Below are positions 1 to 64,000 of a stretch of DNA of 64,000 nt, piece by piece. Under the pieces are notes generated by a model that made no database searches, was not told the DNA's origin, and was given only the letters and a program-made list of their open reading frames with translations. This DNA comes from Betaproteobacteria bacterium. Its GTDB lineage: Bacteria > Pseudomonadota > Gammaproteobacteria > Burkholderiales > SG8-39. Where the stretch lies: the NCBI GenBank assembly GCA_947482825.1, contig CANKMT010000008.1, positions 7,634-71,633 of the forward strand, written 5' to 3'. Each line of letters starts with the position of its first letter. Position 1 is the stretch's first letter. Position numbers and translations under genes: made by a program.

Positions 1-542
1 TGCATCGCGGATTCGTCGCGGACCAGGCGCATGCCCCGTCCGCCGCCGCCGGCCGAGGCCTTGAGCAGCATCGGGTACCCGATGGATTTCGCTACCTCGG
101 CTGCGGCGCGCCAATCGGCCAGAATCCCCCCCGAGCCGGGCGTCGTGCGCAGCCCCGCCGCAGCCGCGGCGGCGATTGCGGCGGCCTTGTTCCCCATCAG
201 ATCGATCACGTCGGCGCTGGGCCCCACCCACACCAGGCCGCTCGAGGCGCACAACCGCGCGAATGCCGCGTTTTCGGAAAGAAAGCCGTACCCGGGATGA
301 ATGGCGTCGGCCTTGAAAGCCGTGGCTGCGCTGACCAACAAAGGCCCGTTCAAATAGCTTTCCGAGGACCGCGGCTTGCCGATGCAAACGGCGCGATCGG
401 CCAACTTTACGGCGAGCGAGTCGCGGTCCGCGTCGGAGTAGACCTGGACGGTCTCGATGCCCAGATCGCGGCAGGTCCGATTGATGCGGACCGCGATTTC
501 GCCGCGATTCGCGATAAGGATGCGTTTTATCGGTTTAGACAT
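1..542 (-). CDS. biotin carboxylase (ATP-grasp), 5' part only; the gene runs off the left edge
   Basis: Not in the ORF track because it is truncated by the window. The reverse complement from ATG (540-542) reads MSKPIKRILIANRGEIAVRINRTCRDLGIETVQVYSDADRDS...HPGYGFLSENAAFA...GYPMLLKASAGGGGRGMRLV. This is the canonical biotin carboxylase N-domain plus the glycine-rich ATP-grasp loop. It starts 12 nt after the stop of the upstream gene. Confidence 0.9.
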   Translation of the reverse strand, partial: MSKPIKRILIANRGEIAVRINRTCRDLGIETVQVYSDADRDSLAVKLADRAVCIGKPRSSESYLNGPLLVSAATAFKADAIHPGYGFLSENAAFARLCASSGLVWVGPSADVIDLMGNKAAAIAAAAAAGLRTTPGSGGILADWRAAAEVAKSIGYPMLLKASAGGGGRGMRLVRDESAM

Positions 543-554
543 GGTCGGCGCGCT

Positions 555-2666
555 CTATTCATCGCATTCGAGTTTGAAATCGACGATCTGCGCCCCAGAG
601 CTGGTCATGATCACCGGATTCAGGTCGATCGAAAGAATCGAGGTCTCTGCAATCGAAAGCAATGCGACCTTCGAAACGAGGATCGCAAGGGCGTCGACGT
701 TCAGCGGCGCGCGCCCTCTTGCCCCGGCAAGCAAAGGAAAAAATTTCGCGCGCTCTAGCAGGCGCTTGGCCTGCGCCGCGTCGAACGGCGCCAGGCGCAT
801 GACGGTTTCCTTCATGATTTCGACGTAAATGCCGCCCAGTCCGACCACGACCAGCGGACCGAAAATCGGGTCCCGTTTCATTCCCACGAACACTTCCAGA
901 GATCCCCGGGTCATTTTCTGCACCAGGATTCCCTCCTTGTCGGCGATCACTATCGCGTCGAGCGCGGCGCAGCATCGGTCCAGCTGAGGGTCTGATTCGA
1001 TATCCAGGTGCACGCCCCCGATGTCGCTCTTGTGCGCGAGGTTCCGCGCGATGAGCTTGACCGCAACCGGATAGCCGAGGCTGGCCGCCGCGCGCTTCGC
1101 TTCCGCCGCGTTACTCGCCAGAATGCCCGGCGCGAGATCGAGCTCATAACCGCGCAGCAAGTCGATCTGAGCCTGGTATCGGCCCAAGTCGTCAAACGCC
1201 CGAGCCTTCGACCGAGCCTGAGCCGCATCGGCAGGCGGGCTGTAGTCCAATGCCACGCGCTCGCGTCCGGCCTCCCAGCGTAGCCGCACGGCAATGACCT
1301 TCGCGCATCGGACCGGGTCGGAAAAAACCGGAATCCCGCTTTTCCTGAGTTGATCGAGCGCGTCCTGTTTTGCCGCGATCCACGCGACTCCGAACAAACA
1401 CTTCGATTCGTCGGCGAGGCGGCTCAATTCCTCGGCAAGCGCACTTCCTTGCCGCCAAATCAAGTTGACGCACAGCATGACGGCATCGTACTCGCCGCTA
1501 TGCAGGACATCGCGCACGGTGTCCGTCATCAAGACCGGGTTGAAGATCACGTTCGCCGTCATGTCGATCGGGTTTTGCAACGAGGCGAACGCGGGCAGAC
1601 GTTGCGCCAGCGCCGCGCGCAAGGTATCCGAAGGCGGCGCGACGTCCATTCCTTCGCTCGTGCAGGTATCGGCCATCAGGACGCCGGCGCCTCCGGAGTG
1701 ACTCAGGATGGCCACGCGCGGGCGGCGAGGGGCGTCCATCGCCAGCGCGGGCGCCGAAAATATCTTCAATAGATCGATCAACTCCTCGATGCTCTGAGCC
1801 CGGATCAAGCCGGATTCGTCGAACGCCGCTCGGTACACCTCGTCCGCACCCGCCAAGGCACCCGTGTGCGACTGCACCGCCCGCCCGCCCGCTTCGCTTG
1901 CGCCGACTTTGATCAGGACCACCGGCTTTCCGGCGAGCGCCGCCTTGATTGCCGCAGCGCGGAATTTTTGTCCGTCGCGGATGCTCTCCACATATCCGGC
2001 GATGATTCGGATCTCCGGATCCTCGGCAAAATAGTCGCAGAAGTCGCCGAACTCCAGATCCCCTTCGTTGCCGGTGCTGGCGAAATAGCCGATTCCGATT
2101 TTCTCCGCGTGCGCAAGCGCCGTGATCGCGGTGCCGACCGCGCCGCTCTGGCTCACGAATCCAACCGGACCGCCGACGAGGCCTTCCTGATCGTAGACCT
2201 GGCTGATGGAGGGAAAGATCTTTTCCCAGGCGTTCGCGCTGCCAACTGAATTCGGGCCGACGAAGCGGATGCCTTTCTCCAGGGCTTTCAGCCTGAGCCT
2301 TTCCTGCAGCCGGACGCCCTCGGGACCGATTTCCGCGAAGCCCGACGAGATGACCACCGCGGACTTGACCTGCCCCTTTCGGCACTCATTAAAAAGATCT
2401 TCGACACGCGCCGCTCCGATGGCCACCACCAGCAGGTCGACCTCCCCCGGAATATCCGCCATCGATCGGACGCAGGCGATGCCGCCGATCTGCTCGAGCG
2501 TGGGATGGACGAGATAGATCTTTCCCGCGTAGGCGTGCCTGGTCAGAAAGGCCAGCGGCAGCGAGCCGAGCTTTGCCCGATCGGCTGAAGCGCCTGCGAT
2601 TGCAATGCTCTTGGGACGCAGCATCGCGGCTATCGATGCCCGGGTTGCATCCGCGCCGATCGTCAT
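555..2666 (-). CDS. ADP/NDP-forming acyl-CoA synthetase (acetate--CoA ligase family, CoA-binding + ATP-grasp fusion)
   Basis: 703-aa ORF. The N-terminus (KSIAIAGAS...) is a CoA-binding Rossmann domain, the middle is succinyl-CoA-ligase-like and the C-terminus is an ATP-grasp. The length is typical for fused alpha/beta ACD enzymes. Confidence 0.85.
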   Translation of the reverse strand: MTIGADATRASIAAMLRPKSIAIAGASADRAKLGSLPLAFLTRHAYAGKIYLVHPTLEQIGGIACVRSMADIPGEVDLLVVAIGAARVEDLFNECRKGQVKSAVVISSGFAEIGPEGVRLQERLRLKALEKGIRFVGPNSVGSANAWEKIFPSISQVYDQEGLVGGPVGFVSQSGAVGTAITALAHAEKIGIGYFASTGNEGDLEFGDFCDYFAEDPEIRIIAGYVESIRDGQKFRAAAIKAALAGKPVVLIKVGASEAGGRAVQSHTGALAGADEVYRAAFDESGLIRAQSIEELIDLLKIFSAPALAMDAPRRPRVAILSHSGGAGVLMADTCTSEGMDVAPPSDTLRAALAQRLPAFASLQNPIDMTANVIFNPVLMTDTVRDVLHSGEYDAVMLCVNLIWRQGSALAEELSRLADESKCLFGVAWIAAKQDALDQLRKSGIPVFSDPVRCAKVIAVRLRWEAGRERVALDYSPPADAAQARSKARAFDDLGRYQAQIDLLRGYELDLAPGILASNAAEAKRAAASLGYPVAVKLIARNLAHKSDIGGVHLDIESDPQLDRCCAALDAIVIADKEGILVQKMTRGSLEVFVGMKRDPIFGPLVVVGLGGIYVEIMKETVMRLAPFDAAQAKRLLERAKFFPLLAGARGRAPLNVDALAILVSKVALLSIAETSILSIDLNPVIMTSSGAQIVDFKLECDE

Positions 2667-2858
2667 TGGCTCCTCCTTGACGTGCCGCGATTTTTGAATT
2701 CGACGCGGACCCGAAATGCTAGCTGAATTCGCCTACAATAGTGCAGACCGGTTCGCAGGCAATGCTCGTGGGGTGGATCTTTCGCGAGAGTGGTGGAGTT
2801 CGATTCGGTTGGGTCTGGCAAGCGGCATCCGATCTATTCGCGCTAAGGACATTCGCCG

Positions 2859-4145
2859 ATGGAACTCTCGATCCTGATGGGCGCCCTGCTGGTGATGATC
2901 TTCATCGGTGCGCCGATTGCCGTGACGATGGCGGTGCTGCCCGCCATCTACATTCTGGTCACCGGCGAATTGCCGCTCAGCACGGTCCCCTACCAGATGT
3001 ATGAAGCGATCTCCAGCGCGCCGCTGATCGCGATCCCGTTCTTTCTGCTCACCGGAGCGCTGATGAATTCCGGCCAGATCACCGAGCGGCTGCTGCTGCT
3101 CAGCCGGGAACTGGTCGGCCGCGTACGCGGCGGTCTTGCGCAGACCACGGTGCTGGTGAGCATGATGTTCGCCGGAATGAGCGGCTCGGCGGTGGCCGAC
3201 ACCGCTGCGGTTGGCGGCGTCCTGATCCCGGCCATGAAAAAAGCCGGATATCACGGCCCTTTTTGTGCCGCGCTGGCCGCCGTCTCCGGAACGATCGGCG
3301 GAATCGTCCCCCCGAGCATAGTCATGATCCTGCTTGCCAGCACCATGGGGCTGTCCACGGGCGGCCTGTTCATGGCGGGCATCCTGCCAGGCGTCCTGAT
3401 CGGGCTCATGCTGATGGGCGTCGCGTATGTGATTTCAGTCCGGCGGAACTATCCGCGCTACGAGGAGCCTTTCCGTTGGCGCGCGCTGGGCGCGGCGTTC
3501 GTCGGCGCCCTGCCGCCGCTGCTCATACCGCTTGTGATCATTCTAGGCATCGTCTTCGGCGTGTTTACCGCAACCGAAGCGGGCGCAATGACGGTGATCG
3601 TCGCAGCGATGATCGGGTTGTTTCTATATCGAACGCTGACGTTCCGCGAACTTGGCGCGACCGTGTCGCACACGGTCAAGATCACTTCTTCGGTCTTTTT
3701 CATCCTCGCCGCGTCGGGTCCGTTTTCCTGGCTGTTGAACCGCATCGGCGCCCTCAAGGGACTCGAAGGCTGGTTCATGGGGTTCGCCGGCTCGCCTTTC
3801 ACATTCACGCTGCTCTTGATCGGCTTCATTCTGCTCGTGGGCACGGTCATCGAGACGATTCCCGCCATCGTGGTGCTGGCGCCGACCTTGATCAAGGTCT
3901 GCGTGGCCGCCGGCTTTCATGAAATCCAGGCCGCCCTCGTCCTGGTGGTCGGGTTCATCATGGGTGCGGTCACGCCACCGGTGGGGATCGTCTACTTCAC
4001 CGCGGCTTTCATCGCCGAAGAGCCGCTCGAAAAAGTTGCCGTCGCCTTGATTCCATTCATGCTCGTCGAAGTGGTGGCGATGTTCCTGATTCTGTACTTT
4101 CCCGCGCTGACCCTGTGGATGCCGAAGTTGCTGGGGTTCGTGTGA
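2859..4145 (+). CDS. dctM: TRAP transporter large permease (DctM family)
   Basis: 428 aa, polytopic, with DctM-typical motifs (IPFFLLTGALMN, MFAGMSGSAVAD). Confidence 0.92.
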   Translation: MELSILMGALLVMIFIGAPIAVTMAVLPAIYILVTGELPLSTVPYQMYEAISSAPLIAIPFFLLTGALMNSGQITERLLLLSRELVGRVRGGLAQTTVLVSMMFAGMSGSAVADTAAVGGVLIPAMKKAGYHGPFCAALAAVSGTIGGIVPPSIVMILLASTMGLSTGGLFMAGILPGVLIGLMLMGVAYVISVRRNYPRYEEPFRWRALGAAFVGALPPLLIPLVIILGIVFGVFTATEAGAMTVIVAAMIGLFLYRTLTFRELGATVSHTVKITSSVFFILAASGPFSWLLNRIGALKGLEGWFMGFAGSPFTFTLLLIGFILLVGTVIETIPAIVVLAPTLIKVCVAAGFHEIQAALVLVVGFIMGAVTPPVGIVYFTAAFIAEEPLEKVAVALIPFMLVEVVAMFLILYFPALTLWMPKLLGFV

Positions 4146-4162
4146 GTGCAGGGGGGCGCATC

Positions 4163-4693
4163 ATGCCTCTTATGAAGATCGAACGCGCGAATCTGGCGGT
4201 CACTTCGGCCGTCAGGACGGTCTGCAGCATCCTGCTCGTGTCGATGGTGGTGTTCACCGTCTATACAGTGGTGATGCGATACGTGTTCAGCAATCCGCCG
4301 TTCTGGGGGGACACTGTGTCGGTATTCTGCAATATCTGGGTCACGTTGCTCGGCTACAGCCTCGCGGTGCGCGACCGGGAAGATATCGCCCTGCGCGGGT
4401 TCTACAAACTCCTGTCCCCGAGAGCGGGCTTTCTGCTCGACATGTTCTGGAACGCGATGGTGTTTTCTTTCGGCCTGTACCTGCTGTGGTATGGATGGGC
4501 GGCCGCCGGAAACGTGCCCGGCATGTATTGGGAACTCGGCGGATTGCCGAAGTTGTATCCGATGCTGGTCTTGCCGATCGCCGGGTTCCTGATCGCAATG
4601 TCCGCGTCGATGGTGATTCTGGAAGACGCTTTGATCCTGCTGGGCAGGCGCCCGTCGCGCGATCTTACGTCGGCCGCTCAGGAGATGATCTGA
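4163..4693 (+). CDS. dctQ: TRAP transporter small permease (DctQ family)
   Basis: The ORF track starts at GTG 4115 inside dctM. I prefer ATG 4163 (MPLMKIERANL...), which is preceded by AGGGGGG. Four predicted TM segments and typical DctQ size. It is unusual in lying downstream of dctM. Confidence 0.8.
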   Translation: MPLMKIERANLAVTSAVRTVCSILLVSMVVFTVYTVVMRYVFSNPPFWGDTVSVFCNIWVTLLGYSLAVRDREDIALRGFYKLLSPRAGFLLDMFWNAMVFSFGLYLLWYGWAAAGNVPGMYWELGGLPKLYPMLVLPIAGFLIAMSASMVILEDALILLGRRPSRDLTSAAQEMI

Positions 4694-5478
4694 GGATCGG
4701 CCGTGTGCTGCGCGGGCTCTGTGCCGAAATTCTGCTGCCGTAGCCAGACCTTCACCTCCGCCGCGAGACGCACCATGGCCGGGTTAGTCGGGTCGCGCGG
4801 CCGCTCGAAATCGACCACCTTGATCTCTTCGACGCGTCCGGGCCGCGGCGCCATGATCGCGATGCGGTCCGAAAGCTTGATCGCCTCGTCGATGCTGTGC
4901 GTCACGAAGATCACCGTTTTGGGTTCGCGCTGCCAGATCTTGAGCAACTCGTCCTGCATGTATTCGCGCGTCTGGATATCGAGCGAGGCGAACGGCTCGT
5001 CCATCAGCAGGATGGAGGGATTGACCGCAAGCGCGCGCGCGATGCTGACGCGTTGGCGCATGCCTCCGGAGAGTTCCCTCGGGTAGCGTGATTCGAAACC
5101 CTGGAGGCCGACCAGCGCAATGTAGTGCTCGACCAGTCGCGATTGTTCGCTTTGCGACAGGCGCTTGCGCTGCAGTCCGTAGCGCACGTTCTGTGCAACC
5201 GTGTACCAGGGAAAAAGCGCGAACTCCTGGAACACGACCGCGCGCTCCCAACCGGGCTTGGAGATCAGTTCTCCCCCGACCCGCAGCTCACCGCGCGAAG
5301 GCTGCTCGAATCCGGCGAGCAGGTTGAGCAAGGTCGTCTTGCCGCAACCGCTCGGGCCGACGATCGAGAAGAATTCGTTTTTCTCCACTTCGAGATTGAC
5401 GTCGTGCAAGGCGAGCAAGGGCTCGCCCTTCATCGACACGTGCACTTTGCTCACATTGGAAACGCTGACCTGGGACAT
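4678..5478 (-). CDS. ABC transporter ATP-binding protein (NitT/TauT family)
   Basis: Walker A GPSGCGKTT, signature LSGGMRQR, Walker B LLMDEPF. Its 3' end overlaps the dctQ 3' end by 16 nt (convergent). Confidence 0.93.
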   Translation of the reverse strand: MSQVSVSNVSKVHVSMKGEPLLALHDVNLEVEKNEFFSIVGPSGCGKTTLLNLLAGFEQPSRGELRVGGELISKPGWERAVVFQEFALFPWYTVAQNVRYGLQRKRLSQSEQSRLVEHYIALVGLQGFESRYPRELSGGMRQRVSIARALAVNPSILLMDEPFASLDIQTREYMQDELLKIWQREPKTVIFVTHSIDEAIKLSDRIAIMAPRPGRVEEIKVVDFERPRDPTNPAMVRLAAEVKVWLRQQNFGTEPAQHTADPQIIS

Positions 5479-5500
5479 GATTTCTACCGAAGGTGGGCCG

Positions 5501-6364
5501 CTACTGGCCGCGGTGCCAGGGCATGACCAGCAACGCGGCCTTGCGCATCAGAAAGTCCAGCACCAGCCCCAGCACGCCGATCAGGACCATGCCCAGAAGA
5601 ATGTAGTCGCTGCGAAAAACGGTTCGCGCGTTGTTGATCATGAAGCCCAGTCCGCTCGGCGCGGCGACCAATTCGCCGGCGACGAGGGCCATCCACCCTA
5701 TGCCCAGGCCGATGCGCATGCCGGTGAATATGTTCGGAAGGGCGCCCGGGAGGACGACGGTGAAAAACAATTCTCCGGGGCGCGCACCGAGGCTGAGTCC
5801 CGCGCGCACCAGATAAGGCTCGACATCGCGCGCCCCGGCCATCGAGTTGAGGACGATCGGAAAGAACGCCGCAAGAAAAATAATGTAGACGATCTGAGTG
5901 TCGCCAATGCCGAACCAGAGAATGCTCAATGGAATCCAGGCCAGCGGCGGGATCGGACGGATGAATTCGATCAACGGATCGACCGCCTTGCGGAACTTCG
6001 GGGACCATCCCATCGCCAATCCCAGGGGTACGCCGATCAACGTGGCCGTACCCACCGCAGTGAGGACTCTTGAAAGACTGGCCAGCACGTGCGTGTGGAG
6101 TACTCCGCGTTCGATCAAATCCATCGCCGCGGAGAACACCGCCGTGGGCGGCGGCAGCATCACGTCAAGCTGCGGGTTGAAGCGCACGCCCAGCACGCTG
6201 ACGGTTTGCCAGACCGCGATGAACAGCACGAGCAGCCAAAAATCGCCGACCCGGGAAAGGACTCGCCGCCATCCCCCCGGCGGTGGCGGCACCATCGATG
6301 CCGCCAACTGCGCCAACTGCTCCGGGGTCGCCTTGATTCGTGTGGGGGAGACGGCCTCCGTCAT
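5501..6364 (-). CDS. ABC transporter permease (NitT/TauT family, BPD_transp_1)
   Basis: 287 aa, six TM segments, EAA-like loop. ATGA overlap with the upstream receptor gene. Confidence 0.9.
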   Translation of the reverse strand: MTEAVSPTRIKATPEQLAQLAASMVPPPPGGWRRVLSRVGDFWLLVLFIAVWQTVSVLGVRFNPQLDVMLPPPTAVFSAAMDLIERGVLHTHVLASLSRVLTAVGTATLIGVPLGLAMGWSPKFRKAVDPLIEFIRPIPPLAWIPLSILWFGIGDTQIVYIIFLAAFFPIVLNSMAGARDVEPYLVRAGLSLGARPGELFFTVVLPGALPNIFTGMRIGLGIGWMALVAGELVAAPSGLGFMINNARTVFRSDYILLGMVLIGVLGLVLDFLMRKAALLVMPWHRGQ

Positions 6365-7722
6365 GCCTTGTGGGTCTTTCCCATGAACGTCCAGGGCTTG
6401 GTGAGTTCACCCGCCTCTGGAAACGGCGCCGGTCCGCTCAACAGGCTTGCGCCGTAGGGTTTGTACGGCAGATTGCCCACGCCGCCAAAGTCCCGCGGCA
6501 GGAAAGGCGGCTTGTCGGGAACTTTCCAGCCCAGTTTCTCGAAAGTCCCGGCCATGTAGCGGGTGCGCCGCACATTGCGCCAATCTTCGTTGCTGACCTT
6601 ATTCTTCGAGGCCCCGGTCGAGTGGGCCCATTCGCTGATCCGCGTTTCTTCTTTAGGCCACAATCCGTTGGGATCGTCGAACGGGTAGTACACCGTCGGC
6701 TTGGGCCAGAACAGGTTGCGCTCGGACATCTTCTTGATCAGGTCGCGGCTCAGGCGCCCGTAGGCCGGCAGCGCCATCAGGGACGTGATCGCCTGTTCCT
6801 GATTGGCTTTGTTCCACAGCACGGCCTCCACGAACGCGTCGGTCATCGCCTGGGCCACGTCCGGTGCGTTTTCCTCGAGTTCGCGGCGCGTGTAGTAGTA
6901 CCCGCTGTAAATATAGTAAGGATCCAGCGCCTCGAGCATCCGGGTCGACTTGAGCACTTCGGTCGAATAGGAGACGTGCGGCTCCCAGATCGTGTACACG
7001 TCGAGGCCTTTCGGACCCGTGGCAAGATCGCCAGGCGGCGAGCTGCGCAGCGTGAAATCCTGGTTTTCCTTGAGGCCCAGGTAGTTCGCCGCAGCAATGA
7101 AGCCGAAATGGTTCGTCGACCCGGTGGTTGTGCCGACGATCGCCGGCCGTTTCAGCACCCTGGCGTCCTTGAGATCGGCCAGGCTTTTCAGCGGGGAGTC
7201 GAGCGGTACGGTCGCAGCGTGCGTGATTCCGGGCGAGTGCACGGCCAGCGCGCTGGTGGGCACCTTGTTGCTGATCAGGGCGAGGACGCCAAGACCGCCC
7301 GTACTCGCGAGCTGGATGCGTCCGGGAATGAAGGCTTCATTGGAAAATCCGGCGGCGACGAAGGTCTGCCACTTGACCTCGATGCCGCGCTTTTCCAGCA
7401 GCTTTTGGCTCTGCAGCGTGTGGTTGATCAGTTCCTGACCCGACCAAACCACGATCCAGGCCGCACTGATCGGCCACCAGCCTTTGCTTTCCAGCCATTG
7501 CCTGGATTTCGCCGAAATCTGTTCATAGGGGGTCGGCCATCCCCACTCGGTGAATTGCTGCGCCCCGGCCTGCGCTTGGGCGTTCCCAGTGCCCAGGAGA
7601 TTGCCCGCAATAAGGCCGCCCGCGGCTTTTGCCGCGTGGCCGAGGAATTTCCTCCGATCCACTCCGGCTTTCGTTTCAACGGGCACTGCGGGGCGATCGT
7701 CGTCTGACTCGAATGAGCTCAT
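6361..7722 (-). CDS. ABC transporter periplasmic substrate-binding protein (NMT1/THI5-like), Tat signal
   Basis: 453 aa. Twin-arginine signal (VDRRKFLGHAAKAAGG). AAGGAGAAGG Shine-Dalgarno upstream of the ATG. Confidence 0.85.
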   Translation of the reverse strand: MSSFESDDDRPAVPVETKAGVDRRKFLGHAAKAAGGLIAGNLLGTGNAQAQAGAQQFTEWGWPTPYEQISAKSRQWLESKGWWPISAAWIVVWSGQELINHTLQSQKLLEKRGIEVKWQTFVAAGFSNEAFIPGRIQLASTGGLGVLALISNKVPTSALAVHSPGITHAATVPLDSPLKSLADLKDARVLKRPAIVGTTTGSTNHFGFIAAANYLGLKENQDFTLRSSPPGDLATGPKGLDVYTIWEPHVSYSTEVLKSTRMLEALDPYYIYSGYYYTRRELEENAPDVAQAMTDAFVEAVLWNKANQEQAITSLMALPAYGRLSRDLIKKMSERNLFWPKPTVYYPFDDPNGLWPKEETRISEWAHSTGASKNKVSNEDWRNVRRTRYMAGTFEKLGWKVPDKPPFLPRDFGGVGNLPYKPYGASLLSGPAPFPEAGELTKPWTFMGKTHKA

Positions 7723-7888
7723 TGCGCCTTCTCCTTGGTCGAATTGAGATCCTTATTTCCGCTTTTTGACGGGCGCCCGCGAGTCTTTGCGGAGCCAGCT
7801 TCCGGCGCCGCTGTCACGGTTCTTTTTTTCCGCGGACCGGCGGGAAGTATCGCGGGAGGTTTCTTCCAGTGTCAATCGGCATTGCGAA

Positions 7889-9229
7889 TCATCGGGACCG
7901 CACCACCAATCCCGCGTGCTCCAGAAATGCCGCGAACCCCAGAACGTCGGCGTCGCCAAGGCGCCTGGCGTTGACCTGCACGCCGATGGGCAGGCCGCGA
8001 GCGCCGGTCAATGCCGGCACCGACAGCGCCGGCGCGCCGGTGAACGTCCAGATCGTCTGCATGACCGGATCGCCGGTCATTGCGAGCGTGGCCGGCGCCT
8101 CCCCGGTGGCCGCAAGGCCGACGGTTACATCCAGTGAGTCGAACACCTTGTCCATCGAGGCTTGCGCCCAGGACTGAAACTGGCGTGCTTCGGCGATTCG
8201 GGACTGTGTGAGCGCGTGTCCGCGTCTAATATTCTCGCTCAGCGAGACACTGAAATTTTCGGGGTTCCGGGCCGCGCTCTCATATAGGTGCGCTGCAACA
8301 CCGGCATCCTGGAGAACCATATGGTGACCGTGAAGCAATTCGAATCCGGAAGGCAATTCGAGATCGACGACTTCGACGAAACCTTTTAACCGGGATACGA
8401 AGTCTTCCATGCGCCCTCGCGCATCGTCATCGCAACGTCCCCAGACGGGCGTGCGGCAAAAGCCGACGCGCCAGCGCCGCTGCGGCCCGTGCCGCACCGC
8501 ATCCTGCAATCCACCCATGCGAATTCCGAGACTGCCGGGATCTTCGGGATCGGGTCCGATCAAGGTTTCCAATGCAATCGCCAGACCTTCCAGATCGCGG
8601 CAAAACAGGCCCGGCGTGTCGACTTCCGCAGCGATCGGCTGCAACCCGGTGCGCGACAACAGACCGTAGGTCGGCTTAACGCCGTACACGCCGCAATAGG
8701 ACGCCGGACGCAGCATCGAACCGTTGGTCTGCGACCCGAACGCGAGCGGGACCATGAACGCCGCGACTGCAGCGGCCGAACCCGAGGAACTGCCTCCCGG
8801 TGTATGGGCCGGATTGTGCGGATTGCGGGTGGCGCCGGGATGCAAAAGAGCATATTCGGTCGTCACCGTCTTTCCCATTACGATCGCGCCTGCCTTACGC
8901 GCCAGTTCGACCAGTCGTGCGTCGTGGGCGGGACGCCGACCACGCCAATGAAGGCCGCCCCATTCGGTGGGAAAATCCGCCGTGTCGTACGTGTCTTTTA
9001 CCCCCAGCGGCAAACCATGCAACGGCCCGCGCGAAGTTCGGGGCGCCGCGTCCGCCTGTTCTGCCAGATGCATGGCACGCGATTCATCCAGCGCCGCCCA
9101 CGCTTTCAACTCCGGTTCACGCGAACGAATGTGCGCCAGCATCGCGCGCATCAGTTCCGCGCAAGTGAGGCTGCCGTCCCGGATTCGGCGCAACGCGTCG
9201 CCGGCATCCAGGCGATTTGCGCCGTTCAC
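7889..9229 (-). CDS. amidase (amidase-signature family)
   Basis: GGSSSGSAAAV signature with GVKD and TNGS catalytic motifs. The ORF-track start (9304) overlaps the upstream gene by 79 nt. A GTG at 9229 gives a GTGA start/stop overlap and a normal AS-family N-terminus (VNGANRLDAGDALRRIRDGSLTCAEL). Confidence 0.88.
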   Translation of the reverse strand: MNGANRLDAGDALRRIRDGSLTCAELMRAMLAHIRSREPELKAWAALDESRAMHLAEQADAAPRTSRGPLHGLPLGVKDTYDTADFPTEWGGLHWRGRRPAHDARLVELARKAGAIVMGKTVTTEYALLHPGATRNPHNPAHTPGGSSSGSAAAVAAFMVPLAFGSQTNGSMLRPASYCGVYGVKPTYGLLSRTGLQPIAAEVDTPGLFCRDLEGLAIALETLIGPDPEDPGSLGIRMGGLQDAVRHGPQRRWRVGFCRTPVWGRCDDDARGRMEDFVSRLKGFVEVVDLELPSGFELLHGHHMVLQDAGVAAHLYESAARNPENFSVSLSENIRRGHALTQSRIAEARQFQSWAQASMDKVFDSLDVTVGLAATGEAPATLAMTGDPVMQTIWTFTGAPALSVPALTGARGLPIGVQVNARRLGDADVLGFAAFLEHAGLVVRSR

Positions 9230-9735
9230 GTCGATACTCGCCTGAGCAGTGCGCGCGTGAACGCGCCGTCGAACCAGGCATTTTTCGCCAGCCGCGCGAA
9301 CCACGCCGTGGACCGGGAGAATTTTCGCTCCGCGCTATCGAGCGCACTCTTGTCCGACATCTGGTGCATGGCGTAGAACTGGCACCCGTTCGCGACTTTC
9401 CGCTCCACGAACCGGCACCCGCTCCAGATCGGGCATTCGAGCAGGATGGGCATGTGCTCGATCTTGTACCAGGCGAGAAACTCCTCCCTGAAATCCTGCG
9501 GCGTCCATAGGCCCACGTAGAAAAGCCAGTCGCCGCCCGACGCCCCGAAGTCACCGCCCGTGAACAGGATGCTTGCGTCGAATTCCGCGCTCGCACCCGC
9601 CGGCTTCGCGCTTTCGCTCACCACCATGCCGCCTTTGGCGTCATCGCGCAAATAGGGCTCGGCATCGCTGCCGAGCCCGATCGCATGGCGACGAATTTCC
9701 ACCGCATCCGCCGTCGATAAATCCCGGATCAGCAC
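9226..9735 (-). CDS. hypothetical protein, EthD/DUF4286-like dimeric alpha/beta-barrel C-terminal domain (paralogue of 12358-12858)
   Basis: 169 aa with a GTG start. The C-terminal ~100 aa (FREEFLAWYKIEHMPILLECPIWSGCRF...WFARLAKNAWFD) align with the 12358-12858 product. The F-x2-WY-x2-EH-x-P-x-LL pattern resembles EthD-type barrels. Confidence 0.6.
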   Translation of the reverse strand: MLIRDLSTADAVEIRRHAIGLGSDAEPYLRDDAKGGMVVSESAKPAGASAEFDASILFTGGDFGASGGDWLFYVGLWTPQDFREEFLAWYKIEHMPILLECPIWSGCRFVERKVANGCQFYAMHQMSDKSALDSAERKFSRSTAWFARLAKNAWFDGAFTRALLRRVST

Positions 9736-9770
9736 GCGGCCACCCGTTCTGATTCGCGCGCCACGGGGCC

Positions 9771-10820
9771 TTACAAGGCGCCCACCGTCTGAAGTTTCTT
9801 GATCAGTTCATCCTGCCCCTGTTCCTGGAGCACGCGGCGCGCAAGCGCGGGATCATAGGTTCCTTTGACGGAGAGCCAAGCCGCCGGCGCACCGCCATAC
9901 CAAAGCTGCAGTTCGGCCGCGGTCGGTTTGTAGATCTTTACCTTCCCATCGAGAATCTTGGTATTGCGTGCGGTCCACTCGGCATCGATCTTGAAGCTGT
10001 CCGCGCGGATTTCCTTACCGATCCGATCGAGTATCTGCTTTGCCGCCGGAGGAAGCTTGTCGTAGCGCTTGTTGTCGATAAACAGGATGTGCGCGTTCCA
10101 GGCCCCGCCGGTCTGTGTGATGAATTTCGACACTTCGTAGAATTTTTGTGCCGCCACATAAGCGTCGGGAATATACATTCCGTCCACCACGCCGTTCTGC
10201 AGGCCTTCGTATAGCTGCGCCCAGTCGTAGGGCACGGCCACGCCGCCCCAGGTCTTGACGAGATTCAATTCCACCGGCGACTTGGTCACCCGGAACTTGA
10301 TGCCCTTGGTATCGGCGGGCACGCGGATCTCGCGCTTCGAATTGTCGAGATTGCGAAAACCGTAGGAGGGGATGATGGCGATGAAACGCAATCCGAGTTC
10401 CTTTTCGGCGCGCTTGGTCAATTCCTCGCCCAGCCAGCCGTTGACCAGTTTTTCCGCCGCCGCGTCGTCTTTGAATATGTAGGGCAGATTGAGAATATCC
10501 ACGGTCGGGCCGAACGCGCCGATATTGGCGCCCGAGACCGAGCCGATGTCAATCTGCCCCAACTTCGCCTGCTCTACGCACTTGTGCTCCGAACAAAGCG
10601 TATTTGCGCCCTGATGATTCGCCGTAATGCTGCCCTTCGAGTACTCCTCGAGTTTGGCGGACAGGTAGTTGAACCAATGGGTGGTGGGAATGGTCGGAGG
10701 ATTTCCGTGCGCCAGCGTAAGACGCATCTTGTCCTGACCCCAGGCACTCGGTGCGAGTGCGGCCGCAAGAGCGCATGCGGCAAGCAAACAATGCATTCGA
10801 ATGTGAATTTTAGTTTTCAT
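9771..10820 (-). CDS. dctP: TRAP transporter substrate-binding protein (DctP family)
   Basis: Start moved to ATG 10820 (MKTKIHIRMHCLLAACALAAALAPSAWG signal peptide), preceded by GAGGAGG. DctP-family body. Confidence 0.88.
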   Translation of the reverse strand: MKTKIHIRMHCLLAACALAAALAPSAWGQDKMRLTLAHGNPPTIPTTHWFNYLSAKLEEYSKGSITANHQGANTLCSEHKCVEQAKLGQIDIGSVSGANIGAFGPTVDILNLPYIFKDDAAAEKLVNGWLGEELTKRAEKELGLRFIAIIPSYGFRNLDNSKREIRVPADTKGIKFRVTKSPVELNLVKTWGGVAVPYDWAQLYEGLQNGVVDGMYIPDAYVAAQKFYEVSKFITQTGGAWNAHILFIDNKRYDKLPPAAKQILDRIGKEIRADSFKIDAEWTARNTKILDGKVKIYKPTAAELQLWYGGAPAAWLSVKGTYDPALARRVLQEQGQDELIKKLQTVGAL

Positions 10821-10879
10821 CCTTGCCTCCTCAGTCAAACGAAAAAACCCGCACGCCTCCAAGCGGCGGGATCCGAAAC

Positions 10880-12349
10880 TCAGGCTGTCATTTCGATCTT
10901 GAACTGACCCCGACCGCGCAGACCCAGGTAGCCGATATGGCGATGACGGGTGGCTTCGGCCAGCAGTTCGTACAAAGGATTGTAGGCGTGATAAAAGCGC
11001 GTGTAGTCCGCTGCGTCCCGGGCCGCAAACAGCGGCTTGAGGATGTCGTCCCCATAGAATGCGGCATTGAGCAAGTCGTCGTCCGACTTGAACGGCCCGC
11101 GGGTGCTTCTAAGCCGGTCAAGCGCCGGGGCAATGTGATCGCCGGAACGGCCTTCGACGAATTTGTCGCCCTTGCGCACCGCGCGGTCCATCAATTCCGG
11201 AGCGATCGGCGCCGGCGGCGTGCCGTAATAGCCCAGCACGTATCTGCGCAACTGGTCCGGCACGGTCTTGTAGCGTTCGCCTTGCATGACGTTCAGAACG
11301 GCCTGCGTCACCATGAACTGCGCGGTCGGGCTGACTACCGGCACATAGCCCATGTCCTTGCGGACCTGCGCGGTTTCCTCGAGGATCTCTTCGAGCCGGT
11401 GCTCGATGCCGGTCTCGCGCAACTGATTGCGCAAATTCGAGATCATGCCGCCCGGCATCTGGTGTTCCAGCACCCGCGCATCGAATGCGACGGGTTCGCC
11501 GCGCGGCTTGTTCCAGCGGTGGCACATATAGCGGAAATAGCCGGCCATGTCCTCGAGGGCTTCCCGGTCCAGTCCCGTGGTGTACCCCTTTTCGAGCAGG
11601 CGATCGTGGATCCACTCGGTGGGCGGATGCGAGGCGCCGTGGGCCAAAGGTGAGATCGCCGTGTGCAACTTGTCGGCGCCTGCGTCGGCGGCGGCGAGCA
11701 GCACTTCGGGTGCGCGTCCCGTCATGCAATGCGAATGGATATTGATCGGCACTGCTGCGATGGCGGCGCGCAACGCCGGGATCAACGTCCGGATCCGCTC
11801 CACTGACAGCATTCCGCTGGGATCCTTGACCGTGATCTCGTCGGCGCCGATACGCACGAAATGCGCGGCCTTTTGCGCATAGTACTCATCGGTATGCACC
11901 GGGCTCCAGCTGAACACGAGGTTTCCGAGCACCCTCAAACCGAGCGCATTCGCCTTGGCCGTGCAAACCTCGACGTTCTTTAAATCGTTGAACTGATCGT
12001 AGAGCGCGACCTGCGAAATGCCGTTGGCCTTGAGACGCTCCATGGCCAGCTCGACCACGTCGTTCGGAAATACCTCGAACGTCCACAGGCTCTGGCCGCG
12101 CACGATCGCGTTGAGCGGCGTCTTGGTGACGAGTTTTCTGACGTGGCGGATGCGCTCCCAGGGATCTTCACGCAGGAACCGCACCGAAACGTCCCACACG
12201 GCGCCGCCGATCAGGTCGATCGAATCGAATCCGATCCTGTCCATGCGCTCGGCGATCGGCAGCATCATTTCATTGGTCATCCGCGTCGACCACAGGCACT
12301 GGTGCGCGTCGCGCAGCGTTTCGTCGGAGATCGGAATCAGCCGGGACAT
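10880..12349 (-). CDS. 5S-type carboxyltransferase subunit (HMGL-like/PYC_OADA; pyruvate-carboxylase-B / oxaloacetate-decarboxylase-alpha-like, no BCCP domain), paralogue 1
   Basis: ISDETLRDAHQCLWSTRM, VKDPSGML and IHSHCMTG motifs (metal-ligand Asp, Lys, HxH). Start moved to ATG 12349 (MSRLIPISDETLRD), 8 nt after the upstream stop. About 489 aa, with no C-terminal biotinyl domain. Confidence 0.85.
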   Translation of the reverse strand: MSRLIPISDETLRDAHQCLWSTRMTNEMMLPIAERMDRIGFDSIDLIGGAVWDVSVRFLREDPWERIRHVRKLVTKTPLNAIVRGQSLWTFEVFPNDVVELAMERLKANGISQVALYDQFNDLKNVEVCTAKANALGLRVLGNLVFSWSPVHTDEYYAQKAAHFVRIGADEITVKDPSGMLSVERIRTLIPALRAAIAAVPINIHSHCMTGRAPEVLLAAADAGADKLHTAISPLAHGASHPPTEWIHDRLLEKGYTTGLDREALEDMAGYFRYMCHRWNKPRGEPVAFDARVLEHQMPGGMISNLRNQLRETGIEHRLEEILEETAQVRKDMGYVPVVSPTAQFMVTQAVLNVMQGERYKTVPDQLRRYVLGYYGTPPAPIAPELMDRAVRKGDKFVEGRSGDHIAPALDRLRSTRGPFKSDDDLLNAAFYGDDILKPLFAARDAADYTRFYHAYNPLYELLAEATRHRHIGYLGLRGRGQFKIEMTA

Positions 12350-12357
12350 GATGGCCT

Positions 12358-12858
12358 CTAGAGCGGTTTCATCAGCGTGCGAACGAACTGTTTGTCGAAC
12401 CAGGCGTGCTGCTTGAGGCGGTGCCACCAGGGTGTGTCGACCGAGCGGTTGCGCGCATCCGACTTGAGTGCCTGGGGTTCGAGATAATGCAACGCGGCGA
12501 AGCTATACGACGAGGCGCCCAGCGCGCGAAAGAATTCGCAGCCGTACCAGGTGGGCTCCTCCAGCAGCATCGGCATGTGCTCGTACTGGAACCAGGCGTC
12601 GAATTCGTAGTGGTAGTCGAACGGCACCGGATACTTAAGCATGTAGACGATCGGGCCGCGCTGCTCCGATCCGCAGCGATAGATCCGAACGCCTTGCCAG
12701 GTGGTCGCGAGAGGTCCGGCCTTTTGGCGCGGTGCCGCGAGGGCGGCTTCGCCCCGAACGAGCAGCACGCTGCCTTCGCGGCCTTCCGGTGCGTACCACT
12801 CTCCTTTGCCGGGACTTTCCGGTCGGCCCGGAAATTCCGAAATTCGAACATAACTCAT
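12358..12858 (-). CDS. hypothetical protein, EthD/DUF4286-like (paralogue of 9226-9735)
   Basis: Start at ATG 12858 (MSYVRISEF...) forms an ATGA overlap with the ligase stop. The C-terminus reads YEFDAWFQYEHMPMLLEEPTWYGCEFF...WWHRLKQHAWFD. The longer track ORF (to 13266) is an R-rich extension that overlaps the ligase gene. Confidence 0.65.
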   Translation of the reverse strand: MSYVRISEFPGRPESPGKGEWYAPEGREGSVLLVRGEAALAAPRQKAGPLATTWQGVRIYRCGSEQRGPIVYMLKYPVPFDYHYEFDAWFQYEHMPMLLEEPTWYGCEFFRALGASSYSFAALHYLEPQALKSDARNRSVDTPWWHRLKQHAWFDKQFVRTLMKPL

Positions 12859-14438
12859 ACGGTGGTCTCCGGTAGCTTGTCCTGCCTCGCCGCGGCGGCC
12901 AGTTCCGCGCGCAGTTGCTTCTTGTCGATCTTGCCGTTGGCGGTCTTCGGCAATGCCGGTACGAAAGTGAACTTGCGCGGCTTTTTGTAGCCTGCCATCG
13001 ACTGGGCGCAATGGCGCGAGATCGACTCGGGATCCTCCTCGGCGTCCGACCGAATCACGATTACGGCTTGCACGGTCTCGCCCCAAACCGGATCGGCGCT
13101 CCCGATCACCGCGCACTCCGCCACTGCGGGATGCCGGTACAGAACGTCCTCGACTTCGCGTGGATAAACGTTGTATCCGCCGGAAATGATCATGTCTTTC
13201 TTCCGGTCGACGATGTAATAGAACCCCTGAGCATCGATTCGCGCCATGTCTCCGGTGTAACACCAATCTTCGCGCAGCGTCAGTTCAGTCGCCAACGGAT
13301 CGCCCCAATAGCCTGTCATCACATGCTCGCCCGCGATGATGATTTCGCCAACTTCGCCCGGCTTTACGTCCGCACCTTCCTCGTCGACCAGCCGCATGCG
13401 CACGCCCGTGGCCAATCGGCCCGCGGCGCCGACGGCCTTGCGCTTGCCGGTGACGGGGTCCGGCAGGTGATCTTCCTTGGCGAGCACCAGGTCCGGCTGC
13501 GGCGCCTCGGTCAGTCCGTAGATCTGCACAAATATTGGACCAAAGGCCGCCAGCGCGCGCTCGAGCACCGGCTCGGGCATCGGCGCCCCTCCGTAGATGA
13601 TGGTTCGCAGGCTGCTCAAATCGTAAGCGACGCGATCCTCGGCGTCGCAAAGCATGGCGACGATCGTGGGCACCATCCAACTGATGCTGACGCGATGCGT
13701 TTGCACAAGACGGAAGAATTCGCCCGGCGAAAATTTCGGCATCAGAACGTTCTTCGCGCCCTTCACGTAAAGCGGCAGCACCTTGGTTCCGCTGCCGTGC
13801 GCCAACGAGGCCACGTGCAACATGACGTCGCCCTCGGCGACGAACATCTCGTTGGCAAGCGTATGGAACAACATCGCCCAACGCGAGCGAACGTTGGTCA
13901 AAGCGCCCTTCGGCCGCCCCGTCGTTCCCGAGGTATACCCCAGCATGTAGCCGTCTGAAGCCTCTGTGTCGGTGGCGAAGGTTTTCTCCGCGCCCTGTTC
14001 GAGCACGTCGCGCCAGAGCAACGCATCCGAAACGCCGGGCAAGGCATCGACGGCGATGATGGGCCTCGGCCCGGCGATGAGTGAGCGGCTCGACTGCAAT
14101 GCCCCGGCGTAAGCGCTGCACGTGATCAATGCCGCCGCCGAGCAGTGCGTGACGATGAACTCGATTTCCGCGCCGGTAAATCGGGGATTCACCGGCACCC
14201 GGATCAGACCCGCCTTGATCAGGGCAAAATCGGCGATCACGAATTCCGCGCAATTGGGTAGCAGCACCGCGACCCGATCGCCTTTTTTCAGGCCGTACAC
14301 GAGGCAGAGCGCGGAGGCCAGGCGATTGCTGGCGGCCTCCACCTGGGCGAATGTGAACGAGCGCTCCGCGTCGATCACCGCCACGCGAGCGGCGTGCTCG
14401 CGCCCGGCGCGAGAAATCAGTTCGGCCAGAGCGTTCAT
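12855..14438 (-). CDS. AMP-dependent acyl-CoA synthetase/ligase (ANL superfamily)
   Basis: YTSGTTGRPKG (A3), GYWGD, YTGD and SGGYNVYP motifs, plus the terminal PKTANGKIDK lysine. Confidence 0.92.
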   Translation of the reverse strand: MNALAELISRAGREHAARVAVIDAERSFTFAQVEAASNRLASALCLVYGLKKGDRVAVLLPNCAEFVIADFALIKAGLIRVPVNPRFTGAEIEFIVTHCSAAALITCSAYAGALQSSRSLIAGPRPIIAVDALPGVSDALLWRDVLEQGAEKTFATDTEASDGYMLGYTSGTTGRPKGALTNVRSRWAMLFHTLANEMFVAEGDVMLHVASLAHGSGTKVLPLYVKGAKNVLMPKFSPGEFFRLVQTHRVSISWMVPTIVAMLCDAEDRVAYDLSSLRTIIYGGAPMPEPVLERALAAFGPIFVQIYGLTEAPQPDLVLAKEDHLPDPVTGKRKAVGAAGRLATGVRMRLVDEEGADVKPGEVGEIIIAGEHVMTGYWGDPLATELTLREDWCYTGDMARIDAQGFYYIVDRKKDMIISGGYNVYPREVEDVLYRHPAVAECAVIGSADPVWGETVQAVIVIRSDAEEDPESISRHCAQSMAGYKKPRKFTFVPALPKTANGKIDKKQLRAELAAAARQDKLPETTV

Positions 14439-14459
14439 CGCGCGCGCCGGCCCGCGAAC

Positions 14460-15605
14460 TCAGCCGTCCCGGCCGAGGATCACGGTGGCATTGCCGGCGA
14501 CCACACCGCCAAAGCCATGCACCAACGCTCGCCGCGTGTTTTCCACTTGGCGTTTGCCGCACTCGTTGCGCAGTTGCCTCACCGCCTCGACCAGAAGGAA
14601 GATGCCGAACATGCCTGGATGGCAATATCGTAGACCCCCGCCCGAGGTGTTCACCGGCAGCTTGGAGCCCGGACCGATGCCGCGATCGACCATCCGCCCG
14701 CCCTCGCCCTTGGCGCAAAAGCCCAGATCTTCGAGACCGAGCAGGACCATGATCGTAAAAGCATCGTAGATCTGCACCACATCCATGTCTTTCGGTCCGA
14801 GACCGGCCATTTCATAGGCGGCGCGGCCGGACTCGACACCCGCGGTCGCCGTGTAGCTTCTCATGTTGCTCACGTAGCAATGGCTGTGGCTCTCCCCGGT
14901 GCCGAGCACGCTGATGGCGGGTTTGCGCAGTTTCTTCGCGCGATCCCGGCTGGTCAGAACGATGGCGCCGCCGCCGTTGGTGACGAGGCAGATATCCAGC
15001 TTGCGCAACGGGTCGCTGATCAGCGGCGAGGCGAGCACGTCGGCAACGCTAATCGCCTCAGGTTTGAGCGCGTCCGGATTGAGCGAGGCCCACTGGCTCG
15101 CGCTGACCGCCACCTGCGCGAGCTGCTCGCGCGTGGTGCCGTGCTCGTACATATGGCGCTGCATCAGCATCGCATATCCGGAAATCGGAAACAGCGCGCC
15201 ATAGGGACGCTCGAACGGAAGGATGTCGGCGCCGGTGACCAGTTTGCCGCCATCGGAGCGTTGCGTGCTTGCGTACGCGATCACCGCCACTTCGCATTGC
15301 CCAGACACGATCGCGCGCACTGCATGACCCACATGGGCCACTACCGATGCGCCGCCGATGTTGGTCGAATCGGTGACCTTGGGTTGGATGCCCAATTGAT
15401 CGGCAAGCGTAGCCGAAGGCATCCAGTAGTAGGGCGTCACGGCGAACACCCCGTCCACGTCGCGCACGCTCAGGCCAGCCTCGTCCAGGGCGCTCAATAC
15501 GGCTTCGGCCATGATTTCCGAAACGCTGTTGCCGGTCTCCCACCCGATCCCCGCGGTGGCCGCGCCGACGATCGATACCTGCCCGGAAAGATGCGTCTGG
15601 CTCAT
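14460..15605 (-). CDS. thiolase-fold protein (SCP-x/Ltp2-like) lacking the nucleophilic cysteine
   Basis: 381 aa thiolase-like fold. The position of the Cys nucleophile reads TNIGGASVV (Gly instead of Cys). The C-terminal CHPG is present, but the terminal C-x-G motif reads HGFGG. 4-nt overlap with the DUF35 gene. Confidence 0.8.
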   Translation of the reverse strand: MSQTHLSGQVSIVGAATAGIGWETGNSVSEIMAEAVLSALDEAGLSVRDVDGVFAVTPYYWMPSATLADQLGIQPKVTDSTNIGGASVVAHVGHAVRAIVSGQCEVAVIAYASTQRSDGGKLVTGADILPFERPYGALFPISGYAMLMQRHMYEHGTTREQLAQVAVSASQWASLNPDALKPEAISVADVLASPLISDPLRKLDICLVTNGGGAIVLTSRDRAKKLRKPAISVLGTGESHSHCYVSNMRSYTATAGVESGRAAYEMAGLGPKDMDVVQIYDAFTIMVLLGLEDLGFCAKGEGGRMVDRGIGPGSKLPVNTSGGGLRYCHPGMFGIFLLVEAVRQLRNECGKRQVENTRRALVHGFGGVVAGNATVILGRDG

Positions 15606-16027
15606 TTCGCGCTCCCCGCCGGCCGAAACATTGGAATCGCGAGGTTTTCGCCTGCCGCTTCGAACACGACCTCGACCCGCATTCCGATTTTCACCGAGTC
15701 GACCGGACAGTCCACGACGTTGGTCATCATCCGCGGCCCTTCGTCGAGCTCAACCATCGCCACCGCATAGGGAACCCGGGTCTTGAAAAAAGGATCTCCC
15801 GACTGCCTGACCACCGTGAAGGTATGCACCGTACCGCCGCCCGAACCCTTGATCCAGTCGACCCGATTCGAGCCGCAATGCGGGCAACGCGGGCGCGGAT
15901 GCCAGAAAGTGCGTGCGCAGGCCGTGCATTTGGGGACCAGCAAGCTACCTTCGGCGGCGGCCTTCCAGAACTTTTCCCCCGCATTCCTGGTTTCGGGAAG
16001 CGGGCGCGACGGAGTTTTCTCAGACAT
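15602..16027 (-). CDS. DUF35 Zn-ribbon/OB-fold protein
   Basis: 141 aa with CTAC...CPHC rubredoxin-like knuckles followed by an OB-fold. This is the classic partner of SCP-x-type thiolase-like proteins. Confidence 0.85.
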   Translation of the reverse strand: MSEKTPSRPLPETRNAGEKFWKAAAEGSLLVPKCTACARTFWHPRPRCPHCGSNRVDWIKGSGGGTVHTFTVVRQSGDPFFKTRVPYAVAMVELDEGPRMMTNVVDCPVDSVKIGMRVEVVFEAAGENLAIPMFRPAGSAK

Positions 16028-16104
16028 CGAACGACCTTTGGCGGTGCGGTGGACGCGTGCCGTCAGGCTGCATCCGTGTCGCGTTCGGGGATTGGATCAT
16101 TTGC

Positions 16105-17553
16105 TTATCGGCCGACCATGAGTTCGGTCCCCGCAAACCGCAGCTTCATGCGGCCCAGGCCGGTCTGACTGCCCAGGTAATGGACCAACTCGTTCAGCGG
16201 GGTCGTCCGATGCGCGTGGGGCTTTTCCGCGCGCACGCGAAGCGGCGCAAGCAGCCCCTTTTCGTAGAAAGCCGCCAGCAGGATGTCTTCGTCATCCGCC
16301 CCGGCGCCCAACTCTTTGCGCAAACGAGGGATCCACGGCTCGACGTGGGCGCCCGCTCGCCCGTGCGCCAAAGCACCCGGCTCGACTTGCGCGCGCTCCA
16401 GAAACTCCTTGCACGGCGTCGCGGCCAGGCGGCCGTAGTAGCCCATCGCGTACTTGCGAACTTCGTCGGGGATGGTTTTGTAGCGCTCGCCGGAAACGAC
16501 GTTAATCACCGCCTGGGTGACGACGTACTGCGCAAACGGGCTCACCAGGATCGGGTAACCGAGATCCTCACGCACCCGCCCCACCTCTTCGAGGATCTCG
16601 GGCAGGCGATGTCCCATGCTCATGGTCTCGAGTTGGGATTTCAGATTCGAGATCATGCCGCCCGGAACTTGATGGGAATACAGCGCCGGGTCGTAGGCCA
16701 CCGCCTTGCCGCGGGGCTTGTCTTCCCGCACGCACAGCCAGTTGAAGTAACCGCTGATTTCCGCGATCGCCTCCATGTTCAGGCCGGTTTCCACGCCAAG
16801 TTCGGCCGCGCGCCGGGCGATGTCTTCCACCGCCGGCAAGGACGCTCCGTTGGCCAGCGGCATGACCGCCGTATGCACGTAATGAAATCCCGCCTTGATC
16901 GCCTCGCTATAGACTTCCGGCGCGAGCGTGGACTGACAGTGCGAATGCAATTCGACGTGCTTGCCGCCCGCGGCCTGCATCACCACGGGAAAGAGCGTCT
17001 TCGCACGCTCCGGGGTCAACAAGCCCGTCGGATCCTTTACGCCGACGCGGTCCGCGCCCAGCGCGACCAACTCCCGAATGCGCTCGGCATAGTAGGCGTC
17101 CGTGTGCACCGGGCTGACCGTGTACACGGTGACCGCGGTTACGTTCATGCCGACGGCTTTGGCCGATGAAATCGGCACCTCGACGTTGCGGTTGTCGTTG
17201 ATCGCGTCGTAGACGGTGACGCTTTTCATCCCGTTGCGGGCGAGGACCTTGGAATTGAGCTCGACGATGTCGTCCGGAAAGAGCTCGAACGTATAGAGAC
17301 TCTGCCCTCTCAGAAACGTATCGGCGGGTGTGCGCAGATTCGCGCAGAGAGCTTCCACGCGACGCCAGGGGTTTTCATGCAAAAATCGCACGCAGACGTC
17401 GAATACCGCTCCACCCAGGACATTCACATAGTCATAGCCGGCCCGGTCGATGGCCGGCAGGATCGGCGCCATCATCGCCGAGGTCATCCGCGTCGCCCAC
17501 AGGCACTGATGGCCGTCCCGGAGCGTCACGTCGATGAAGCCCAGCCGCGGCAC
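16105..17553 (-). CDS. 5S-type carboxyltransferase subunit, paralogue 2
   Basis: IDVTLRDGHQCLWATRM, VKDPTGLL, LHSHCQS. 482 aa with no BCCP domain. Starts 3 nt after the BCCP stop. Confidence 0.87.
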   Translation of the reverse strand: MPRLGFIDVTLRDGHQCLWATRMTSAMMAPILPAIDRAGYDYVNVLGGAVFDVCVRFLHENPWRRVEALCANLRTPADTFLRGQSLYTFELFPDDIVELNSKVLARNGMKSVTVYDAINDNRNVEVPISSAKAVGMNVTAVTVYTVSPVHTDAYYAERIRELVALGADRVGVKDPTGLLTPERAKTLFPVVMQAAGGKHVELHSHCQSTLAPEVYSEAIKAGFHYVHTAVMPLANGASLPAVEDIARRAAELGVETGLNMEAIAEISGYFNWLCVREDKPRGKAVAYDPALYSHQVPGGMISNLKSQLETMSMGHRLPEILEEVGRVREDLGYPILVSPFAQYVVTQAVINVVSGERYKTIPDEVRKYAMGYYGRLAATPCKEFLERAQVEPGALAHGRAGAHVEPWIPRLRKELGAGADDEDILLAAFYEKGLLAPLRVRAEKPHAHRTTPLNELVHYLGSQTGLGRMKLRFAGTELMVGR

Positions 17554-17556
17554 GAA

Positions 17557-18078
17557 TCATCCCTTCGGGTCGATGACGATCAAGGCCTGTCCCACGTCGA
17601 CCGGCTCTGCGTCGCCGACCAGAATATGGGTCACCCGGCCGGCGCAGCCGGCGGGCATCGAGTTCATCAGTTTCATGACCTCGATAATGCAAACGATCGC
17701 ATCGGCCTCGACTTTCTGCCCAACCTCGACGAACGGCTTGGCGCCCGGTTCCGGCGAACGATAAAACGTGCCCACCATGGGCGATCTGACTACCGTCGAG
17801 CCGGCCGGGAAATCGATTGCTGCGGCGCGGGGCGCGCCTTTCGGCGTTGCAGGCACCGAGGCCGCAGTTGCGGGTGCGAGTGCGGGTGTGGTTGAGGGTG
17901 CGATCGTAGCCATCGGCGGCGCAACCGGCACCGTCGCGGCATTCGCCCCGGCCCCGGACTTGCGCAAATCGAGTTCGATCTCACCGACTTTCAGGTGGAA
18001 TTCGGAAAACGACTCCGCGGATTTGATCAGTTCGACGATCTGCAACAGGTCGTCGTAGCTCAGGATTTCCTTTCCCAC
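17557..18078 (-). CDS. accB: biotin carboxyl carrier protein (AccB architecture)
   Basis: 173 aa: N-terminal domain, Ala/Pro-rich linker and a biotinyl domain with the CIIEVMKLMN (E-x-MK-x-M) biotinylation motif. Confidence 0.9.
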   Translation of the reverse strand: MGKEILSYDDLLQIVELIKSAESFSEFHLKVGEIELDLRKSGAGANAATVPVAPPMATIAPSTTPALAPATAASVPATPKGAPRAAAIDFPAGSTVVRSPMVGTFYRSPEPGAKPFVEVGQKVEADAIVCIIEVMKLMNSMPAGCAGRVTHILVGDAEPVDVGQALIVIDPKG

Positions 18079-18329
18079 CGGACGGTCTCCCTGGTTTTAT
18101 GGTCGTTACACCGTGCGCGCCGGCTTTGACGCCGCACGCGAATGCAGGCTCGCTCTCTATTGTGCGAGCGATGCATTCTAAGCATAAACCGCCCGCGTGC
18201 CCCGGCCCGTGAAACCGGTCCGGTTCCGGCAATCACCGGCCGATAGAGTAAACACGCAATCTACAATAAGCTTGTACTGTTTCGCATTCGTCCTTCTCCC
18301 GTGCGGCGGCCCATGGAAGGCACATAAAC

Positions 18330-19775
18330 ATGAACAGTCAAAGCGCCGGCAGCGACTTCGGACTGATCGACGTCACGCTGCGCGACGCCCATCAATGCCT
18401 CTGGTCGACGCGGATGACCACGGCGATGATGACGCCCATCCTCGCCGCGCTCGACAAAGTCGGCTACGCGTACCTCAACATCATGGGCGGCGCGGTGTTC
18501 GACGTGTCCGTGAGGTTTCTACACGAGGATCCGTACGAGCGCGTGCGGCTTTTGTGCAGCCGTCTGGCCACGCCGTGCGATGCGCTCACTCGCGGCCAGA
18601 GTCTGTACACGTTCGAACTGTTTCCGGACGACATCGTCGCGCTGAACTCCGAGGTGCTGGGCAGGCTCGGCGTGAAGGTGCTGACGGTCTACGACGCGCT
18701 CAACGACAACCGGAACATCGAGTCCTCCCTGCGCTCGGGTCATGCCGCCGGCATGAAGGTCAACGCCATGATGACCTACACCTTGAGCCCGGTGCATACC
18801 GACGCCTACTACGTGGAGCGCACGATCGAATTGCGCACGATGGGCAGCGATTTCATTTCGATCAAAGATCCCACCGGACTGCTGACTCCCGAGCGCGCGC
18901 GCACGCTTTTCCCGGCAGTCGTCCAGGCCGCGGGCGCAATTCCGGTGAAGCTGCATTCTCATTGCCAGTCGGGCCTGGCGCCGCAGGTCTATCAGATCGC
19001 CATCGAGTCGGGGTTTCGTTACGCCTACACCGCGTCGGAGCCCCTCGCCAATGGCGCTTCGCTCCCCGCCAGCGAGGACATCGATACGCGCGCCACCCGC
19101 ATCGACCGCGGCCGCCTGGCGGAAGTCTCCGGGTACTTCGCCTGGCTGGCCGAGCGCGAAGGCAAGCCGCTCGGACGCGTCGCCAAATTCGACCCGGCGC
19201 TCTACGAGCACCAGGTGCCGGGCGGGATGATCTCCAATTTGCGCTCGCAACTTCAGGTCATGGGCATCGAGCATCGCCTTCCGGAAATTCTCGAGGAAGC
19301 GGCTCAGGTCCGCCGAGACCTGGGATACCCGATCCTCGTGAGCCCCTTCGCGCAGTACATCATCACCCAGGCCGTGCTCAATGTCGTGCAGGGCGAGCGT
19401 TACAAGACAATTCCGGACGAGGTCCGCAAGTACGCAATGGGCTATTACGGCCGTCTGGCCGCGCAGCCTGCGGCCACGTTTCTCGAGCGGGCCAATTTCC
19501 GGCCCGACGAGTTCGTGACGGAGCGGTCCGCGGAGCATCTCGCGCCCTGGCTGCCTCGGCCGCGCGCCGAGTTGGGCTCCAGTGCGCGGGACGAGGACCT
19601 TTTGCTTGCCGCGTTTTACGACAAGGCACTGCTCGCGCCGCTGAAAAAACCCGCCCCCGCATACCAGTTCCGAACCTGGCCTCTGTATGAACTGATCCGC
19701 TATGTGGGAACCCGTTCCGACATCGACCGGGCGACCCTGCGTTTCGCGGGAACAGAGATGACGTTTACCGCGTGA
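18330..19775 (+). CDS. 5S-type carboxyltransferase subunit, paralogue 3 (divergently transcribed)
   Basis: IDVTLRDAHQCLWSTRM, IKDPTGLL, LHSHCQS. Closest to paralogue 2 by eye. Confidence 0.87.
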   Translation: MNSQSAGSDFGLIDVTLRDAHQCLWSTRMTTAMMTPILAALDKVGYAYLNIMGGAVFDVSVRFLHEDPYERVRLLCSRLATPCDALTRGQSLYTFELFPDDIVALNSEVLGRLGVKVLTVYDALNDNRNIESSLRSGHAAGMKVNAMMTYTLSPVHTDAYYVERTIELRTMGSDFISIKDPTGLLTPERARTLFPAVVQAAGAIPVKLHSHCQSGLAPQVYQIAIESGFRYAYTASEPLANGASLPASEDIDTRATRIDRGRLAEVSGYFAWLAEREGKPLGRVAKFDPALYEHQVPGGMISNLRSQLQVMGIEHRLPEILEEAAQVRRDLGYPILVSPFAQYIITQAVLNVVQGERYKTIPDEVRKYAMGYYGRLAAQPAATFLERANFRPDEFVTERSAEHLAPWLPRPRAELGSSARDEDLLLAAFYDKALLAPLKKPAPAYQFRTWPLYELIRYVGTRSDIDRATLRFAGTEMTFTA

Positions 19776-19817
19776 TCCTCGCGCCACGACGAACCGCGTG
19801 AACGCGCTTAAAGGGCC

Positions 19818-20552
19818 GTGGACGATTCGCTGATTTCCGCCCGGTTTTGGATTGCCGTGGCGATCGCGGGCGCGGCCGGCGTCATACGCGGCATCACCGG
19901 CTTTGGCGGCGCGTTGGTCATGACACCGCCGCTCGCTCTCCTGTACGGGCCGCAGATGGCCGTACCGGTGGTGCTTTTGCTCGAAGCCTTCGCCGCGACG
20001 CCGATGATGCGGGACATCGCGCGCGCCGTGCAGTGGCGCACGATCATGCCGATTTCCCTTGCGGCCTGTTGCATGGTTCCGTTCGGCGGCTATCTGCTCG
20101 TCACCGCCGACCCGCAAGATCTGCGCCGTGCTATGGCGGCGATCGTGATCATTTTTTCGCTGCTCCTTCTTGCTGGCTGGCGTTACTCTGGAGCGCGCGG
20201 CCTGCCTGCAAGGCTGGGCCTGGGCATGATCGGCGGCGGAATGCTCGGCGCCACGGGCATGGGCGGGCCGCCCGTGATCCTGTACCTGATGTCGGGCCCC
20301 GATCCGGTCAGCACAACCCGCGCCAACATGAACGTGCACGTGGTCGTGACTTCGCTTGGCGCGCTCGCGATGCTGGGCTGGCGCGGGATCCTGGATGAGA
20401 AATGCGCGCTGACCGCGCTGCTGCTTGCGCCGGTTTTCTACGTCGGGGCGATTGTCGGCACTCGACTATTTTCTCGTTTCAGCGAACGGGGCTTCAGGCA
20501 ATTCGCCCTGATCCTGATGCTCGCCGTGTCCACCGGAATACTCCTAGCCTGA
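19818..20552 (+). CDS. TauE/SafE (TSUP) family membrane transporter
   Basis: 244 aa, about 7-8 TM segments, with duplicated G-x-G-G motifs (ITGFGGALV / GATGMGGPPV). Confidence 0.8.
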   Translation: MDDSLISARFWIAVAIAGAAGVIRGITGFGGALVMTPPLALLYGPQMAVPVVLLLEAFAATPMMRDIARAVQWRTIMPISLAACCMVPFGGYLLVTADPQDLRRAMAAIVIIFSLLLLAGWRYSGARGLPARLGLGMIGGGMLGATGMGGPPVILYLMSGPDPVSTTRANMNVHVVVTSLGALAMLGWRGILDEKCALTALLLAPVFYVGAIVGTRLFSRFSERGFRQFALILMLAVSTGILLA

Positions 20553-20577
20553 GAGGCACGCATCCCAACCGGCTGGG

Positions 20578-21327
20578 TCAGGTGCGCAGGAACCCGCCGT
20601 CGACCGCCAGGGTTTCTCCGGTGACGAATGCCGACGCGTCGGAGGCGAGATACACCACGGCCAGCGCAATGTCCTGCGTGCTGGCGAAGCGCCCCAGCGG
20701 AAAGCGCGAGAGTACCCGCGCCCGCACTTCCGGGGTCATCAAGCCCCGAGTCATGTCGGTTTCGACCACGCCGGGCGAAATGGCGTTGACGCGAATGCCT
20801 TCCGGACCCAGGTCGCGCCCGAGTCCTTTGGTGATCGCGACCACCGCCGCCTTGGTGGTGCCGTACCAGACATTGCCGAAGGCGCCGCCACCTTTTTCTG
20901 CCGACACCGAGGCGATGTTGACGATTGCGGCTCCGGCGCGGCCCCGCATCGCCGGAACTGCAGCCTGCACGCAATTGAAGACGCCTGTCACATTGATGCC
21001 GATCAAGCGGTCCCACTCGGTGCGCGAAACCGCGTCGAACGGCCCGGTGCATACGATGCCGGCGTTATTGACCAGGATGTCCAGTCCGCCGTGGATGCGA
21101 ACGATCTCGGCGACCACGCGCTTGGCCGCTTCCTCGTCACGCACGTCCAGTCCAACGCCCGCGCATTGCGGGCCTTGTCGCGCAGCGCACGCGCGCGCGC
21201 CTTGCACATCGACATCGCCGACAAATACGATGCATCCGTTCTCGGCCAAGCCTTGCGCGATGCCTTCGCCGATTCCACGCGCGGCGCCGGTCACGAGCGC
21301 AACACGTCCGGTAAGGTCTGTGTTCAT
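20578..21327 (-). CDS. SDR family oxidoreductase (FabG-like)
   Basis: VTGAARGIGEG cofactor motif, NNAG, and S...YxxxK (YGTTKAA). I prefer the ATG at 21327 (MNTDLTGRVALVTG) over the track start at 21384. Confidence 0.88.
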   Translation of the reverse strand: MNTDLTGRVALVTGAARGIGEGIAQGLAENGCIVFVGDVDVQGARACAARQGPQCAGVGLDVRDEEAAKRVVAEIVRIHGGLDILVNNAGIVCTGPFDAVSRTEWDRLIGINVTGVFNCVQAAVPAMRGRAGAAIVNIASVSAEKGGGAFGNVWYGTTKAAVVAITKGLGRDLGPEGIRVNAISPGVVETDMTRGLMTPEVRARVLSRFPLGRFASTQDIALAVVYLASDASAFVTGETLAVDGGFLRT

Positions 21328-21421
21328 GGCTGCAATATCCTGTGAAGGCGGTCCGGTGGTCGAGGCCGTTGCGCGCGCGGACACGGTTCAGCCGCTGCCC
21401 CGCGCAATCGGGAAGTGCTTT

Positions 21422-21682
21422 CTATTGCACGGTGATGTTCGCGTCGCTCACGATCTTGCGGAATTTGGCGATTTCCGCGCGCAGGTAGGCGCCGAATTGC
21501 GCCGGCGCCAGGCCCGAGGTTTCCGCCCCCAGCTTCGCCATGTTGGCGCGGATATCGGGCATGCGAATGACCTCGGCCACGTCCGCATGGATCTTCGCCA
21601 CGATGTCCGGCGAGGTGACCGGTCGAACCTGAATGGACAGCGCAGTCACGGTTGCGGTCATCGATCTCCTCCTGGAATTCAA
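21422..21682 (-). pseudogene. C-terminal fragment (~65 aa) of a TTT/Bug-family solute receptor
   Basis: SPDIVAKIHADVAEVIRMPDIRANMAKLGAETSGLAPAQFGAYLRAEIAKFRKIV matches only the last ~20% of the five full-length Bug receptors in this window. There is no signal peptide and no N-domain. Confidence 0.6.
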
Positions 21683-21709
21683 AGCATCATGGCATTCTAG
21701 TGCGACCGA

Positions 21710-21928
21710 TCATCCCCGTTCCTCGTAAACCGCCTTAGCAACCTTCGCCGCGATGATGCCGTTCGGCCAGGCCGCGTAGAAGGCACGGTGCTCAAAGAGT
21801 TCCGAGAGTTCGTCGCGAGTCACGACGTTGAAGAGTACTGGGACGATCTCCTTGAGCGCAAGCCTCCAAGGCTTGTTGGTCTGCTCCGGCGCCATGTACA
21901 ACACCAACTCAGATGCGGTAACTCCCAC
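21710..21928 (-). pseudogene. carboxymuconolactone-decarboxylase (CMD/AhpD-like) family C-terminal fragment
   Basis: TRDELSELFEHRAFYAAWPNGIIAA resembles the last CMD helix pair. A GTG start and an in-frame TAG seven codons upstream limit it to fewer than 80 aa, which is shorter than a CMD domain protein. Confidence 0.45.
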
Positions 21929-22118
21929 TCCATGGACCGTGGCGCTCCTCTATGGTTCTCCCTCTTTTCCCGGTTGAGAAAAAAGCCACGAAAGGTTAAC
22001 GCCCGCGGCCTCACATAGGATCTTTGCGCTTTAGCCTTAGGCAAATGGCAGCAATTCGGCTGGTGGACCAATAGGGACGCGGGGGTCAGGCCAAAAATGG
22101 CAGTAATGAGGCTGCGGC

Positions 22119-23849
22119 TCAGGCCGCATCCTTCAACAGCGTCTGCCCCGGCTTCACGCGCGTGAACGCCACCGGTTTCATCGCAATCCCGAGCTTGCCG
22201 CCCTCCGCCATCGTCACGCTGGTATAGGCCGAAGTCTCCAGCGGACCTGCGGCCGGGAAGTCCGCGCGGAAATGCGCGCCGCGCGAATCCTCGCGCGCGA
22301 TCGCCGCCTCGGTGATGACCTTGCTCACCTGCACCAGGCTCTTCAGGTTCATCCAGTCGTGCCACGAGAGGTTGAAGCCGCGCTGGTGGTCGACCAGCGT
22401 GTGCGCATCCAGTTCATCGTCGATCCCCTTCAGCGCAGCAACCGCTTCGGCCAGCGGGGCGGCATCGCGGATGATGCCGACCTTGTCCCACATGAGGTCG
22501 AACAAGCCTTCGCGCAGCGGCTCGATGCTTCCGTGCGAAGCGCCTTTCGAGCGCAGCGGACGCTCGCACTGACCAACGGCTGCATCGATCGCCGCGCGGT
22601 CCGGGTCGCGGTGTCCGCCTTCGGTCTTGAGCCACGCGGCCATCGCCTCGCCGGCCACCCCGCCGAACACGGTCGAGTTCGCGACGCCGTTGCCGCCGAG
22701 GCGGTTGGCGCCATGCACGCCGCCCGAGTCCTCGCCCGCCGTGAACAAGCCCGGCAGCGCCGTAGTGCAATCGAGATTGAATTCCACGCCGCCCATCATG
22801 TAGTGAGCGGTCGGCACGACTTCCACGAGCCCACCAGCAAGATCAAAGCCCGAATCCGCACAACGTTCGACCATGCCCTTGAACATCTTCGTCACATTGG
22901 CCGGCCCGAGGTGCGCCATCGAGATATAGAGCCCGCCGTGCGGGCTGGTGCGTCCTGCGCGCATCTCGCTGTACATCGAACGCGACACGATGTCGCGCGT
23001 GGCGCGCTCGAGCTTGGCGTCGTACTTGTGCATGAAGCGCTCGCGATTGCCGTCGAGCAGGTAACCGCCGGAACCGCGGAGCCCTTCCTCGATCACGGTG
23101 CCCGTCATGCGCGTGTGGGTGCCGGCGAGCAATCCCGTCGGATGGAACTGCACCATCTCCATGTCGCGCACAGCGAGCCCCGCGCGCAGTGCCATCGCAA
23201 GGCCGTCGCAACTCTTGTCGCCCGAGGGCGTGTGGTACTTGTACATCGTCGGCCCGCCGCCGGTGGCGAGCAGCACGGCGCGCGCCCTGACGAACACATA
23301 CTCGCCGGTGCGCATGTCGATCATGAGCACGCCGGCCAGCGCATCGCCCGATGCGGTCTTCACAAGCTCGACGGCGCGGTGCTCTTCCAGCCGGCCGATG
23401 TCGCGCGCCCACACCTGTTCGGCCAGTCGGTTGATGATCTCGATGCCGGTGAGGTCGCCTTTATGCACCGTGCGATCGAACGTCTGGCCCGCAAAGGCTT
23501 TCTGGTGGACGGTGCCGTCGGGATTGCGGTCGAAGAAGCAGCCCAGTTCGTTTTCCAGCTCGTGGATGCGCTCTACCGCCAGCACGACGAGCTTCCACGC
23601 TAGGTCCTGGTCGGGTAGCCATTTGCCGCCCTCGATCGTGTCCATGAAGTGCCGCTCGATCGAATCGCCGGCGGCAAGCGCTACGTTGTAGCCGCCCTGG
23701 ACCATTCGCGTGCAGCCGCACTTGCCGAGGAGTCCTTTGACCGCCACGGTGATTTTGAGGTCGGGCGAGGCCTGGTGCGCATGCAGTGCGGCAAACAGGC
23801 CCGCGCCGCCGGAGCCCAGGATCAGGATGTCGGTATTCAATTCGCGCAT
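22119..23849 (-). CDS. FAD flavoprotein of the succinate dehydrogenase/fumarate reductase/L-aspartate oxidase family (stand-alone)
   Basis: GSGGAGL dinucleotide fold, FHPTG, LRGSGGYLL, HYMMGG, HGANRLGGN. The covalent-FAD His position reads GCTRMVQGG (no His). Starts 1 nt after the glmE-like stop. No Fe-S or membrane-anchor subunit genes are nearby. Confidence 0.88.
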   Translation of the reverse strand: MRELNTDILILGSGGAGLFAALHAHQASPDLKITVAVKGLLGKCGCTRMVQGGYNVALAAGDSIERHFMDTIEGGKWLPDQDLAWKLVVLAVERIHELENELGCFFDRNPDGTVHQKAFAGQTFDRTVHKGDLTGIEIINRLAEQVWARDIGRLEEHRAVELVKTASGDALAGVLMIDMRTGEYVFVRARAVLLATGGGPTMYKYHTPSGDKSCDGLAMALRAGLAVRDMEMVQFHPTGLLAGTHTRMTGTVIEEGLRGSGGYLLDGNRERFMHKYDAKLERATRDIVSRSMYSEMRAGRTSPHGGLYISMAHLGPANVTKMFKGMVERCADSGFDLAGGLVEVVPTAHYMMGGVEFNLDCTTALPGLFTAGEDSGGVHGANRLGGNGVANSTVFGGVAGEAMAAWLKTEGGHRDPDRAAIDAAVGQCERPLRSKGASHGSIEPLREGLFDLMWDKVGIIRDAAPLAEAVAALKGIDDELDAHTLVDHQRGFNLSWHDWMNLKSLVQVSKVITEAAIAREDSRGAHFRADFPAAGPLETSAYTSVTMAEGGKLGIAMKPVAFTRVKPGQTLLKDAA

Positions 23850-23850
23850 T

Positions 23851-25344
23851 TCAGGCAGCCCTCTTGTCCGACATCAGTTTTGCAATCGGTTCCGATATTT
23901 CGTAGACGCTCTGCACCGCGAGGTCGACGCCGAAAGGCACGTTCTCCCGCGTCGCGCGGCGGCGCAGCTTCTCTTCGTGGATTTCCATCACGTCCTTCGG
24001 GAAAGGCATCAGGCCCGGGTCGAAAATCCGCAGGCACCCGTCGGCATCACGCGCCGGCATCACGCGGCTCTTGACCCAGCGGTTCGGCGACCAGGGGATG
24101 TCGAGAACGCCGGCTTCGCATGCGCGCACCGTGCCGACGGCCGCGTCGCCGTCGCCCATCTCGAGCACTTTGTCCACCACCGGACGTACTTCGCGCTTGA
24201 TCAGGTCGACCTCGTCCTTGAATTCCTGCATCGAATCGAGCCGGATATGGCGCGCAAGGTAAACCGCGGTGCGCGTGATGCGCAGGCCTTCTGCGTTCGC
24301 CTTGGGCGTCGGGATGCCGAAGGCCTCATGGGTGCTCTTGGTCGTCACCGAATCGGCACCGGCGATCGCCGCGAGCGTGCCGCCATACGAAACCAGCGCC
24401 GCGCACTGCGCCTCGTCCTGAGGCCAGGCACCCATCCAGTGCAACAGCGTGATGGGGGTGTACACGTCCTTGTAGCCCTTGCGCGCGAGATACTCCTGGC
24501 AAAGTTCACGACAGGCTTTGACCGCAGCGGCATCCTGCACGAGGTGCAAGGTCTCGCCCATTTCGAGCCCGTAGTTGCGCACGCCTTGCGCCGCCGCGAG
24601 CAGCATGTCCAGGATCGCAACGATGATCGCCACCGAGGGCGGGATGTTCGTTCCCGTGAGGAATCCCGGCTGCCGGCGATGCAACTCGATGCCACGGTCC
24701 TGGTAGAGCGCCGTCAGCCGGTCGAGGTACTGGTAGTTGCGGATCCCGTCCTCAATCGAAAGCTCCTTGGTGTAGGAGGACGTATACGCGATGCCCGAGC
24801 CGAGATACCCGGTATAGCCGCCGGCAAAAGAGATCTCGCCGGTCAGCTTTGGCATCGCGGTGCCGGTCAGCATGATGGCCGGCTTGTCGATCGCGTCGAT
24901 CAGCTCGGCGGCCTTGGCCACGCCGTAGTTCACCATCGGATACCCGTTAAGGAGAGAGCGCCCCAGCCGCTCGGACTCTTCGACGCCTTTTTGCGCGAGG
25001 TGGAACTGCTCGTTGCGCGTATAGCTGTCGGTCGTGGTCGGCACCACGTCGGCCAGGCCTTCGCGGTCGAGCACCTGCATGAGTTCCTTCTGCAATTCGA
25101 ACGTGCCGAACCCGCCGCGCGGCTGGGTCAGGCAACGGCCCTCGGCGGACGCGGCGCGCATGACGGCGCTCAGCCGCTTGTGCGCGGGCAGGCGCTCATG
25201 GCGTTCGATCGCTTCGTCGAGGTTCACCCCGGCCCCGGTGGGCCAGCGCGCAAGGTTGCGCACGCGCATGCGCCCGAAGAGGTCTTCGTCGATGCGCGCC
25301 TCGGACAGCGCGGCCGCGAAATCGGGATCAGAGGGAGCGTTCAA
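23851..25344 (-). CDS. glmE: methylaspartate (glutamate) mutase E-subunit homologue
   Basis: WPTG..., TQPRGGFGT, TTDSYTRNEQ and RSLLNGYPMVNYGV match GlmE/MutE. The track start (25386) overlaps glmL by 59 nt. A TTG at 25344 preceded by GAGGAG (7-nt spacer) is the more likely start. See the findings for the atypical active-site positions. Confidence 0.85.
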   Translation of the reverse strand: MNAPSDPDFAAALSEARIDEDLFGRMRVRNLARWPTGAGVNLDEAIERHERLPAHKRLSAVMRAASAEGRCLTQPRGGFGTFELQKELMQVLDREGLADVVPTTTDSYTRNEQFHLAQKGVEESERLGRSLLNGYPMVNYGVAKAAELIDAIDKPAIMLTGTAMPKLTGEISFAGGYTGYLGSGIAYTSSYTKELSIEDGIRNYQYLDRLTALYQDRGIELHRRQPGFLTGTNIPPSVAIIVAILDMLLAAAQGVRNYGLEMGETLHLVQDAAAVKACRELCQEYLARKGYKDVYTPITLLHWMGAWPQDEAQCAALVSYGGTLAAIAGADSVTTKSTHEAFGIPTPKANAEGLRITRTAVYLARHIRLDSMQEFKDEVDLIKREVRPVVDKVLEMGDGDAAVGTVRACEAGVLDIPWSPNRWVKSRVMPARDADGCLRIFDPGLMPFPKDVMEIHEEKLRRRATRENVPFGVDLAVQSVYEISEPIAKLMSDKRAA

Positions 25345-26740
25345 GGGAGGACTCCTCGCGTGGGCTGTGCAGGTGGCCGAGCGCAAGTTCGAGCGCCGCT
25401 TCGGGCTCGACCTGGCTCAGCAATCCGCAAGCGTAAAGGATATAGCTGCGATCGATGAGGATGCGCGGCGCCTTCGGGCGCAGCGACCCCGGTTCCGCCG
25501 GATCGAACAGCGCCACCGAAAGCAGGTCTTGCGGGTCTGCGTCGTGCGCGATGACGCCGCCGGTGCCGATGAGCGTGCCGGCTGCGGACAGGTCCTTGCC
25601 GTCCTGCGCAGCGACTGGCCCATTGGCCGTGTACACAGTCTGCACACGACCGCAATGGCGGCGCATCGCGATCCGCAACGCAGCCCTCGCCAGCGCCCGG
25701 TCGAGCCTCGTTTCCTCAGTGCCGTTTGGCAGGCTTTCCACGTTGCGGGAGAGTTCGCCGACCAGGGCTTGCAGGCGCGCTTCGCTCAAGTCCGCGTCGG
25801 CCGCGACGGATGTGGCGCCCGCCGCCTCGACGATCGCGGCCGCGTTGTGGCGCATGCCGAGGTCGCCTTCGACCGTGCGCTTCACGCGCGGCTCCGGCAG
25901 CCCGCGCTGGATCACGCCGGGCGTGGCCGGCGCGCCGCTGGCCACCGAATGCACGTCGGTCGTGGCGCCGCCGGGATCGATGACGACGAGGTCGCCCAGC
26001 CCCGCAAAGCCTTTGCAGCCATCCGCAATCAACCGCGCGCCTTCCATGACCGCGGCGGGCGTCGGCATCAGGACCGCGTCGAACTCGGCCGCCGCGCGGT
26101 CGATGCCCTTGGCGTGGACGATGCGCTCGATGAACACGCTGCGGATCGCCGCGCGCGCCGGCTCGATGTTGAGTTCACCCAATTCGGGCATCACGTTTTC
26201 GGTCACCTGCGCCTGCTTGCGCGCAAGCAGCGCGTGCGCTTCGTCCGCCACCACCCGGTTGCCGGCGTAGATCAACGGACACACCAGGGCGCTCTCGCCG
26301 AGCATCCCGGCGTTGTGGAGGATCACTTCGCTGTTGCCCCCGTCGGTCCCGCCGGCAAGCAGCACGATGTCGGGCTGGATTTCGACGATGCGCGCGAGAT
26401 CTTTCGCCGTCAGCCGGTTGGCGTACGTCCCGACCAGCCTTGCTCCCGCGCCGAGCGCCGCCCAACGCGCCGCCTCGAGCGTGAGCTCGCGCACCAGCCC
26501 GATGGCCACCATGCGCAGGCCGCCCGCGGCGCTGCTCGATGCGAGCCGATGCCGAAACACCGGCAACCCGCCGAGCCTGCGCCCAAGATCGGCCAGCGCG
26601 GCATTCATACCGAGCGTGATGTCGGTCGTCACGGTGGAGGGCCCCTGCCCCGACCCGAGGAGCTTGCGCCGGTCGAGGTCGACCGCCCGCAGCTTGGTGT
26701 AGGTGCTGCCGAAGTCGATCAGGAGCGCTGCGCGGCTCAT
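25328..26740 (-). CDS. glmL: glutamate mutase L component (MutL/GlmL, ASKHA-fold reactivase/chaperone)
   Basis: 470 aa with an N-terminal LLIDFGSTYTK (actin-like ATPase phosphate-1 motif). It sits between the S and E genes as in clostridial mut/glm operons. 4-nt overlap with glmS. Confidence 0.82.
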   Translation of the reverse strand: MSRAALLIDFGSTYTKLRAVDLDRRKLLGSGQGPSTVTTDITLGMNAALADLGRRLGGLPVFRHRLASSSAAGGLRMVAIGLVRELTLEAARWAALGAGARLVGTYANRLTAKDLARIVEIQPDIVLLAGGTDGGNSEVILHNAGMLGESALVCPLIYAGNRVVADEAHALLARKQAQVTENVMPELGELNIEPARAAIRSVFIERIVHAKGIDRAAAEFDAVLMPTPAAVMEGARLIADGCKGFAGLGDLVVIDPGGATTDVHSVASGAPATPGVIQRGLPEPRVKRTVEGDLGMRHNAAAIVEAAGATSVAADADLSEARLQALVGELSRNVESLPNGTEETRLDRALARAALRIAMRRHCGRVQTVYTANGPVAAQDGKDLSAAGTLIGTGGVIAHDADPQDLLSVALFDPAEPGSLRPKAPRILIDRSYILYACGLLSQVEPEAALELALGHLHSPREESSLERSL

Positions 26741-27177
26741 GCGGGCTTGCCGATCCGCTCGCGCTCACCCAGGTCCTGCGCCAGCCACTCGAGCACCGCC
26801 TCGACGCGTGTGCCGGGCGCGGCCGCGCGATCGAATCCCATGTCGAGGAAAATCTTCTCGACCTGCTCCCAAGGGTGCTTGCCGACGACGAGGTTGCCGC
26901 CGACATACAGAAGCATGTTTTCGAGTCCGGCCTCCACGCACAGGTCGCGAAACCCCCGGCAGTCGAGCTCACCCTGCCCATAGAGCGAAGATACGAGAAT
27001 CGCGTCGGCATTCGTCTCGATGGCCGCGCGGATGAAGTCAGCGGCCGGCGTCAGCGCGCCAAGCGAGACCAGCTTGTAGCCAGCCTTTTCCAAAGCCATC
27101 GAGAGGATACGGTTGCCAACGATATGCGTGTCGGAGCCGATCACGCCCGTGACTATGGTTTTCTGGGTCATGGCCAA
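26737..27177 (-). CDS. glmS: methylaspartate mutase S subunit (cobalamin-binding)
   Basis: 146 aa. TIVTGVIGSDTHIVGNRIL carries the DxHxxG base-off/His-on motif. SSLYGQGELDC and LYVGGNLVVGK are nearly identical to clostridial GlmS/MutS as I remember it. Confidence 0.92.
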   Translation of the reverse strand: MAMTQKTIVTGVIGSDTHIVGNRILSMALEKAGYKLVSLGALTPAADFIRAAIETNADAILVSSLYGQGELDCRGFRDLCVEAGLENMLLYVGGNLVVGKHPWEQVEKIFLDMGFDRAAAPGTRVEAVLEWLAQDLGERERIGKPA

Positions 27178-27205
27178 CCCGTTGCGCGCGATTGGTTAGC
27201 CAAGA

Positions 27206-28171
27206 TCACTTGGGCGGACCGCTCTTCATGAGCGTCTGGAACGCGCTGATCTCGCCCTCGAGGAAGCGCTGCGCGTCCCTGATCGGAATGTAGCTGTCGG
27301 GCAGGGCGTACTGGTCGCGCAGGTAGTTGGCGAATTCCGGGGTCGCCGCGTATCGGCCGAGCGATGTCGCAAGCGCCTCCAGGCGCCGCGGGTCTGCGCC
27401 GGCCTTGGCGACGATCGCGCGCATTTGCGGCAGCAGGATGTCGTACCCGAGCTCGGCCGAAACCGGCACATCGGCGAACGGGGCGCCCAAGCGTTGCGTG
27501 GCGAAGAAAATCAGCGGCCGCATGGCCTTCGAGTCGAGGTGGCCCTTGACGTCGCCCGCTTGTTCGTAGAGCAGTTCCACGTGGCCGCCGAGCACCGAGG
27601 TGTACCTTTCGGCCGGCCGGCTGAACGGCACGCTGACGAGCTTGATCCCTTTGCTGGCAAGGTAGTTCACCGTCGTTTCGTCCGGGCTGTTCGGGCCGGT
27701 GATCGCGACCGAGATGCTGCCGGGCTTGGCCTTGTCGGCGGCGACCACGTCCGCCCAGCTCTGGAAGCGCCCATCGCCCTTGGCGAACAGGCCCGAGGGT
27801 TGCCGGATCATCACGCCGAGCGCGACGACGTCGTTCAGCTTGAACGGCGAATTGGGAAACGCCGCCATGGTCAGCGTATCGCCGGTCAGCACGGCGATTG
27901 CATGCGCATCGCCGCCGTTTGCGACCATTCTCTGCAGGCCGATGGTCCCCGTTGCGCCGGGCTGATTGATGACCGGGAACGAGCCCTTGAGGTCGGCTTC
28001 CAGCCACTTGGCGACGAAGCGGCCGAGGATATCGGCGCCGCCGCCCGGCCCCCACGGGACCACGACCTCGACCGGCTTCGAGGGGAAGCGGTCCTGCGCG
28101 GTTGCCGGCGCGGTCACCGAAGCGCACGCCACGGCCAGCACGCCAATCACTGCATTTTTCCAGTTTTTCAT
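27206..28171 (-). CDS. tripartite tricarboxylate transporter (TTT) substrate-binding protein, Bug/TctC family
   Basis: Start at ATG 28171 (MKNWKNAVIGVLAVACASVTAPATAQ signal peptide), preceded by AAGGAGA. The track ORF (to 28630) is an extension that overlaps the upstream gene. Confidence 0.9.
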   Translation of the reverse strand: MKNWKNAVIGVLAVACASVTAPATAQDRFPSKPVEVVVPWGPGGGADILGRFVAKWLEADLKGSFPVINQPGATGTIGLQRMVANGGDAHAIAVLTGDTLTMAAFPNSPFKLNDVVALGVMIRQPSGLFAKGDGRFQSWADVVAADKAKPGSISVAITGPNSPDETTVNYLASKGIKLVSVPFSRPAERYTSVLGGHVELLYEQAGDVKGHLDSKAMRPLIFFATQRLGAPFADVPVSAELGYDILLPQMRAIVAKAGADPRRLEALATSLGRYAATPEFANYLRDQYALPDSYIPIRDAQRFLEGEISAFQTLMKSGPPK

Positions 28172-28191
28172 TGTCGTCTCCTTTGTCATTG

Positions 28192-29271
28192 TCATCGGCC
28201 AGCGTAACTCGCTTCGCCGACTCTGAAACGCTTTACCGCATCCGCATCCAGCCGCGGGCTGAATCCCGGTTCGAGCACGATCGCACCTTGCGAAAACTGC
28301 AACGGCGACGCGAGCAAAGGCGCAACCGGCTTGAGGAACCCGTTCATCTCGCCCGCGTTCGTGATCCCGGTCCGGGCGGCGAGCCCCTCCATCCAGCAGC
28401 CCACCTCGCACGCTACACCGTTGCCGAGGACCGGCTCCATGCCAAGCGATCGGATCAGGGCCAGGCCCGCGGCGAGCCTTTGCATCGTGCCCATCTTCAT
28501 TAGCTTGAGCTTGATGAAGCGGGCCGCCTTCAGTTCGGCGGCCCGCTCGATGTCGGCCAATCCGTAGATCGACTCGTCGAGCATCATCGGCACCGGAGCG
28601 ACACGCGCCACCGCGACCGCCGATTCCCAATCGCCCGCCGCGCAGGGCTGCTCCAGCAGTTCGATGCCTTCGGGGCTCATGCGGGAAACGAATCGCAGCG
28701 CCTCGTCCCGGCTGTAGCCCTGGTTGCCGTCCACGCGGATCGCGGCACGGCCGTCGACGATGCGCTGTACCTCGCCAAGCTTTGCCAGGTCTTTTTCGAC
28801 ATCGAACCCGACCTTGACCTTGAACGTGCCGAATCCCTGCGCGAGCAGCGCATCGGCCTCGTTCTCGAGCGCGGCCCCGGATTCCGCGCTGACGATGCCG
28901 AGCAAAGGGGCGCGGGCCGGGGCGCGCACCTTCAGCGACTCGGCGTCTTCGAGCATTTCGATCGCGGTAGCGAGCGCCGTGACCGTGAACGGCGCGTGGT
29001 CCACCTGCTTCAGGAGCAACTCGACCGCCTCTTCACCCCGCAGGCCCGGCAAGCCGGCGGCCAGTTGCTGCATCAGCGTCCAGCTGCCTTCGACCGTCTC
29101 TTCGGTGTAGCCGGTGAGCACGGTCGCCTCGCCCAGGCCGATGCGTCCATCCGCGTCGCGCACTTCGGCGAGCAACGTGTCGAAGTGGCGCACGATGCCG
29201 AACGCGAGCTTGTACGGCACGCGCAAAGGCACCTCGACCCGGTGCAGTGAAATGGCCTCGATGCGGCTCAT
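28192..29271 (-). CDS. enolase-superfamily enzyme, MR/MLE subgroup (dipeptide-epimerase/cycloisomerase-like)
   Basis: 359 aa. KxK motif (FKVKVG), metal ligands in IRVDGNQGY / LLEQP / MMLDES, and a second Lys in KLKLMKMG. Confidence 0.85.
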   Translation of the reverse strand: MSRIEAISLHRVEVPLRVPYKLAFGIVRHFDTLLAEVRDADGRIGLGEATVLTGYTEETVEGSWTLMQQLAAGLPGLRGEEAVELLLKQVDHAPFTVTALATAIEMLEDAESLKVRAPARAPLLGIVSAESGAALENEADALLAQGFGTFKVKVGFDVEKDLAKLGEVQRIVDGRAAIRVDGNQGYSRDEALRFVSRMSPEGIELLEQPCAAGDWESAVAVARVAPVPMMLDESIYGLADIERAAELKAARFIKLKLMKMGTMQRLAAGLALIRSLGMEPVLGNGVACEVGCWMEGLAARTGITNAGEMNGFLKPVAPLLASPLQFSQGAIVLEPGFSPRLDADAVKRFRVGEASYAGR

Positions 29272-29293
29272 CGCTGAGGAGACTGACTGGCGC

Positions 29294-31330
29294 TCAAGGT
29301 GCGTGCGCCGGACCTCTTCGTCGTAGCACCTGCAGCACCAACGCGAGCACTACGCCCCCGAATCCGATGAAGTCGGCGATCGCCGACGGATAGACGAGCG
29401 CGAACCCGGCGATGATGAACAGGGCCCGCTCAATGACATTGGTCTTGATCAGCGCCCAGCCCTGGAACCCGGCCGCAAGCGCGGCGATGCCCACTGCGGC
29501 GGTCAGCGTGACCTCGGCAATCATCCACCAGTTGGCAGCCGCAAGCGCCTTGGTCGAGCCCATGAGCAGGAGGCCAAGCCCGCTTGGGTCGAGCACGAAC
29601 ATGAACGGCACGAGAAATGCGGGCGTGGTGTACTTCCAGCACTGCAGCGTGGTCTTGTAAGGGTCCCCGCCGGTGATCGCCGCCGCGGCGAAGGGCGACA
29701 GCGCGGTCGGCGGCGAGACTTCCGAGAGCACCGCGTAATAGAAGATGAACATGTGCGCCGCGTACTCGGGCACCTTGAGCGCGATCAGGGCCGGCGCCGC
29801 GATCACGGCGCAGATGATGTAGGAGGCCGTCACCGGCACCGCCAACCCGACGATCCAGACAATGAGCGCGGTGTAAATCGCGGTCAACAGAAGCGAGTTG
29901 CCGGCGTAGGCGAGCACGATGGAGCTGAACTTGAGCCCGAGGCCCGTCAGCGTCACGACGCCGACGATGAGCCCCGCGCCTGCGCAGGTCGCCGCCACGT
30001 TGAGCACGGCGCGCGAGCCGCCGTCGAGCGCCTTGACCAGCCCCGACTCGGCGATGCCCCGCCACGGCGAGATCTTTCCCTGGAAGATGTCGTAGGAGAG
30101 CAGCGTCGTGTCGCGCCGCAGGAAGCTGGTGGCCAGCGCCACAATCGTCGCCCAGAACACCGACAGCTCGGGCGAGAAGCCCATCATCATGAAAGCGACG
30201 ATCGAGACCAGCGAAAGGAAATGGAACCAGTACTTCTTCGCCAGGCTCCAGGCCGACTCGACCTGCTCGAACACCACGTCTTTCATGCCGAACTTGCGCA
30301 CGTCGATCTCGACCATGATGAACAGCGCCATGTAGTACAGGCAGGTGGGAATCACCGCCATCAGGATCACGTCGAGGTACGAAATCTTGAGGAACTCGGC
30401 GATCAGGAAGGCCGCCGCGCCGAGCACCGGCGGCGAGATGATCGCGCCCAGGCCGCCGGCGGCGAGCAGGCCGCCGGCTTCCTCCTTGTTGTAGCCGACC
30501 TTGGCGAGCATCGGCGCGGCCACCGCGCCCAGCGTCACGGTGGTCGCCACCCCGGACCCGGAAGGGCCGCCGAGCAGGAAGGAGGCGAGCGTCACCGTGC
30601 GCCCGGCGCTGGAGGGCTTGCCGCCCATCGCCGAGAAGGAGAAATCGATGAAGAACTTGCCCGCGCCCGAGAACTGCAGGAACGCCCCGTAGAGGGTGAA
30701 CAGGATGATCAGCGTCGAGGACACGTTGATCGCGGTGCCGAAAATGCCTTCGAGGGTCATGTACATGTGGCCGATCAGGCGCGGCACCTCGTAACCCTTG
30801 TGGGTCCAGGGCGCGGGCAGGTACGCCCCGAAGAACGCATACGCGAGAAAGCAGCCGGTGATGAACGGCAGGATCCAGCCCGTGGTGCGCCGCATCGCCT
30901 CGAGCACCAGCAGCACCAGCAGCACGCCGAAGGCGATGTCCCAGTCGTTCGGCACGATCGAGCGGTCGAAGAACTCGTCGCCCCCGGCGATCAGGTAGGC
31001 CGCGGTCGCGATGCCCGCCAGCGCAAGCAGCCAATCCCACCACATGACGCGGTGGCGAAAGCGCCGCGCGACCGGAAAGATCAGGAACGACAGGAACAGC
31101 ACGAAGGCGACGTGGATCGCGCGCAGGTGCTCGGGGCGCACGATGGCGTAGGCGGTGTAGAGGTGGAACAGCGACATCGCCACCGCCACCGTCGTCACGA
31201 AGGCGGCGAGCCAGCCGACAAGCTTGTTCTGGACGCCCTCCTCGCGCTCGATCATTTCCTCGGCGCGCGCGAGCGCGGCCTCGCTGACCTCCTTGGAGGG
31301 CTGGTGCAGCCTCGTGATCTCTTCGCTCAT
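29294..31330 (-). CDS. TAXI-type TRAP transporter fused (4TM/12TM) permease
   Basis: About 678 aa from ATG 31330 (MSEEITRLHQ...), highly polytopic. It lies downstream of a TAXI receptor. The track N-terminal extension is R/P-rich. Confidence 0.88.
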   Translation of the reverse strand: MSEEITRLHQPSKEVSEAALARAEEMIEREEGVQNKLVGWLAAFVTTVAVAMSLFHLYTAYAIVRPEHLRAIHVAFVLFLSFLIFPVARRFRHRVMWWDWLLALAGIATAAYLIAGGDEFFDRSIVPNDWDIAFGVLLVLLVLEAMRRTTGWILPFITGCFLAYAFFGAYLPAPWTHKGYEVPRLIGHMYMTLEGIFGTAINVSSTLIILFTLYGAFLQFSGAGKFFIDFSFSAMGGKPSSAGRTVTLASFLLGGPSGSGVATTVTLGAVAAPMLAKVGYNKEEAGGLLAAGGLGAIISPPVLGAAAFLIAEFLKISYLDVILMAVIPTCLYYMALFIMVEIDVRKFGMKDVVFEQVESAWSLAKKYWFHFLSLVSIVAFMMMGFSPELSVFWATIVALATSFLRRDTTLLSYDIFQGKISPWRGIAESGLVKALDGGSRAVLNVAATCAGAGLIVGVVTLTGLGLKFSSIVLAYAGNSLLLTAIYTALIVWIVGLAVPVTASYIICAVIAAPALIALKVPEYAAHMFIFYYAVLSEVSPPTALSPFAAAAITGGDPYKTTLQCWKYTTPAFLVPFMFVLDPSGLGLLLMGSTKALAAANWWMIAEVTLTAAVGIAALAAGFQGWALIKTNVIERALFIIAGFALVYPSAIADFIGFGGVVLALVLQVLRRRGPAHAP

Positions 31331-31403
31331 CTCTCTGTCCCCAGAATGAAAAGCCCCGCCAGAAGCCTGGACGGGGTCCGGGGTCCCGGGTCCGCGCGTC
31401 CGG

Positions 31404-32426
31404 CTACTTCTTCGCGGCCTTGTCCACCTTCTTGGCGCCCGTGTCAGTAACCTTCGCGGCGGCGGCACCCGCGCCCATCACGTTGATGCCCTGCTCGGCG
31501 AAATACTTGAGCGCCGCCGGATGCCAGGGGATCGACGAATTCGCGGCGCGCTGGTTCTCGGGCTTGATGTTCACCGCCTCGGCGTGTACGCGCACCAGGT
31601 CGACGCGATGCTCCCAGAGGGTCTTGATGATCGTGTACGCGGTCTTGTCGTCCATGCTCGCGTGCACGGCGAGCAGGTTGGTCACCGTTGCGGCCTGATT
31701 GTCGGCGGTCATGCCGTTATACATCCGCTGCGGGATCACGTCCTTCACGTAGATGTTGCCGTACTTCTTCTCCATCTCCGGCACCAGGTGGGCGATGTCG
31801 ATCATCCTGATCTTCACCCCGGGCGAGTTGGCGAGATCCGTCACCGCCGCCGTCGGCAGGCCGCCGACCCAGAAGAACGCGTCGATCTTGCGGTCCTTGA
31901 GCGCGTTGACGGATTCGGCGACGCCGAGTCTTTCCCTGCGCATGTCCTTGTCCTTATCAAGGCCGGCCGCCTCGATGACACGGAATCCAAACACCTCGGT
32001 CGCACTGCCGCCCGAGCCGGTGGACACGCGCTTGCCCTTCAGGTCCGTAATCTTCGTGACGCCGGTGCCCTCGATCGACACCACGTGCATGCGGTTCGGA
32101 TAAAGCACCGCGATAGTGCGCACGGGAATCGGCTTGCCCGCGAATTTGTCCTCGCCCTTGAGCGCATCGATCGCCGCGTCGGCCTGCGTGAACGCGATGT
32201 AGGGCTTGCCGGTGCCGATGAGCTGCATGTTCGCAACCGAGCCGCCGGTGACTTCGGCGGTGGCCTGCATGCCAGGCACTTTGGACAGCACTGCGGCCAC
32301 GCCGCCGCCGAGCGGGTAATACACCCCGCCGGTGCCACCGGTGGCGATGGAGATGTTCTGCGCTCCGGCAAGTGCCGAAAACGCGACGCCCACTGCAAGG
32401 GCTATGAGGCCGCTGAGTTTTTTCAT
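31404..32426 (-). CDS. TAXI-family TRAP transporter solute receptor
   Basis: ATG 32426 (MKKLSGLIALAVGVAFSALAGAQ) preceded by AAGGAGA. ATGGTGGVYYPLGGG is the TAXI (TIGR02122-type) hallmark. Confidence 0.9.
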   Translation of the reverse strand: MKKLSGLIALAVGVAFSALAGAQNISIATGGTGGVYYPLGGGVAAVLSKVPGMQATAEVTGGSVANMQLIGTGKPYIAFTQADAAIDALKGEDKFAGKPIPVRTIAVLYPNRMHVVSIEGTGVTKITDLKGKRVSTGSGGSATEVFGFRVIEAAGLDKDKDMRRERLGVAESVNALKDRKIDAFFWVGGLPTAAVTDLANSPGVKIRMIDIAHLVPEMEKKYGNIYVKDVIPQRMYNGMTADNQAATVTNLLAVHASMDDKTAYTIIKTLWEHRVDLVRVHAEAVNIKPENQRAANSSIPWHPAALKYFAEQGINVMGAGAAAAKVTDTGAKKVDKAAKK

Positions 32427-32548
32427 ACTGTCTCCTTGGGGAAGTGCGCTCTGGGTGGCACTCAATGAAGCCGGGATTCTACCTTTACTTGCCTCGTACG
32501 GCTCCAGCCCGGGCCGCGGGAGGCGGCGGTCCGGCGGGGGGCGCGGAA

Positions 32549-33556
32549 CTATTTTTCCTTCAGCTGGGCGGCGTTTACCACACGTTGGTTGGCGGCAAGC
32601 TCTTCCCGAATGAAGCCGTCGAACTCTTCAGGCTTCATCGCCGAGGCCCGAGCGCCGAGCGTTTCGAACCTCGCCTTGACGTCGGCGGACTCGAGGACCT
32701 TGGCCACCTCCGCGTTCAGTCTTTCGACGATCGCGCGCGGCGTCTTGCTCGGAGCGAGCAACCCCACCCAGAACACGTAATCCGCAACCCCCGCCTCGGC
32801 CGTCGTCGGCACGATTGGCCATTGCGGCAGTCGGGTCGGGGAACCGACCGCTAGCGCCTTGAGCTTGCCGCTTTGGATGAACGGCATGGTCGCCGCGAGC
32901 GGCGCGAACATGTAATCGACGCGTCCGCCGACGATTTCCGCCATGCCGTCGGAAGTGCCCTTAAAAGGAATATGCACCGCCTCGAATGCGGCCTGCACCC
33001 TGAACTTCTCCGCGTTCAGGTGCGTGGAACTCCCATTGCCCGCCGATGCATAGTTGAGCTTGCCTGGATTCGATCGACCGAAGGCGATCAGTTCACCGAC
33101 TGAGCCGAAACGAGCCTGCGCCGAGGCCACGAGGACCACGGGCATCACGACAAGCATGGTGACTCCTGAAAAATCCCGCAGCGTGTCGAACGGGAGATTC
33201 GACATCATCGCCGGACTGATCGTGTGGTTGGAGGATGAAACGAGCAGAGTGTGGCCGTCCGGACTTGCGCTTGCGACAAGCCCGGCGCCAAGCGTCCCAC
33301 CCGCACCAGCTCGATTCTCGACGAGGACGGGCTGGCCGAGAGCGGCGCTGAGCTTGTCCGAAATCGAACGCGCGACGATATCGTTGGTGCTGCCTGCGGA
33401 AAACGAAACGATCAGCCTGATCGGCTTCGACGGGAAAGGCTGCGCGAAGACGGCGGCTGCGCTCGACCCCAAGACGAGCGCGGTGACCAGACCCGCGGCG
33501 CCCCTTAGTAGCCGCTCCCGGGCAAGCACTCCGATGTGACAATGGATATGGTTCAT
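32549..33556 (-). CDS. TTT substrate-binding protein, Bug/TctC family
   Basis: QPFPSKPIRLIVSFSAGS start of the mature protein. ATGA overlap with the upstream LLM gene. Confidence 0.9.
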   Translation of the reverse strand: MNHIHCHIGVLARERLLRGAAGLVTALVLGSSAAAVFAQPFPSKPIRLIVSFSAGSTNDIVARSISDKLSAALGQPVLVENRAGAGGTLGAGLVASASPDGHTLLVSSSNHTISPAMMSNLPFDTLRDFSGVTMLVVMPVVLVASAQARFGSVGELIAFGRSNPGKLNYASAGNGSSTHLNAEKFRVQAAFEAVHIPFKGTSDGMAEIVGGRVDYMFAPLAATMPFIQSGKLKALAVGSPTRLPQWPIVPTTAEAGVADYVFWVGLLAPSKTPRAIVERLNAEVAKVLESADVKARFETLGARASAMKPEEFDGFIREELAANQRVVNAAQLKEK

Positions 33557-34536
33557 GACTTCCTCACCTTGGGCAGAACGTCGCGCGCGATCATTTCCAG
33601 CTGGTCCAACTGCCAGTTGACCGGATTCAGGATGATATGTTCAACCGACTCCCCAAGAGCGTGCACCTTCTTGCTTATCTGCTCTGCGACTTCCTCGGCC
33701 TCTCCCACAAGGTAATACGTGCGCCAGAAATCCAGATCGAGTCCCGATATCGTGGAGAAGTGGGGGATCGCGGCCTCGGGCTTTTCACCTTTCTTCAAGA
33801 CGTAGACAAAGTTCGAATAGGCCTTTGTGAGCTCGCTGGGACGACGCCCTTCTTTCACCATGAGTCCTTGAATGCGCTCCCAATCCTGCGCAACCATTTC
33901 AGGGGTGGAAGCCGAGTGAGGAACCCATGTCTGCGCATACTTCGCTATGCGGCGCAAAACCGGAGTCATGTCGGGCATGGCCTGCGCGTAAACCTTTTCG
34001 AACGGCTGAGTTCCTCCGCCGATCCAGATTTCCGGCAGTTTCAGCGGCTTCGGCTCGATCGTAACGTCCTCGAAGCGGTAGTGCCTGCCTTGAAAGCTGA
34101 CCCGATCACCCGTCCAGAGGCCGATCAGGATTTCCAGCATCTCGTCCATGCGACGCCCGCGCTCGTTTCGCGGGATATTCATCGCGGCGAATTCCTGCTC
34201 GTGCCAGCCCACTCCCACCCCGAAGATCGACCTGCCTCCGGCGAGAACGTCGAATGTTCCCCACTCCTTGGCCATCAGCACGGGGTTCCGAAGCGGGAGG
34301 GCGATTACCATCGGGCCGAGCTTGATCGTGCGGGTGACGCCTGCCAGTGCGGAAAGCAGAACCATCGGCTCGAGCCACGTTCGAACTGTCGTCGGCGGCA
34401 CCACGAGCAGGTGATCGATGCAAACGGCGCTCTCGAAACCGAGATCCTCGGCATGACGCAGGTACGCGCCCATCTCCGCCAAGGTGGCGGTCTTCGGCCC
34501 AAGGGCGAAACTGGGCAGTCGTAGTCCGAATTTCAT
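33553..34536 (-). CDS. LLM-class (luciferase-like) flavin/F420-dependent oxidoreductase
   Basis: MKFGLRLPSF... N-terminus, 327 aa, TIM-barrel LLM pattern. Confidence 0.82.
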   Translation of the reverse strand: MKFGLRLPSFALGPKTATLAEMGAYLRHAEDLGFESAVCIDHLLVVPPTTVRTWLEPMVLLSALAGVTRTIKLGPMVIALPLRNPVLMAKEWGTFDVLAGGRSIFGVGVGWHEQEFAAMNIPRNERGRRMDEMLEILIGLWTGDRVSFQGRHYRFEDVTIEPKPLKLPEIWIGGGTQPFEKVYAQAMPDMTPVLRRIAKYAQTWVPHSASTPEMVAQDWERIQGLMVKEGRRPSELTKAYSNFVYVLKKGEKPEAAIPHFSTISGLDLDFWRTYYLVGEAEEVAEQISKKVHALGESVEHIILNPVNWQLDQLEMIARDVLPKVRKS

Positions 34537-34598
34537 TTGATGGACCTTCCGGGATCGTCGATGCGCCCTAGGTTATCCTCGCAGGACCGGAGTAGATA

Positions 34599-34625
34599 CC
34601 GTGGATTGTGAAACTCACACCACGG
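34599..34625. promoter_or_regulatory. imperfect 27-bp palindrome, candidate TetR-type operator
   Basis: CCGTGGATTGTGAAACTCACACCACGG has perfect 6-bp arms (CCGTGG/CCACGG) and an inner GTGA-N3-TCAC. It lies about 90 nt upstream of the NIPSNAP-TetR-ligase operon, in the divergent intergenic region. Confidence 0.3.
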
Positions 34626-34716
34626 AGGTTGCCCGGCAACCCGTGTGTCCGTGCCGATGATGCGGATGCGCCGCCTTGGCGAAGCCTGTTGAGGCCTAAA
34701 GAGCGAGGAGTTTTCC

Positions 34717-35043
34717 ATGCTGTATGAAATGCGTATCTATCATTCCATGCCGGGGCGCCTCCCGGACGTGAGCAAACGCTTCGAAACGATCGCGAAGAAA
34801 TACTGGGACAAACACGGGGTTCGTCCGATCGGCTTTTGGACCGTGATGATCGGTCCGAGCAATCAGGATATTTACTACATCCTCGAATGGAAGGATCTCG
34901 CGGAGCGCGAAAGGGTCTGGGGCGCTTTTACCTCGGATCCTGGCTGGCTGGAAGAAAAGGCCGCATCCGAAAAGGACGGACAGCTTGTTGCCAGCATCGA
35001 GAACATCATGCTTACGCCGACGGCCTATTCGAAGCTCAAATGA
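34717..35043 (+). CDS. NIPSNAP family protein
   Basis: 108 aa. MLYEMRIYH...IYYILEWKDLAERE is the typical NIPSNAP dimeric alpha-beta barrel. GAGGAG Shine-Dalgarno. Confidence 0.85.
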   Translation: MLYEMRIYHSMPGRLPDVSKRFETIAKKYWDKHGVRPIGFWTVMIGPSNQDIYYILEWKDLAERERVWGAFTSDPGWLEEKAASEKDGQLVASIENIMLTPTAYSKLK

Positions 35044-35660
35044 ACGGGGCGAAGGTCGCAGCCGTCCCGCCCAAATCCGAGCGCACGAAATCGCGTGTAC
35101 TGCGCGAAGCCCTTGCCCTCGCAAGCCGGGTTGGATTCTCGGGACTCACGTTCGGGACCCTGGCCGAACAGGCCGGCATCTCAAAAAGCGGCCTGTTCGC
35201 CCATTTCGAGTCCAAGGAAGACCTGCAGATCCAGACCCTGCATGTAGCCGAGGCAATGTTCGTCGAACGCGTCCTGCGCCCGGCGGTGAAAGAGCCGCGC
35301 GGCACGCCGCGCCTGAGGCGCCTCTTCGACGGCTGGATGGACTGGATTCATTCGGGGACGGTGCCGCGCGGCGACATCCTGACTGCGGCGGCCTTCGAGT
35401 TCGACGATGCGCCCGACGGGCCGATGCGCGCTGCGGTGGTCGAGGGGCACGGCAAGATGCATGGCACGATCGAGCGCATGGCCCGCCAGGCGATCGAGGC
35501 GGGACAGTTCAGGAAGAAACTCGACCCGGCCCAGTTCGCCTTCGAATTCCTCGGCATCGTGCACGCACACCATCACGTGCGCCGGCTGCTGCGCACCGAC
35601 CTACATGCCCGCCGCGCGCGGGCCGCATTCGAGCGCCTTCTCGAGTCCAACGCGCCTTGA
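35040..35660 (+). CDS. TetR/AcrR family transcriptional regulator
   Basis: ATGA overlap with the NIPSNAP stop. The HTH reads FSGLTFGTLAEQAGISKSGLFAHFESKEDL. Confidence 0.9.
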   Translation: MNGAKVAAVPPKSERTKSRVLREALALASRVGFSGLTFGTLAEQAGISKSGLFAHFESKEDLQIQTLHVAEAMFVERVLRPAVKEPRGTPRLRRLFDGWMDWIHSGTVPRGDILTAAAFEFDDAPDGPMRAAVVEGHGKMHGTIERMARQAIEAGQFRKKLDPAQFAFEFLGIVHAHHHVRRLLRTDLHARRARAAFERLLESNAP

Positions 35661-37324
35661 TCCTCGCGCCGCTCGACAGGATCGCCGACTACACCGCAAG
35701 AGGCTGGTGGGGAACGCGCCGAATTCAAGACTGGCTAGACGATGCCGTCCGCACCCGACCTGATGCGGAGGCGCTCGTCGATGCGCCGAACCGCGCCGAG
35801 TTCATCGATGGCGCGCCGATGCGGCTCACCTGGCGGCAGGTCGAAAACGAAGTGGAGCGCCTTGCGACGCGTCTGCTCGACCTTGGCCTGGGCAAGGACG
35901 ACATCGTGTGCGTCCAGTTGCCGAATTGCGTCGAGCTTCCGATCCTGTATCTCGCATGCGCAAAGCTCGGCGTCATCGTGACGCCGGTGCCGGTGCAGTA
36001 CCGCGAGCATGAGCTCGAGCACATCTTGGAGCTGACGAAGCCGCGCGTCGTCGTGACGGCGCAAAGGATCCTGCGCCACCGGCACGCGGACATGTTTCGA
36101 AGCCTTGCGCGGACGCAGCCGTCCGTGCAAGCAGTGATTGCAATTGACGAGGCGCGGGCCGTCCCGATTGACGCGGCGCGAATCGCCCTGCATGAGCGCG
36201 AGCACCCGGTGGACGCCAACGACATCTTCACCATCTGCTGGACTTCGGGCACCGAGGGCGTGCCCAAGGGCGTGCCGCGCAGCCACAACGAATGGCTCGC
36301 GATCCCCGAGAACATCATCCTGTCCGGGGGGCTCACACCGGGATGCCACCTGCTGAACGCGTTCCCTCTGGTCAATATGGCGGGCATCGCGGGGCAGTTC
36401 CTGCCGTGGCTGCTGACCGCGGCCAAGCTCGTCATGCACCATCCTTTCATCCTGTCGGTGTTTCTCGATCAGGTGCGCCGCGAACAGATCGACTACACGG
36501 TCGCGGCGCCCACGATCCTCGCCACGCTGGCCCAGAACCCGGAGCTGATGCGCGGCATCGAAGGCTCGCGGCTGCGCGCGATCGGTTCGGGGGGCGGACC
36601 GCTCGCCGAGTGGACGGTCAGGGTCTTCACCGAGCGCTACAAGATCGACGTGATCAATTATTTCGGCACCAACGAGGGCGCCTCGCTCACAGCAAGCGCG
36701 CTCGACCTGCCGGACCCGGGCTTGCGCGCGAGTTGCTTCCCGCGATTCGGCGTCGTGGGATTCGACTGGAAGCTGCCGGTGGCCAAGCGCGTTTCGACCC
36801 GTCTGGTCGATCCGGACACCGGCCTGGACATCGAGGCGCCGGGCCGGCCGGGCGAACTGCGCGCCAAAGGCCCGGCCATTTTCTCCGGCTACTACCTGTC
36901 GCCTGAAATGACCGCGCGCTCGTTCGATGAGCGCGGCTACTACTGCACCGGCGACCTTTTCGAGATCGTGGGCGAGCGCGCCGAGCTCTATCGCTTCGTC
37001 GGCCGGCTCAAGGACATCATCGTGCGCGGCGGTTTCAACATCTCTTCCGAGGAACTGGAAGCGCTGCTGCTCGCCCATCCGAAAGTGCGCGAAGCCGCGA
37101 TCGTCGGTTACCCGGACGACATGCTCGGGGAACGCGTATGCGCGGTGGTCGCAGTCAAAGACGGCATGTCACTGGATCTTGCCGAACTGGTGGCGTTCCT
37201 GCGCACGGAGAAGAAGATGGCGTCCTACAAGCTGCCGGAAAAGCTTCTTGTTCTGGAGGCATTGCCGCGCAACCCCGTTGGCAAAGTGCTCAAGCGCGAC
37301 CTTCGCGTTGCAGCGGCCGACTGA
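35657..37324 (+). CDS. AMP-dependent acyl-CoA synthetase/ligase
   Basis: No ATG is available. TTG 35657 gives a TTGA overlap with the tetR stop and the N-terminus LILAPLDRIADYTARGWWG. ANL motifs present: WTSGTEGVPKG, YCTGD, RGGFNISS, PRNPVGKVLK. Confidence 0.85.
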   Translation: MILAPLDRIADYTARGWWGTRRIQDWLDDAVRTRPDAEALVDAPNRAEFIDGAPMRLTWRQVENEVERLATRLLDLGLGKDDIVCVQLPNCVELPILYLACAKLGVIVTPVPVQYREHELEHILELTKPRVVVTAQRILRHRHADMFRSLARTQPSVQAVIAIDEARAVPIDAARIALHEREHPVDANDIFTICWTSGTEGVPKGVPRSHNEWLAIPENIILSGGLTPGCHLLNAFPLVNMAGIAGQFLPWLLTAAKLVMHHPFILSVFLDQVRREQIDYTVAAPTILATLAQNPELMRGIEGSRLRAIGSGGGPLAEWTVRVFTERYKIDVINYFGTNEGASLTASALDLPDPGLRASCFPRFGVVGFDWKLPVAKRVSTRLVDPDTGLDIEAPGRPGELRAKGPAIFSGYYLSPEMTARSFDERGYYCTGDLFEIVGERAELYRFVGRLKDIIVRGGFNISSEELEALLLAHPKVREAAIVGYPDDMLGERVCAVVAVKDGMSLDLAELVAFLRTEKKMASYKLPEKLLVLEALPRNPVGKVLKRDLRVAAAD

Positions 37325-37413
37325 CGGCAACTCAACCGCACAGCCTGCGGGCACTGGACGCCGTTAGAATCCATGGCTCAAAACCCGCCATCCCTACCCG
37401 GAAGAATCCCAAC

Positions 37414-38388
37414 ATGAAATACAAGCCCCTCGGCCGCACCGGCGTGCAAGTCTCCGAATTGTGCTTCGGCACCATGTCCTTCGGCGGCGATGCCGACGAA
37501 GCCGCATCGGCCGTCATGTACAAGGCGTGCCGCGACGCCGGCATCAACTTCTACGACTGTGCCGACCAGTACAACAAGGGCAAGGCCGAGGAGATCCTCG
37601 GCCGCCTGATGAAAGGCCACCGCGAGGACCTGGTCATCACCACCAAGTGCTACAACCAGTCGGGCGACGACATCAACGCCCGCGGCACCTCGCGCCGGCA
37701 TGTCACGCGCGCGGTCGAGGCGAGCCTGAAGCGGTTGCAGACCGATCGCGTCGACGTGCTCTTCCTGCACCAGTACGACACGCAAACGCCACTCGAGGAA
37801 TCGGTGCGCGCGCTGGAAGAACTGGTGCGCTCCGGCAAGGTGCTGTACCCCGCGCTCAGCAACTGGTCAGCCTGGCAGACGCAGCGGGCCGTCGACCTGC
37901 AGGAGCGCAACGACTGGGCGCGCGTTCAGGTGATCCAGCCGATGTACAACCTGGTGAAGCGCCAGGCCGAAGTCGAAGTGCTGCCGATGGCGGCAGCCAA
38001 CGGCATCGGCGTCATCCCCTACAGCCCGGCCGCGGCCGGCCTGCTGTCGGGCAAGTATTCGGGCGAGGCGAGCGGGCGGATCAAGACCAACAAGCAATAC
38101 ACGGCCCGGTACGGAGAGCCGTGGGTGTTCGAGGTTGCGGACAAGTTCGTGGCGCTCTGCAAACAGCGCGGCCTTCACCCGGTAAGTGCGGCCGTGGCCT
38201 GGACCGGGGCGCATCCGGCCGTCACCGCACCGATCATCGGCGCGCGCAACATCGAGCAACTTCAGGCCTCGCTCGATTCGGTCAAGATCGATATGAACAA
38301 GGCGCTGCGCGACGAATTCACCGCCCTGTCGCGCACCCCGCCGCCGGCCACGGACCGGCTCGAAGAGCAGACGATGCCTCGGGCGTAG
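37414..38388 (+). CDS. aldo/keto reductase
   Basis: MKYKPLGRTGVQVSELCFGTMSFGG, DCADQYNKGKAEEILG; Asp-Tyr-Lys-His tetrad region. Confidence 0.9.
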   Translation: MKYKPLGRTGVQVSELCFGTMSFGGDADEAASAVMYKACRDAGINFYDCADQYNKGKAEEILGRLMKGHREDLVITTKCYNQSGDDINARGTSRRHVTRAVEASLKRLQTDRVDVLFLHQYDTQTPLEESVRALEELVRSGKVLYPALSNWSAWQTQRAVDLQERNDWARVQVIQPMYNLVKRQAEVEVLPMAAANGIGVIPYSPAAAGLLSGKYSGEASGRIKTNKQYTARYGEPWVFEVADKFVALCKQRGLHPVSAAVAWTGAHPAVTAPIIGARNIEQLQASLDSVKIDMNKALRDEFTALSRTPPPATDRLEEQTMPRA

Positions 38389-38394
38389 TGACAA

Positions 38395-38414
38395 CGCGGG
38401 CCGCCGGGCCCGCG
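38395..38414 (+). terminator. GC-rich hairpin after the AKR gene (weak intrinsic-terminator candidate)
   Basis: CGCGGGCC-GCCG-GGCCCGCG is an 8-bp stem, but only a short CTT follows rather than a U-tract. Confidence 0.25.
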
Positions 38415-38415
38415 C

Positions 38416-38444
38416 TTGCAAAATAGCACGATCGGTCGTATCTT
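38416..38444 (+). promoter_or_regulatory. sigma70-like promoter candidate for the thiolase-NMO-hydrolase genes
   Basis: TTGCAA-N17-TATCTT, about 50 nt upstream of ATG 38493. Confidence 0.3.
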
Positions 38445-38492
38445 CGCTGCCGGCTTCGATGCACCGCGCATCGGCACGTCACGGGGGCAGGC

Positions 38493-39731
38493 ATGGCAAC
38501 GCCGAAGGTCTATGTGCTCGGAGGGTTCCAGACCGATTTCGCGAAGAACTGGTCGCGCAGCGGCGAAGACATTTCCACTATCGTTCGTGATGCGACGCTC
38601 GGTGCAATGGCGGCGTGCGACATGCAGCCCAACGAGATCGACACCATCCACGTCGGCAACGCATTCGGCGAACTGCACCGCAACCAGGCGCATCTCGGCG
38701 CGATGGTCGCTTCGACGATTCCCGAATTCTACGGCACGCCGGCTTCGCGGCATGAGGCTGCCTGCGCCTCTTCCAGCATCGCAGTGCTTGCGGCGATGGC
38801 CGAGATCGAGGCCGGGCGCTACGCCTCGGCGTTGGTGCTCGGGGCCGAAGAAGAACGCAACGTGCATGGCGACCAGGCGGCAAAAAACCAGGCCGCAGCG
38901 GCGTGGGTCGGCCACGAAGGCGAGAATGCGAAGTTCATGTGGCCGCACATGTTCAGCACGCTGGGCGACGAGTACGACCGCCGCTTCGGCCTCAAGTACG
39001 AGCACCTCGGGCGGATTGCCGAAATCAACCTCGGCAACGCCAAGCGCAATCCCAATTCGCAGACCCGCGCCTGGAAATTCACCGACGCGAGCTTTCGCGA
39101 GGACGAAGAAGCCAATCCGGTGATCGAGGGCCGGATCCGCCGCCAGGATTGCGGGCAGATCACCGACGGCGGCGCGGCGGTGATCCTGGCTTCGGCTGAG
39201 TTCGCGGCTGCTTACGCCAAGCGCCGCGGCGGGACGCTCGAGCAACTCCCCTACATCGCCGGCTGGGGTCACCGCACAGCGAGCCTGTTGATGAGCGAAA
39301 AGCTCGAGCGCAGCCGTGGCCAACCCTATGTGCTGCCGCACGTCCGCGAGGCGATCGCGGCGGCATGGAAGCGCGCCGGGATCGCCGGGCACGAATCGCT
39401 GGACGGGATCGAGACGCACGACTGCTTCACGACCACCGAGTACATGGCGATCGACCATTTCGGCCTCACCGCGCCGGGCGAGTCGTGGAAGGCCATCGAG
39501 TCCGGCGCCATCGCGCATGACGGCAAGCTGCCGATCAATCCGAGCGGCGGCCTGATCGGCACCGGGCACCCGGTGGGGGCGACCGGCGCGCGTATGCTGC
39601 TCGACGCCGCGAAACAGGTCACCGGCACGGCGGGCAGCTACCAGGTCGAAGGTGCGAAAACATTTCAGACGCTGAACATCGGCGGCAGCTGCACCACGGT
39701 CGTCAGTTTCGTGGTCACGCGCGAGGGCTGA
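38493..39731 (+). CDS. thiolase (SCP-x type acetyl-CoA acyltransferase), catalytic Cys retained
   Basis: RHEAACASSS (nucleophile Cys), ETHDCF, GHPVGATG. Confidence 0.88.
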   Translation: MATPKVYVLGGFQTDFAKNWSRSGEDISTIVRDATLGAMAACDMQPNEIDTIHVGNAFGELHRNQAHLGAMVASTIPEFYGTPASRHEAACASSSIAVLAAMAEIEAGRYASALVLGAEEERNVHGDQAAKNQAAAAWVGHEGENAKFMWPHMFSTLGDEYDRRFGLKYEHLGRIAEINLGNAKRNPNSQTRAWKFTDASFREDEEANPVIEGRIRRQDCGQITDGGAAVILASAEFAAAYAKRRGGTLEQLPYIAGWGHRTASLLMSEKLERSRGQPYVLPHVREAIAAAWKRAGIAGHESLDGIETHDCFTTTEYMAIDHFGLTAPGESWKAIESGAIAHDGKLPINPSGGLIGTGHPVGATGARMLLDAAKQVTGTAGSYQVEGAKTFQTLNIGGSCTTVVSFVVTREG

Positions 39732-40675
39732 TGGGAACGCGCAAGAACTTCCCTTACCCGGTCACGCTGCCGCTGATCGCAGCGCCGATGTTCCTCATTT
39801 CCGGGCCGGACCTGGTGCTCGCGGCCTGCCGCGAGGGCGTGATCGGCGCTTTCCCGACCTCGAATTGCCGCACTTGCGAGGCTCTCGAGGACTGGCTGCA
39901 GAAGATCGCCGCGGGGGTCGAGAAGCTCAAGGCGGAAAATCCCGCCCGCACGATCGGCCCCTGGGCAGCCACCGTCGTTACGCATCGAACCAACGACCGG
40001 TTCGAGGCCGACCTCGATCTTTGCATCAAGTATCGCGCGCCGATCGTCATCACCGCGCTCGGCAGCCCGGCGCGCGTCGTGGACAAGGTGCACGCCTATG
40101 GCGGCGTGGTGTTCGCCGACGTCAACAGCGTCAAGCTCGCGAAGAAGGCCGCCGACTGCGGCGTGGATGGTCTCGTCCTGGTGTCCTCGGGCGCCGGCGG
40201 GCACACAGGCGAGATGGCGGGCTTTTCCTTCGTGCCGGCGGTTCGCCAATGGTGGGACGGGTTCATCGTCTATGCGGGCGGCGTGTGCAATGGCAATGGC
40301 ATCCGCGCGGCCGAAGTGCTCGGCGCGGACTTCGCCTACGCGGGCACACTTTTCATCGCAACCGAGGAAAGCCTGGCCGATGACGCCTACAAGAAACTCC
40401 TCGTCGATTACGGCCCGGAGGATCTCGTCGTCACCAAGGCATTCACAGGCGCGAATGCGAGCATGCTGCGTCCGACCATCGTCGCGGCGGGACTCGACCC
40501 CGACACTTTGCCGCCGCGCAAGGACATGGAGTTCCGCGGGCAGAACAGCGACAGCAAGCCGTGGAAGAACATCCGCTCGGCCGGCCAGGGCATCGGCATG
40601 ATCGACCGGGTCAAGAGCGCGGCCACGCTGATCGGCGAACTGCGCGCTCAGTACGCCGCGGCATCCGGCATCTGA
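39731..40675 (+). CDS. nitronate monooxygenase / FabK-like FMN oxidoreductase (NMO family)
   Basis: PLIAAPMFLISGPDLV, SSGAGGHTG. TGATG junction with the thiolase gene. Confidence 0.85.
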   Translation: MGTRKNFPYPVTLPLIAAPMFLISGPDLVLAACREGVIGAFPTSNCRTCEALEDWLQKIAAGVEKLKAENPARTIGPWAATVVTHRTNDRFEADLDLCIKYRAPIVITALGSPARVVDKVHAYGGVVFADVNSVKLAKKAADCGVDGLVLVSSGAGGHTGEMAGFSFVPAVRQWWDGFIVYAGGVCNGNGIRAAEVLGADFAYAGTLFIATEESLADDAYKKLLVDYGPEDLVVTKAFTGANASMLRPTIVAAGLDPDTLPPRKDMEFRGQNSDSKPWKNIRSAGQGIGMIDRVKSAATLIGELRAQYAAASGI

Positions 40676-40682
40676 AGACTTT

Positions 40683-41372
40683 ATGGCTCCTCTCCTGCTG
40701 CTGCCCGGGCTGTCCAGCACCCCCGAACTCTGGGATGCGGTCCGCGCCGCCCTGCCCGTAGGCATCTCGGCGCGGGCCCTCGAGAATGCAGCCCTCGAGG
40801 ACATCGATGCGATTGCCGCCGAAATCCTTGCAGCCGCTCCGCCCCGATTCGCGCTCGCAGGGTTCTCGTTCGGCGGCTACGTGGCTCTTGCGATTGCGGC
40901 GAAGGCGGCCGATCGCATCGAGCGCCTCGCGCTGATCGCCACGGGATCCAACGCGGATTCGCCCGAGACCGCGGCCGGCCGCAAGCGGCTGATCGAAATT
41001 GCGCAGTCGGACTATGGCTCGATCGACGGCCGGATGACGAAATTCCTGCTGCACCCGGACCGTATCGAAGATGCCGCAATCCACGAAAAGCGCGTCCGCA
41101 TGTCTCGCGACTACGGTGTAGCGCGCTTCGTTGCGCAACAGCGCGCAGCCATGGGCCGCCCGGCGCGCGACGCGGTCCTGGCTTCGATCCGAGTGCCGAC
41201 CCTGATCGCCGTCGGCCGTGAAGACCGCATCACGCCCCTCGCCCAGCACGAAGAGATGGCGCGCCGGGTCCCCGCAGCCGACCTCGTGGTGTTCGAGCGT
41301 TGCGGGCATCTGGTCCCGCTCGAAGCACCGCGGGAACTGGCACAAGCGCTCGAAAAATGGATGGTGCAGTGA
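40683..41372 (+). CDS. alpha/beta hydrolase
   Basis: Nucleophile elbow GFSFGG and C-terminal CGHLVPLE His motif. Confidence 0.85.
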   Translation: MAPLLLLPGLSSTPELWDAVRAALPVGISARALENAALEDIDAIAAEILAAAPPRFALAGFSFGGYVALAIAAKAADRIERLALIATGSNADSPETAAGRKRLIEIAQSDYGSIDGRMTKFLLHPDRIEDAAIHEKRVRMSRDYGVARFVAQQRAAMGRPARDAVLASIRVPTLIAVGREDRITPLAQHEEMARRVPAADLVVFERCGHLVPLEAPRELAQALEKWMVQ

Positions 41373-41407
41373 TACCAAAAACAGCAGGGACAACAAGGAG
41401 GAATGCA

Positions 41408-42394
41408 ATGACCCACGGAGGATCCCGATTGGCGCGGAATTTCGGGCTGGCGGCCGGATTGCTCGCAGCGCTCGCGACGGCGCCGCTTTCGGCGCAGGAG
41501 TTTCCCAACAAGCCGATCCGCATGATCTCGCCTTTCCCGGCCGGCAACGTGAACGAGATGGTCGTGCGCACCGTCGGCGACCGTCTCAAGGAAACGACTG
41601 GGCAGCCCTTCGTCTACGACTACAAGCCCGGCGGCGCGGGCGTGATCGCAGCGCAGGCGCTGATGGCCTCGCCGCCCGATGGCTACACGGTGCTGCTCTG
41701 CACTTCGGGCATGACATCGATCAACCCGCATGCCTTCGCCAGGCTGCCCTACGACCCGGCAAAGGACTTCACACCGATCACCGCGGCGATCCGCACGCAA
41801 CTGGTGTTTGCGGCGCACCCGGCCACCCCGGGCGGCACGCTGGCCGAGTTCATCGCCTACGCCAAGGCGAATCCGGGCAAGACCAACTTCGCTTCGTTCA
41901 CCCCGGGCAACCCCTCGCATTTCGCCGGCGTGATCCTTAACCAGCTGGCCGGCATCGACATGCTGCATGTCGCTTACAAGGGCACGCCGCCTGCGGTGCA
42001 GGATCTTCTCGGCGGGCAGGTGATGACGGCCTTCGTGCCGATCATCTCCGCCAAGCCGCACGTCGAAGCAGGCAAGCTCAAGGCCTATGCTTTGAGCGGG
42101 GCGCGCTCCCCGTTGATGCCGAACCTGCCGACCTTCAAGGAACTCGGCTACCCGCAGATGGAGATCTACGCCTGGACAGGGTTCCTCGCGCCGGCCGGCA
42201 CGCCACCGGCCATCGTGCAGAAACTCAATCGCGAATTCACGGCCGCGCTGCGGCAACCCGACGCGCAGGCCAGGATGCGCGCCATCGACCTCGAGCCGAT
42301 ACCGAATTCGCCCGAGGAATTCGCCGCGATGATGAAGGCCGACACCGAGCGCTGGCGCGACACGGTGAAGGCTTCGGGGTTCAAGGCCGACTAA
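41408..42394 (+). CDS. TTT substrate-binding protein, Bug/TctC family
   Basis: ATG 41408 preceded by AAGGAGG. Signal peptide, then QEFPNKPIRMISPFPAG. Confidence 0.9.
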   Translation: MTHGGSRLARNFGLAAGLLAALATAPLSAQEFPNKPIRMISPFPAGNVNEMVVRTVGDRLKETTGQPFVYDYKPGGAGVIAAQALMASPPDGYTVLLCTSGMTSINPHAFARLPYDPAKDFTPITAAIRTQLVFAAHPATPGGTLAEFIAYAKANPGKTNFASFTPGNPSHFAGVILNQLAGIDMLHVAYKGTPPAVQDLLGGQVMTAFVPIISAKPHVEAGKLKAYALSGARSPLMPNLPTFKELGYPQMEIYAWTGFLAPAGTPPAIVQKLNREFTAALRQPDAQARMRAIDLEPIPNSPEEFAAMMKADTERWRDTVKASGFKAD

Positions 42395-42425
42395 CTGCAC
42401 CGACTGATTTTCGAAGGAGAACGTC

Positions 42426-43880
42426 ATGAAACTTGCGGACCTGCCGGTTCACGACATCCCGGGCCTCAACGGGCCGAACGCGCCGGTCGAAAATGAGATC
42501 GTCGCCACCGACCTCGAAGTGATCGGCGAGATGCCCAAGGATCTCAACGGCATCCACGTCAGGAACGGGCCGAACCCGTGGTTCCCGCCCGACTGGCGCT
42601 ATCACGTGTACGACGGCGACGGCATGCTGCACGCCGCGTACTTCGACCACGGCAAGGTCAGCTACCGCAACCGCTGGATCCGCACCACCAGCCTGGCCGA
42701 GGAGATCGAGGCCGGCCACCCGCTTTGGCGCGGCCTCAAGGAGCCGCCGCGGCGCGACCGCCCGGACGAGCCGCAGAAGAACAACTCGAACACCGACGTG
42801 AAATTCCACGCCGGCAAGCTGCTCACGATGTTCTACCTGACCGGCAAACCCTACCATCTCGACATCAACACGCTGGAGACGATCGGCAAGGCCGACTACG
42901 ACGGGGCGTTTGACAAGATCTCCGCGCACTCGCGTCCCGACGAGAACACCGGCGAGCTGCTCTTCTTCGACTACGACAAGCAACCGCCGTATATGACTTA
43001 CGGCGTCATCGGCGCAGACGGCAGGCTCAAGCACAAGATCGATATCGACCTGCCTGGCCCCCGGTTGCCGCACGACATGGCGATCACCGAGCACTACACG
43101 ATCCTGCACGACTTCCCCCTGCATCCGGACCCCGAAGCACTCAAGGCCGGGCGCCACAAGCTGGTGTTCCACCCGGAGATCCCCTCGCGCTTCGGCATCG
43201 TGCCGCGCTACGGCAAGGCTACGGATCTCCGCTGGTTCGAGGCGAGCCCGGGCTATATGCTGCACGCGGTCAATGCATGGGAGGAACAGGGTGAAAACGG
43301 CGTCGAGATCGTCATGATCGGCACGCCCTACCGCATCCACCAGACCGAAGAGGGCAAGCCGGATGTGCAGCGCCTCATCAAGACGATCCGCAACCGGCGG
43401 CGCGATTTCCTGCTGAAGGAGTGGCGGTTCGACCTGAGCACCGGCAAGACGAAGGAGCGCGTGATCGACGACGTGCTCAACACCGAGTTCCCGGTCATCA
43501 ACACGGCGTACCAGGGCAGGAAGAACCGCTGGACCTACAACATCATCTTCCCGCAGGGCGGCAACGAAGAGCCGCGCTTCACCGGGCTGGTGAAGTACGA
43601 CCTGGAAACGGGCGGCTACCAGGCCTGGAGCGAAGGACCGGACTTCTACTACAACGAGCCCGGCTTTGCGCCCGCCGACAACCCGAAGTCGGAGGACGAC
43701 GGGTACCTCGTCACCTTCGTGTGGAATCCGCGCGAAGTGCGCTCCGAGATCCAGGTTTTCAACTGCCGTGGCACCGAGTTCGGACGCGGGCCGGTCGCGC
43801 GCGTGCTGCTGCCCCAGCGCGTGCCGAACGGGTTTCACGCGACTTATGTGAGCGCCGCGCGACTGAAAAGCGGAAAATAA
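42426..43880 (+). CDS. carotenoid cleavage oxygenase family (lignostilbene-alpha,beta-dioxygenase-like)
   Basis: 484 aa. RPE65/CCO pattern (NGPNPWF, HDMAITEHY, FHAT at the C-terminus), consistent with a four-His iron site. GAAGGAGA Shine-Dalgarno. Confidence 0.88.
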   Translation: MKLADLPVHDIPGLNGPNAPVENEIVATDLEVIGEMPKDLNGIHVRNGPNPWFPPDWRYHVYDGDGMLHAAYFDHGKVSYRNRWIRTTSLAEEIEAGHPLWRGLKEPPRRDRPDEPQKNNSNTDVKFHAGKLLTMFYLTGKPYHLDINTLETIGKADYDGAFDKISAHSRPDENTGELLFFDYDKQPPYMTYGVIGADGRLKHKIDIDLPGPRLPHDMAITEHYTILHDFPLHPDPEALKAGRHKLVFHPEIPSRFGIVPRYGKATDLRWFEASPGYMLHAVNAWEEQGENGVEIVMIGTPYRIHQTEEGKPDVQRLIKTIRNRRRDFLLKEWRFDLSTGKTKERVIDDVLNTEFPVINTAYQGRKNRWTYNIIFPQGGNEEPRFTGLVKYDLETGGYQAWSEGPDFYYNEPGFAPADNPKSEDDGYLVTFVWNPREVRSEIQVFNCRGTEFGRGPVARVLLPQRVPNGFHATYVSAARLKSGK

Positions 43881-43971
43881 GCGTCGACCTTCCCCAGGGA
43901 CCCACCTGAACGCGCGCCAAGCCCCGGACCTGCCGACACGCCTGCTCGAATGGCTGGTCCTTGCCGCAGGG

Positions 43972-44391
43972 GTGCTGCTGTTCGGCATGATGCTGCTCAC
44001 CACGCTCGACGTGGTCGGCCGCTACTTCTTCAACCTGCCTCTTAAAGGCTCGGCGGAAGCGACCGAACTCCTGTTGGCGGTGATCGTGTTCGCCGGCATC
44101 CCGGCGGCTGCGGTGCGCGGCGAGCATATCTCGATCGACCTCCTCGAACACGTCCTTAGCGCGCGTGCCCGGCGAATCCAGGCGATTCTCGGCGGCGGCT
44201 TTGCGGCCCTTGTAATGGCCGTTGTCGCCTGGCGCCTGTGGCTGCGGGCGATGGAACTCGCCGGCTATGACGAGCGCTCTTCGCACCTGAACGTGCCGCT
44301 GGCCTGGCTCGCGGGGTTACTTGCCTGCTGCGCGGTTCTGAGCGTCGTCGGTTTCCTTTGGCGCGCCTGGCTCAGCCTGCGCCGCGACTGA
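43972..44391 (+). CDS. dctQ: TRAP transporter small permease (DctQ family); N-terminus uncertain
   Basis: The GTG at 43972 gives 139 aa, which is short for DctQ. The in-frame open region extends back to 43867 with CTG codons at 43906 and 43930, so the true start may lie upstream. Confidence 0.75.
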   Translation: MLLFGMMLLTTLDVVGRYFFNLPLKGSAEATELLLAVIVFAGIPAAAVRGEHISIDLLEHVLSARARRIQAILGGGFAALVMAVVAWRLWLRAMELAGYDERSSHLNVPLAWLAGLLACCAVLSVVGFLWRAWLSLRRD

Positions 44392-44398
44392 AGCGCCT

Positions 44399-45691
44399 GT
44401 GTTCGCCGGCATCCTCGGATTTCTTGCGCTGATCGGCATCTCGCTGGCCGGTGCGCCCATGGCCTTTGCCATGCTGGCGATCGGGCTGGTGGGCTTCGCG
44501 GTGTTCAAGGACCTGAACGCCGCGCTCTACATGGCGGGGCAGATCGCCTACGAAACCGCGCAGAACTACGGCTTGTCGGTGGTGCCGATGTTCGTGTTGA
44601 TGGGCAACCTCATCAACCATTCGCGCCTGTCCAAGGAGCTCTACGACGCCGCCAACGCTTTCCTCGGCCACCGGCGCGGCGGCCTGGCGATGGCGACGAT
44701 CGCGGCCTGCGGCGGGTTCGCCGCCGTCTGCGGATCGAGCGTCGCGACTGCGGCCACGTTGGGAAAGGTGGCCATCCCGGAGATGCGCCGGTACGGGTAC
44801 GCAGATACGCTGGCGGCAGGCTCGGTGGCCGCCGGCGGCACGCTCGGCATCCTGATACCGCCGTCGGTCGTGATGGTGATCTACGGCATCCTCACCTCGA
44901 CCGATATCGGCAAGCTGTTCGCCGCCGGGATTCTTCCCGGGATCCTGGGCATCCTGCTCTACATGGCGGCGGTGCGCTGGGTCGTCTGGCGCGATCCGGC
45001 CGCGGGTCCGCCGGGGCCGCTCACCGCATGGCCCGCCAGATGGATCGCTCTGCGCAACGTATGGGCCGTGGCCGGCCTGTTCCTCATGGTGATCGGCGGC
45101 ATCTATGCCGGTATCTTCACGCCGACCGAAGCCGCCGGCATCGGCGCCTTCGGGGCGTTCGTGATCGCTCTGATGCGCGGCACGCTCAGCGTGCCAGTCA
45201 TGCTGCAGGTGTTGTCGGAGACCGTGCGCACGACGGCGGTGCTCTTCATGGTGCTGATCGGCGGGCTGGTGTTCTCGAATTTCGTCAACATCGCGGGCAT
45301 GCCGGCGGCCATTTCCGCCTGGGTCGGCGGCCTCGATGTGCCGCCGGCCGCGATTCTCGTCACCATCATCTGCATCTATGTGCTGCTCGGTTGCGTGCTC
45401 GAGAGCATGACCATGATCCTGCTGACCATCCCGGTGTTCTTTCCCATCGTGCAGCAGCTGGGCTACGATCCGGTCTGGTTCGGCATCATCGTGGTGGTGG
45501 TGACCGAAGTCAGCCTGATCACGCCGCCGGTGGGGCTGAATGTTTTTGTGATCAGCGGAATGTTCCGGGACATCGGCACTGCCAACGTGTTTCGAGGCAT
45601 CGCCCCGTTCATCGTTGCCGATATCGTCAGAATCGCCATCCTCGTGATGGTGCCGTGGATCGTTCTGGTTTTGCCTTCGATGATGCGTTGA
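44399..45691 (+). CDS. dctM: TRAP transporter large permease (DctM family)
   Basis: 430 aa with a GTG start. DctM motifs present (VPMFVLMGNL, CGSSVATAAT). Confidence 0.92.
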   Translation: MFAGILGFLALIGISLAGAPMAFAMLAIGLVGFAVFKDLNAALYMAGQIAYETAQNYGLSVVPMFVLMGNLINHSRLSKELYDAANAFLGHRRGGLAMATIAACGGFAAVCGSSVATAATLGKVAIPEMRRYGYADTLAAGSVAAGGTLGILIPPSVVMVIYGILTSTDIGKLFAAGILPGILGILLYMAAVRWVVWRDPAAGPPGPLTAWPARWIALRNVWAVAGLFLMVIGGIYAGIFTPTEAAGIGAFGAFVIALMRGTLSVPVMLQVLSETVRTTAVLFMVLIGGLVFSNFVNIAGMPAAISAWVGGLDVPPAAILVTIICIYVLLGCVLESMTMILLTIPVFFPIVQQLGYDPVWFGIIVVVVTEVSLITPPVGLNVFVISGMFRDIGTANVFRGIAPFIVADIVRIAILVMVPWIVLVLPSMMR

Positions 45692-45704
45692 CAGGAGAAT
45701 CGTG

Positions 45705-46724
45705 ATGAAAAAGATCGGCGTTTGTTGGGTCTTGCTGGCAGCCGCGTTGTCCGGGCCTGCGGCGGCGCAAGCTCCCATGGTCTGGAAGTTTTCCAACTGG
45801 CTGCCCCCAACGCACCCTGCGAGCGAACACGTAATCAAGGTATGGGCCAAGCAGGTGGAAGAGGCCACGCAGGGCCGCGTCAAGGTCGATGTCATTTCAC
45901 CGCTTGGCGCACCGCCCGCGCACCTGGACCTGGTGAAGAACGGCGTGGCCGATGCAGCCGGCATCACGACCGCCTACACCGCGGGACGCTTCGCATTGCT
46001 CAAAGGCCTCGAGCTGCCTTTCATGTCCGACCAGAACTCGGCGATGTCGATCGCCGCGCAGCGCACCCAGGATCAGTTTTTCGCCAAGGCGAACGAATTC
46101 GACGGCCTCAAGCTGGGCGGCCTGTCGATGGTGGGGCCCTACCAGATCTACACCACGAAGAAAGCGATCGTCACGCTGGAGGACTTCAAGGGCCAGAAGA
46201 TCCGCGAAGCCGGCGGGCTGACCAAGGAGGTGGTCGAGGCGCTCGGCGCCACGCCTTTCTTCGCGCCCGCCCCGCAGACCTACGACGTGCTCTCCAAAGG
46301 CGTCGGCGACGGCGTGCTGTTCCCGCCGGAGTCGATTCCCGGCTTCAAGGTCACGACCGCGGTTCGCCACGGGCTGCACGTGCCGGGCGGATTCAACCAG
46401 GCCGCCTTTGCGCTCATCATCAATGACGCGAAATGGAAAGCGCTGTCCCCGGCGGACCAGGCCGCGGTGGGCAAGCTCCTGGGTGAGCACTGGTCGCGGC
46501 TTTGGGGAGAGCTGTGGGATCGCACCAATGCGGCCGCGATCGAGCAGATGAAGAAGGAAGGCGTGCAGATCGCGCAGGCTTCGCCCGCCGTGCTGGCCGA
46601 AGTCCAGAAGCGATTTGCCGGCTTCGAGACCGCCTGGCTGGCCGACGCGCAGAAAAAAGGCGTGGACGGCAAGGCGGCGCTGGCGTTCTACCGCGCCGAG
46701 ATCAGGAAGCTGGAGAAGAAGTAA
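45705..46724 (+). CDS. dctP: TRAP transporter substrate-binding protein (DctP family)
   Basis: ATG 45705 lies 7 nt after AGGAG. The signal peptide ends AAAQA. Confidence 0.88.
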   Translation: MKKIGVCWVLLAAALSGPAAAQAPMVWKFSNWLPPTHPASEHVIKVWAKQVEEATQGRVKVDVISPLGAPPAHLDLVKNGVADAAGITTAYTAGRFALLKGLELPFMSDQNSAMSIAAQRTQDQFFAKANEFDGLKLGGLSMVGPYQIYTTKKAIVTLEDFKGQKIREAGGLTKEVVEALGATPFFAPAPQTYDVLSKGVGDGVLFPPESIPGFKVTTAVRHGLHVPGGFNQAAFALIINDAKWKALSPADQAAVGKLLGEHWSRLWGELWDRTNAAAIEQMKKEGVQIAQASPAVLAEVQKRFAGFETAWLADAQKKGVDGKAALAFYRAEIRKLEKK

Positions 46725-47803
46725 TGCGCATCGCGGTGCTCGGCGGCGGCAATGGTTGCTACGCCGCGGCCGCGGACCTCGCCGAGCAGGGCCACGAAGT
46801 GCGGCTGTGGCGGCGCGACGCGGAAGCGTTCGCACCGGTGCTCGCGAGCCAGTCGATCAAGCTCAAGGACCTGCGCGGCGCGCGCACCGTGCGCCTCACG
46901 TTGGCAACCCCGGACATCGGTGCCGCGGTGCGCGGTGCGAAGCTGCTGCTCATGCCCGGGCCCGCCGACTCCCAGGTCGATATCGCGCGAGCCATCGCGC
47001 CGCACACGCAATCCGGCCAGGTGGTGTTCTGCCCGCCCGGCACCTTCGGGAGCTATGTCATTGCCAAGGTGCTGCGCGATGCCGGAAGCAAAGCCGACCT
47101 GACCTTCGCCGAGACCGGCACCCTGCCCTACCTCACGCGTAAGCACGCTGCCGACGAAGTAGCCATCACGATTCGCGCCAAGCACCTGCCCACGGGTGTG
47201 TTCCCGGCACGCCGCGCGGAAGAAACGCTCGCTGTCCTGCGCGAAGCCTATGCATCGGTGGAACCGGCGGACAATGCGCTTTCCGGTGCGCTCATGAACG
47301 CCGGCCCCGTGATTCACCCGCCGCTGATCCTGATGAACGCCGGACCGCTCGAGCATTTCGATCGCTGGGACATCCACAACGAAGGCACGCAGCCCTCGAT
47401 CCGCGCCGTCACCGACGCGCTGGACAACGAGCGGATCGCTCTTAGAACGGCGCTCGGGCATGCGCCGCCGCATTTCCCGCTCAAGGACCACTACACCAGC
47501 GATCGCTGGATGTACGGCGACGCCCATGACCGGCTCACCGAATCGGGCGACTGGCGCGAGCACATCGACCTGAAGACACATCGCTACATGACCGAGGACG
47601 TGGTGTACGGACTGGCCTTCCTCGTGTCTGTCGGCCGCTGGGCGCGTGTGCCCACGCCGGTGGCCGCTGGATTGCTCGCGATAGCCTCGGCGGTGATCGG
47701 CAAGGACATCGCATCGAGCAGCCCGCGCACGCTCGAAGCGTTGGGGCTCGCGACACTGACGCCCGGTGCGATGCATCGCATGCTGGACCAGGGCCTGGCC
47801 TGA
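46724..47803 (+). CDS. NAD/NADP octopine/nopaline (opine) dehydrogenase family protein
   Basis: MRIAVLGGGNGCYAAAADLA Rossmann start, about 359 aa. TAATG junction with dctP. Confidence 0.8.
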   Translation: MRIAVLGGGNGCYAAAADLAEQGHEVRLWRRDAEAFAPVLASQSIKLKDLRGARTVRLTLATPDIGAAVRGAKLLLMPGPADSQVDIARAIAPHTQSGQVVFCPPGTFGSYVIAKVLRDAGSKADLTFAETGTLPYLTRKHAADEVAITIRAKHLPTGVFPARRAEETLAVLREAYASVEPADNALSGALMNAGPVIHPPLILMNAGPLEHFDRWDIHNEGTQPSIRAVTDALDNERIALRTALGHAPPHFPLKDHYTSDRWMYGDAHDRLTESGDWREHIDLKTHRYMTEDVVYGLAFLVSVGRWARVPTPVAAGLLAIASAVIGKDIASSSPRTLEALGLATLTPGAMHRMLDQGLA

Positions 47804-48795
47804 TGCCGCCCCCGGCCGTGATCGGCGCGCTCGGCGCCGGCCGCATGGGTCGCGGTATCGCGCACGCCTTTGCATATGCCGGCCACGAAGTCGTGCTGCT
47901 CGACATGAAGCCGCGCGACGCCGCCGCGGCGGCGGCCCTGCGCGAGGCCGGGATGAAGGAAATCGGCGCGAGCCTCGCTGCGCTGGCCGAACTCGGCGCA
48001 TTTTCAGCGGACGAAATACCCGCAATGCTCGCGCGTATCCGGTTTGCGGCCCGGGATGAAGCGCCCGCCGCGCTGGCCGGGATCGATGTCCTGTTCGAAG
48101 GCGTGCCTGAAGTGCTCGAGGCCAAGCGCGAAGCGTTTGCCTTTGCCTGCGCGCATCTTCCATCGCACTCGATCGTTGCCTCGACCACCTCGACTATGCT
48201 GTCGACCGAGCTCGCGGCGTTCGTTACGAATCCCGGGCGATTCCTCAATTGCCATTGGCTCAATCCTGCGTACCTGATCCCGCTGGTTGAACTCTCGCCG
48301 CATCCCGGCACCGAACCGGCCGTCCTCGCGCGCATGAAGGCAATGCTGGAGAAAATCGGCAAGAAACCGGTGGTCTGCAAGGCCGCGCCCGGCTACATCG
48401 TGCCGCGCTTCCAGGCGCTGATCATGAACGAAGCGGCGCGCATGCTCGAGCAGGGCGTTGCCACGCCCGAGGACATCGATCGTGCGGTCCGTTACGGTTT
48501 CGGGCTGCGCTACGCGACGATGGGCGTGGTCGAGTTCATCGACTACGGCGGGCTCGACATCCTCTACTACGCCAGCCGCTACATGTCCGGGGCGCTGGGC
48601 GATGCGCGCTTCGCCCCGCCCGAAATCGTCGAGCGCTACATGGCGCAAGGCCGCGTAGGCCTGCGCAGCGGCCAGGGATTTTTCGACTGGGGAACCACGG
48701 ATGTCGCGGCCTATCGCAAGGACGTGCTCGCGCGGCAGCTGGATTTGTTCGGCCATCTGGGCCTCGTGCCGGCGCCCGGCGCGGCGCTCGGTTGA
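47803..48795 (+). CDS. 3-hydroxyacyl-CoA dehydrogenase family protein
   Basis: IGALGAGRMGRGIAHAFA NAD fold, HWLNPAYLIPLVE, and a C-terminal 3HCDH domain. TGATG junction. Confidence 0.88.
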   Translation: MPPPAVIGALGAGRMGRGIAHAFAYAGHEVVLLDMKPRDAAAAAALREAGMKEIGASLAALAELGAFSADEIPAMLARIRFAARDEAPAALAGIDVLFEGVPEVLEAKREAFAFACAHLPSHSIVASTTSTMLSTELAAFVTNPGRFLNCHWLNPAYLIPLVELSPHPGTEPAVLARMKAMLEKIGKKPVVCKAAPGYIVPRFQALIMNEAARMLEQGVATPEDIDRAVRYGFGLRYATMGVVEFIDYGGLDILYYASRYMSGALGDARFAPPEIVERYMAQGRVGLRSGQGFFDWGTTDVAAYRKDVLARQLDLFGHLGLVPAPGAALG

Positions 48796-48808
48796 GCACT
48801 CGCGGCCC

Positions 48809-49615
48809 TCAGCTCATCACCAACCCACCTTCCACGTTGTAGGACTGCCCGGTAATGTAGTCCGAGCCCGGACCGGCGAGGAAAACCGCCATGCCGGTGA
48901 GATCCTCGGGCGTTTGCGGGCGCCCCATCGGAATGCTGCGGATGCGGTCCGCCCACGCCTCGCCGGGTGCGCGGCCGTCGGAAGCCGTCCATTCGCGATC
49001 GATCTTGCGCCACATTTCGGTATCCACGATGCCCGGGCAGATGGCGTTTACCGTGATCTCGGGCGCGAGCGCGCCCGCCGCCGATTGCGTAATGCTGATC
49101 GCGGCCGCCTTGCTCGCGGCATAGGCCACGAACATCGGGCGCCCTATGCGTCCTGCAATCGACGCGATGTTGATGATCTTCCCGCGCAGACCCGCGCCCT
49201 GCCCAGACCCGCGCAGTGGTTGCGACTGCATCTGGCGAGCACCGGCCTGCAGCGCAAAGAACAACCCGCGCGCGTTGATGTCGTTGTTGTAGTCCCAGTC
49301 CTCGGGGGTCAGGTCGAGCAGGGTCGCCACGCGGATCACCCCCGCGTTGTTGACCATGACGTCGATCCGCCCGAACCGGTCCGCCGCGCGGGCAACCATC
49401 GCTGCGCTCTCCTTCGGCTCGCCGATATCGGTGCGGCACGCCTCCGCGCTCCCGCCGGAGGCGCGGATCTGCGCCGCAACGGCCTCGGCGCCTTCAAGGT
49501 CGAGGTCGGCGATGAAAACCGCCGCGCCCTCCTGCGCGTAGCGCAGCGCGATTGCACGGCCGATGCCGCGTGATGCTCCCGTCACGAGTGTGACCGAATC
49601 TTTCAAGCTGCCCAT
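48809..49615 (-). CDS. SDR family oxidoreductase
   Basis: ATG 49615 (MGSLKDSVTLVTGASRGIGRAIA), NNAG, YAASKAA. Confidence 0.9.
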   Translation of the reverse strand: MGSLKDSVTLVTGASRGIGRAIALRYAQEGAAVFIADLDLEGAEAVAAQIRASGGSAEACRTDIGEPKESAAMVARAADRFGRIDVMVNNAGVIRVATLLDLTPEDWDYNNDINARGLFFALQAGARQMQSQPLRGSGQGAGLRGKIINIASIAGRIGRPMFVAYAASKAAAISITQSAAGALAPEITVNAICPGIVDTEMWRKIDREWTASDGRAPGEAWADRIRSIPMGRPQTPEDLTGMAVFLAGPGSDYITGQSYNVEGGLVMS

Positions 49616-49710
49616 GTCATTGCCTCCCTTGCAGCGCGTCGCACCCGGCGGCAACGCGCTTCGCCTACACTAACATCGACCGGGATCTCTCCGACACAAC
49701 AGGAGCACAC

Positions 49711-49800
49711 ATGAACGACGAATCACGGATGGCGGTGGTGACCGGTGCGGGATCCGGCCTTGGCCGCGCGATTGCGATGCGCCTCGCGCGGCGAGCCCAC
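49711..49800 (+). pseudogene. N-terminal remnant (~30 codons) of an SDR gene
   Basis: MNDESRMAVVTGAGSGLGRAIAMRLARR is a perfect SDR TGxxxGxG start. All SDR similarity is then lost. The frame happens to stay open into the downstream receptor gene. Confidence 0.5.
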
Positions 49801-50010
49801 GCGCATGTGCTTGCCTGGGAGAGCCCCGCCACGCTCACCGGCGCGGCTGCCGCCCCCTTCAGCGTCAAGCAATCATCGGCTGGGGCGGGCGATCGCCCGT
49901 GCGCCTTCCGTCGTGCCCCTGCTGCCGCGAACCTCGGCTTGCGCGGCAGAGGCACCGCATGCATCCTTCGCCATGCCGACAGACCTGATCCTTCCAAGGG
50001 GGTACCAACC

Positions 50011-51216
50011 ATGAAGCCTGTTTCGATTCGTTCGTTCGCCTGCGCGTCGTTTGCTGCGTGGGCTGCACTGCTCTCCGCCGGAGCCGTGGCGCAGGATGTG
50101 ATCCGCATCGGCGCACCGCTGCCGATTACCGGCGCGCTCTCGCCGGAGGCGAAGAAGCTGCAGAACGGCATGAACCTGTGGATGGAAACCGCCAACAAGG
50201 CCGGCGGCATCAAGGTCGGCGCGAAGCGCATGAAGATCGAGATCGTGCCGGTCGACTACCAATCGAACACGCCGCGCGCCGTGCAGGCCACGGAGAAGCT
50301 GGTCACGCAGGACAAGGTGGACTTCATGTTCTCGCCGATGGGCTCGGGCGCCACCAAGGCCGCCTCCAGCGTATCGGAGAAGTATCAGATACCGACCATC
50401 GCCGCGACCGCCTCCTCCGAGCAAGTTTACGACCAGGGCTACAAGTACCTGTTCGGCGTGTACACGCCCAACCAGACGCTGACCGAGCCGCTGGCCGACC
50501 TGGTGAAGAAGCAGGCGGCAGGGGTGCAGCGCGTCGCGATCCTTGCGCGGAACGACCTGTTTCCGCTGGCCATCGCGCAGGAAATGGAGAAGTCGGCCAA
50601 GAAGCGCGGCATGAACGTAATGTATTTCGAGAAGTACGCGATCGGCACGCTCGATCACGCCTCGGCACTCAGCCAGATAAAGTCCTTGGCGCCGCACTGG
50701 ATCTTCGCCACCGGCTACATGAACGACCTGATCCTGATCAAGAAGCAGATGGCGGACCTCGGCATCGAGGCGCCGGTGGTGACCATGATCGCCGGACCGG
50801 CCTACAAGGAATTCGTCTCGGCGCTCGGCAAAGGCGCGGAGAACGTCACCAGCGCCGCGTGGTGGCACCCGGCCGTGCGCTACAAGGGCAAGGACGTGTT
50901 CGGCACGACGGAAAACTTCAACAAGCTGTTCCGCGACAAGTACGGCCTCGACCCCGACTACGGCGAAGCGTCCGCAGCGGCCTCGGGGGTGGTGCTGCAG
51001 CTGGCCATCGAGGCTGCCGGCACCACGGACAAGAAGGCGGTGCGCGAGCAGCTGGCGAAGATGAACACCATGACGTTCTTCGGCCCGATCAAGTTCGGCC
51101 CGAACGGCCAGGTCGACTCGCTCGACCCGCCAGTGTTCCAGGTGCAGAAAGGCACCCAGGTGGTGATCCTTCCTGCCGCGATCAAGCAGGGCAACCTGCA
51201 ACTCGGCGTGAAGTAG
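50011..51216 (+). CDS. branched-chain-amino-acid-type ABC transporter substrate-binding protein (LivJ/K-like, Peripla_BP_6)
   Basis: ATG 50011 gives the signal peptide MKPVSIRSFACASFAAWAALLSAGAVAQ, then DVIRIGAPLPITGAL. Confidence 0.88.
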   Translation: MKPVSIRSFACASFAAWAALLSAGAVAQDVIRIGAPLPITGALSPEAKKLQNGMNLWMETANKAGGIKVGAKRMKIEIVPVDYQSNTPRAVQATEKLVTQDKVDFMFSPMGSGATKAASSVSEKYQIPTIAATASSEQVYDQGYKYLFGVYTPNQTLTEPLADLVKKQAAGVQRVAILARNDLFPLAIAQEMEKSAKKRGMNVMYFEKYAIGTLDHASALSQIKSLAPHWIFATGYMNDLILIKKQMADLGIEAPVVTMIAGPAYKEFVSALGKGAENVTSAAWWHPAVRYKGKDVFGTTENFNKLFRDKYGLDPDYGEASAAASGVVLQLAIEAAGTTDKKAVREQLAKMNTMTFFGPIKFGPNGQVDSLDPPVFQVQKGTQVVILPAAIKQGNLQLGVK

Positions 51217-51265
51217 CTCCGCCCCCCGCGAGCGCCCGGCGACGCGCCAGCACGGCGCGGCAACC

Positions 51266-52132
51266 ATGCTTACCCTGCAAATTCTCGCCAATGGACTGGT
51301 GCTCGGCGGCCTGTACGCCTGCATCGCCTCCGGCTTCTCGCTGGTCTGGGGCGTGCTCAACGTCATCAACATCCTCCACGGGTCGTTCATCGTGCTGGGC
51401 GGCTACCTCGCGTTCTATGCCTACGGGCTGCTGGGCATACACCCGTTCCTGTCGATCCTGATTGCGGCGCCGCTGTTCTTCGCGCTCGGCTACGCCATGC
51501 AGCACACTCTCATCAACCGCATGATCGCCGCGCCGGTGCTGCTGACGCTGACGCTCACCTTTGGCCTGGACCTGATGCTCTCGAACGCCATGCTCGCGAC
51601 GTTCACGGCGGATTTCAGGAAGCTGACCCTGGACCCGCCGCTGGGCACGCTGGCGTTCGGCACGATCGTGCTCCCGGTGGACCGGCTGATCGCGATGGTG
51701 CTCGCGCTCGGCCTGACGGGGCTCCTGTACCTGGTGCTGTCGCGCTCGCGTATCGGCCGCGCCATCGTCGCGGTTCGCATGGACCGCGAGGCCGCGGCGC
51801 TGATGGGCGTCAACGTGAAGCGCGTATATGCGATCACGTTCGGCCTGGGCACGTTGATGGCCGGCGCCTCGGGACCCCTGCTGGCGATGATCTTCCCGAT
51901 TTCGCCGCTGACCGGACCAGCGTACCTCGGCAAGGCTTTTGTCATCTGCGTGCTCGGCGGCCTGGGCAGCGTGCCGGGCGCGATGATCGGCGGACTAGCG
52001 CTCGGCGTCGTCGAGAGCTTCGGCTCCTTGTGGTTCGGGCCCGAGCATGCGACCACCCTCTCCTTCGTGCTGCTGATCCTGATCCTGCTGGTGCGCCCCG
52101 AGGGCTTGCTCGGCCGCAAAGGGTACGCATGA
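51266..52132 (+). CDS. livH: branched-chain amino acid ABC transporter permease (LivH family)
   Basis: 288 aa. MLTLQILANGLVLGGLYACIASGFSLVWG is the typical LivH N-terminus. Confidence 0.9.
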   Translation: MLTLQILANGLVLGGLYACIASGFSLVWGVLNVINILHGSFIVLGGYLAFYAYGLLGIHPFLSILIAAPLFFALGYAMQHTLINRMIAAPVLLTLTLTFGLDLMLSNAMLATFTADFRKLTLDPPLGTLAFGTIVLPVDRLIAMVLALGLTGLLYLVLSRSRIGRAIVAVRMDREAAALMGVNVKRVYAITFGLGTLMAGASGPLLAMIFPISPLTGPAYLGKAFVICVLGGLGSVPGAMIGGLALGVVESFGSLWFGPEHATTLSFVLLILILLVRPEGLLGRKGYA

Positions 52133-53061
52133 GGCGCGAGGCCCTCGTCGCCGCCACACTGTTCGCCCTGGTGGGGCTGTTTCCGCTCGTCGGCGAGGCC
52201 TACTGGCTGCGGCTCGGCACCACCATGCTGATGTACGGCGTGCTGGCGATGTCCTGGAACTTCATCGGCGGCATGGCCGGCTATCCCTCGTTTGCAGTCG
52301 CGGCGTTCTTCGGGCTCGGCGCGTACTCCGGCGCGGTGGCGCAGAAGTTCGGCGCGCCGGCCGGCCTCGCATGGTGTATCGCGGCCGCGAGCGCGCTCGT
52401 CTTCGCGACGCTTCTCGGTCTTGCGCTCCTGCGCCTGCGCGGGCACTACTTCGCCATCGCAAGTTTGGTGGTGGCCGACGTGCTGCGCGAACTGGTGAAT
52501 TCGGCCACCGACCTGACCGGCGGCGGAATGGGGCTCAACCTGCCCGTCCCGGCGATGAGTTCGATCGATGCACAGGCGGCGTTCTTCTTTTACGCCATGC
52601 TGGCCCTCGCGACGATCACCTTCGCCGCCACGCTCCTCGCGGCCAGGTCGAAGCTCGGCTTCGGCCTGCGCTGCATCCAGCAGAACGAGTCGGCGGCAGA
52701 CATGCTCGGCGTGGACACCACGCTGTACAAGGTCTGCGCCTTCGCGCTCTCCGCCGTCTTCGTCGGGGCGGCCGGCGCGATCTACGCGTCCTGGGTGCAC
52801 TACATCGAACCGCCGGACGTGTTCGACGTGCTGTACTCGGTGAAGGCCATCGTCATGGTCCTGCTGGGCGGCGCGGGGTCGCTGTTCGGCCCGTTGCTTG
52901 GCGCGGCGGTGTTCCTCTCGCTCGAGGAACTGGTGTGGCGCAAGTTTATCGACGTGCACACCGGCGTGCTCGGCTTGCTGATCGTGCTGCTGGTCATGTT
53001 CCTGCCCAAGGGCCTGCTTTCGCTCTCCCAGCGCCTGCCGTGGGCGGGGAAGCGTCCATGA
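52129..53061 (+). CDS. livM: branched-chain amino acid ABC transporter permease (LivM family)
   Basis: ATGA overlap with livH. Polytopic. Confidence 0.88.
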   Translation: MRREALVAATLFALVGLFPLVGEAYWLRLGTTMLMYGVLAMSWNFIGGMAGYPSFAVAAFFGLGAYSGAVAQKFGAPAGLAWCIAAASALVFATLLGLALLRLRGHYFAIASLVVADVLRELVNSATDLTGGGMGLNLPVPAMSSIDAQAAFFFYAMLALATITFAATLLAARSKLGFGLRCIQQNESAADMLGVDTTLYKVCAFALSAVFVGAAGAIYASWVHYIEPPDVFDVLYSVKAIVMVLLGGAGSLFGPLLGAAVFLSLEELVWRKFIDVHTGVLGLLIVLLVMFLPKGLLSLSQRLPWAGKRP

Positions 53062-53834
53062 GCGCGGACGGCCCGGCTCTGCTCGAGTTGTCCGGCGTGA
53101 CGCGCCAGTTCGGCGGCCTGCGCGCGGTGTCCAACGTCGACCTGTCGATAGCGCGCGGCGAGGTCATCGGCCTGATCGGGCCGAACGGCGCCGGCAAGAC
53201 CACGCTGGTGAACGTCATCACCGGCGTGCACCGTGCAAGCTCCGGCACGGTGCGTTTCGACGGCACCGACATCACGCGGCTGAAGCCCTACCAGGCGGCG
53301 CGGCGCGGCATCGCCCGCACGTTCCAGATCGTGCAGCCGTTTCCGGAGATGACGGTGGCGGAGAACGTCGCCGCCGCGGCGATGTTCGCGGGCGCGGCGG
53401 CCTACGGCAGCGAGGCGAATGCGCAGGCGCTGGAGCACCTGCGTTTCGTCGGCCTGGCGGACATTGCGCACAGCCGCGCCGCCTCGCTCACGCTCGCCAT
53501 GCGCAAGCGGCTCGAACTCGCCAAGGGCCTCGCGATGCGGCCCAAGCTCCTGCTGCTCGACGAAGTCAACGCCGGGCTCAACGCGACCGAAGTGGACCAT
53601 GCACTGCACCTGATTCGGGCCATCGCCGCGCGCGGCATCACCGTCCTGATCATCGAGCACCTGATGAAAGTAGTGCTCTCCATCTGCACACGCGTCGTCG
53701 TACTGCACCACGGGGAACTGATTGCCACGGGCGACACGAAGAGCATCGTCAAGGACCCGCGCGTGGTGGCGGCTTACCTCGGCCGGCGCTACGGCGCCGC
53801 CGACAGCGCGCTCAGGGGCGTGCCCAATGGATGA
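53058..53834 (+). CDS. livG: ABC transporter ATP-binding protein (LivG family)
   Basis: ATGA overlap with livM. GPNGAGKTT and LLLDEV motifs. Confidence 0.9.
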   Translation: MSADGPALLELSGVTRQFGGLRAVSNVDLSIARGEVIGLIGPNGAGKTTLVNVITGVHRASSGTVRFDGTDITRLKPYQAARRGIARTFQIVQPFPEMTVAENVAAAAMFAGAAAYGSEANAQALEHLRFVGLADIAHSRAASLTLAMRKRLELAKGLAMRPKLLLLDEVNAGLNATEVDHALHLIRAIAARGITVLIIEHLMKVVLSICTRVVVLHHGELIATGDTKSIVKDPRVVAAYLGRRYGAADSALRGVPNG

Positions 53835-54543
53835 ACCCCTGCTGCGCATATCAGGCGTGCATGCCGGGTATGGCGACGTGCCCGTTCTGTGGGGCATAGA
53901 CCTCGAGGTGGCGCGCGGCGAGATCGCCTGCCTGGTAGGTTCGAACGGCGCCGGCAAGACCACGCTGATGCGCACCATCTCCGGCCTCCTGGCGGCGACC
54001 CGGGGGTCGGTCAGGTTCGACGGCCGCGAACTCGCCGGCGCGCCGCCGGAGCAGACGCTGGCGTCAGGCATCGCGCAGGTGCCCGAAGGCAGGCGGCTGT
54101 TTTCCGCGATGAGCATCCGCGACAACCTGCTGATGGGCGCATACCTGCGCACCGACACGGGGGTCGCCGCGGACCTTGAACGCATGTACGCCCTGTTCCC
54201 GATCCTCGGCGAGCGCCGCCACCAGCACGCCGGCACGCTCTCCGGCGGGGAGCAGCAGATGTGCGCGATCGCGCGCGGGCTGATGAGCGCGCCGAGGATG
54301 CTGCTGATCGACGAACTCTCCCTCGGGCTCGCCCCGGCGATCGTCGACCAGCTCTGCGATACGTTGCGCGAGTTAAACCGCGCCGGACTCACGCTCCTCG
54401 TCGTCGAGCAGGACGTCGCCATCGCGCTGGAACTGGCGCAGCGCGCGTTCGTCATGGACACCGGCAGGATCACGCGCGCGGGCGACGCGGGCACTCTTGC
54501 CAACGACCCGGCGATCCGGGAGGCTTACCTGGGAGCCCTCTAA
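53827..54543 (+). CDS. livF: ABC transporter ATP-binding protein (LivF family)
   Basis: ATG 53827 overlaps the livG end by 8 nt. GSNGAGKTT, LSGGEQQM, LLIDELS. Confidence 0.9.
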   Translation: MDEPLLRISGVHAGYGDVPVLWGIDLEVARGEIACLVGSNGAGKTTLMRTISGLLAATRGSVRFDGRELAGAPPEQTLASGIAQVPEGRRLFSAMSIRDNLLMGAYLRTDTGVAADLERMYALFPILGERRHQHAGTLSGGEQQMCAIARGLMSAPRMLLIDELSLGLAPAIVDQLCDTLRELNRAGLTLLVVEQDVAIALELAQRAFVMDTGRITRAGDAGTLANDPAIREAYLGAL

Positions 54544-54598
54544 GGCGGGTTCCCGCGTTCGCACCAACTTCAGCAGACCCAAGGATGGAGAACCGGCA

Positions 54599-55348
54599 AT
54601 GGCCAACGCAATCGTGTTTGCACCAGGCGGATACCGCTACATCAGCGCGGTATTCCAGTACTCGGGAGGCGTCGCCGCCGAACCCGGCTTCGAGATCGAG
54701 CGCGCGCGGCTGGCGAAACCGGTTCCGATCGCCGACGGCTTCCGCCTGGTCGAGGCCCACCTCAAGGCGATCGGTCGGCCAAGCACGGCATTCGCTGCCT
54801 GCGAGCTGCGCTCGCCGGCGCCCTTCACAGACCAGGGTTTCGTCGAGTTCAACCGCCACTATGTGCAGACCCTGGAGCGCTGGGGCATCTACAAGGACGA
54901 GGTCAACCCGGTGGCGCGCACCAACGTATGCCCGGAGCACGACAAGCCGCCCTCCTCGTCGCTCTACGCGTTTTCGTACACGGTTCCCGCCAGGTCCGGG
55001 CTGGGCAGCTTCATTGTCGCCGGGGGCGGCGAGGCCCCGGAAGGCCAGGGTCCGTACCGCAACCTCATCGTGCGGCTCGGCGAGACCAGCATCGACGCGA
55101 TGCGCGAGAAAGTGCGCTTCGTCATGGCGGAAATGCAGCGGCGCCTCGCGGCGCTCGGCTTTGGCTGGCAGGACGCGATCTCCACGCAGGCCTACACGGT
55201 GCGCGACATCGGCGCGCTGGTGGCCGATGAAATCGTCAAGCACGGCGCGGTGCCCGGCGGGCTCGAGTGGCACTACTGCCGCCCGCCGATCGTCGACCTG
55301 GAGTACGAGATGGACGTGCGCGGCGCGGCCAGCGAAATCGTCCTCTAA
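54599..55348 (+). CDS. hypothetical protein, tandem paralogue A (possible YjgF/RidA-like C-terminal half)
   Basis: ATG 54599 (MANAIVFAPGGYRYISAVFQYSGG...), 249 aa. Paralogous to the next gene. The C-terminus ...RPPIVDLEYEMDVRG is reminiscent of RidA-fold ends. I cannot assign a family with confidence. Confidence 0.7.
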   Translation: MANAIVFAPGGYRYISAVFQYSGGVAAEPGFEIERARLAKPVPIADGFRLVEAHLKAIGRPSTAFAACELRSPAPFTDQGFVEFNRHYVQTLERWGIYKDEVNPVARTNVCPEHDKPPSSSLYAFSYTVPARSGLGSFIVAGGGEAPEGQGPYRNLIVRLGETSIDAMREKVRFVMAEMQRRLAALGFGWQDAISTQAYTVRDIGALVADEIVKHGAVPGGLEWHYCRPPIVDLEYEMDVRGAASEIVL

Positions 55349-55375
55349 CCGATCCACAGCAAGGGAGCAGCCAAC

Positions 55376-56137
55376 ATGTCCAATGTCATCGTCTTCGCAC
55401 CCGGCGGCTACCGCTACATCAGCGCGGTGTTCCAGTACTCGGGAGGCGTCGCCGCCGAACCCGGCTTCGAAATCGAGCGCGCGCGGCTGGCGAAACCGGT
55501 TCCGATTGCCGACGGTTTCCGCCTGGTCGAGGCCCACCTCAAGTCGATCGGCCGGCCGAGCACGGCGTTCGCCGCGTGCGAGCTGCGCTCGCCGGCGCCT
55601 TTCACCGAGCAGGGCTTCATCGACTTCAACCGCCACTACGTGCAGACCCTGGAGCGCTGGGGCATCTACAAGGACGAGGTCAACCCGGTGGCGCGCACCA
55701 ACGTATGCCCCGAGCACCACAAACCGCCCTCGCCGTCGCTGTACGCGTTCTCATACACGGTGCCCGCGCGCTCCGGCAGGGGCAGCTTCATCATCGCCGG
55801 CGGCGCCGACGCGGTCGAGGTCGGCCCCGGCCCGCTGAACAGCCGTATCGTGCGCTACGGCGAGACCTCCACGGACGCGATGCGCGAGAAAGTGCGATTC
55901 ACCGTCGCCTTGATGGAGGAGCGGGTCAAGGCGCTCGGCTTCGGCTGGGCGGACGCATCGCACACCGAAGCCTATACCGTGCAGGACATCGGCGCCGTAG
56001 TCGGAGAGGAGGTGTTCGCCAAGGGCGCAGCGCCCGGTGGGCTGACCTGGACCTACTGCCGCCCGCCGGTGCTCGGCCTGGAATACGAGATGGACGTGCG
56101 CAGCGCCGCGCGGGAGATCGTCATCCGCCAGTCCTGA
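55376..56137 (+). CDS. hypothetical protein, tandem paralogue B
   Basis: 253 aa, MSNVIVFAPGGYRYISAVFQYSGG... The first ~135 aa are about 93% identical to paralogue A and the rest about 60%. Confidence 0.7.
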   Translation: MSNVIVFAPGGYRYISAVFQYSGGVAAEPGFEIERARLAKPVPIADGFRLVEAHLKSIGRPSTAFAACELRSPAPFTEQGFIDFNRHYVQTLERWGIYKDEVNPVARTNVCPEHHKPPSPSLYAFSYTVPARSGRGSFIIAGGADAVEVGPGPLNSRIVRYGETSTDAMREKVRFTVALMEERVKALGFGWADASHTEAYTVQDIGAVVGEEVFAKGAAPGGLTWTYCRPPVLGLEYEMDVRSAAREIVIRQS

Positions 56138-56200
56138 CCTTCAGGCGGCCTGCAGCAATTCCCGGATGCGGGGCAGGTGCTCGCGCGGCAATAGGCCGTT

Positions 56201-57643
56201 TCAATCCGACGGTCGGCGCGCCAGCAAATCCGCCGCCAGCGCCTCGTAGCCGGCGGCAGCACTCAACAGTTCGGCATCACCGCGCGGACGCCCGATCAGT
56301 TGCAATCCCATCGGCAAGCGCCCGGCCGGATCGAACCCGGCCGGCACGCTGATGGCCGGCAGGCCGGCGAAGGTTGCATAGAGCGTCACTTCCATCCAGC
56401 GGTGGTAAGTGTCCATCGTGCGCCCGGCCACTTCGCGCGGCCAGGTTTTCTCGAGAGCAAAGGGCCAGACCTGCGCCACCGGCAGCGCGAGCAGGTCGTG
56501 CTTTTCGAACAGGCCCAGAAGATGGGTTTGGAATTGGCTGCGCACGACGCTGGCGACCATGAACTCGGCGAAGGACAGGCCCTGCGCGCCGTCATGCTCC
56601 CAGAGTGCCTCGGGCTTGATGCGCTCGCGCGCGCCGGGCGTAACCATCGCCGCGGCAACATTGGGCGCCACAAGGGCCCGCCGCCAGACCAACCAGGCCT
56701 CCCACAGTCGTGCCGGGTCAAAGCCAAGCGAGGCTTGAATCACGTGCGCACCGGCGCTCCCCATGCGGGCCAGCGCCTGCTCACACACTTCGAGGATCCC
56801 CGCCTCGAAGGGCAAGTGGCCGCCGAGATCGCCGAGCCAGGCGATGCGAAGGTTGCGTACGTCGGCCTGCGGCCCGGGTACGAAGTTCGCTCCCCGCTCG
56901 CCCACGGACAGCGGTGCGCGCGGGTCGTACCCGGCCTGGATCGACAGCAGGCGGGCAAGATCGCGCACAGAGCGCGCCATCGGACCATCCGTGCTGAGCT
57001 GGCTGACCCACAGGTCGGGTCGCGGCCAGTTCGGCACCAGCCCCTGGCTCGGGCGCAGGCCGAAGACATGGTTCCAGCCGGCGGGATTGCGCAGCGACCC
57101 CATGAAGTCCGAGCCGTCCGCCAGCGGCAATAGGCGCCGGGCCAACGCCACAGCAGCCCCGCCGCTGCTGCCTCCAGCGCTCAACGCCGGATCCCAGGCG
57201 TTACCAGTGGCGCCGAACAGGGTGTTGTAAGTGTGCGAGCCGAGACCGAACTCGGGCATGTTGGTCTTGCCGATGACGATGCATCCGGCCGCCTTCATGC
57301 GCTCGACATAGAGGCTGTCCCGCGTCGCGATGGCATCCTTGAGCAGCGGCGAACCGAAGGTCGTGGCAAAGCCAACCGCGTGTCCGGTGTCCTTGATCGC
57401 CTGCGGAATGCCATGCAGCCAGCCTCGCGAAGCACCGCGCGCGAGTTCGGCGTCACGCTCGTCGGCCTGCCGCAAGAGCGCTTCCTCGGGCGCGAGGTTG
57501 ACGATCGCGTTGAAGCGCGGGTTCTGGAGCCGGATGCTGGCAAGGAAAGCCTGCATCACCTCCCGGCAAGAGACTCTGCGCGCATGAATGAGCGAGGACA
57601 GTGCGCCTGCGTCGAGCGCGGTCAGGTCGTGGCCATCGATCAT
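56201..57643 (-). CDS. amidase (amidase-signature family)
   Basis: GGSSGGAAVA signature with IKDT and GSLRNPA catalytic motifs. 480 aa. Confidence 0.9.
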   Translation of the reverse strand: MIDGHDLTALDAGALSSLIHARRVSCREVMQAFLASIRLQNPRFNAIVNLAPEEALLRQADERDAELARGASRGWLHGIPQAIKDTGHAVGFATTFGSPLLKDAIATRDSLYVERMKAAGCIVIGKTNMPEFGLGSHTYNTLFGATGNAWDPALSAGGSSGGAAVALARRLLPLADGSDFMGSLRNPAGWNHVFGLRPSQGLVPNWPRPDLWVSQLSTDGPMARSVRDLARLLSIQAGYDPRAPLSVGERGANFVPGPQADVRNLRIAWLGDLGGHLPFEAGILEVCEQALARMGSAGAHVIQASLGFDPARLWEAWLVWRRALVAPNVAAAMVTPGARERIKPEALWEHDGAQGLSFAEFMVASVVRSQFQTHLLGLFEKHDLLALPVAQVWPFALEKTWPREVAGRTMDTYHRWMEVTLYATFAGLPAISVPAGFDPAGRLPMGLQLIGRPRGDAELLSAAAGYEALAADLLARRPSD

Positions 57644-57755
57644 GAGTTGATCGTGCGTTTTTCGATTGCTGCCATTTTTTCTATGAGCCCCGCGTGGATA
57701 TTAGCTTCGCAGGCGAAATGCTGCCATCGCCTTGCGCACGGCCTGCGGGGCGGCA
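57642..57755. repeat. 114-bp direct repeat, copy R1 (abuts and includes the amidase start codon)
   Basis: Hand alignment with 61000-61113 gives the same length, no indels and 11 mismatches (about 90% identity). Confidence 0.85.
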
Positions 57756-57854
57756 ATTTCAAAAGATTCCGTCAAGCAACACAAGAACCAGAGCCGCTCT
57801 CCGGTCGGTCTGGCGTAGCGGCACCGGTTCACTCCACATAGGATCCGGACCCGG

Positions 57855-58817
57855 TCAATTCAGTTTGATGTTCCCTTCGCGCGCAACGCGCCCGTAAGCC
57901 TCGTACTCCTCTGCGGTCATCTGCCCCAGCCTCTCGGCCGTGACCGCCTTGGTAACGGCGTCCGTAGCCGCGATCCGTGCGATCACGTCGGGGCGCCTGA
58001 GGATCTTCTCAGTTTCAGCGCGCAGCCGTGCGACGATCGGCGCCGGCGTTCCAGCCTTCACATACAAAGCGTTCCACGAGCCAATCACGATGCCCGACAC
58101 GCCCGCTTCCTTCAGGGTCGGTACATCGGGCAGCGACGCGACGCGCTCCTCGTCGCCGGTGGCGAGCGCCCTTAGCTGCCCGTTCCGGATGAAGGCCAGC
58201 ACCGTCGGCAGAACCGCAAAGTACGCTTGCACCCTTCCCGTGAGGAGGTCCGCATTGACGGCTGCCGCCCCCTTGTACGGGACGTGCGTCATTGCACTGC
58301 CCGTGATCTTGTTGAACTGGACGCACGCGAGGTGGTTGAAGCTGCCTTCGCCGTGGGATGCGCAGGAAACCTTCGGGCCCCGGGCCTTGGCGTAGGCGGC
58401 GAACTCAAGGAGCGTCTTTCCCGGCACCGAAGGATGGACCACGAGCATGGACGGCAGCGCCGCGACGAACGCGATGGCCTCGAAATTCCTGGGACCGTAG
58501 TTCACATTGGGGTTCAGCGACGGCACGATCGCGGACGGCCCGTTGCCGCCCATCGCCAGCGCGTACCCATCTGCCGGCTGCGAGAGCACGTAGTTCAGCC
58601 CGACCGCGCCGCCGGCCCCGGCGCGGTTCTCGACCACGGCCGGCTGGCCGAGGGACTTTCCGAGCTCGTCGGCCATGATGCGGGTGAGCAGATCCGTGAT
58701 GCCACCGGCCGTGAATGGCGCGACCAGGGTCAGGCCCTTGCGCGGCCAGTCCTGCGCCGACGCCTTTCCCGGCAGCGCCAACAGGCAGGACACCAGCAGG
58801 GCGATCGGCGCCCTCAT
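57855..58817 (-). CDS. TTT substrate-binding protein, Bug/TctC family
   Basis: ATG 58817 (MRAPIALLVSCLLALPGKASAQ) forms an ATGA overlap with the DUF1028 gene stop. Confidence 0.9.
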   Translation of the reverse strand: MRAPIALLVSCLLALPGKASAQDWPRKGLTLVAPFTAGGITDLLTRIMADELGKSLGQPAVVENRAGAGGAVGLNYVLSQPADGYALAMGGNGPSAIVPSLNPNVNYGPRNFEAIAFVAALPSMLVVHPSVPGKTLLEFAAYAKARGPKVSCASHGEGSFNHLACVQFNKITGSAMTHVPYKGAAAVNADLLTGRVQAYFAVLPTVLAFIRNGQLRALATGDEERVASLPDVPTLKEAGVSGIVIGSWNALYVKAGTPAPIVARLRAETEKILRRPDVIARIAATDAVTKAVTAERLGQMTAEEYEAYGRVAREGNIKLN

Positions 58818-59524
58818 TTCGGTTCGTCCTGGAACGGCTCCAGCGGCCAGTTGATGCTGCGCAGGTGGTCCTTGTACAGCGCCGGGATGCCCTTTTGGTA
58901 GCAGTCGTCGTAGTAGGGCGCGAGGGGCTTGTACCACTCGTAGGCTTTGCGCAACTCGCTCGTCGGCTCCAGTGCCACGTCCACGCGCAGGTCGAACAGG
59001 GGGTGCGGGTTGGCGCCGGTGACGAAGAGCGCAGCCGACCGCTCCCCGCCCTGCTGCCCGCCGGCATCGCGGCCGGCTTCGAGCGCGAGGAGCAGGCGCT
59101 CCTCGAGTTCCTTTGCGCTGCTGCCGCGGAAGGCCGCCGCCATGTCGGTGACGACCTTCTGTCCTGCAAGGACGTTGCCGGCGATGGCGAAATCCTCCCC
59201 CTCGACGTGCCCCTTCCAGGGACGCGCGTCACTGCCGGTCACTGCCACGCCGCCCCCGGTCTGCCCGAGGTACATGTACTGGCGCTGGGACGAAAACGGG
59301 TCGGAATGGGTCACCGCATCGAAAATCCGCTTCGCCCCGAAACCCGCTTTCGCGAGTTCCACGGCAACCTCGAGCAGGTAGTTGTTGTGGCCCGCCTGGA
59401 CGACGACCACCGCCTTGCCGGGGATGATGCGGACGGCGCGGCGCCCGATGGCGGGCGTGCCCGTGGCCTGCGCAAATCCCAGCTTGCCGGTGCGTCCGCA
59501 CCGGCCTATGACCGTGAATGTCAT
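58814..59524 (-). CDS. DUF1028 family (Ntn-hydrolase-fold) protein
   Basis: MTFTVIGRCGRTGKLGFAQATG... is the typical DUF1028 N-terminus (Thr2 after Met). 236 aa. Confidence 0.75.
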   Translation of the reverse strand: MTFTVIGRCGRTGKLGFAQATGTPAIGRRAVRIIPGKAVVVVQAGHNNYLLEVAVELAKAGFGAKRIFDAVTHSDPFSSQRQYMYLGQTGGGVAVTGSDARPWKGHVEGEDFAIAGNVLAGQKVVTDMAAAFRGSSAKELEERLLLALEAGRDAGGQQGGERSAALFVTGANPHPLFDLRVDVALEPTSELRKAYEWYKPLAPYYDDCYQKGIPALYKDHLRSINWPLEPFQDEPK

Positions 59525-59527
59525 TCT

Positions 59528-60634
59528 CTATGCCCCCTTCGGATCAGGAAATTTGTAAAGCTCCGCCGCCGTCCCGCACAGGATGCGGTCCTTGTCGAGC
59601 GGCGACAGGAAGTCGCAGTGCTTGCGGATGTAGTCGAGCGACTGCGGGTAGGTCGCCGCGCGTTCCGAGGTCGGGTAGTCAGATCCCCACAGCAGTTTCG
59701 AGGCGCCCAGCCGCTTGTGGAAATCCCGGATCAGCGCCTGCGCTTCCGGGAATGGATAGTCCCAGCGGTTGCCCTGCATGACGGGGAACAGCAGTTCGAG
59801 CGTGATGTTGTCGGCTTCCAGCGTTTCCCAGAATTCCTCCGGGATCACGACGCGGCCGCCCGCGTCCATCAGCAGGCCCACATGCACGCCGTGGGTGAAC
59901 ACGCTCGGGATGTCCTTCCACCGCCGCGCCCACTTGCCCAGCCGCGCAACCTGCTCGACATAGTTGCGCTCGCGCGGAGCGCCCAGCGGCCGGACGTTCC
60001 AGAGCACGGGGATGCCGAGGCGCCGCACCTCCTCCCAGAACGGGTCGAACTTGGCGTCGTCGAACTTGTCGCGGAAATCGTAGCGAAAGAAGCCTTCGAT
60101 CTGGAAATGCAGGGCGGTGAGCCCGAGCACCTCGACGGCTCGCGTCAGCTCGCCGATCTGCTCCGGCTTGTCGCAATCGGCCTCGTGGATCTGCGCGGAG
60201 GCGGCAAACCGATGCGGGTACTTGCGGATGACCTCGCCGTAGTAGTCGTTGAGCATGCCGTACATGTGCGCGTTGTGCAGCATGGCCTTCTCGACGCCGG
60301 CGTAGTCCATCAACGCAATCATCTTCTCCGGCGCGAGGCTCTCCGGGAAGTTCGGCGCGAACATCTGCAGGTGGTGGTCCTTACCGTCGCGCGTCCATTC
60401 CATCCTGCCGAACTCGCCGTAGCGGAAATTCACCTCGACCATGTTCGACCACCCCATGCCCTTGCCGTCGCTGAGCGTCTGCTCGGTCACCACCCGGCCG
60501 GTCGCCGTCTCGATCACGGGCTGCGAGGGCGCAACCACGTGCACCTGCGCTGCGCGCATGTGCTCCTCGGGCGAAGCGTAGCCGACATGGTCGTGCAGCG
60601 AGGGAAAGGCATGGGCATGGGCGTCGATGATCAT
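59528..60634 (-). CDS. amidohydrolase-2 family metal-dependent hydrolase/decarboxylase
   Basis: MIIDAHAHAF start and the WGSDYP motif near the C-terminus. Confidence 0.82.
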   Translation of the reverse strand: MIIDAHAHAFPSLHDHVGYASPEEHMRAAQVHVVAPSQPVIETATGRVVTEQTLSDGKGMGWSNMVEVNFRYGEFGRMEWTRDGKDHHLQMFAPNFPESLAPEKMIALMDYAGVEKAMLHNAHMYGMLNDYYGEVIRKYPHRFAASAQIHEADCDKPEQIGELTRAVEVLGLTALHFQIEGFFRYDFRDKFDDAKFDPFWEEVRRLGIPVLWNVRPLGAPRERNYVEQVARLGKWARRWKDIPSVFTHGVHVGLLMDAGGRVVIPEEFWETLEADNITLELLFPVMQGNRWDYPFPEAQALIRDFHKRLGASKLLWGSDYPTSERAATYPQSLDYIRKHCDFLSPLDKDRILCGTAAELYKFPDPKGA

Positions 60635-60719
60635 TTGCGTATCTCATTTTTTCGTGTGCCGGAAAGGCGCTGCTGGATATGGGTGCCTTCCGACTTGAGC
60701 AGGGCAACCATCCGCTCGC

Positions 60720-60740
60720 GGTGTATAGGAAACTCAAACC
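60720..60740 (-). mobile_element. IS91/ISCR-family oriIS-like terminal sequence
   Basis: The minus strand reads GGTTTGAGTTTCCTATACACC, about 70 nt downstream of the transposase-fragment stop. It resembles the conserved ...TTCCTATAC(C/A)C oriIS ends of ISCR/IS91 elements as I recall them. Confidence 0.55.
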
Positions 60741-60776
60741 ACCTTTTTCTCCACGCACGACTGTATCACCAGGCCG

Positions 60777-60796
60777 AGAAGCGATCAGAAGCGATC
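60777..60796. repeat. perfect tandem 10-mer (AGAAGCGATC x2) between the transposase-fragment stop and the oriIS-like end
   Basis: Read directly from the sequence: agaagcgatcagaagcgatc. Confidence 0.9.
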
Positions 60797-60811
60797 AATT
60801 TGCGCGGTGTT

Positions 60812-61018
60812 TCATGGATCCCCTCTCTCGCACGGGTTTATCGGTCGCCGCGCCGGTGAGCGCGGCGGCGCTCTCGCCGGCAAGCCAAGGTGCGTGAGGA
60901 TCCTGACGATCACCGCAGGCTCTTCGATGGCGGCGATGATCTTGAACTCACCTCCACACTGCGGGCAGTGTTCGAGATCGATGTCGAACACCCGCTTTAA
61001 TGAGTTGATCGCGTGCTT
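60812..61018 (-). pseudogene. IS91-family (Y2 HUH rolling-circle) transposase, C-terminal 68-codon fragment
   Basis: The minus-strand frame reads KHAINSLKRVFDIDLEHCPQCGGEFKIIAAIEEPAVIVRILTHLGLPARAPPRSPARRP...*. The CPxCGG-x-hKIIAxI...ILxHLGLPxRAPPxxPAR tail is characteristic of IS91/IS801/ISCR transposases. The frame is closed by TAA at 61019-61021, exactly where repeat R2 begins. Confidence 0.7.
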
Positions 61019-61113
61019 TTAGATTGCTGCCATTTTTTCGATAGACCCCGCGTGGATATTAGCTTTGCGGGCGAAATGCTGCCATCGCCTTGCGCACGGC
61101 TTGCGGGGCGGCA
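61000..61113. repeat. 114-bp direct repeat, copy R2
   Basis: See R1. The position equivalent to the amidase ATG is ATT here. Confidence 0.85.
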
Positions 61114-61131
61114 GGGGTACACGCATCGCGC

Positions 61132-62106
61132 TCAGTTGGGCTTGGCGCCGGTTTGTTTCACGATCCGGGCCCATTTCGCGACATCGGCGCGCACGATCGC
61201 GGCAAACTCTTCCGGCGTGTCGGTCGCGGGTTCGGCGCCCTGCTTGAACAAGGCGTCACGAATTTCGGCGCCGGCGACGACGCGACGGATCTCGGTGTTC
61301 AGGCGGTCGACGATGTTCTTCGGGGTTCCTGCCGTCGCGAATACGCCGTACCAAGCCACCGCTTCATAACCGGGCAGGCCCGACTCGGCCACGGTCGGGT
61401 AGTCCGGCGCCACCGGGCTCCGCTTTGCGCTTGTGATCGCAAGCGCGCGCACCTTGCCACCTTTGAGCAGCGCCTGCGAACTGAACACCTGCACGATCGA
61501 GACTTGCACGTCGTTGTTGGTCACAGCGGTCATCATCGGTGCGACCCCGCCGAAGGGCACGCTCAGCATGTCGACCCCCGCCATGCTCGTAAACAGCGCT
61601 CCGCTCAATAGCGTCAGGCTGCCGAAGGAGGCATAGGCGAGCTTGCCGGGCTGCGCCTTGGCCAACGCAATCAGTTCCTGGATGTTCTTTGCGGGGACCG
61701 AGTTGTGCACCAGGATCAGGTTCGGGAACTCGGCCATGCGCGTGATCGCCGCAAAATCCTTGACCGGGTCGTAGGACGGCTTGTCGTACAGGCTGAAATT
61801 GATCCCGTGCGTGCCGGTGGTGCCCATTTCGAGCGTGTAGCCGTCGGGCGCCGCTCGGGCGACCACCTCCGAGCCTATCGTCCCGTTGGCGCCTGCACGG
61901 TTCTCCACATACACCTGCTGGCCGAGCACCTCGGTGAGTTTTTGCGTCAGCAGGCGCGCCGCGACATCGGTCGGTCCGCCCGGCGCGAACGGGACGACCA
62001 TGCGCACCGGTTTGGACGGCCACGCTTCCTGGGATTGCGCGGCGACGGGCGCAAGCAGCGAAGCGATCGCCAGCAGGCAGATTGTTGCGATTCCGGGCTT
62101 CTTCAT
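61132..62106 (-). CDS. TTT substrate-binding protein, Bug/TctC family
   Basis: ATG 62106 (MKKPGIATICLLAIASLLAPVAAQS) preceded by AAGGAG. Confidence 0.9.
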   Translation of the reverse strand: MKKPGIATICLLAIASLLAPVAAQSQEAWPSKPVRMVVPFAPGGPTDVAARLLTQKLTEVLGQQVYVENRAGANGTIGSEVVARAAPDGYTLEMGTTGTHGINFSLYDKPSYDPVKDFAAITRMAEFPNLILVHNSVPAKNIQELIALAKAQPGKLAYASFGSLTLLSGALFTSMAGVDMLSVPFGGVAPMMTAVTNNDVQVSIVQVFSSQALLKGGKVRALAITSAKRSPVAPDYPTVAESGLPGYEAVAWYGVFATAGTPKNIVDRLNTEIRRVVAGAEIRDALFKQGAEPATDTPEEFAAIVRADVAKWARIVKQTGAKPN

Positions 62107-62116
62107 GTTTGACTCC

Positions 62117-63901
62117 TTATGCAAGTTTCGATTCTTCGATCAGCGTGGGCAGCCAGACCCCGATGACCGCAGGCGATCCGTTGCGAACCGCGGCCAGGCC
62201 TCGCTTCAGCGCAGGCACCAGATCCTCGGACTCGCGCACGTTTTCACCATAGCCATTGGCCGCTTCCGCCACTTTCGCGTAATCCGGCGGCGGGTCGAAC
62301 TGGCCGCCAGCGTAGCCGCCGTCCTTCACCGCGTAGCCTTCAGGATAGGTTTTTCTCAGGACCGTGGTGCCGGTCGAGTACGAACGGTTGACGAACACCA
62401 CGGTGAGGAACGGCGCCTTGTGGTGCGCAGCCGACCAAAGTGCAGCGATCGGGTTGTCGAACATGAAGTAACCGTCGCCGGTCGCAAGGACCACATCCTG
62501 GTCGGGCCGGGCCAGCTTGGCGCCAAACGCGGCACCCGCCCCCCAACCGCCGGAAGAGCTGCCGACCTTGAAGAACGTGCCGGGCTGGTTGCGAGCGCTG
62601 TAATTCATCACGGCGTCCGAGTTGCTGATCGCGTCATCGAGCAGGATCGCTTCAGGCTCCAGAAGCTGGCCGATCTGGTAGGCGACCCACAGCGGATGGA
62701 TCGGGCGGCGCTGTCCCGCGCGCTGCGCGAGGTCGTTGGCCTGCGCTACTTGCTTTCGCTTGGCATCCGCGAGCCGTGCGCGGCGGGCCGCAATCCGGGT
62801 GAGATCGCTTTTGTCGAGCAAACTCGTGGCCGCTTCGAAAATCGCCCGGGCTGCAGACGCTGCATCCGCAGGCAACCACAGGTCGGCCTGCCAGGCCATG
62901 GTCTTGAACCGCGACATCACCGGATCGACATCGACGAAAGCGACCTTGGCCTGCGGCGATGGCTCGTCGTTCGGCGGCATCCAGGGCACCGGGCTCTCAA
63001 TGACCAGCAGCACATCCGCATCCTTGGGCGACGGGCCTGTGCCGAACAGGTCGTGCGAGCGCGGGAAAGTGAGCGCGCTCGCAAGCCGGTCTTGCATGAC
63101 CGGGACGGCGAGCAGTTCGGCCAGCCGCACGAGTTCGGGGACCGATGCGGGGTTGCGGCCCGAGTTGGAGGTATAGATGCAGGGATTGTCGGCCTTGATC
63201 AGCCATCCCGCGATGCGTTTTGCGTCGTCCGGGTCCGGCCAGGCCGGCCGTGCGACGCCAAGCTGATCGCGGGTCGGAAATCGGATCGTGCCGCCGGGCA
63301 CCGGCGTCAGTACCGCCTCGCGCGGCAACGCGAGGTACACCGGGCCTTTGGGCTCGCTCACCGCCACCTGCAAGAGGCGGCTGATCATCAGCCCCGGGTT
63401 GTCCTGGCTCTCCAGCCGATGATCCATCTTGGTGTACTGGCGAACGATTTCGCCTTGGTCGCGCGGTTCCTGGTACCACTGGATCGGGTGATCTCGCCCT
63501 CCCGCCATCGTGCCCGGATACGCGCGCGGGCCGGTGCCCGAAGTCATCAGCACCGGATAAGACCCTTTCCATGCTGTGTGAAGAGCCGCTCCTTTGTTCA
63601 GCAGGCCTACGTCCACGTGCGCCGCTGTCGCGGAAGGCTTTCCGGTGACCATCGCGTTGCCCATCGCCGCATTCAGAGCAACGCCTTCGTGCATCATGGT
63701 GACGAGGCGCGGCGCAAGACGCCCGAGCGCCGCGGCCTTGGCGATCGCTTCCTGGTAGAAGCCGATCTCGGAGCCGGAGGTGAAGAACAGGTTGTCGATG
63801 CCGCCCGCCTTCATGGCCGCGACGATCGCGTCGGACCATTGTTCGGCCGGGTATTCCCCCCACGCCCTGCCTGCCGTTGCGCTGCCTTCCTCCGACGCCA
63901 T
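62117..63901 (-). CDS. thiamine-diphosphate-dependent enzyme (acetolactate-synthase-large-subunit-like)
   Basis: ThDP motif TGDGYFMF...VVFVNRSY and an N-terminal Pyr domain (FFTSGSEIGFYQE). I prefer the ATG at 63901 (MASEEGSATAG...) over the track start at 63988. Confidence 0.85.
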   Translation of the reverse strand: MASEEGSATAGRAWGEYPAEQWSDAIVAAMKAGGIDNLFFTSGSEIGFYQEAIAKAAALGRLAPRLVTMMHEGVALNAAMGNAMVTGKPSATAAHVDVGLLNKGAALHTAWKGSYPVLMTSGTGPRAYPGTMAGGRDHPIQWYQEPRDQGEIVRQYTKMDHRLESQDNPGLMISRLLQVAVSEPKGPVYLALPREAVLTPVPGGTIRFPTRDQLGVARPAWPDPDDAKRIAGWLIKADNPCIYTSNSGRNPASVPELVRLAELLAVPVMQDRLASALTFPRSHDLFGTGPSPKDADVLLVIESPVPWMPPNDEPSPQAKVAFVDVDPVMSRFKTMAWQADLWLPADAASAARAIFEAATSLLDKSDLTRIAARRARLADAKRKQVAQANDLAQRAGQRRPIHPLWVAYQIGQLLEPEAILLDDAISNSDAVMNYSARNQPGTFFKVGSSSGGWGAGAAFGAKLARPDQDVVLATGDGYFMFDNPIAALWSAAHHKAPFLTVVFVNRSYSTGTTVLRKTYPEGYAVKDGGYAGGQFDPPPDYAKVAEAANGYGENVRESEDLVPALKRGLAAVRNGSPAVIGVWLPTLIEESKLA

Positions 63902-64000
63902 GGTGCGATTCCTCGGTGTTGTTAACGGGATTTCGCCACGCGCGACACGCTCGCGGCCGTCCTCACGATACCGGCCGCGGCTCGACACGCATAGCGCCCG

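Follow-up and report, generated by a model that had tools for sequence, protein, structure and literature searches.

Three putative catabolic genes and a broken ISCR end in a 3.2-kb block bracketed by copies of a chromosomal spacer in an uncultured freshwater Burkholderiales

How did three putative catabolic genes and the broken end of an ISCR element come to lie between two copies of one intergenic spacer in the chromosome of a lake bacterium? The window analyzed here, a stretch of 64,000 nucleotides, comes from an uncultured freshwater Burkholderiales. The resident order at the locus is thiamine-diphosphate (TPP) enzyme, TctC receptor (Bug2), 132-bp spacer and amidase. Within that spacer lies a 3.2-kb block, bracketed by 114-bp spacer copies R1 and R2; the insert proper (57756-60999; 3,244 bp) runs from an ISCR stub with an intact oriIS end through the 3'-terminal part of an iclR-type gene to Amidohydro_2, DUF1028 and TctC genes and a trailer. 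The layout of repeat, ISCR (transposase to oriIS), foreign genes and repeat that had been described in the initial annotation is real, and every element that it named is present where it was placed or a few bases away. The features are as follows.

62117-63901, minus strand: thiamine-diphosphate enzyme gene, resident flank (Pfam TPP_enzyme_N/M/C)
61132-62106, minus strand: Bug2, resident TctC/Bug-family solute receptor (Pfam TctC, E = 6e-61)
61000-61113: R2, Bug2-side (left) copy of the duplicated 114-bp intergenic segment (repeat search, family D3)
60719-60999, minus strand: ISCR-group (IS91-superfamily) stub of 280 nt that lacks its 5' part and an internal stretch but has an intact oriIS end (nhmmer, family profile)
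60847-60999, minus strand: C-terminal 51 codons of an ISCR transposase, KRVFDIDLEHCPQCGG...PPRSPAR (NF052416, tblastn)
60778-60797: tandem 10-mer, GAAGCGATCA twice, as read on the plus strand (sequence; nhmmer)
60720-60740, minus strand: oriIS end of the stub, GGTTTGAGTTTCCTATACACC, element boundary (shared by family copies; ISCR1/ISCR2 comparison)
60634-60717, minus strand: iclR-type regulator gene, final 28 codons, truncated at the oriIS end (translation ERMVALLKSEGTHIQQRLSGTRKNEIRK, then stop)
59528-60634, minus strand: Amidohydro_2 (metal-dependent hydrolase/decarboxylase superfamily), first module gene (Pfam PF04909, E = 1e-15)
58814-59524, minus strand: DUF1028 gene (Pfam PF06267, E = 6e-48)
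57855-58820, minus strand: module TctC/Bug-family solute receptor (Pfam TctC, E = 1e-56)
57756-57854, minus strand: insert trailer (terminator scan)
57642-57755: R1, amidase-side (right) copy of the duplicated segment (repeat search; L177 alignment)
56201-57643, minus strand: amidase gene, resident flank (Pfam Amidase, E = 5e-85; NCBIfam PRK07486, 656 bits)

In an allele from a related population (L177; ~94% nucleotide identity), the order is TPP enzyme, TctC, a lone copy of R and amidase, which is the empty site "Bug - R - amidase" that had been predicted. This allele aligns to the window at 63997-61025 (94.4%) and 57755-56172 (93.4%), and its single R, of the same extent as the R of the window, is common to both alignments; neither the stub nor the module genes are present in it. 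The resident genes are conserved between the two alleles, with amino acid identities of 98.6% for the TPP enzyme (called as 594 aa in L084 and L177), 98.5% for Bug2 (for which same-strain contigs encode an identical protein) and 95.8% for the amidase. The empty state is known from this one allele, which is compatible both with insertion into the window lineage and with loss by recombination between R1 and R2.

The two repeats are identical at 103 of 114 positions, in agreement with the ~90% first reported, and their starts are 3358 nt apart. R1 reaches into the amidase start, taking in the "AT" of its ATG, and the Bug2 stop lies 18 nt ahead of R2. The outer sides of R run into resident genes and the inner sides are the two insert junctions, as predicted by a single crossover of a circle. 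There is no further full copy of R in the window, and searches of R yielded neither significant structure nor an Rfam match. As a separate observation, R is not a neutral spacer, since its 65-nt core (57665-57730) is a dispersed repeat.

A profile of the 3' region of the ISCR family, built from 11 family copies, matches the stub in two segments (nhmmer): 60999-60844 at model positions 20-175 (E = 1.5e-51) and 60846-60719 at model positions 307-424 (E = 1.9e-21). Because the alignment starts at 60999, the transposase is cut exactly at the R2 boundary, as had been proposed from the reading frame. The minus-strand open frame of 68 codons (stop at 60812-60814) had been taken as a C-terminal transposase fragment, and this holds for most of its length: homology to ISCR transposases spans 60999 to ~60847, with a match to NCBIfam NF052416, "ISCR element clade Ia" (ISCR_clade_Ia; positions 450-487, E = 2e-9). 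However, the last ~12 codons are non-native, a ~131-nt internal deletion having taken the true C terminus. Over 51 aa the fragment shows 84% identity to a full-length relative (L130; tblastn); it is 40% identical to the C terminus of ISPps1 and has 697 short homologues in metagenomes; Pfam does not recognize the 68-aa product. The full-length family relative carries Zn_Tnp_IS91 and Y2_Tnp domains and is 50 to 54% identical to the annotated ISCR1 and ISVsa3 (ISCR2) transposases. The stub itself is without HUH and tyrosine motifs and without terIS. The ISCR family to which it belongs is abundant in fresh water, and the majority of sampled copies are 5'-truncated; in many other genomes such stubs adjoin TctC-rich gene blocks, and in five related loci (L089, L099, L120, L126 and L132) two or three stubs follow one another in direct order.

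The oriIS-like end is genuinely of the ISCR type. It is identical to the ISCR1 end at 24 of 29 bases, and GAAAAAGGTGGTTTGAATTTCCTATAC(G/A)C is common to ~20 independent family copies, whose sequences diverge immediately beyond it. This motif lies 209 to 212 nt past the transposase stop in the annotated ISCR1 and ISCR2, and in its distance from the stop the oriIS end agrees with that of ISCR1. The family consensus lacks the duplication of the 10-mer (scored by nhmmer as an 11-nt insertion state), which sits within the spacer of an outward promoter-like motif of the family, TTGACC-17-TAyAGT; a promoter scan of the window stub gave no match.

Immediately past the oriIS end, the iclR remnant ends in a TGA that overlaps the ATG of the amidohydrolase gene, and relatives of the latter show the same ATGA overlap with their upstream gene. 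The remnant has a local match to the C terminus of an IclR protein in L172 (IHQRLSGG versus IQQRLSGT) and a weak BLASTP match to L176 (E = 0.024). In L176, nucleotide homology begins exactly at the amidohydrolase ATG and the adjacency of the amidohydrolase and DUF1028 genes is kept. The module TctC (320 aa, as called in L002) is only 33% identical to Bug2, and the trailer contains a terminator-like hairpin (57806-57786) and has no homology among the other loci compared. The module is foreign to the Bug2-amidase locus, because close relatives of its amidohydrolase (77 to 91% amino acid identity) sit in acyl-CoA dehydrogenase/CoA ligase/IclR operons; the truncated iclR gene at the oriIS junction also counts for a foreign origin. 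The contrast in GC content and codon usage that might have set the module apart from its flanks is not there: GC and GC3 do not differ, and composition gives no sign of foreign origin.

We give roughly even chances to the reading that a circle carrying R, the ISCR stub, the iclR remnant and the module integrated by homologous recombination. An ISCR-group element would first have inserted into an acyl-CoA/amidohydrolase operon, within its iclR gene and with oriIS abutting that gene, in a donor context that may have been compositionally similar. Later, a circle of DNA with R, the stub, the iclR remnant and the module would have integrated into the Bug2-amidase spacer through a single homologous crossover in R (Campbell-type integration), and such a crossover necessarily leaves R duplicated. 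Since R has locus-specific flanks, R and the stub must have become fused either here or at the orthologous locus. This parallels the fixed 3'-CS/ISCR1 fusion, which arises once terIS has been lost and replication continues into the adjoining DNA. The initial annotation had attributed the truncated transposase to later decay; the coincidence of the cut with the R2 edge argues instead that the R-stub fusion predates or arose during the event; the ~131-nt deletion and the 10-nt duplication, which disrupts the promoter-like motif, are subsequent decay. Any further movement of the stub would depend on transposase provided in trans from the full-length copies present in the community.

For ISCR1 complex class 1 integrons, which have the same architecture, the model put forward is likewise that a circle integrates through homologous recombination (PMC7707992); their variable genes are located on the oriIS side (PMC6218425). 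For this locus we infer the circle and the recombination from the product alone, and an active part for the ISCR element is likewise inferred. In IS91/ISCR elements, rolling-circle transposition takes along DNA from the terIS side, and the module is located beyond oriIS; the element could therefore not have moved the module in one simple step, and at least two further, unobserved steps are required. The interpretation in the initial annotation is supported in part. No circular intermediate, donor locus or module-free R-ISCR fusion was found, and the R of L177, with four R1-like and six R2-like sites interleaved, fails to map a single crossover and so counts against the model. The missing HUH and tyrosine motifs and terIS of the stub, and the uniform GC and GC3, are further points against it.

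An unlikely but not negligible alternative is that the block arrived in one step of illegitimate insertion, by end-joining or template-switch repair at breaks staggered by 114 nt, where fill-in would duplicate R and the stub would be a mere passenger, with neither a circle nor homologous recombination. This would account for a locus-specific R on both sides of the insert without an earlier R-ISCR fusion, and it fits a non-autonomous stub and junctions with no convincing microhomology or ISCR-specific target. However, a 114-bp target duplication far exceeds any transposase or repair footprint that we know of, the insert has exactly an ISCR fragment at one end, just as ISCR1 integrons do, and the association of 5'-truncated stubs with TctC-rich blocks recurs across many other genomes. 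Less probable again is that the filled arrangement was ancestral to both lineages and L177 lost the insert by homologous excision between R1 and R2. Direct repeats of this length and identity are substrates for deletion, and the L177 R does mix R1-type and R2-type states; however, R1 and R2 are closer to each other than either is to the L177 R (96/114 for R1 and 98/114 for R2), which fits a duplication after the split, although gene conversion could mimic it. The truncated iclR and ISCR sequences would mark the insert as foreign in either case, so that the timing would change and not the nature of the event.

Two further readings are very improbable. If R1 and R2 were independent members of a dispersed repeat, bracketing the block by chance or through recombination between members, no duplication would be needed; the R core does turn up in at least 20 further contigs from these lake metagenomes, with a depth close to that of this genome, and there is a weaker third copy at 22030-22110. 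However, the matches in the other contigs are limited to the core, at 80 to 90%, whereas the R1-R2 identity overshoots it by 23 and 25 nt on either side, and the alignment to L177, with its single R of equal extent, largely refutes this reading. The same slight chance applies to R being an attachment site and the insert a small integrase-less island moved by a site-specific recombinase in trans. Direct repeats flanking an insert and a core repeated around the genome would suit such a site, but there is no recombinase gene within or beside the insert, the repeats are 10% diverged along their whole length without the identical core typical of att sites, and R, as noted above, shows neither significant structure nor Rfam similarity. 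Overall, we regard the locus as a clean, though not unprecedented, case of ISCR-type elements shuffling metabolic genes.

Among known systems, ISCR1 complex class 1 integrons (3'-CS1 - ISCR1 - variable genes - 3'-CS2; example inspected, L178) have the same order, with oriIS towards the foreign genes and the upstream repeat fused directly to a terIS-less ISCR; R here takes the place of the 3'-CS. They differ in duplicating qacEdelta1/sul1 instead of a 114-bp chromosomal spacer with no integron, in retaining the whole ISCR1 gene where only a 280-nt stub is left here, in carrying resistance genes and not a putative catabolic/transport module, and in host, which here is an uncultured freshwater betaproteobacterium; the ISCR1 transposase is ~50% identical to the full-length family member. 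ISCR2 (ISVsa3) has the closest annotated transposase (53 to 54% identity to the same member) and an oriIS end of the same kind, 212 nt past the stop, and ISCR2/CR2-sul2 units are often truncated beside their cargo, as here. They are tied to resistance genes and ICEs, whereas no such island context is found at this locus; for at least one case, an island integrase is reported to move such units (PMC9376610).

IS91, IS1294 and IS801 belong to the same superfamily and have distinct oriIS and terIS ends without inverted repeats, but these classical elements are only distantly related to the stub's family, as NF033538 scores of 112 bits, against 504 bits with the ISCR clade model, indicate. Elements of the IS91 type mobilize flanking DNA once terIS is missed (one-ended read-through), which places the cargo on the terIS side and not, as here, on the oriIS side. 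ISCR-group elements of the ISCR8/ISPps1 type are associated with environmental, non-resistance gene sets, as at this locus. ISCR8, presumably linked to ISPps1, is multi-copy on environmental plasmids, and on a Piscinibacter plasmid an ISPps1 copy and a related stub adjoin hydrolase genes. However, ISPps1 is just 36% identical to the full-length family member, and we know of no repeat-bracketed architecture reported for these elements. In the ISCR28 "sandwich," truncated remnants that keep oriIS flank the cargo genes (PMC12772301). There, the remnant supplies an additional oriIS ahead of the cargo, whereas here there is one stub, and the other boundary is R and not a second oriIS.

Read on the minus strand, the 56.2-64.0 kb part of the window runs from a thiamine-diphosphate (TPP) enzyme gene to an amidase gene in the following order.

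Features at 56.2-64.0 kb in minus-strand order, with genes assigned by Pfam and repeats by a repeat-family search
62117-63901, minus strand, thiamine-diphosphate enzyme gene
61132-62106, minus strand, TctC/Bug receptor gene Bug2
61000-61113, repeat R2
stop at 60812-60814, minus strand, short open frame that looks like the last part of an IS91-type transposase
60778-60797, tandem 10-mer
60740-60720, minus strand, end motif GGTTTGAGTTTCCTATACACC
59528-60634, minus strand, Amidohydro_2 gene
58814-59524, minus strand, DUF1028 gene
57855-58820, minus strand, second TctC receptor gene
57642-57755, repeat R1
56201-57643, minus strand, amidase gene

The 114-bp direct repeats reported in the initial annotation hold up in pairwise alignment, with 103 of 114 positions identical and similarity edges that are sharp at these coordinates. 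A word-7 BLAST search found no further full copy of the repeat (R) in the whole window, the only other match being 63 nt at 73% identity (22045-22107). R fills the spacer between Bug2 and the amidase gene, from 18 nt past the Bug2 stop to the amidase start codon. For Bug2 itself, an exact-protein match was found with an ATG start and none with a TTG start.

The initial annotation predicted that related genomes would contain an empty site reading Bug-R-amidase. The neighbours of 80 amidase homologues in GTDB (≤75% identity, species-representative genomes) were unrelated, and these loci showed neither synteny nor an empty site. One amidase at 96% identity, found in a large protein collection, led to L177, a 6.3-kb contig from a neighbouring sample accession with the order HigB/HTH, TPP enzyme, TctC, 132 nt, and amidase. 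This contig aligns with the window at 63997-61025 (94.4%) and at 57755-56172 (93.4%), both alignments overlap on one R, and a three-way alignment places its R in continuity with the Bug2 side of R2 and the amidase side of R1. It contains no ISCR sequence and none of the module genes (Amidohydro_2, DUF1028, and TctC) and is the predicted site, with a single R and without the truncated ISCR remnant (the stub) or the module. Relative to L177, 3,244 bp and a second copy of the 114-bp R have been added in the window; this is an insertion relative to an existing empty allele, with duplication of the whole local spacer. The window comes from a lake-water metagenome, and Logan contigs from four lake runs break inside R because an exact 31-mer is common to R1 and R2, so that these contigs cannot show the R2-to-R1 joint.

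R1 and R2 resemble each other more closely (103/114) than they resemble the R of L177 (96/114 and 98/114, respectively), which fits a duplication that would have occurred in the window lineage after the split from L177 and been followed by several percent divergence in each copy. The decay of the stub agrees with this timing. R1 and R2 differ at 11 sites, of which L177 has the R2 state at six, the R1 state at four, and neither at one. No crossover point within R could be located from these interleaved states, and the pattern is also compatible with gene conversion or with loss of the insert in L177.

The possibility that R belongs to the ISCR element was rejected, as among 171 loci it was found in same-strain contigs only. 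R has no Rfam match, and folding shows no significant structure and no unusual energy. It contains a 65-nt core (57665-57730 in R1 and 61023-61088 in R2) bounded by two ATGGCAGCA boxes that lie 47 to 50 nt apart, and the 12-mer AATGGCAGCAAT has four matches in the window against an expectation of 0.19. At 80% likeness, the core recurs in at least 20 other lake-run contigs, in both orientations and in varied contexts, and the depths of these contigs resemble that of the window genome; another member of this dispersed repeat lies at 22.0-22.1 kb (about 22030-22110). A REP-like element, a MITE-like element, and a protein-binding site are candidate natures of the core. The similarity of R1 and R2 runs 23 and 25 nt past the core, and L177 has a 114-nt R as well; the two are therefore a true duplication of the local spacer rather than a pair of unrelated members of the repeat family.

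An 86-codon frame at 21422-21682 of the window (minus strand), within a few hundred bases of the 22-kb R-like repeat, resembles by eye, from its translation, the C-terminal part of a TctC/Bug receptor and may be another truncated gene. At 54599-56137 (plus strand), two paralogues of about 250 codons each and without a Pfam family lie in tandem, their first 300 nt being 92% identical and the next 300 nt 69% identical; in L003, a same-strain contig, the second paralogue is called as two shorter genes.

The 68-aa fragment that had been read as the end of an IS91/ISCR-type transposase has no Pfam match, and searches of its region against plasmids by tblastn and blastn returned a single weak match. 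The weakness of this result reflects the short query, and the identity was settled by NCBIfam and profile searches. The one plasmid matched, from Piscinibacter, carries an annotated IS91-like ISPps1 transposase, whose C terminus is 40% identical to the window fragment, along with a similar short fragment. In a large protein collection the fragment has 697 homologues, and the best 120 of them are all shorter than 112 aa and 75 to 98% identical. A metagenome scan recovered 80 loci with the same tail, some with complete genes of 483 to 521 codons. One such gene, in locus L130, encodes Zn_Tnp_IS91 and Y2_Tnp domains and scores 504 bits on NCBIfam model NF052416 (ISCR element clade Ia) versus 112 bits on the general IS91 model. 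Its product aligns over more than 90% of its length with the annotated ISCR1 and ISVsa3 (ISCR2) transposases found in thousands of plasmids, at 50 to 54% identity, compared with only 36% for ISPps1. The window fragment itself matches positions 450 to 487 of NF052416 (E = 2e-9) and is 84% identical over 51 aa to the full-length L130 protein. These matches place the remnant, on sequence grounds, in the ISCR group, in agreement with its initial reading.

The end of the element is defined by comparison among family copies. When the DNA 3' of the tail was aligned for about 20 independent copies, all shared the end GAAAAAGGTGGTTTGAATTTCCTATAC(G/A)C and were followed directly by unrelated sequence, which is the behaviour of an element boundary. 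The window copy of the end (AAAAAGGTGGTTTGAGTTTCCTATACACC; profile match E = 1.9e-21) is one base off the family consensus, and homology stops at 60719/60720. The comparison set consisted of annotated copies of ISCR1 and ISCR2. In an ISCR1 that lies 3' of qacEdelta1-sul1 (L178), AAAAAGGTGGTTTATACTTCCTATACCCC occurs 209 nt past the transposase stop, a distance in keeping with the oriIS region of 232 bp reported for ISCR1 (PMC6218425). In ISVsa3/ISCR2 (L179), GGGCGTTTATTCTTCCTATACG occurs 212 nt past the stop. Of 29 positions, 24 are identical between the window motif and the ISCR1 end, so the feature first noted as an oriIS-like end is a genuine terminus of the family.

We mapped the stub with a DNA profile of the family 3' region (431 positions), to which it aligns in two blocks (60999-60844 to model positions 20-175 and 60846-60719 to positions 307-424). 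It is 280 nt long and lacks about 131 internal nt, among them the true last codons of the gene, and its 10-mer duplication is an insertion relative to the family. Its 5' cut falls exactly at the end of R2: the profile aligns from 60999, with R2 adjoining at 60999/61000, just as the initial annotation had placed the interruption of the transposase frame. With only the last ~51 native codons left, the zinc-binding domain, HUH motif, and catalytic tyrosine of an intact transposase are absent. The window copy is thus a nonautonomous remnant rather than a functional member, whereas full-length relatives have these domains. No terIS is present upstream of the fragment, where R2 directly adjoins at 60999/61000, and a family consensus for terIS could not be derived from eight aligned upstream regions. 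We found no inverted repeats pairing the stub ends; the bases 3' of the oriIS end differ among family copies, and the 5' end of the stub is missing. Transposition of ISCR elements had never been demonstrated experimentally as of PMC6218425.

A sigma-70-like motif that faces outward (TTGACC-17-TATAGT or TACAGT) is present in family copies about 45 to 70 nt inside the oriIS end, a location that by eye, in sequence comparison, is that of the ISCR1 promoter PCR1-1, which is experimentally active (PMC6218425). One copy that was checked, in L124, has no match to the motif. In the window copy, the -35 element is TTGATC and the spacer is stretched to 27 nt by the 10-nt duplication; a promoter scan of this stub found no promoter.

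Relatives of the amidohydrolase (77 to 91% identical) are encoded at or near the end of operons that contain acyl-CoA dehydrogenases, a CoA ligase, MaoC hydratases, an IclR regulator, and RidA. The locus of the closest relative, L176, has the order IclR, amidohydrolase, and DUF1028, and the amidohydrolase ATG is the exact point at which its nucleotide homology with the window starts. Between this ATG and the oriIS end lie 84 nt that form an open frame, ERMVALLKSEGTHIQQRLSGTRKNEIRK*, whose TGA overlaps the ATG as it does in the relatives. At its end the frame matches the C termini of the IclR proteins of these operons (IQQRLSGT against IHQRLSGG in L172), and it has a weak BLASTP match to L176; Pfam finds nothing in this 28-aa remnant, the assignment being based on the local match to IclR C termini of the relatives. 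By this match, the ISCR end interrupts an iclR-type gene, and the module was excised from another operon together with the oriIS-iclR junction. The comparison of base composition proposed earlier gave no contrast between module and flanks in GC or GC3 (GC3 of 0.85 to 0.89 in the module and 0.79 to 0.83 in the flanks), which suggests a compositionally similar donor.

The ISCR family is very abundant in the lake community, since the summed contig depth of its tail is 330 to 720 in the four lake runs versus roughly 5 to 30 for neighbouring single-copy genes. The fetched loci contain 86 tail-bearing copies: 10 full-length ones, 21 interrupted by the end of a contig, and 55 with internal truncations at points spread over residues 98 to 443; the copies were collected via the tail, and these counts are hence no proof that the 3' end is preferentially retained. 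The stubs lie inside long contigs, amid TctC-rich catabolic gene clusters.

Several loci contain same-orientation arrays of stubs or oriIS ends (6115-6309 and 7795-7986 in L089; 2332-2424 and 5001-5195 in L099; three in L120; and two oriIS ends each in L126 and L132), with TctC or other genes between the stubs, a likeness to the ISCR28 "sandwich" arrangement. Another ISCR tail remnant, smaller than the first, lies in the window at 49798-49855 (plus strand; nhmmer E = 6e-7), within the region 49711-49876; it is 84% identical to the first stub over 50 nt and has no detectable oriIS end. It cuts the frame of a short-chain dehydrogenase after the N-terminal 29 codons (MNDESRMAVVTGAGSGLGRAIAMRLARRA), and a gene for an ABC-type substrate-binding protein lies downstream. 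A contig of the same strain from sample ERZ27280310 (L002) matches the window at 99.6% identity across the module, but its first ~85 nt (1-85), which precede the GGTGGTTTGAGTTTCC end common to both, agree with the family consensus instead of the window version of the stub; the cause is either a chimeric assembly through the multicopy end or exchange between ISCR copies. In the Piscinibacter gummiphilus plasmid NZ_CP136337 (L001), regions 1937-3484 and 5010-5460 contain a full ISPps1-type transposase gene and, apart from it, a 54-codon tail fragment that has an oriIS-like end of its own, GTTTGAAATTCCTATGCGC; genes annotated as poly(ethylene terephthalate) hydrolase and lipase chaperones lie nearby.

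How the insert was acquired has to be read from its product. One end of it has the nature and the boundary of an ISCR element, with a truncated iclR there. Replication of IS91-type elements proceeds from oriIS through the element to terIS and beyond, and the module lies on the other side of oriIS, so that an ISCR element cannot have carried it in a single step; the same difficulty applies to ISCR1. In the model for complex class 1 integrons, a rolling-circle product formed aberrantly is recovered through recombination within the 3'-CS (PMC7707992). The arrangement in the window is precisely the product expected if a circle carrying R, the stub, the iclR remnant, and the module joined the chromosomal R by one homologous crossover, in which case the inner edges of the repeats would be the two circle junctions and the outer edges would run into resident DNA. 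The flanks of R are locus specific, and such a circle would therefore derive from this locus or an orthologue, which implies that an ISCR copy without terIS had previously become fused to R and then moved together with it. No intermediates of this route were found, and we give it an even chance. A one-step illegitimate insertion, with R1 and R2 as a long staggered duplication, is an alternative that we consider unlikely, and other rivals carry smaller weights. Of the ISCR-mediated acquisition proposed in the initial annotation, the layout, the empty allele, and the foreign module stand; the circle and its recombination are inferred only, and the module is on the side that the element does not carry.

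A broader and decidedly improbable idea is that the many 5'-truncated stubs, with only an oriIS end and an outward promoter left, are not debris but products of premature rolling-circle termination, as truncated Helitrons are, and that, mobilizable in trans, they serve as portable promoter and recombination handles in the assembly of TctC-linked catabolic blocks in freshwater Burkholderiales. If this were true, the R-bracketed insert would be a natural, integron-free record of a capture pathway so far only postulated for ISCR1.

To our knowledge, ISCR elements have been studied nearly exclusively as carriers of antibiotic resistance on clinical plasmids, and their gene-capture route is a model derived from integron structures. 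ISCR elements in environmental, nonresistance settings and remnants that keep oriIS have already been described, and the locus reveals no new kind of element or mechanism. The locus is valuable because its filled and empty alleles are matched, because it stands apart from integrons and resistance, and because the family is abundant in lake metagenomes. The capture model can thereby be compared over many natural events, and the locus points to ISCR elements as agents that shape the catabolic repertoires of freshwater Burkholderiales.

Overall, the resemblance to ISCR1 complex class 1 integrons noted in the initial annotation extends to the gene order, the side of the cargo, and the target. The order R2, stub, module, R1 corresponds to sul1, ISCR1, and variable genes in L178, where the fixed sul1-ISCR1 fusion would be the analogue of the proposed R-ISCR fusion stage. 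Variable genes lie on the oriIS side of ISCR1 (PMC6218425), and the window oriIS end at 60720 likewise faces the iclR remnant and the module. An uninterrupted target with a single repeat exists as well, here in L177. In the integron, however, the repeat is the 3'-CS (qacEdelta1/sul1), whereas here it is a 114-bp noncoding chromosomal spacer and no integron is present; the window architecture is therefore an analogue of the complex integron and not a member of that class. The locus is thus an independent, nonclinical instance of the ISCR1-like architecture, chromosomal and with putative metabolic cargo.
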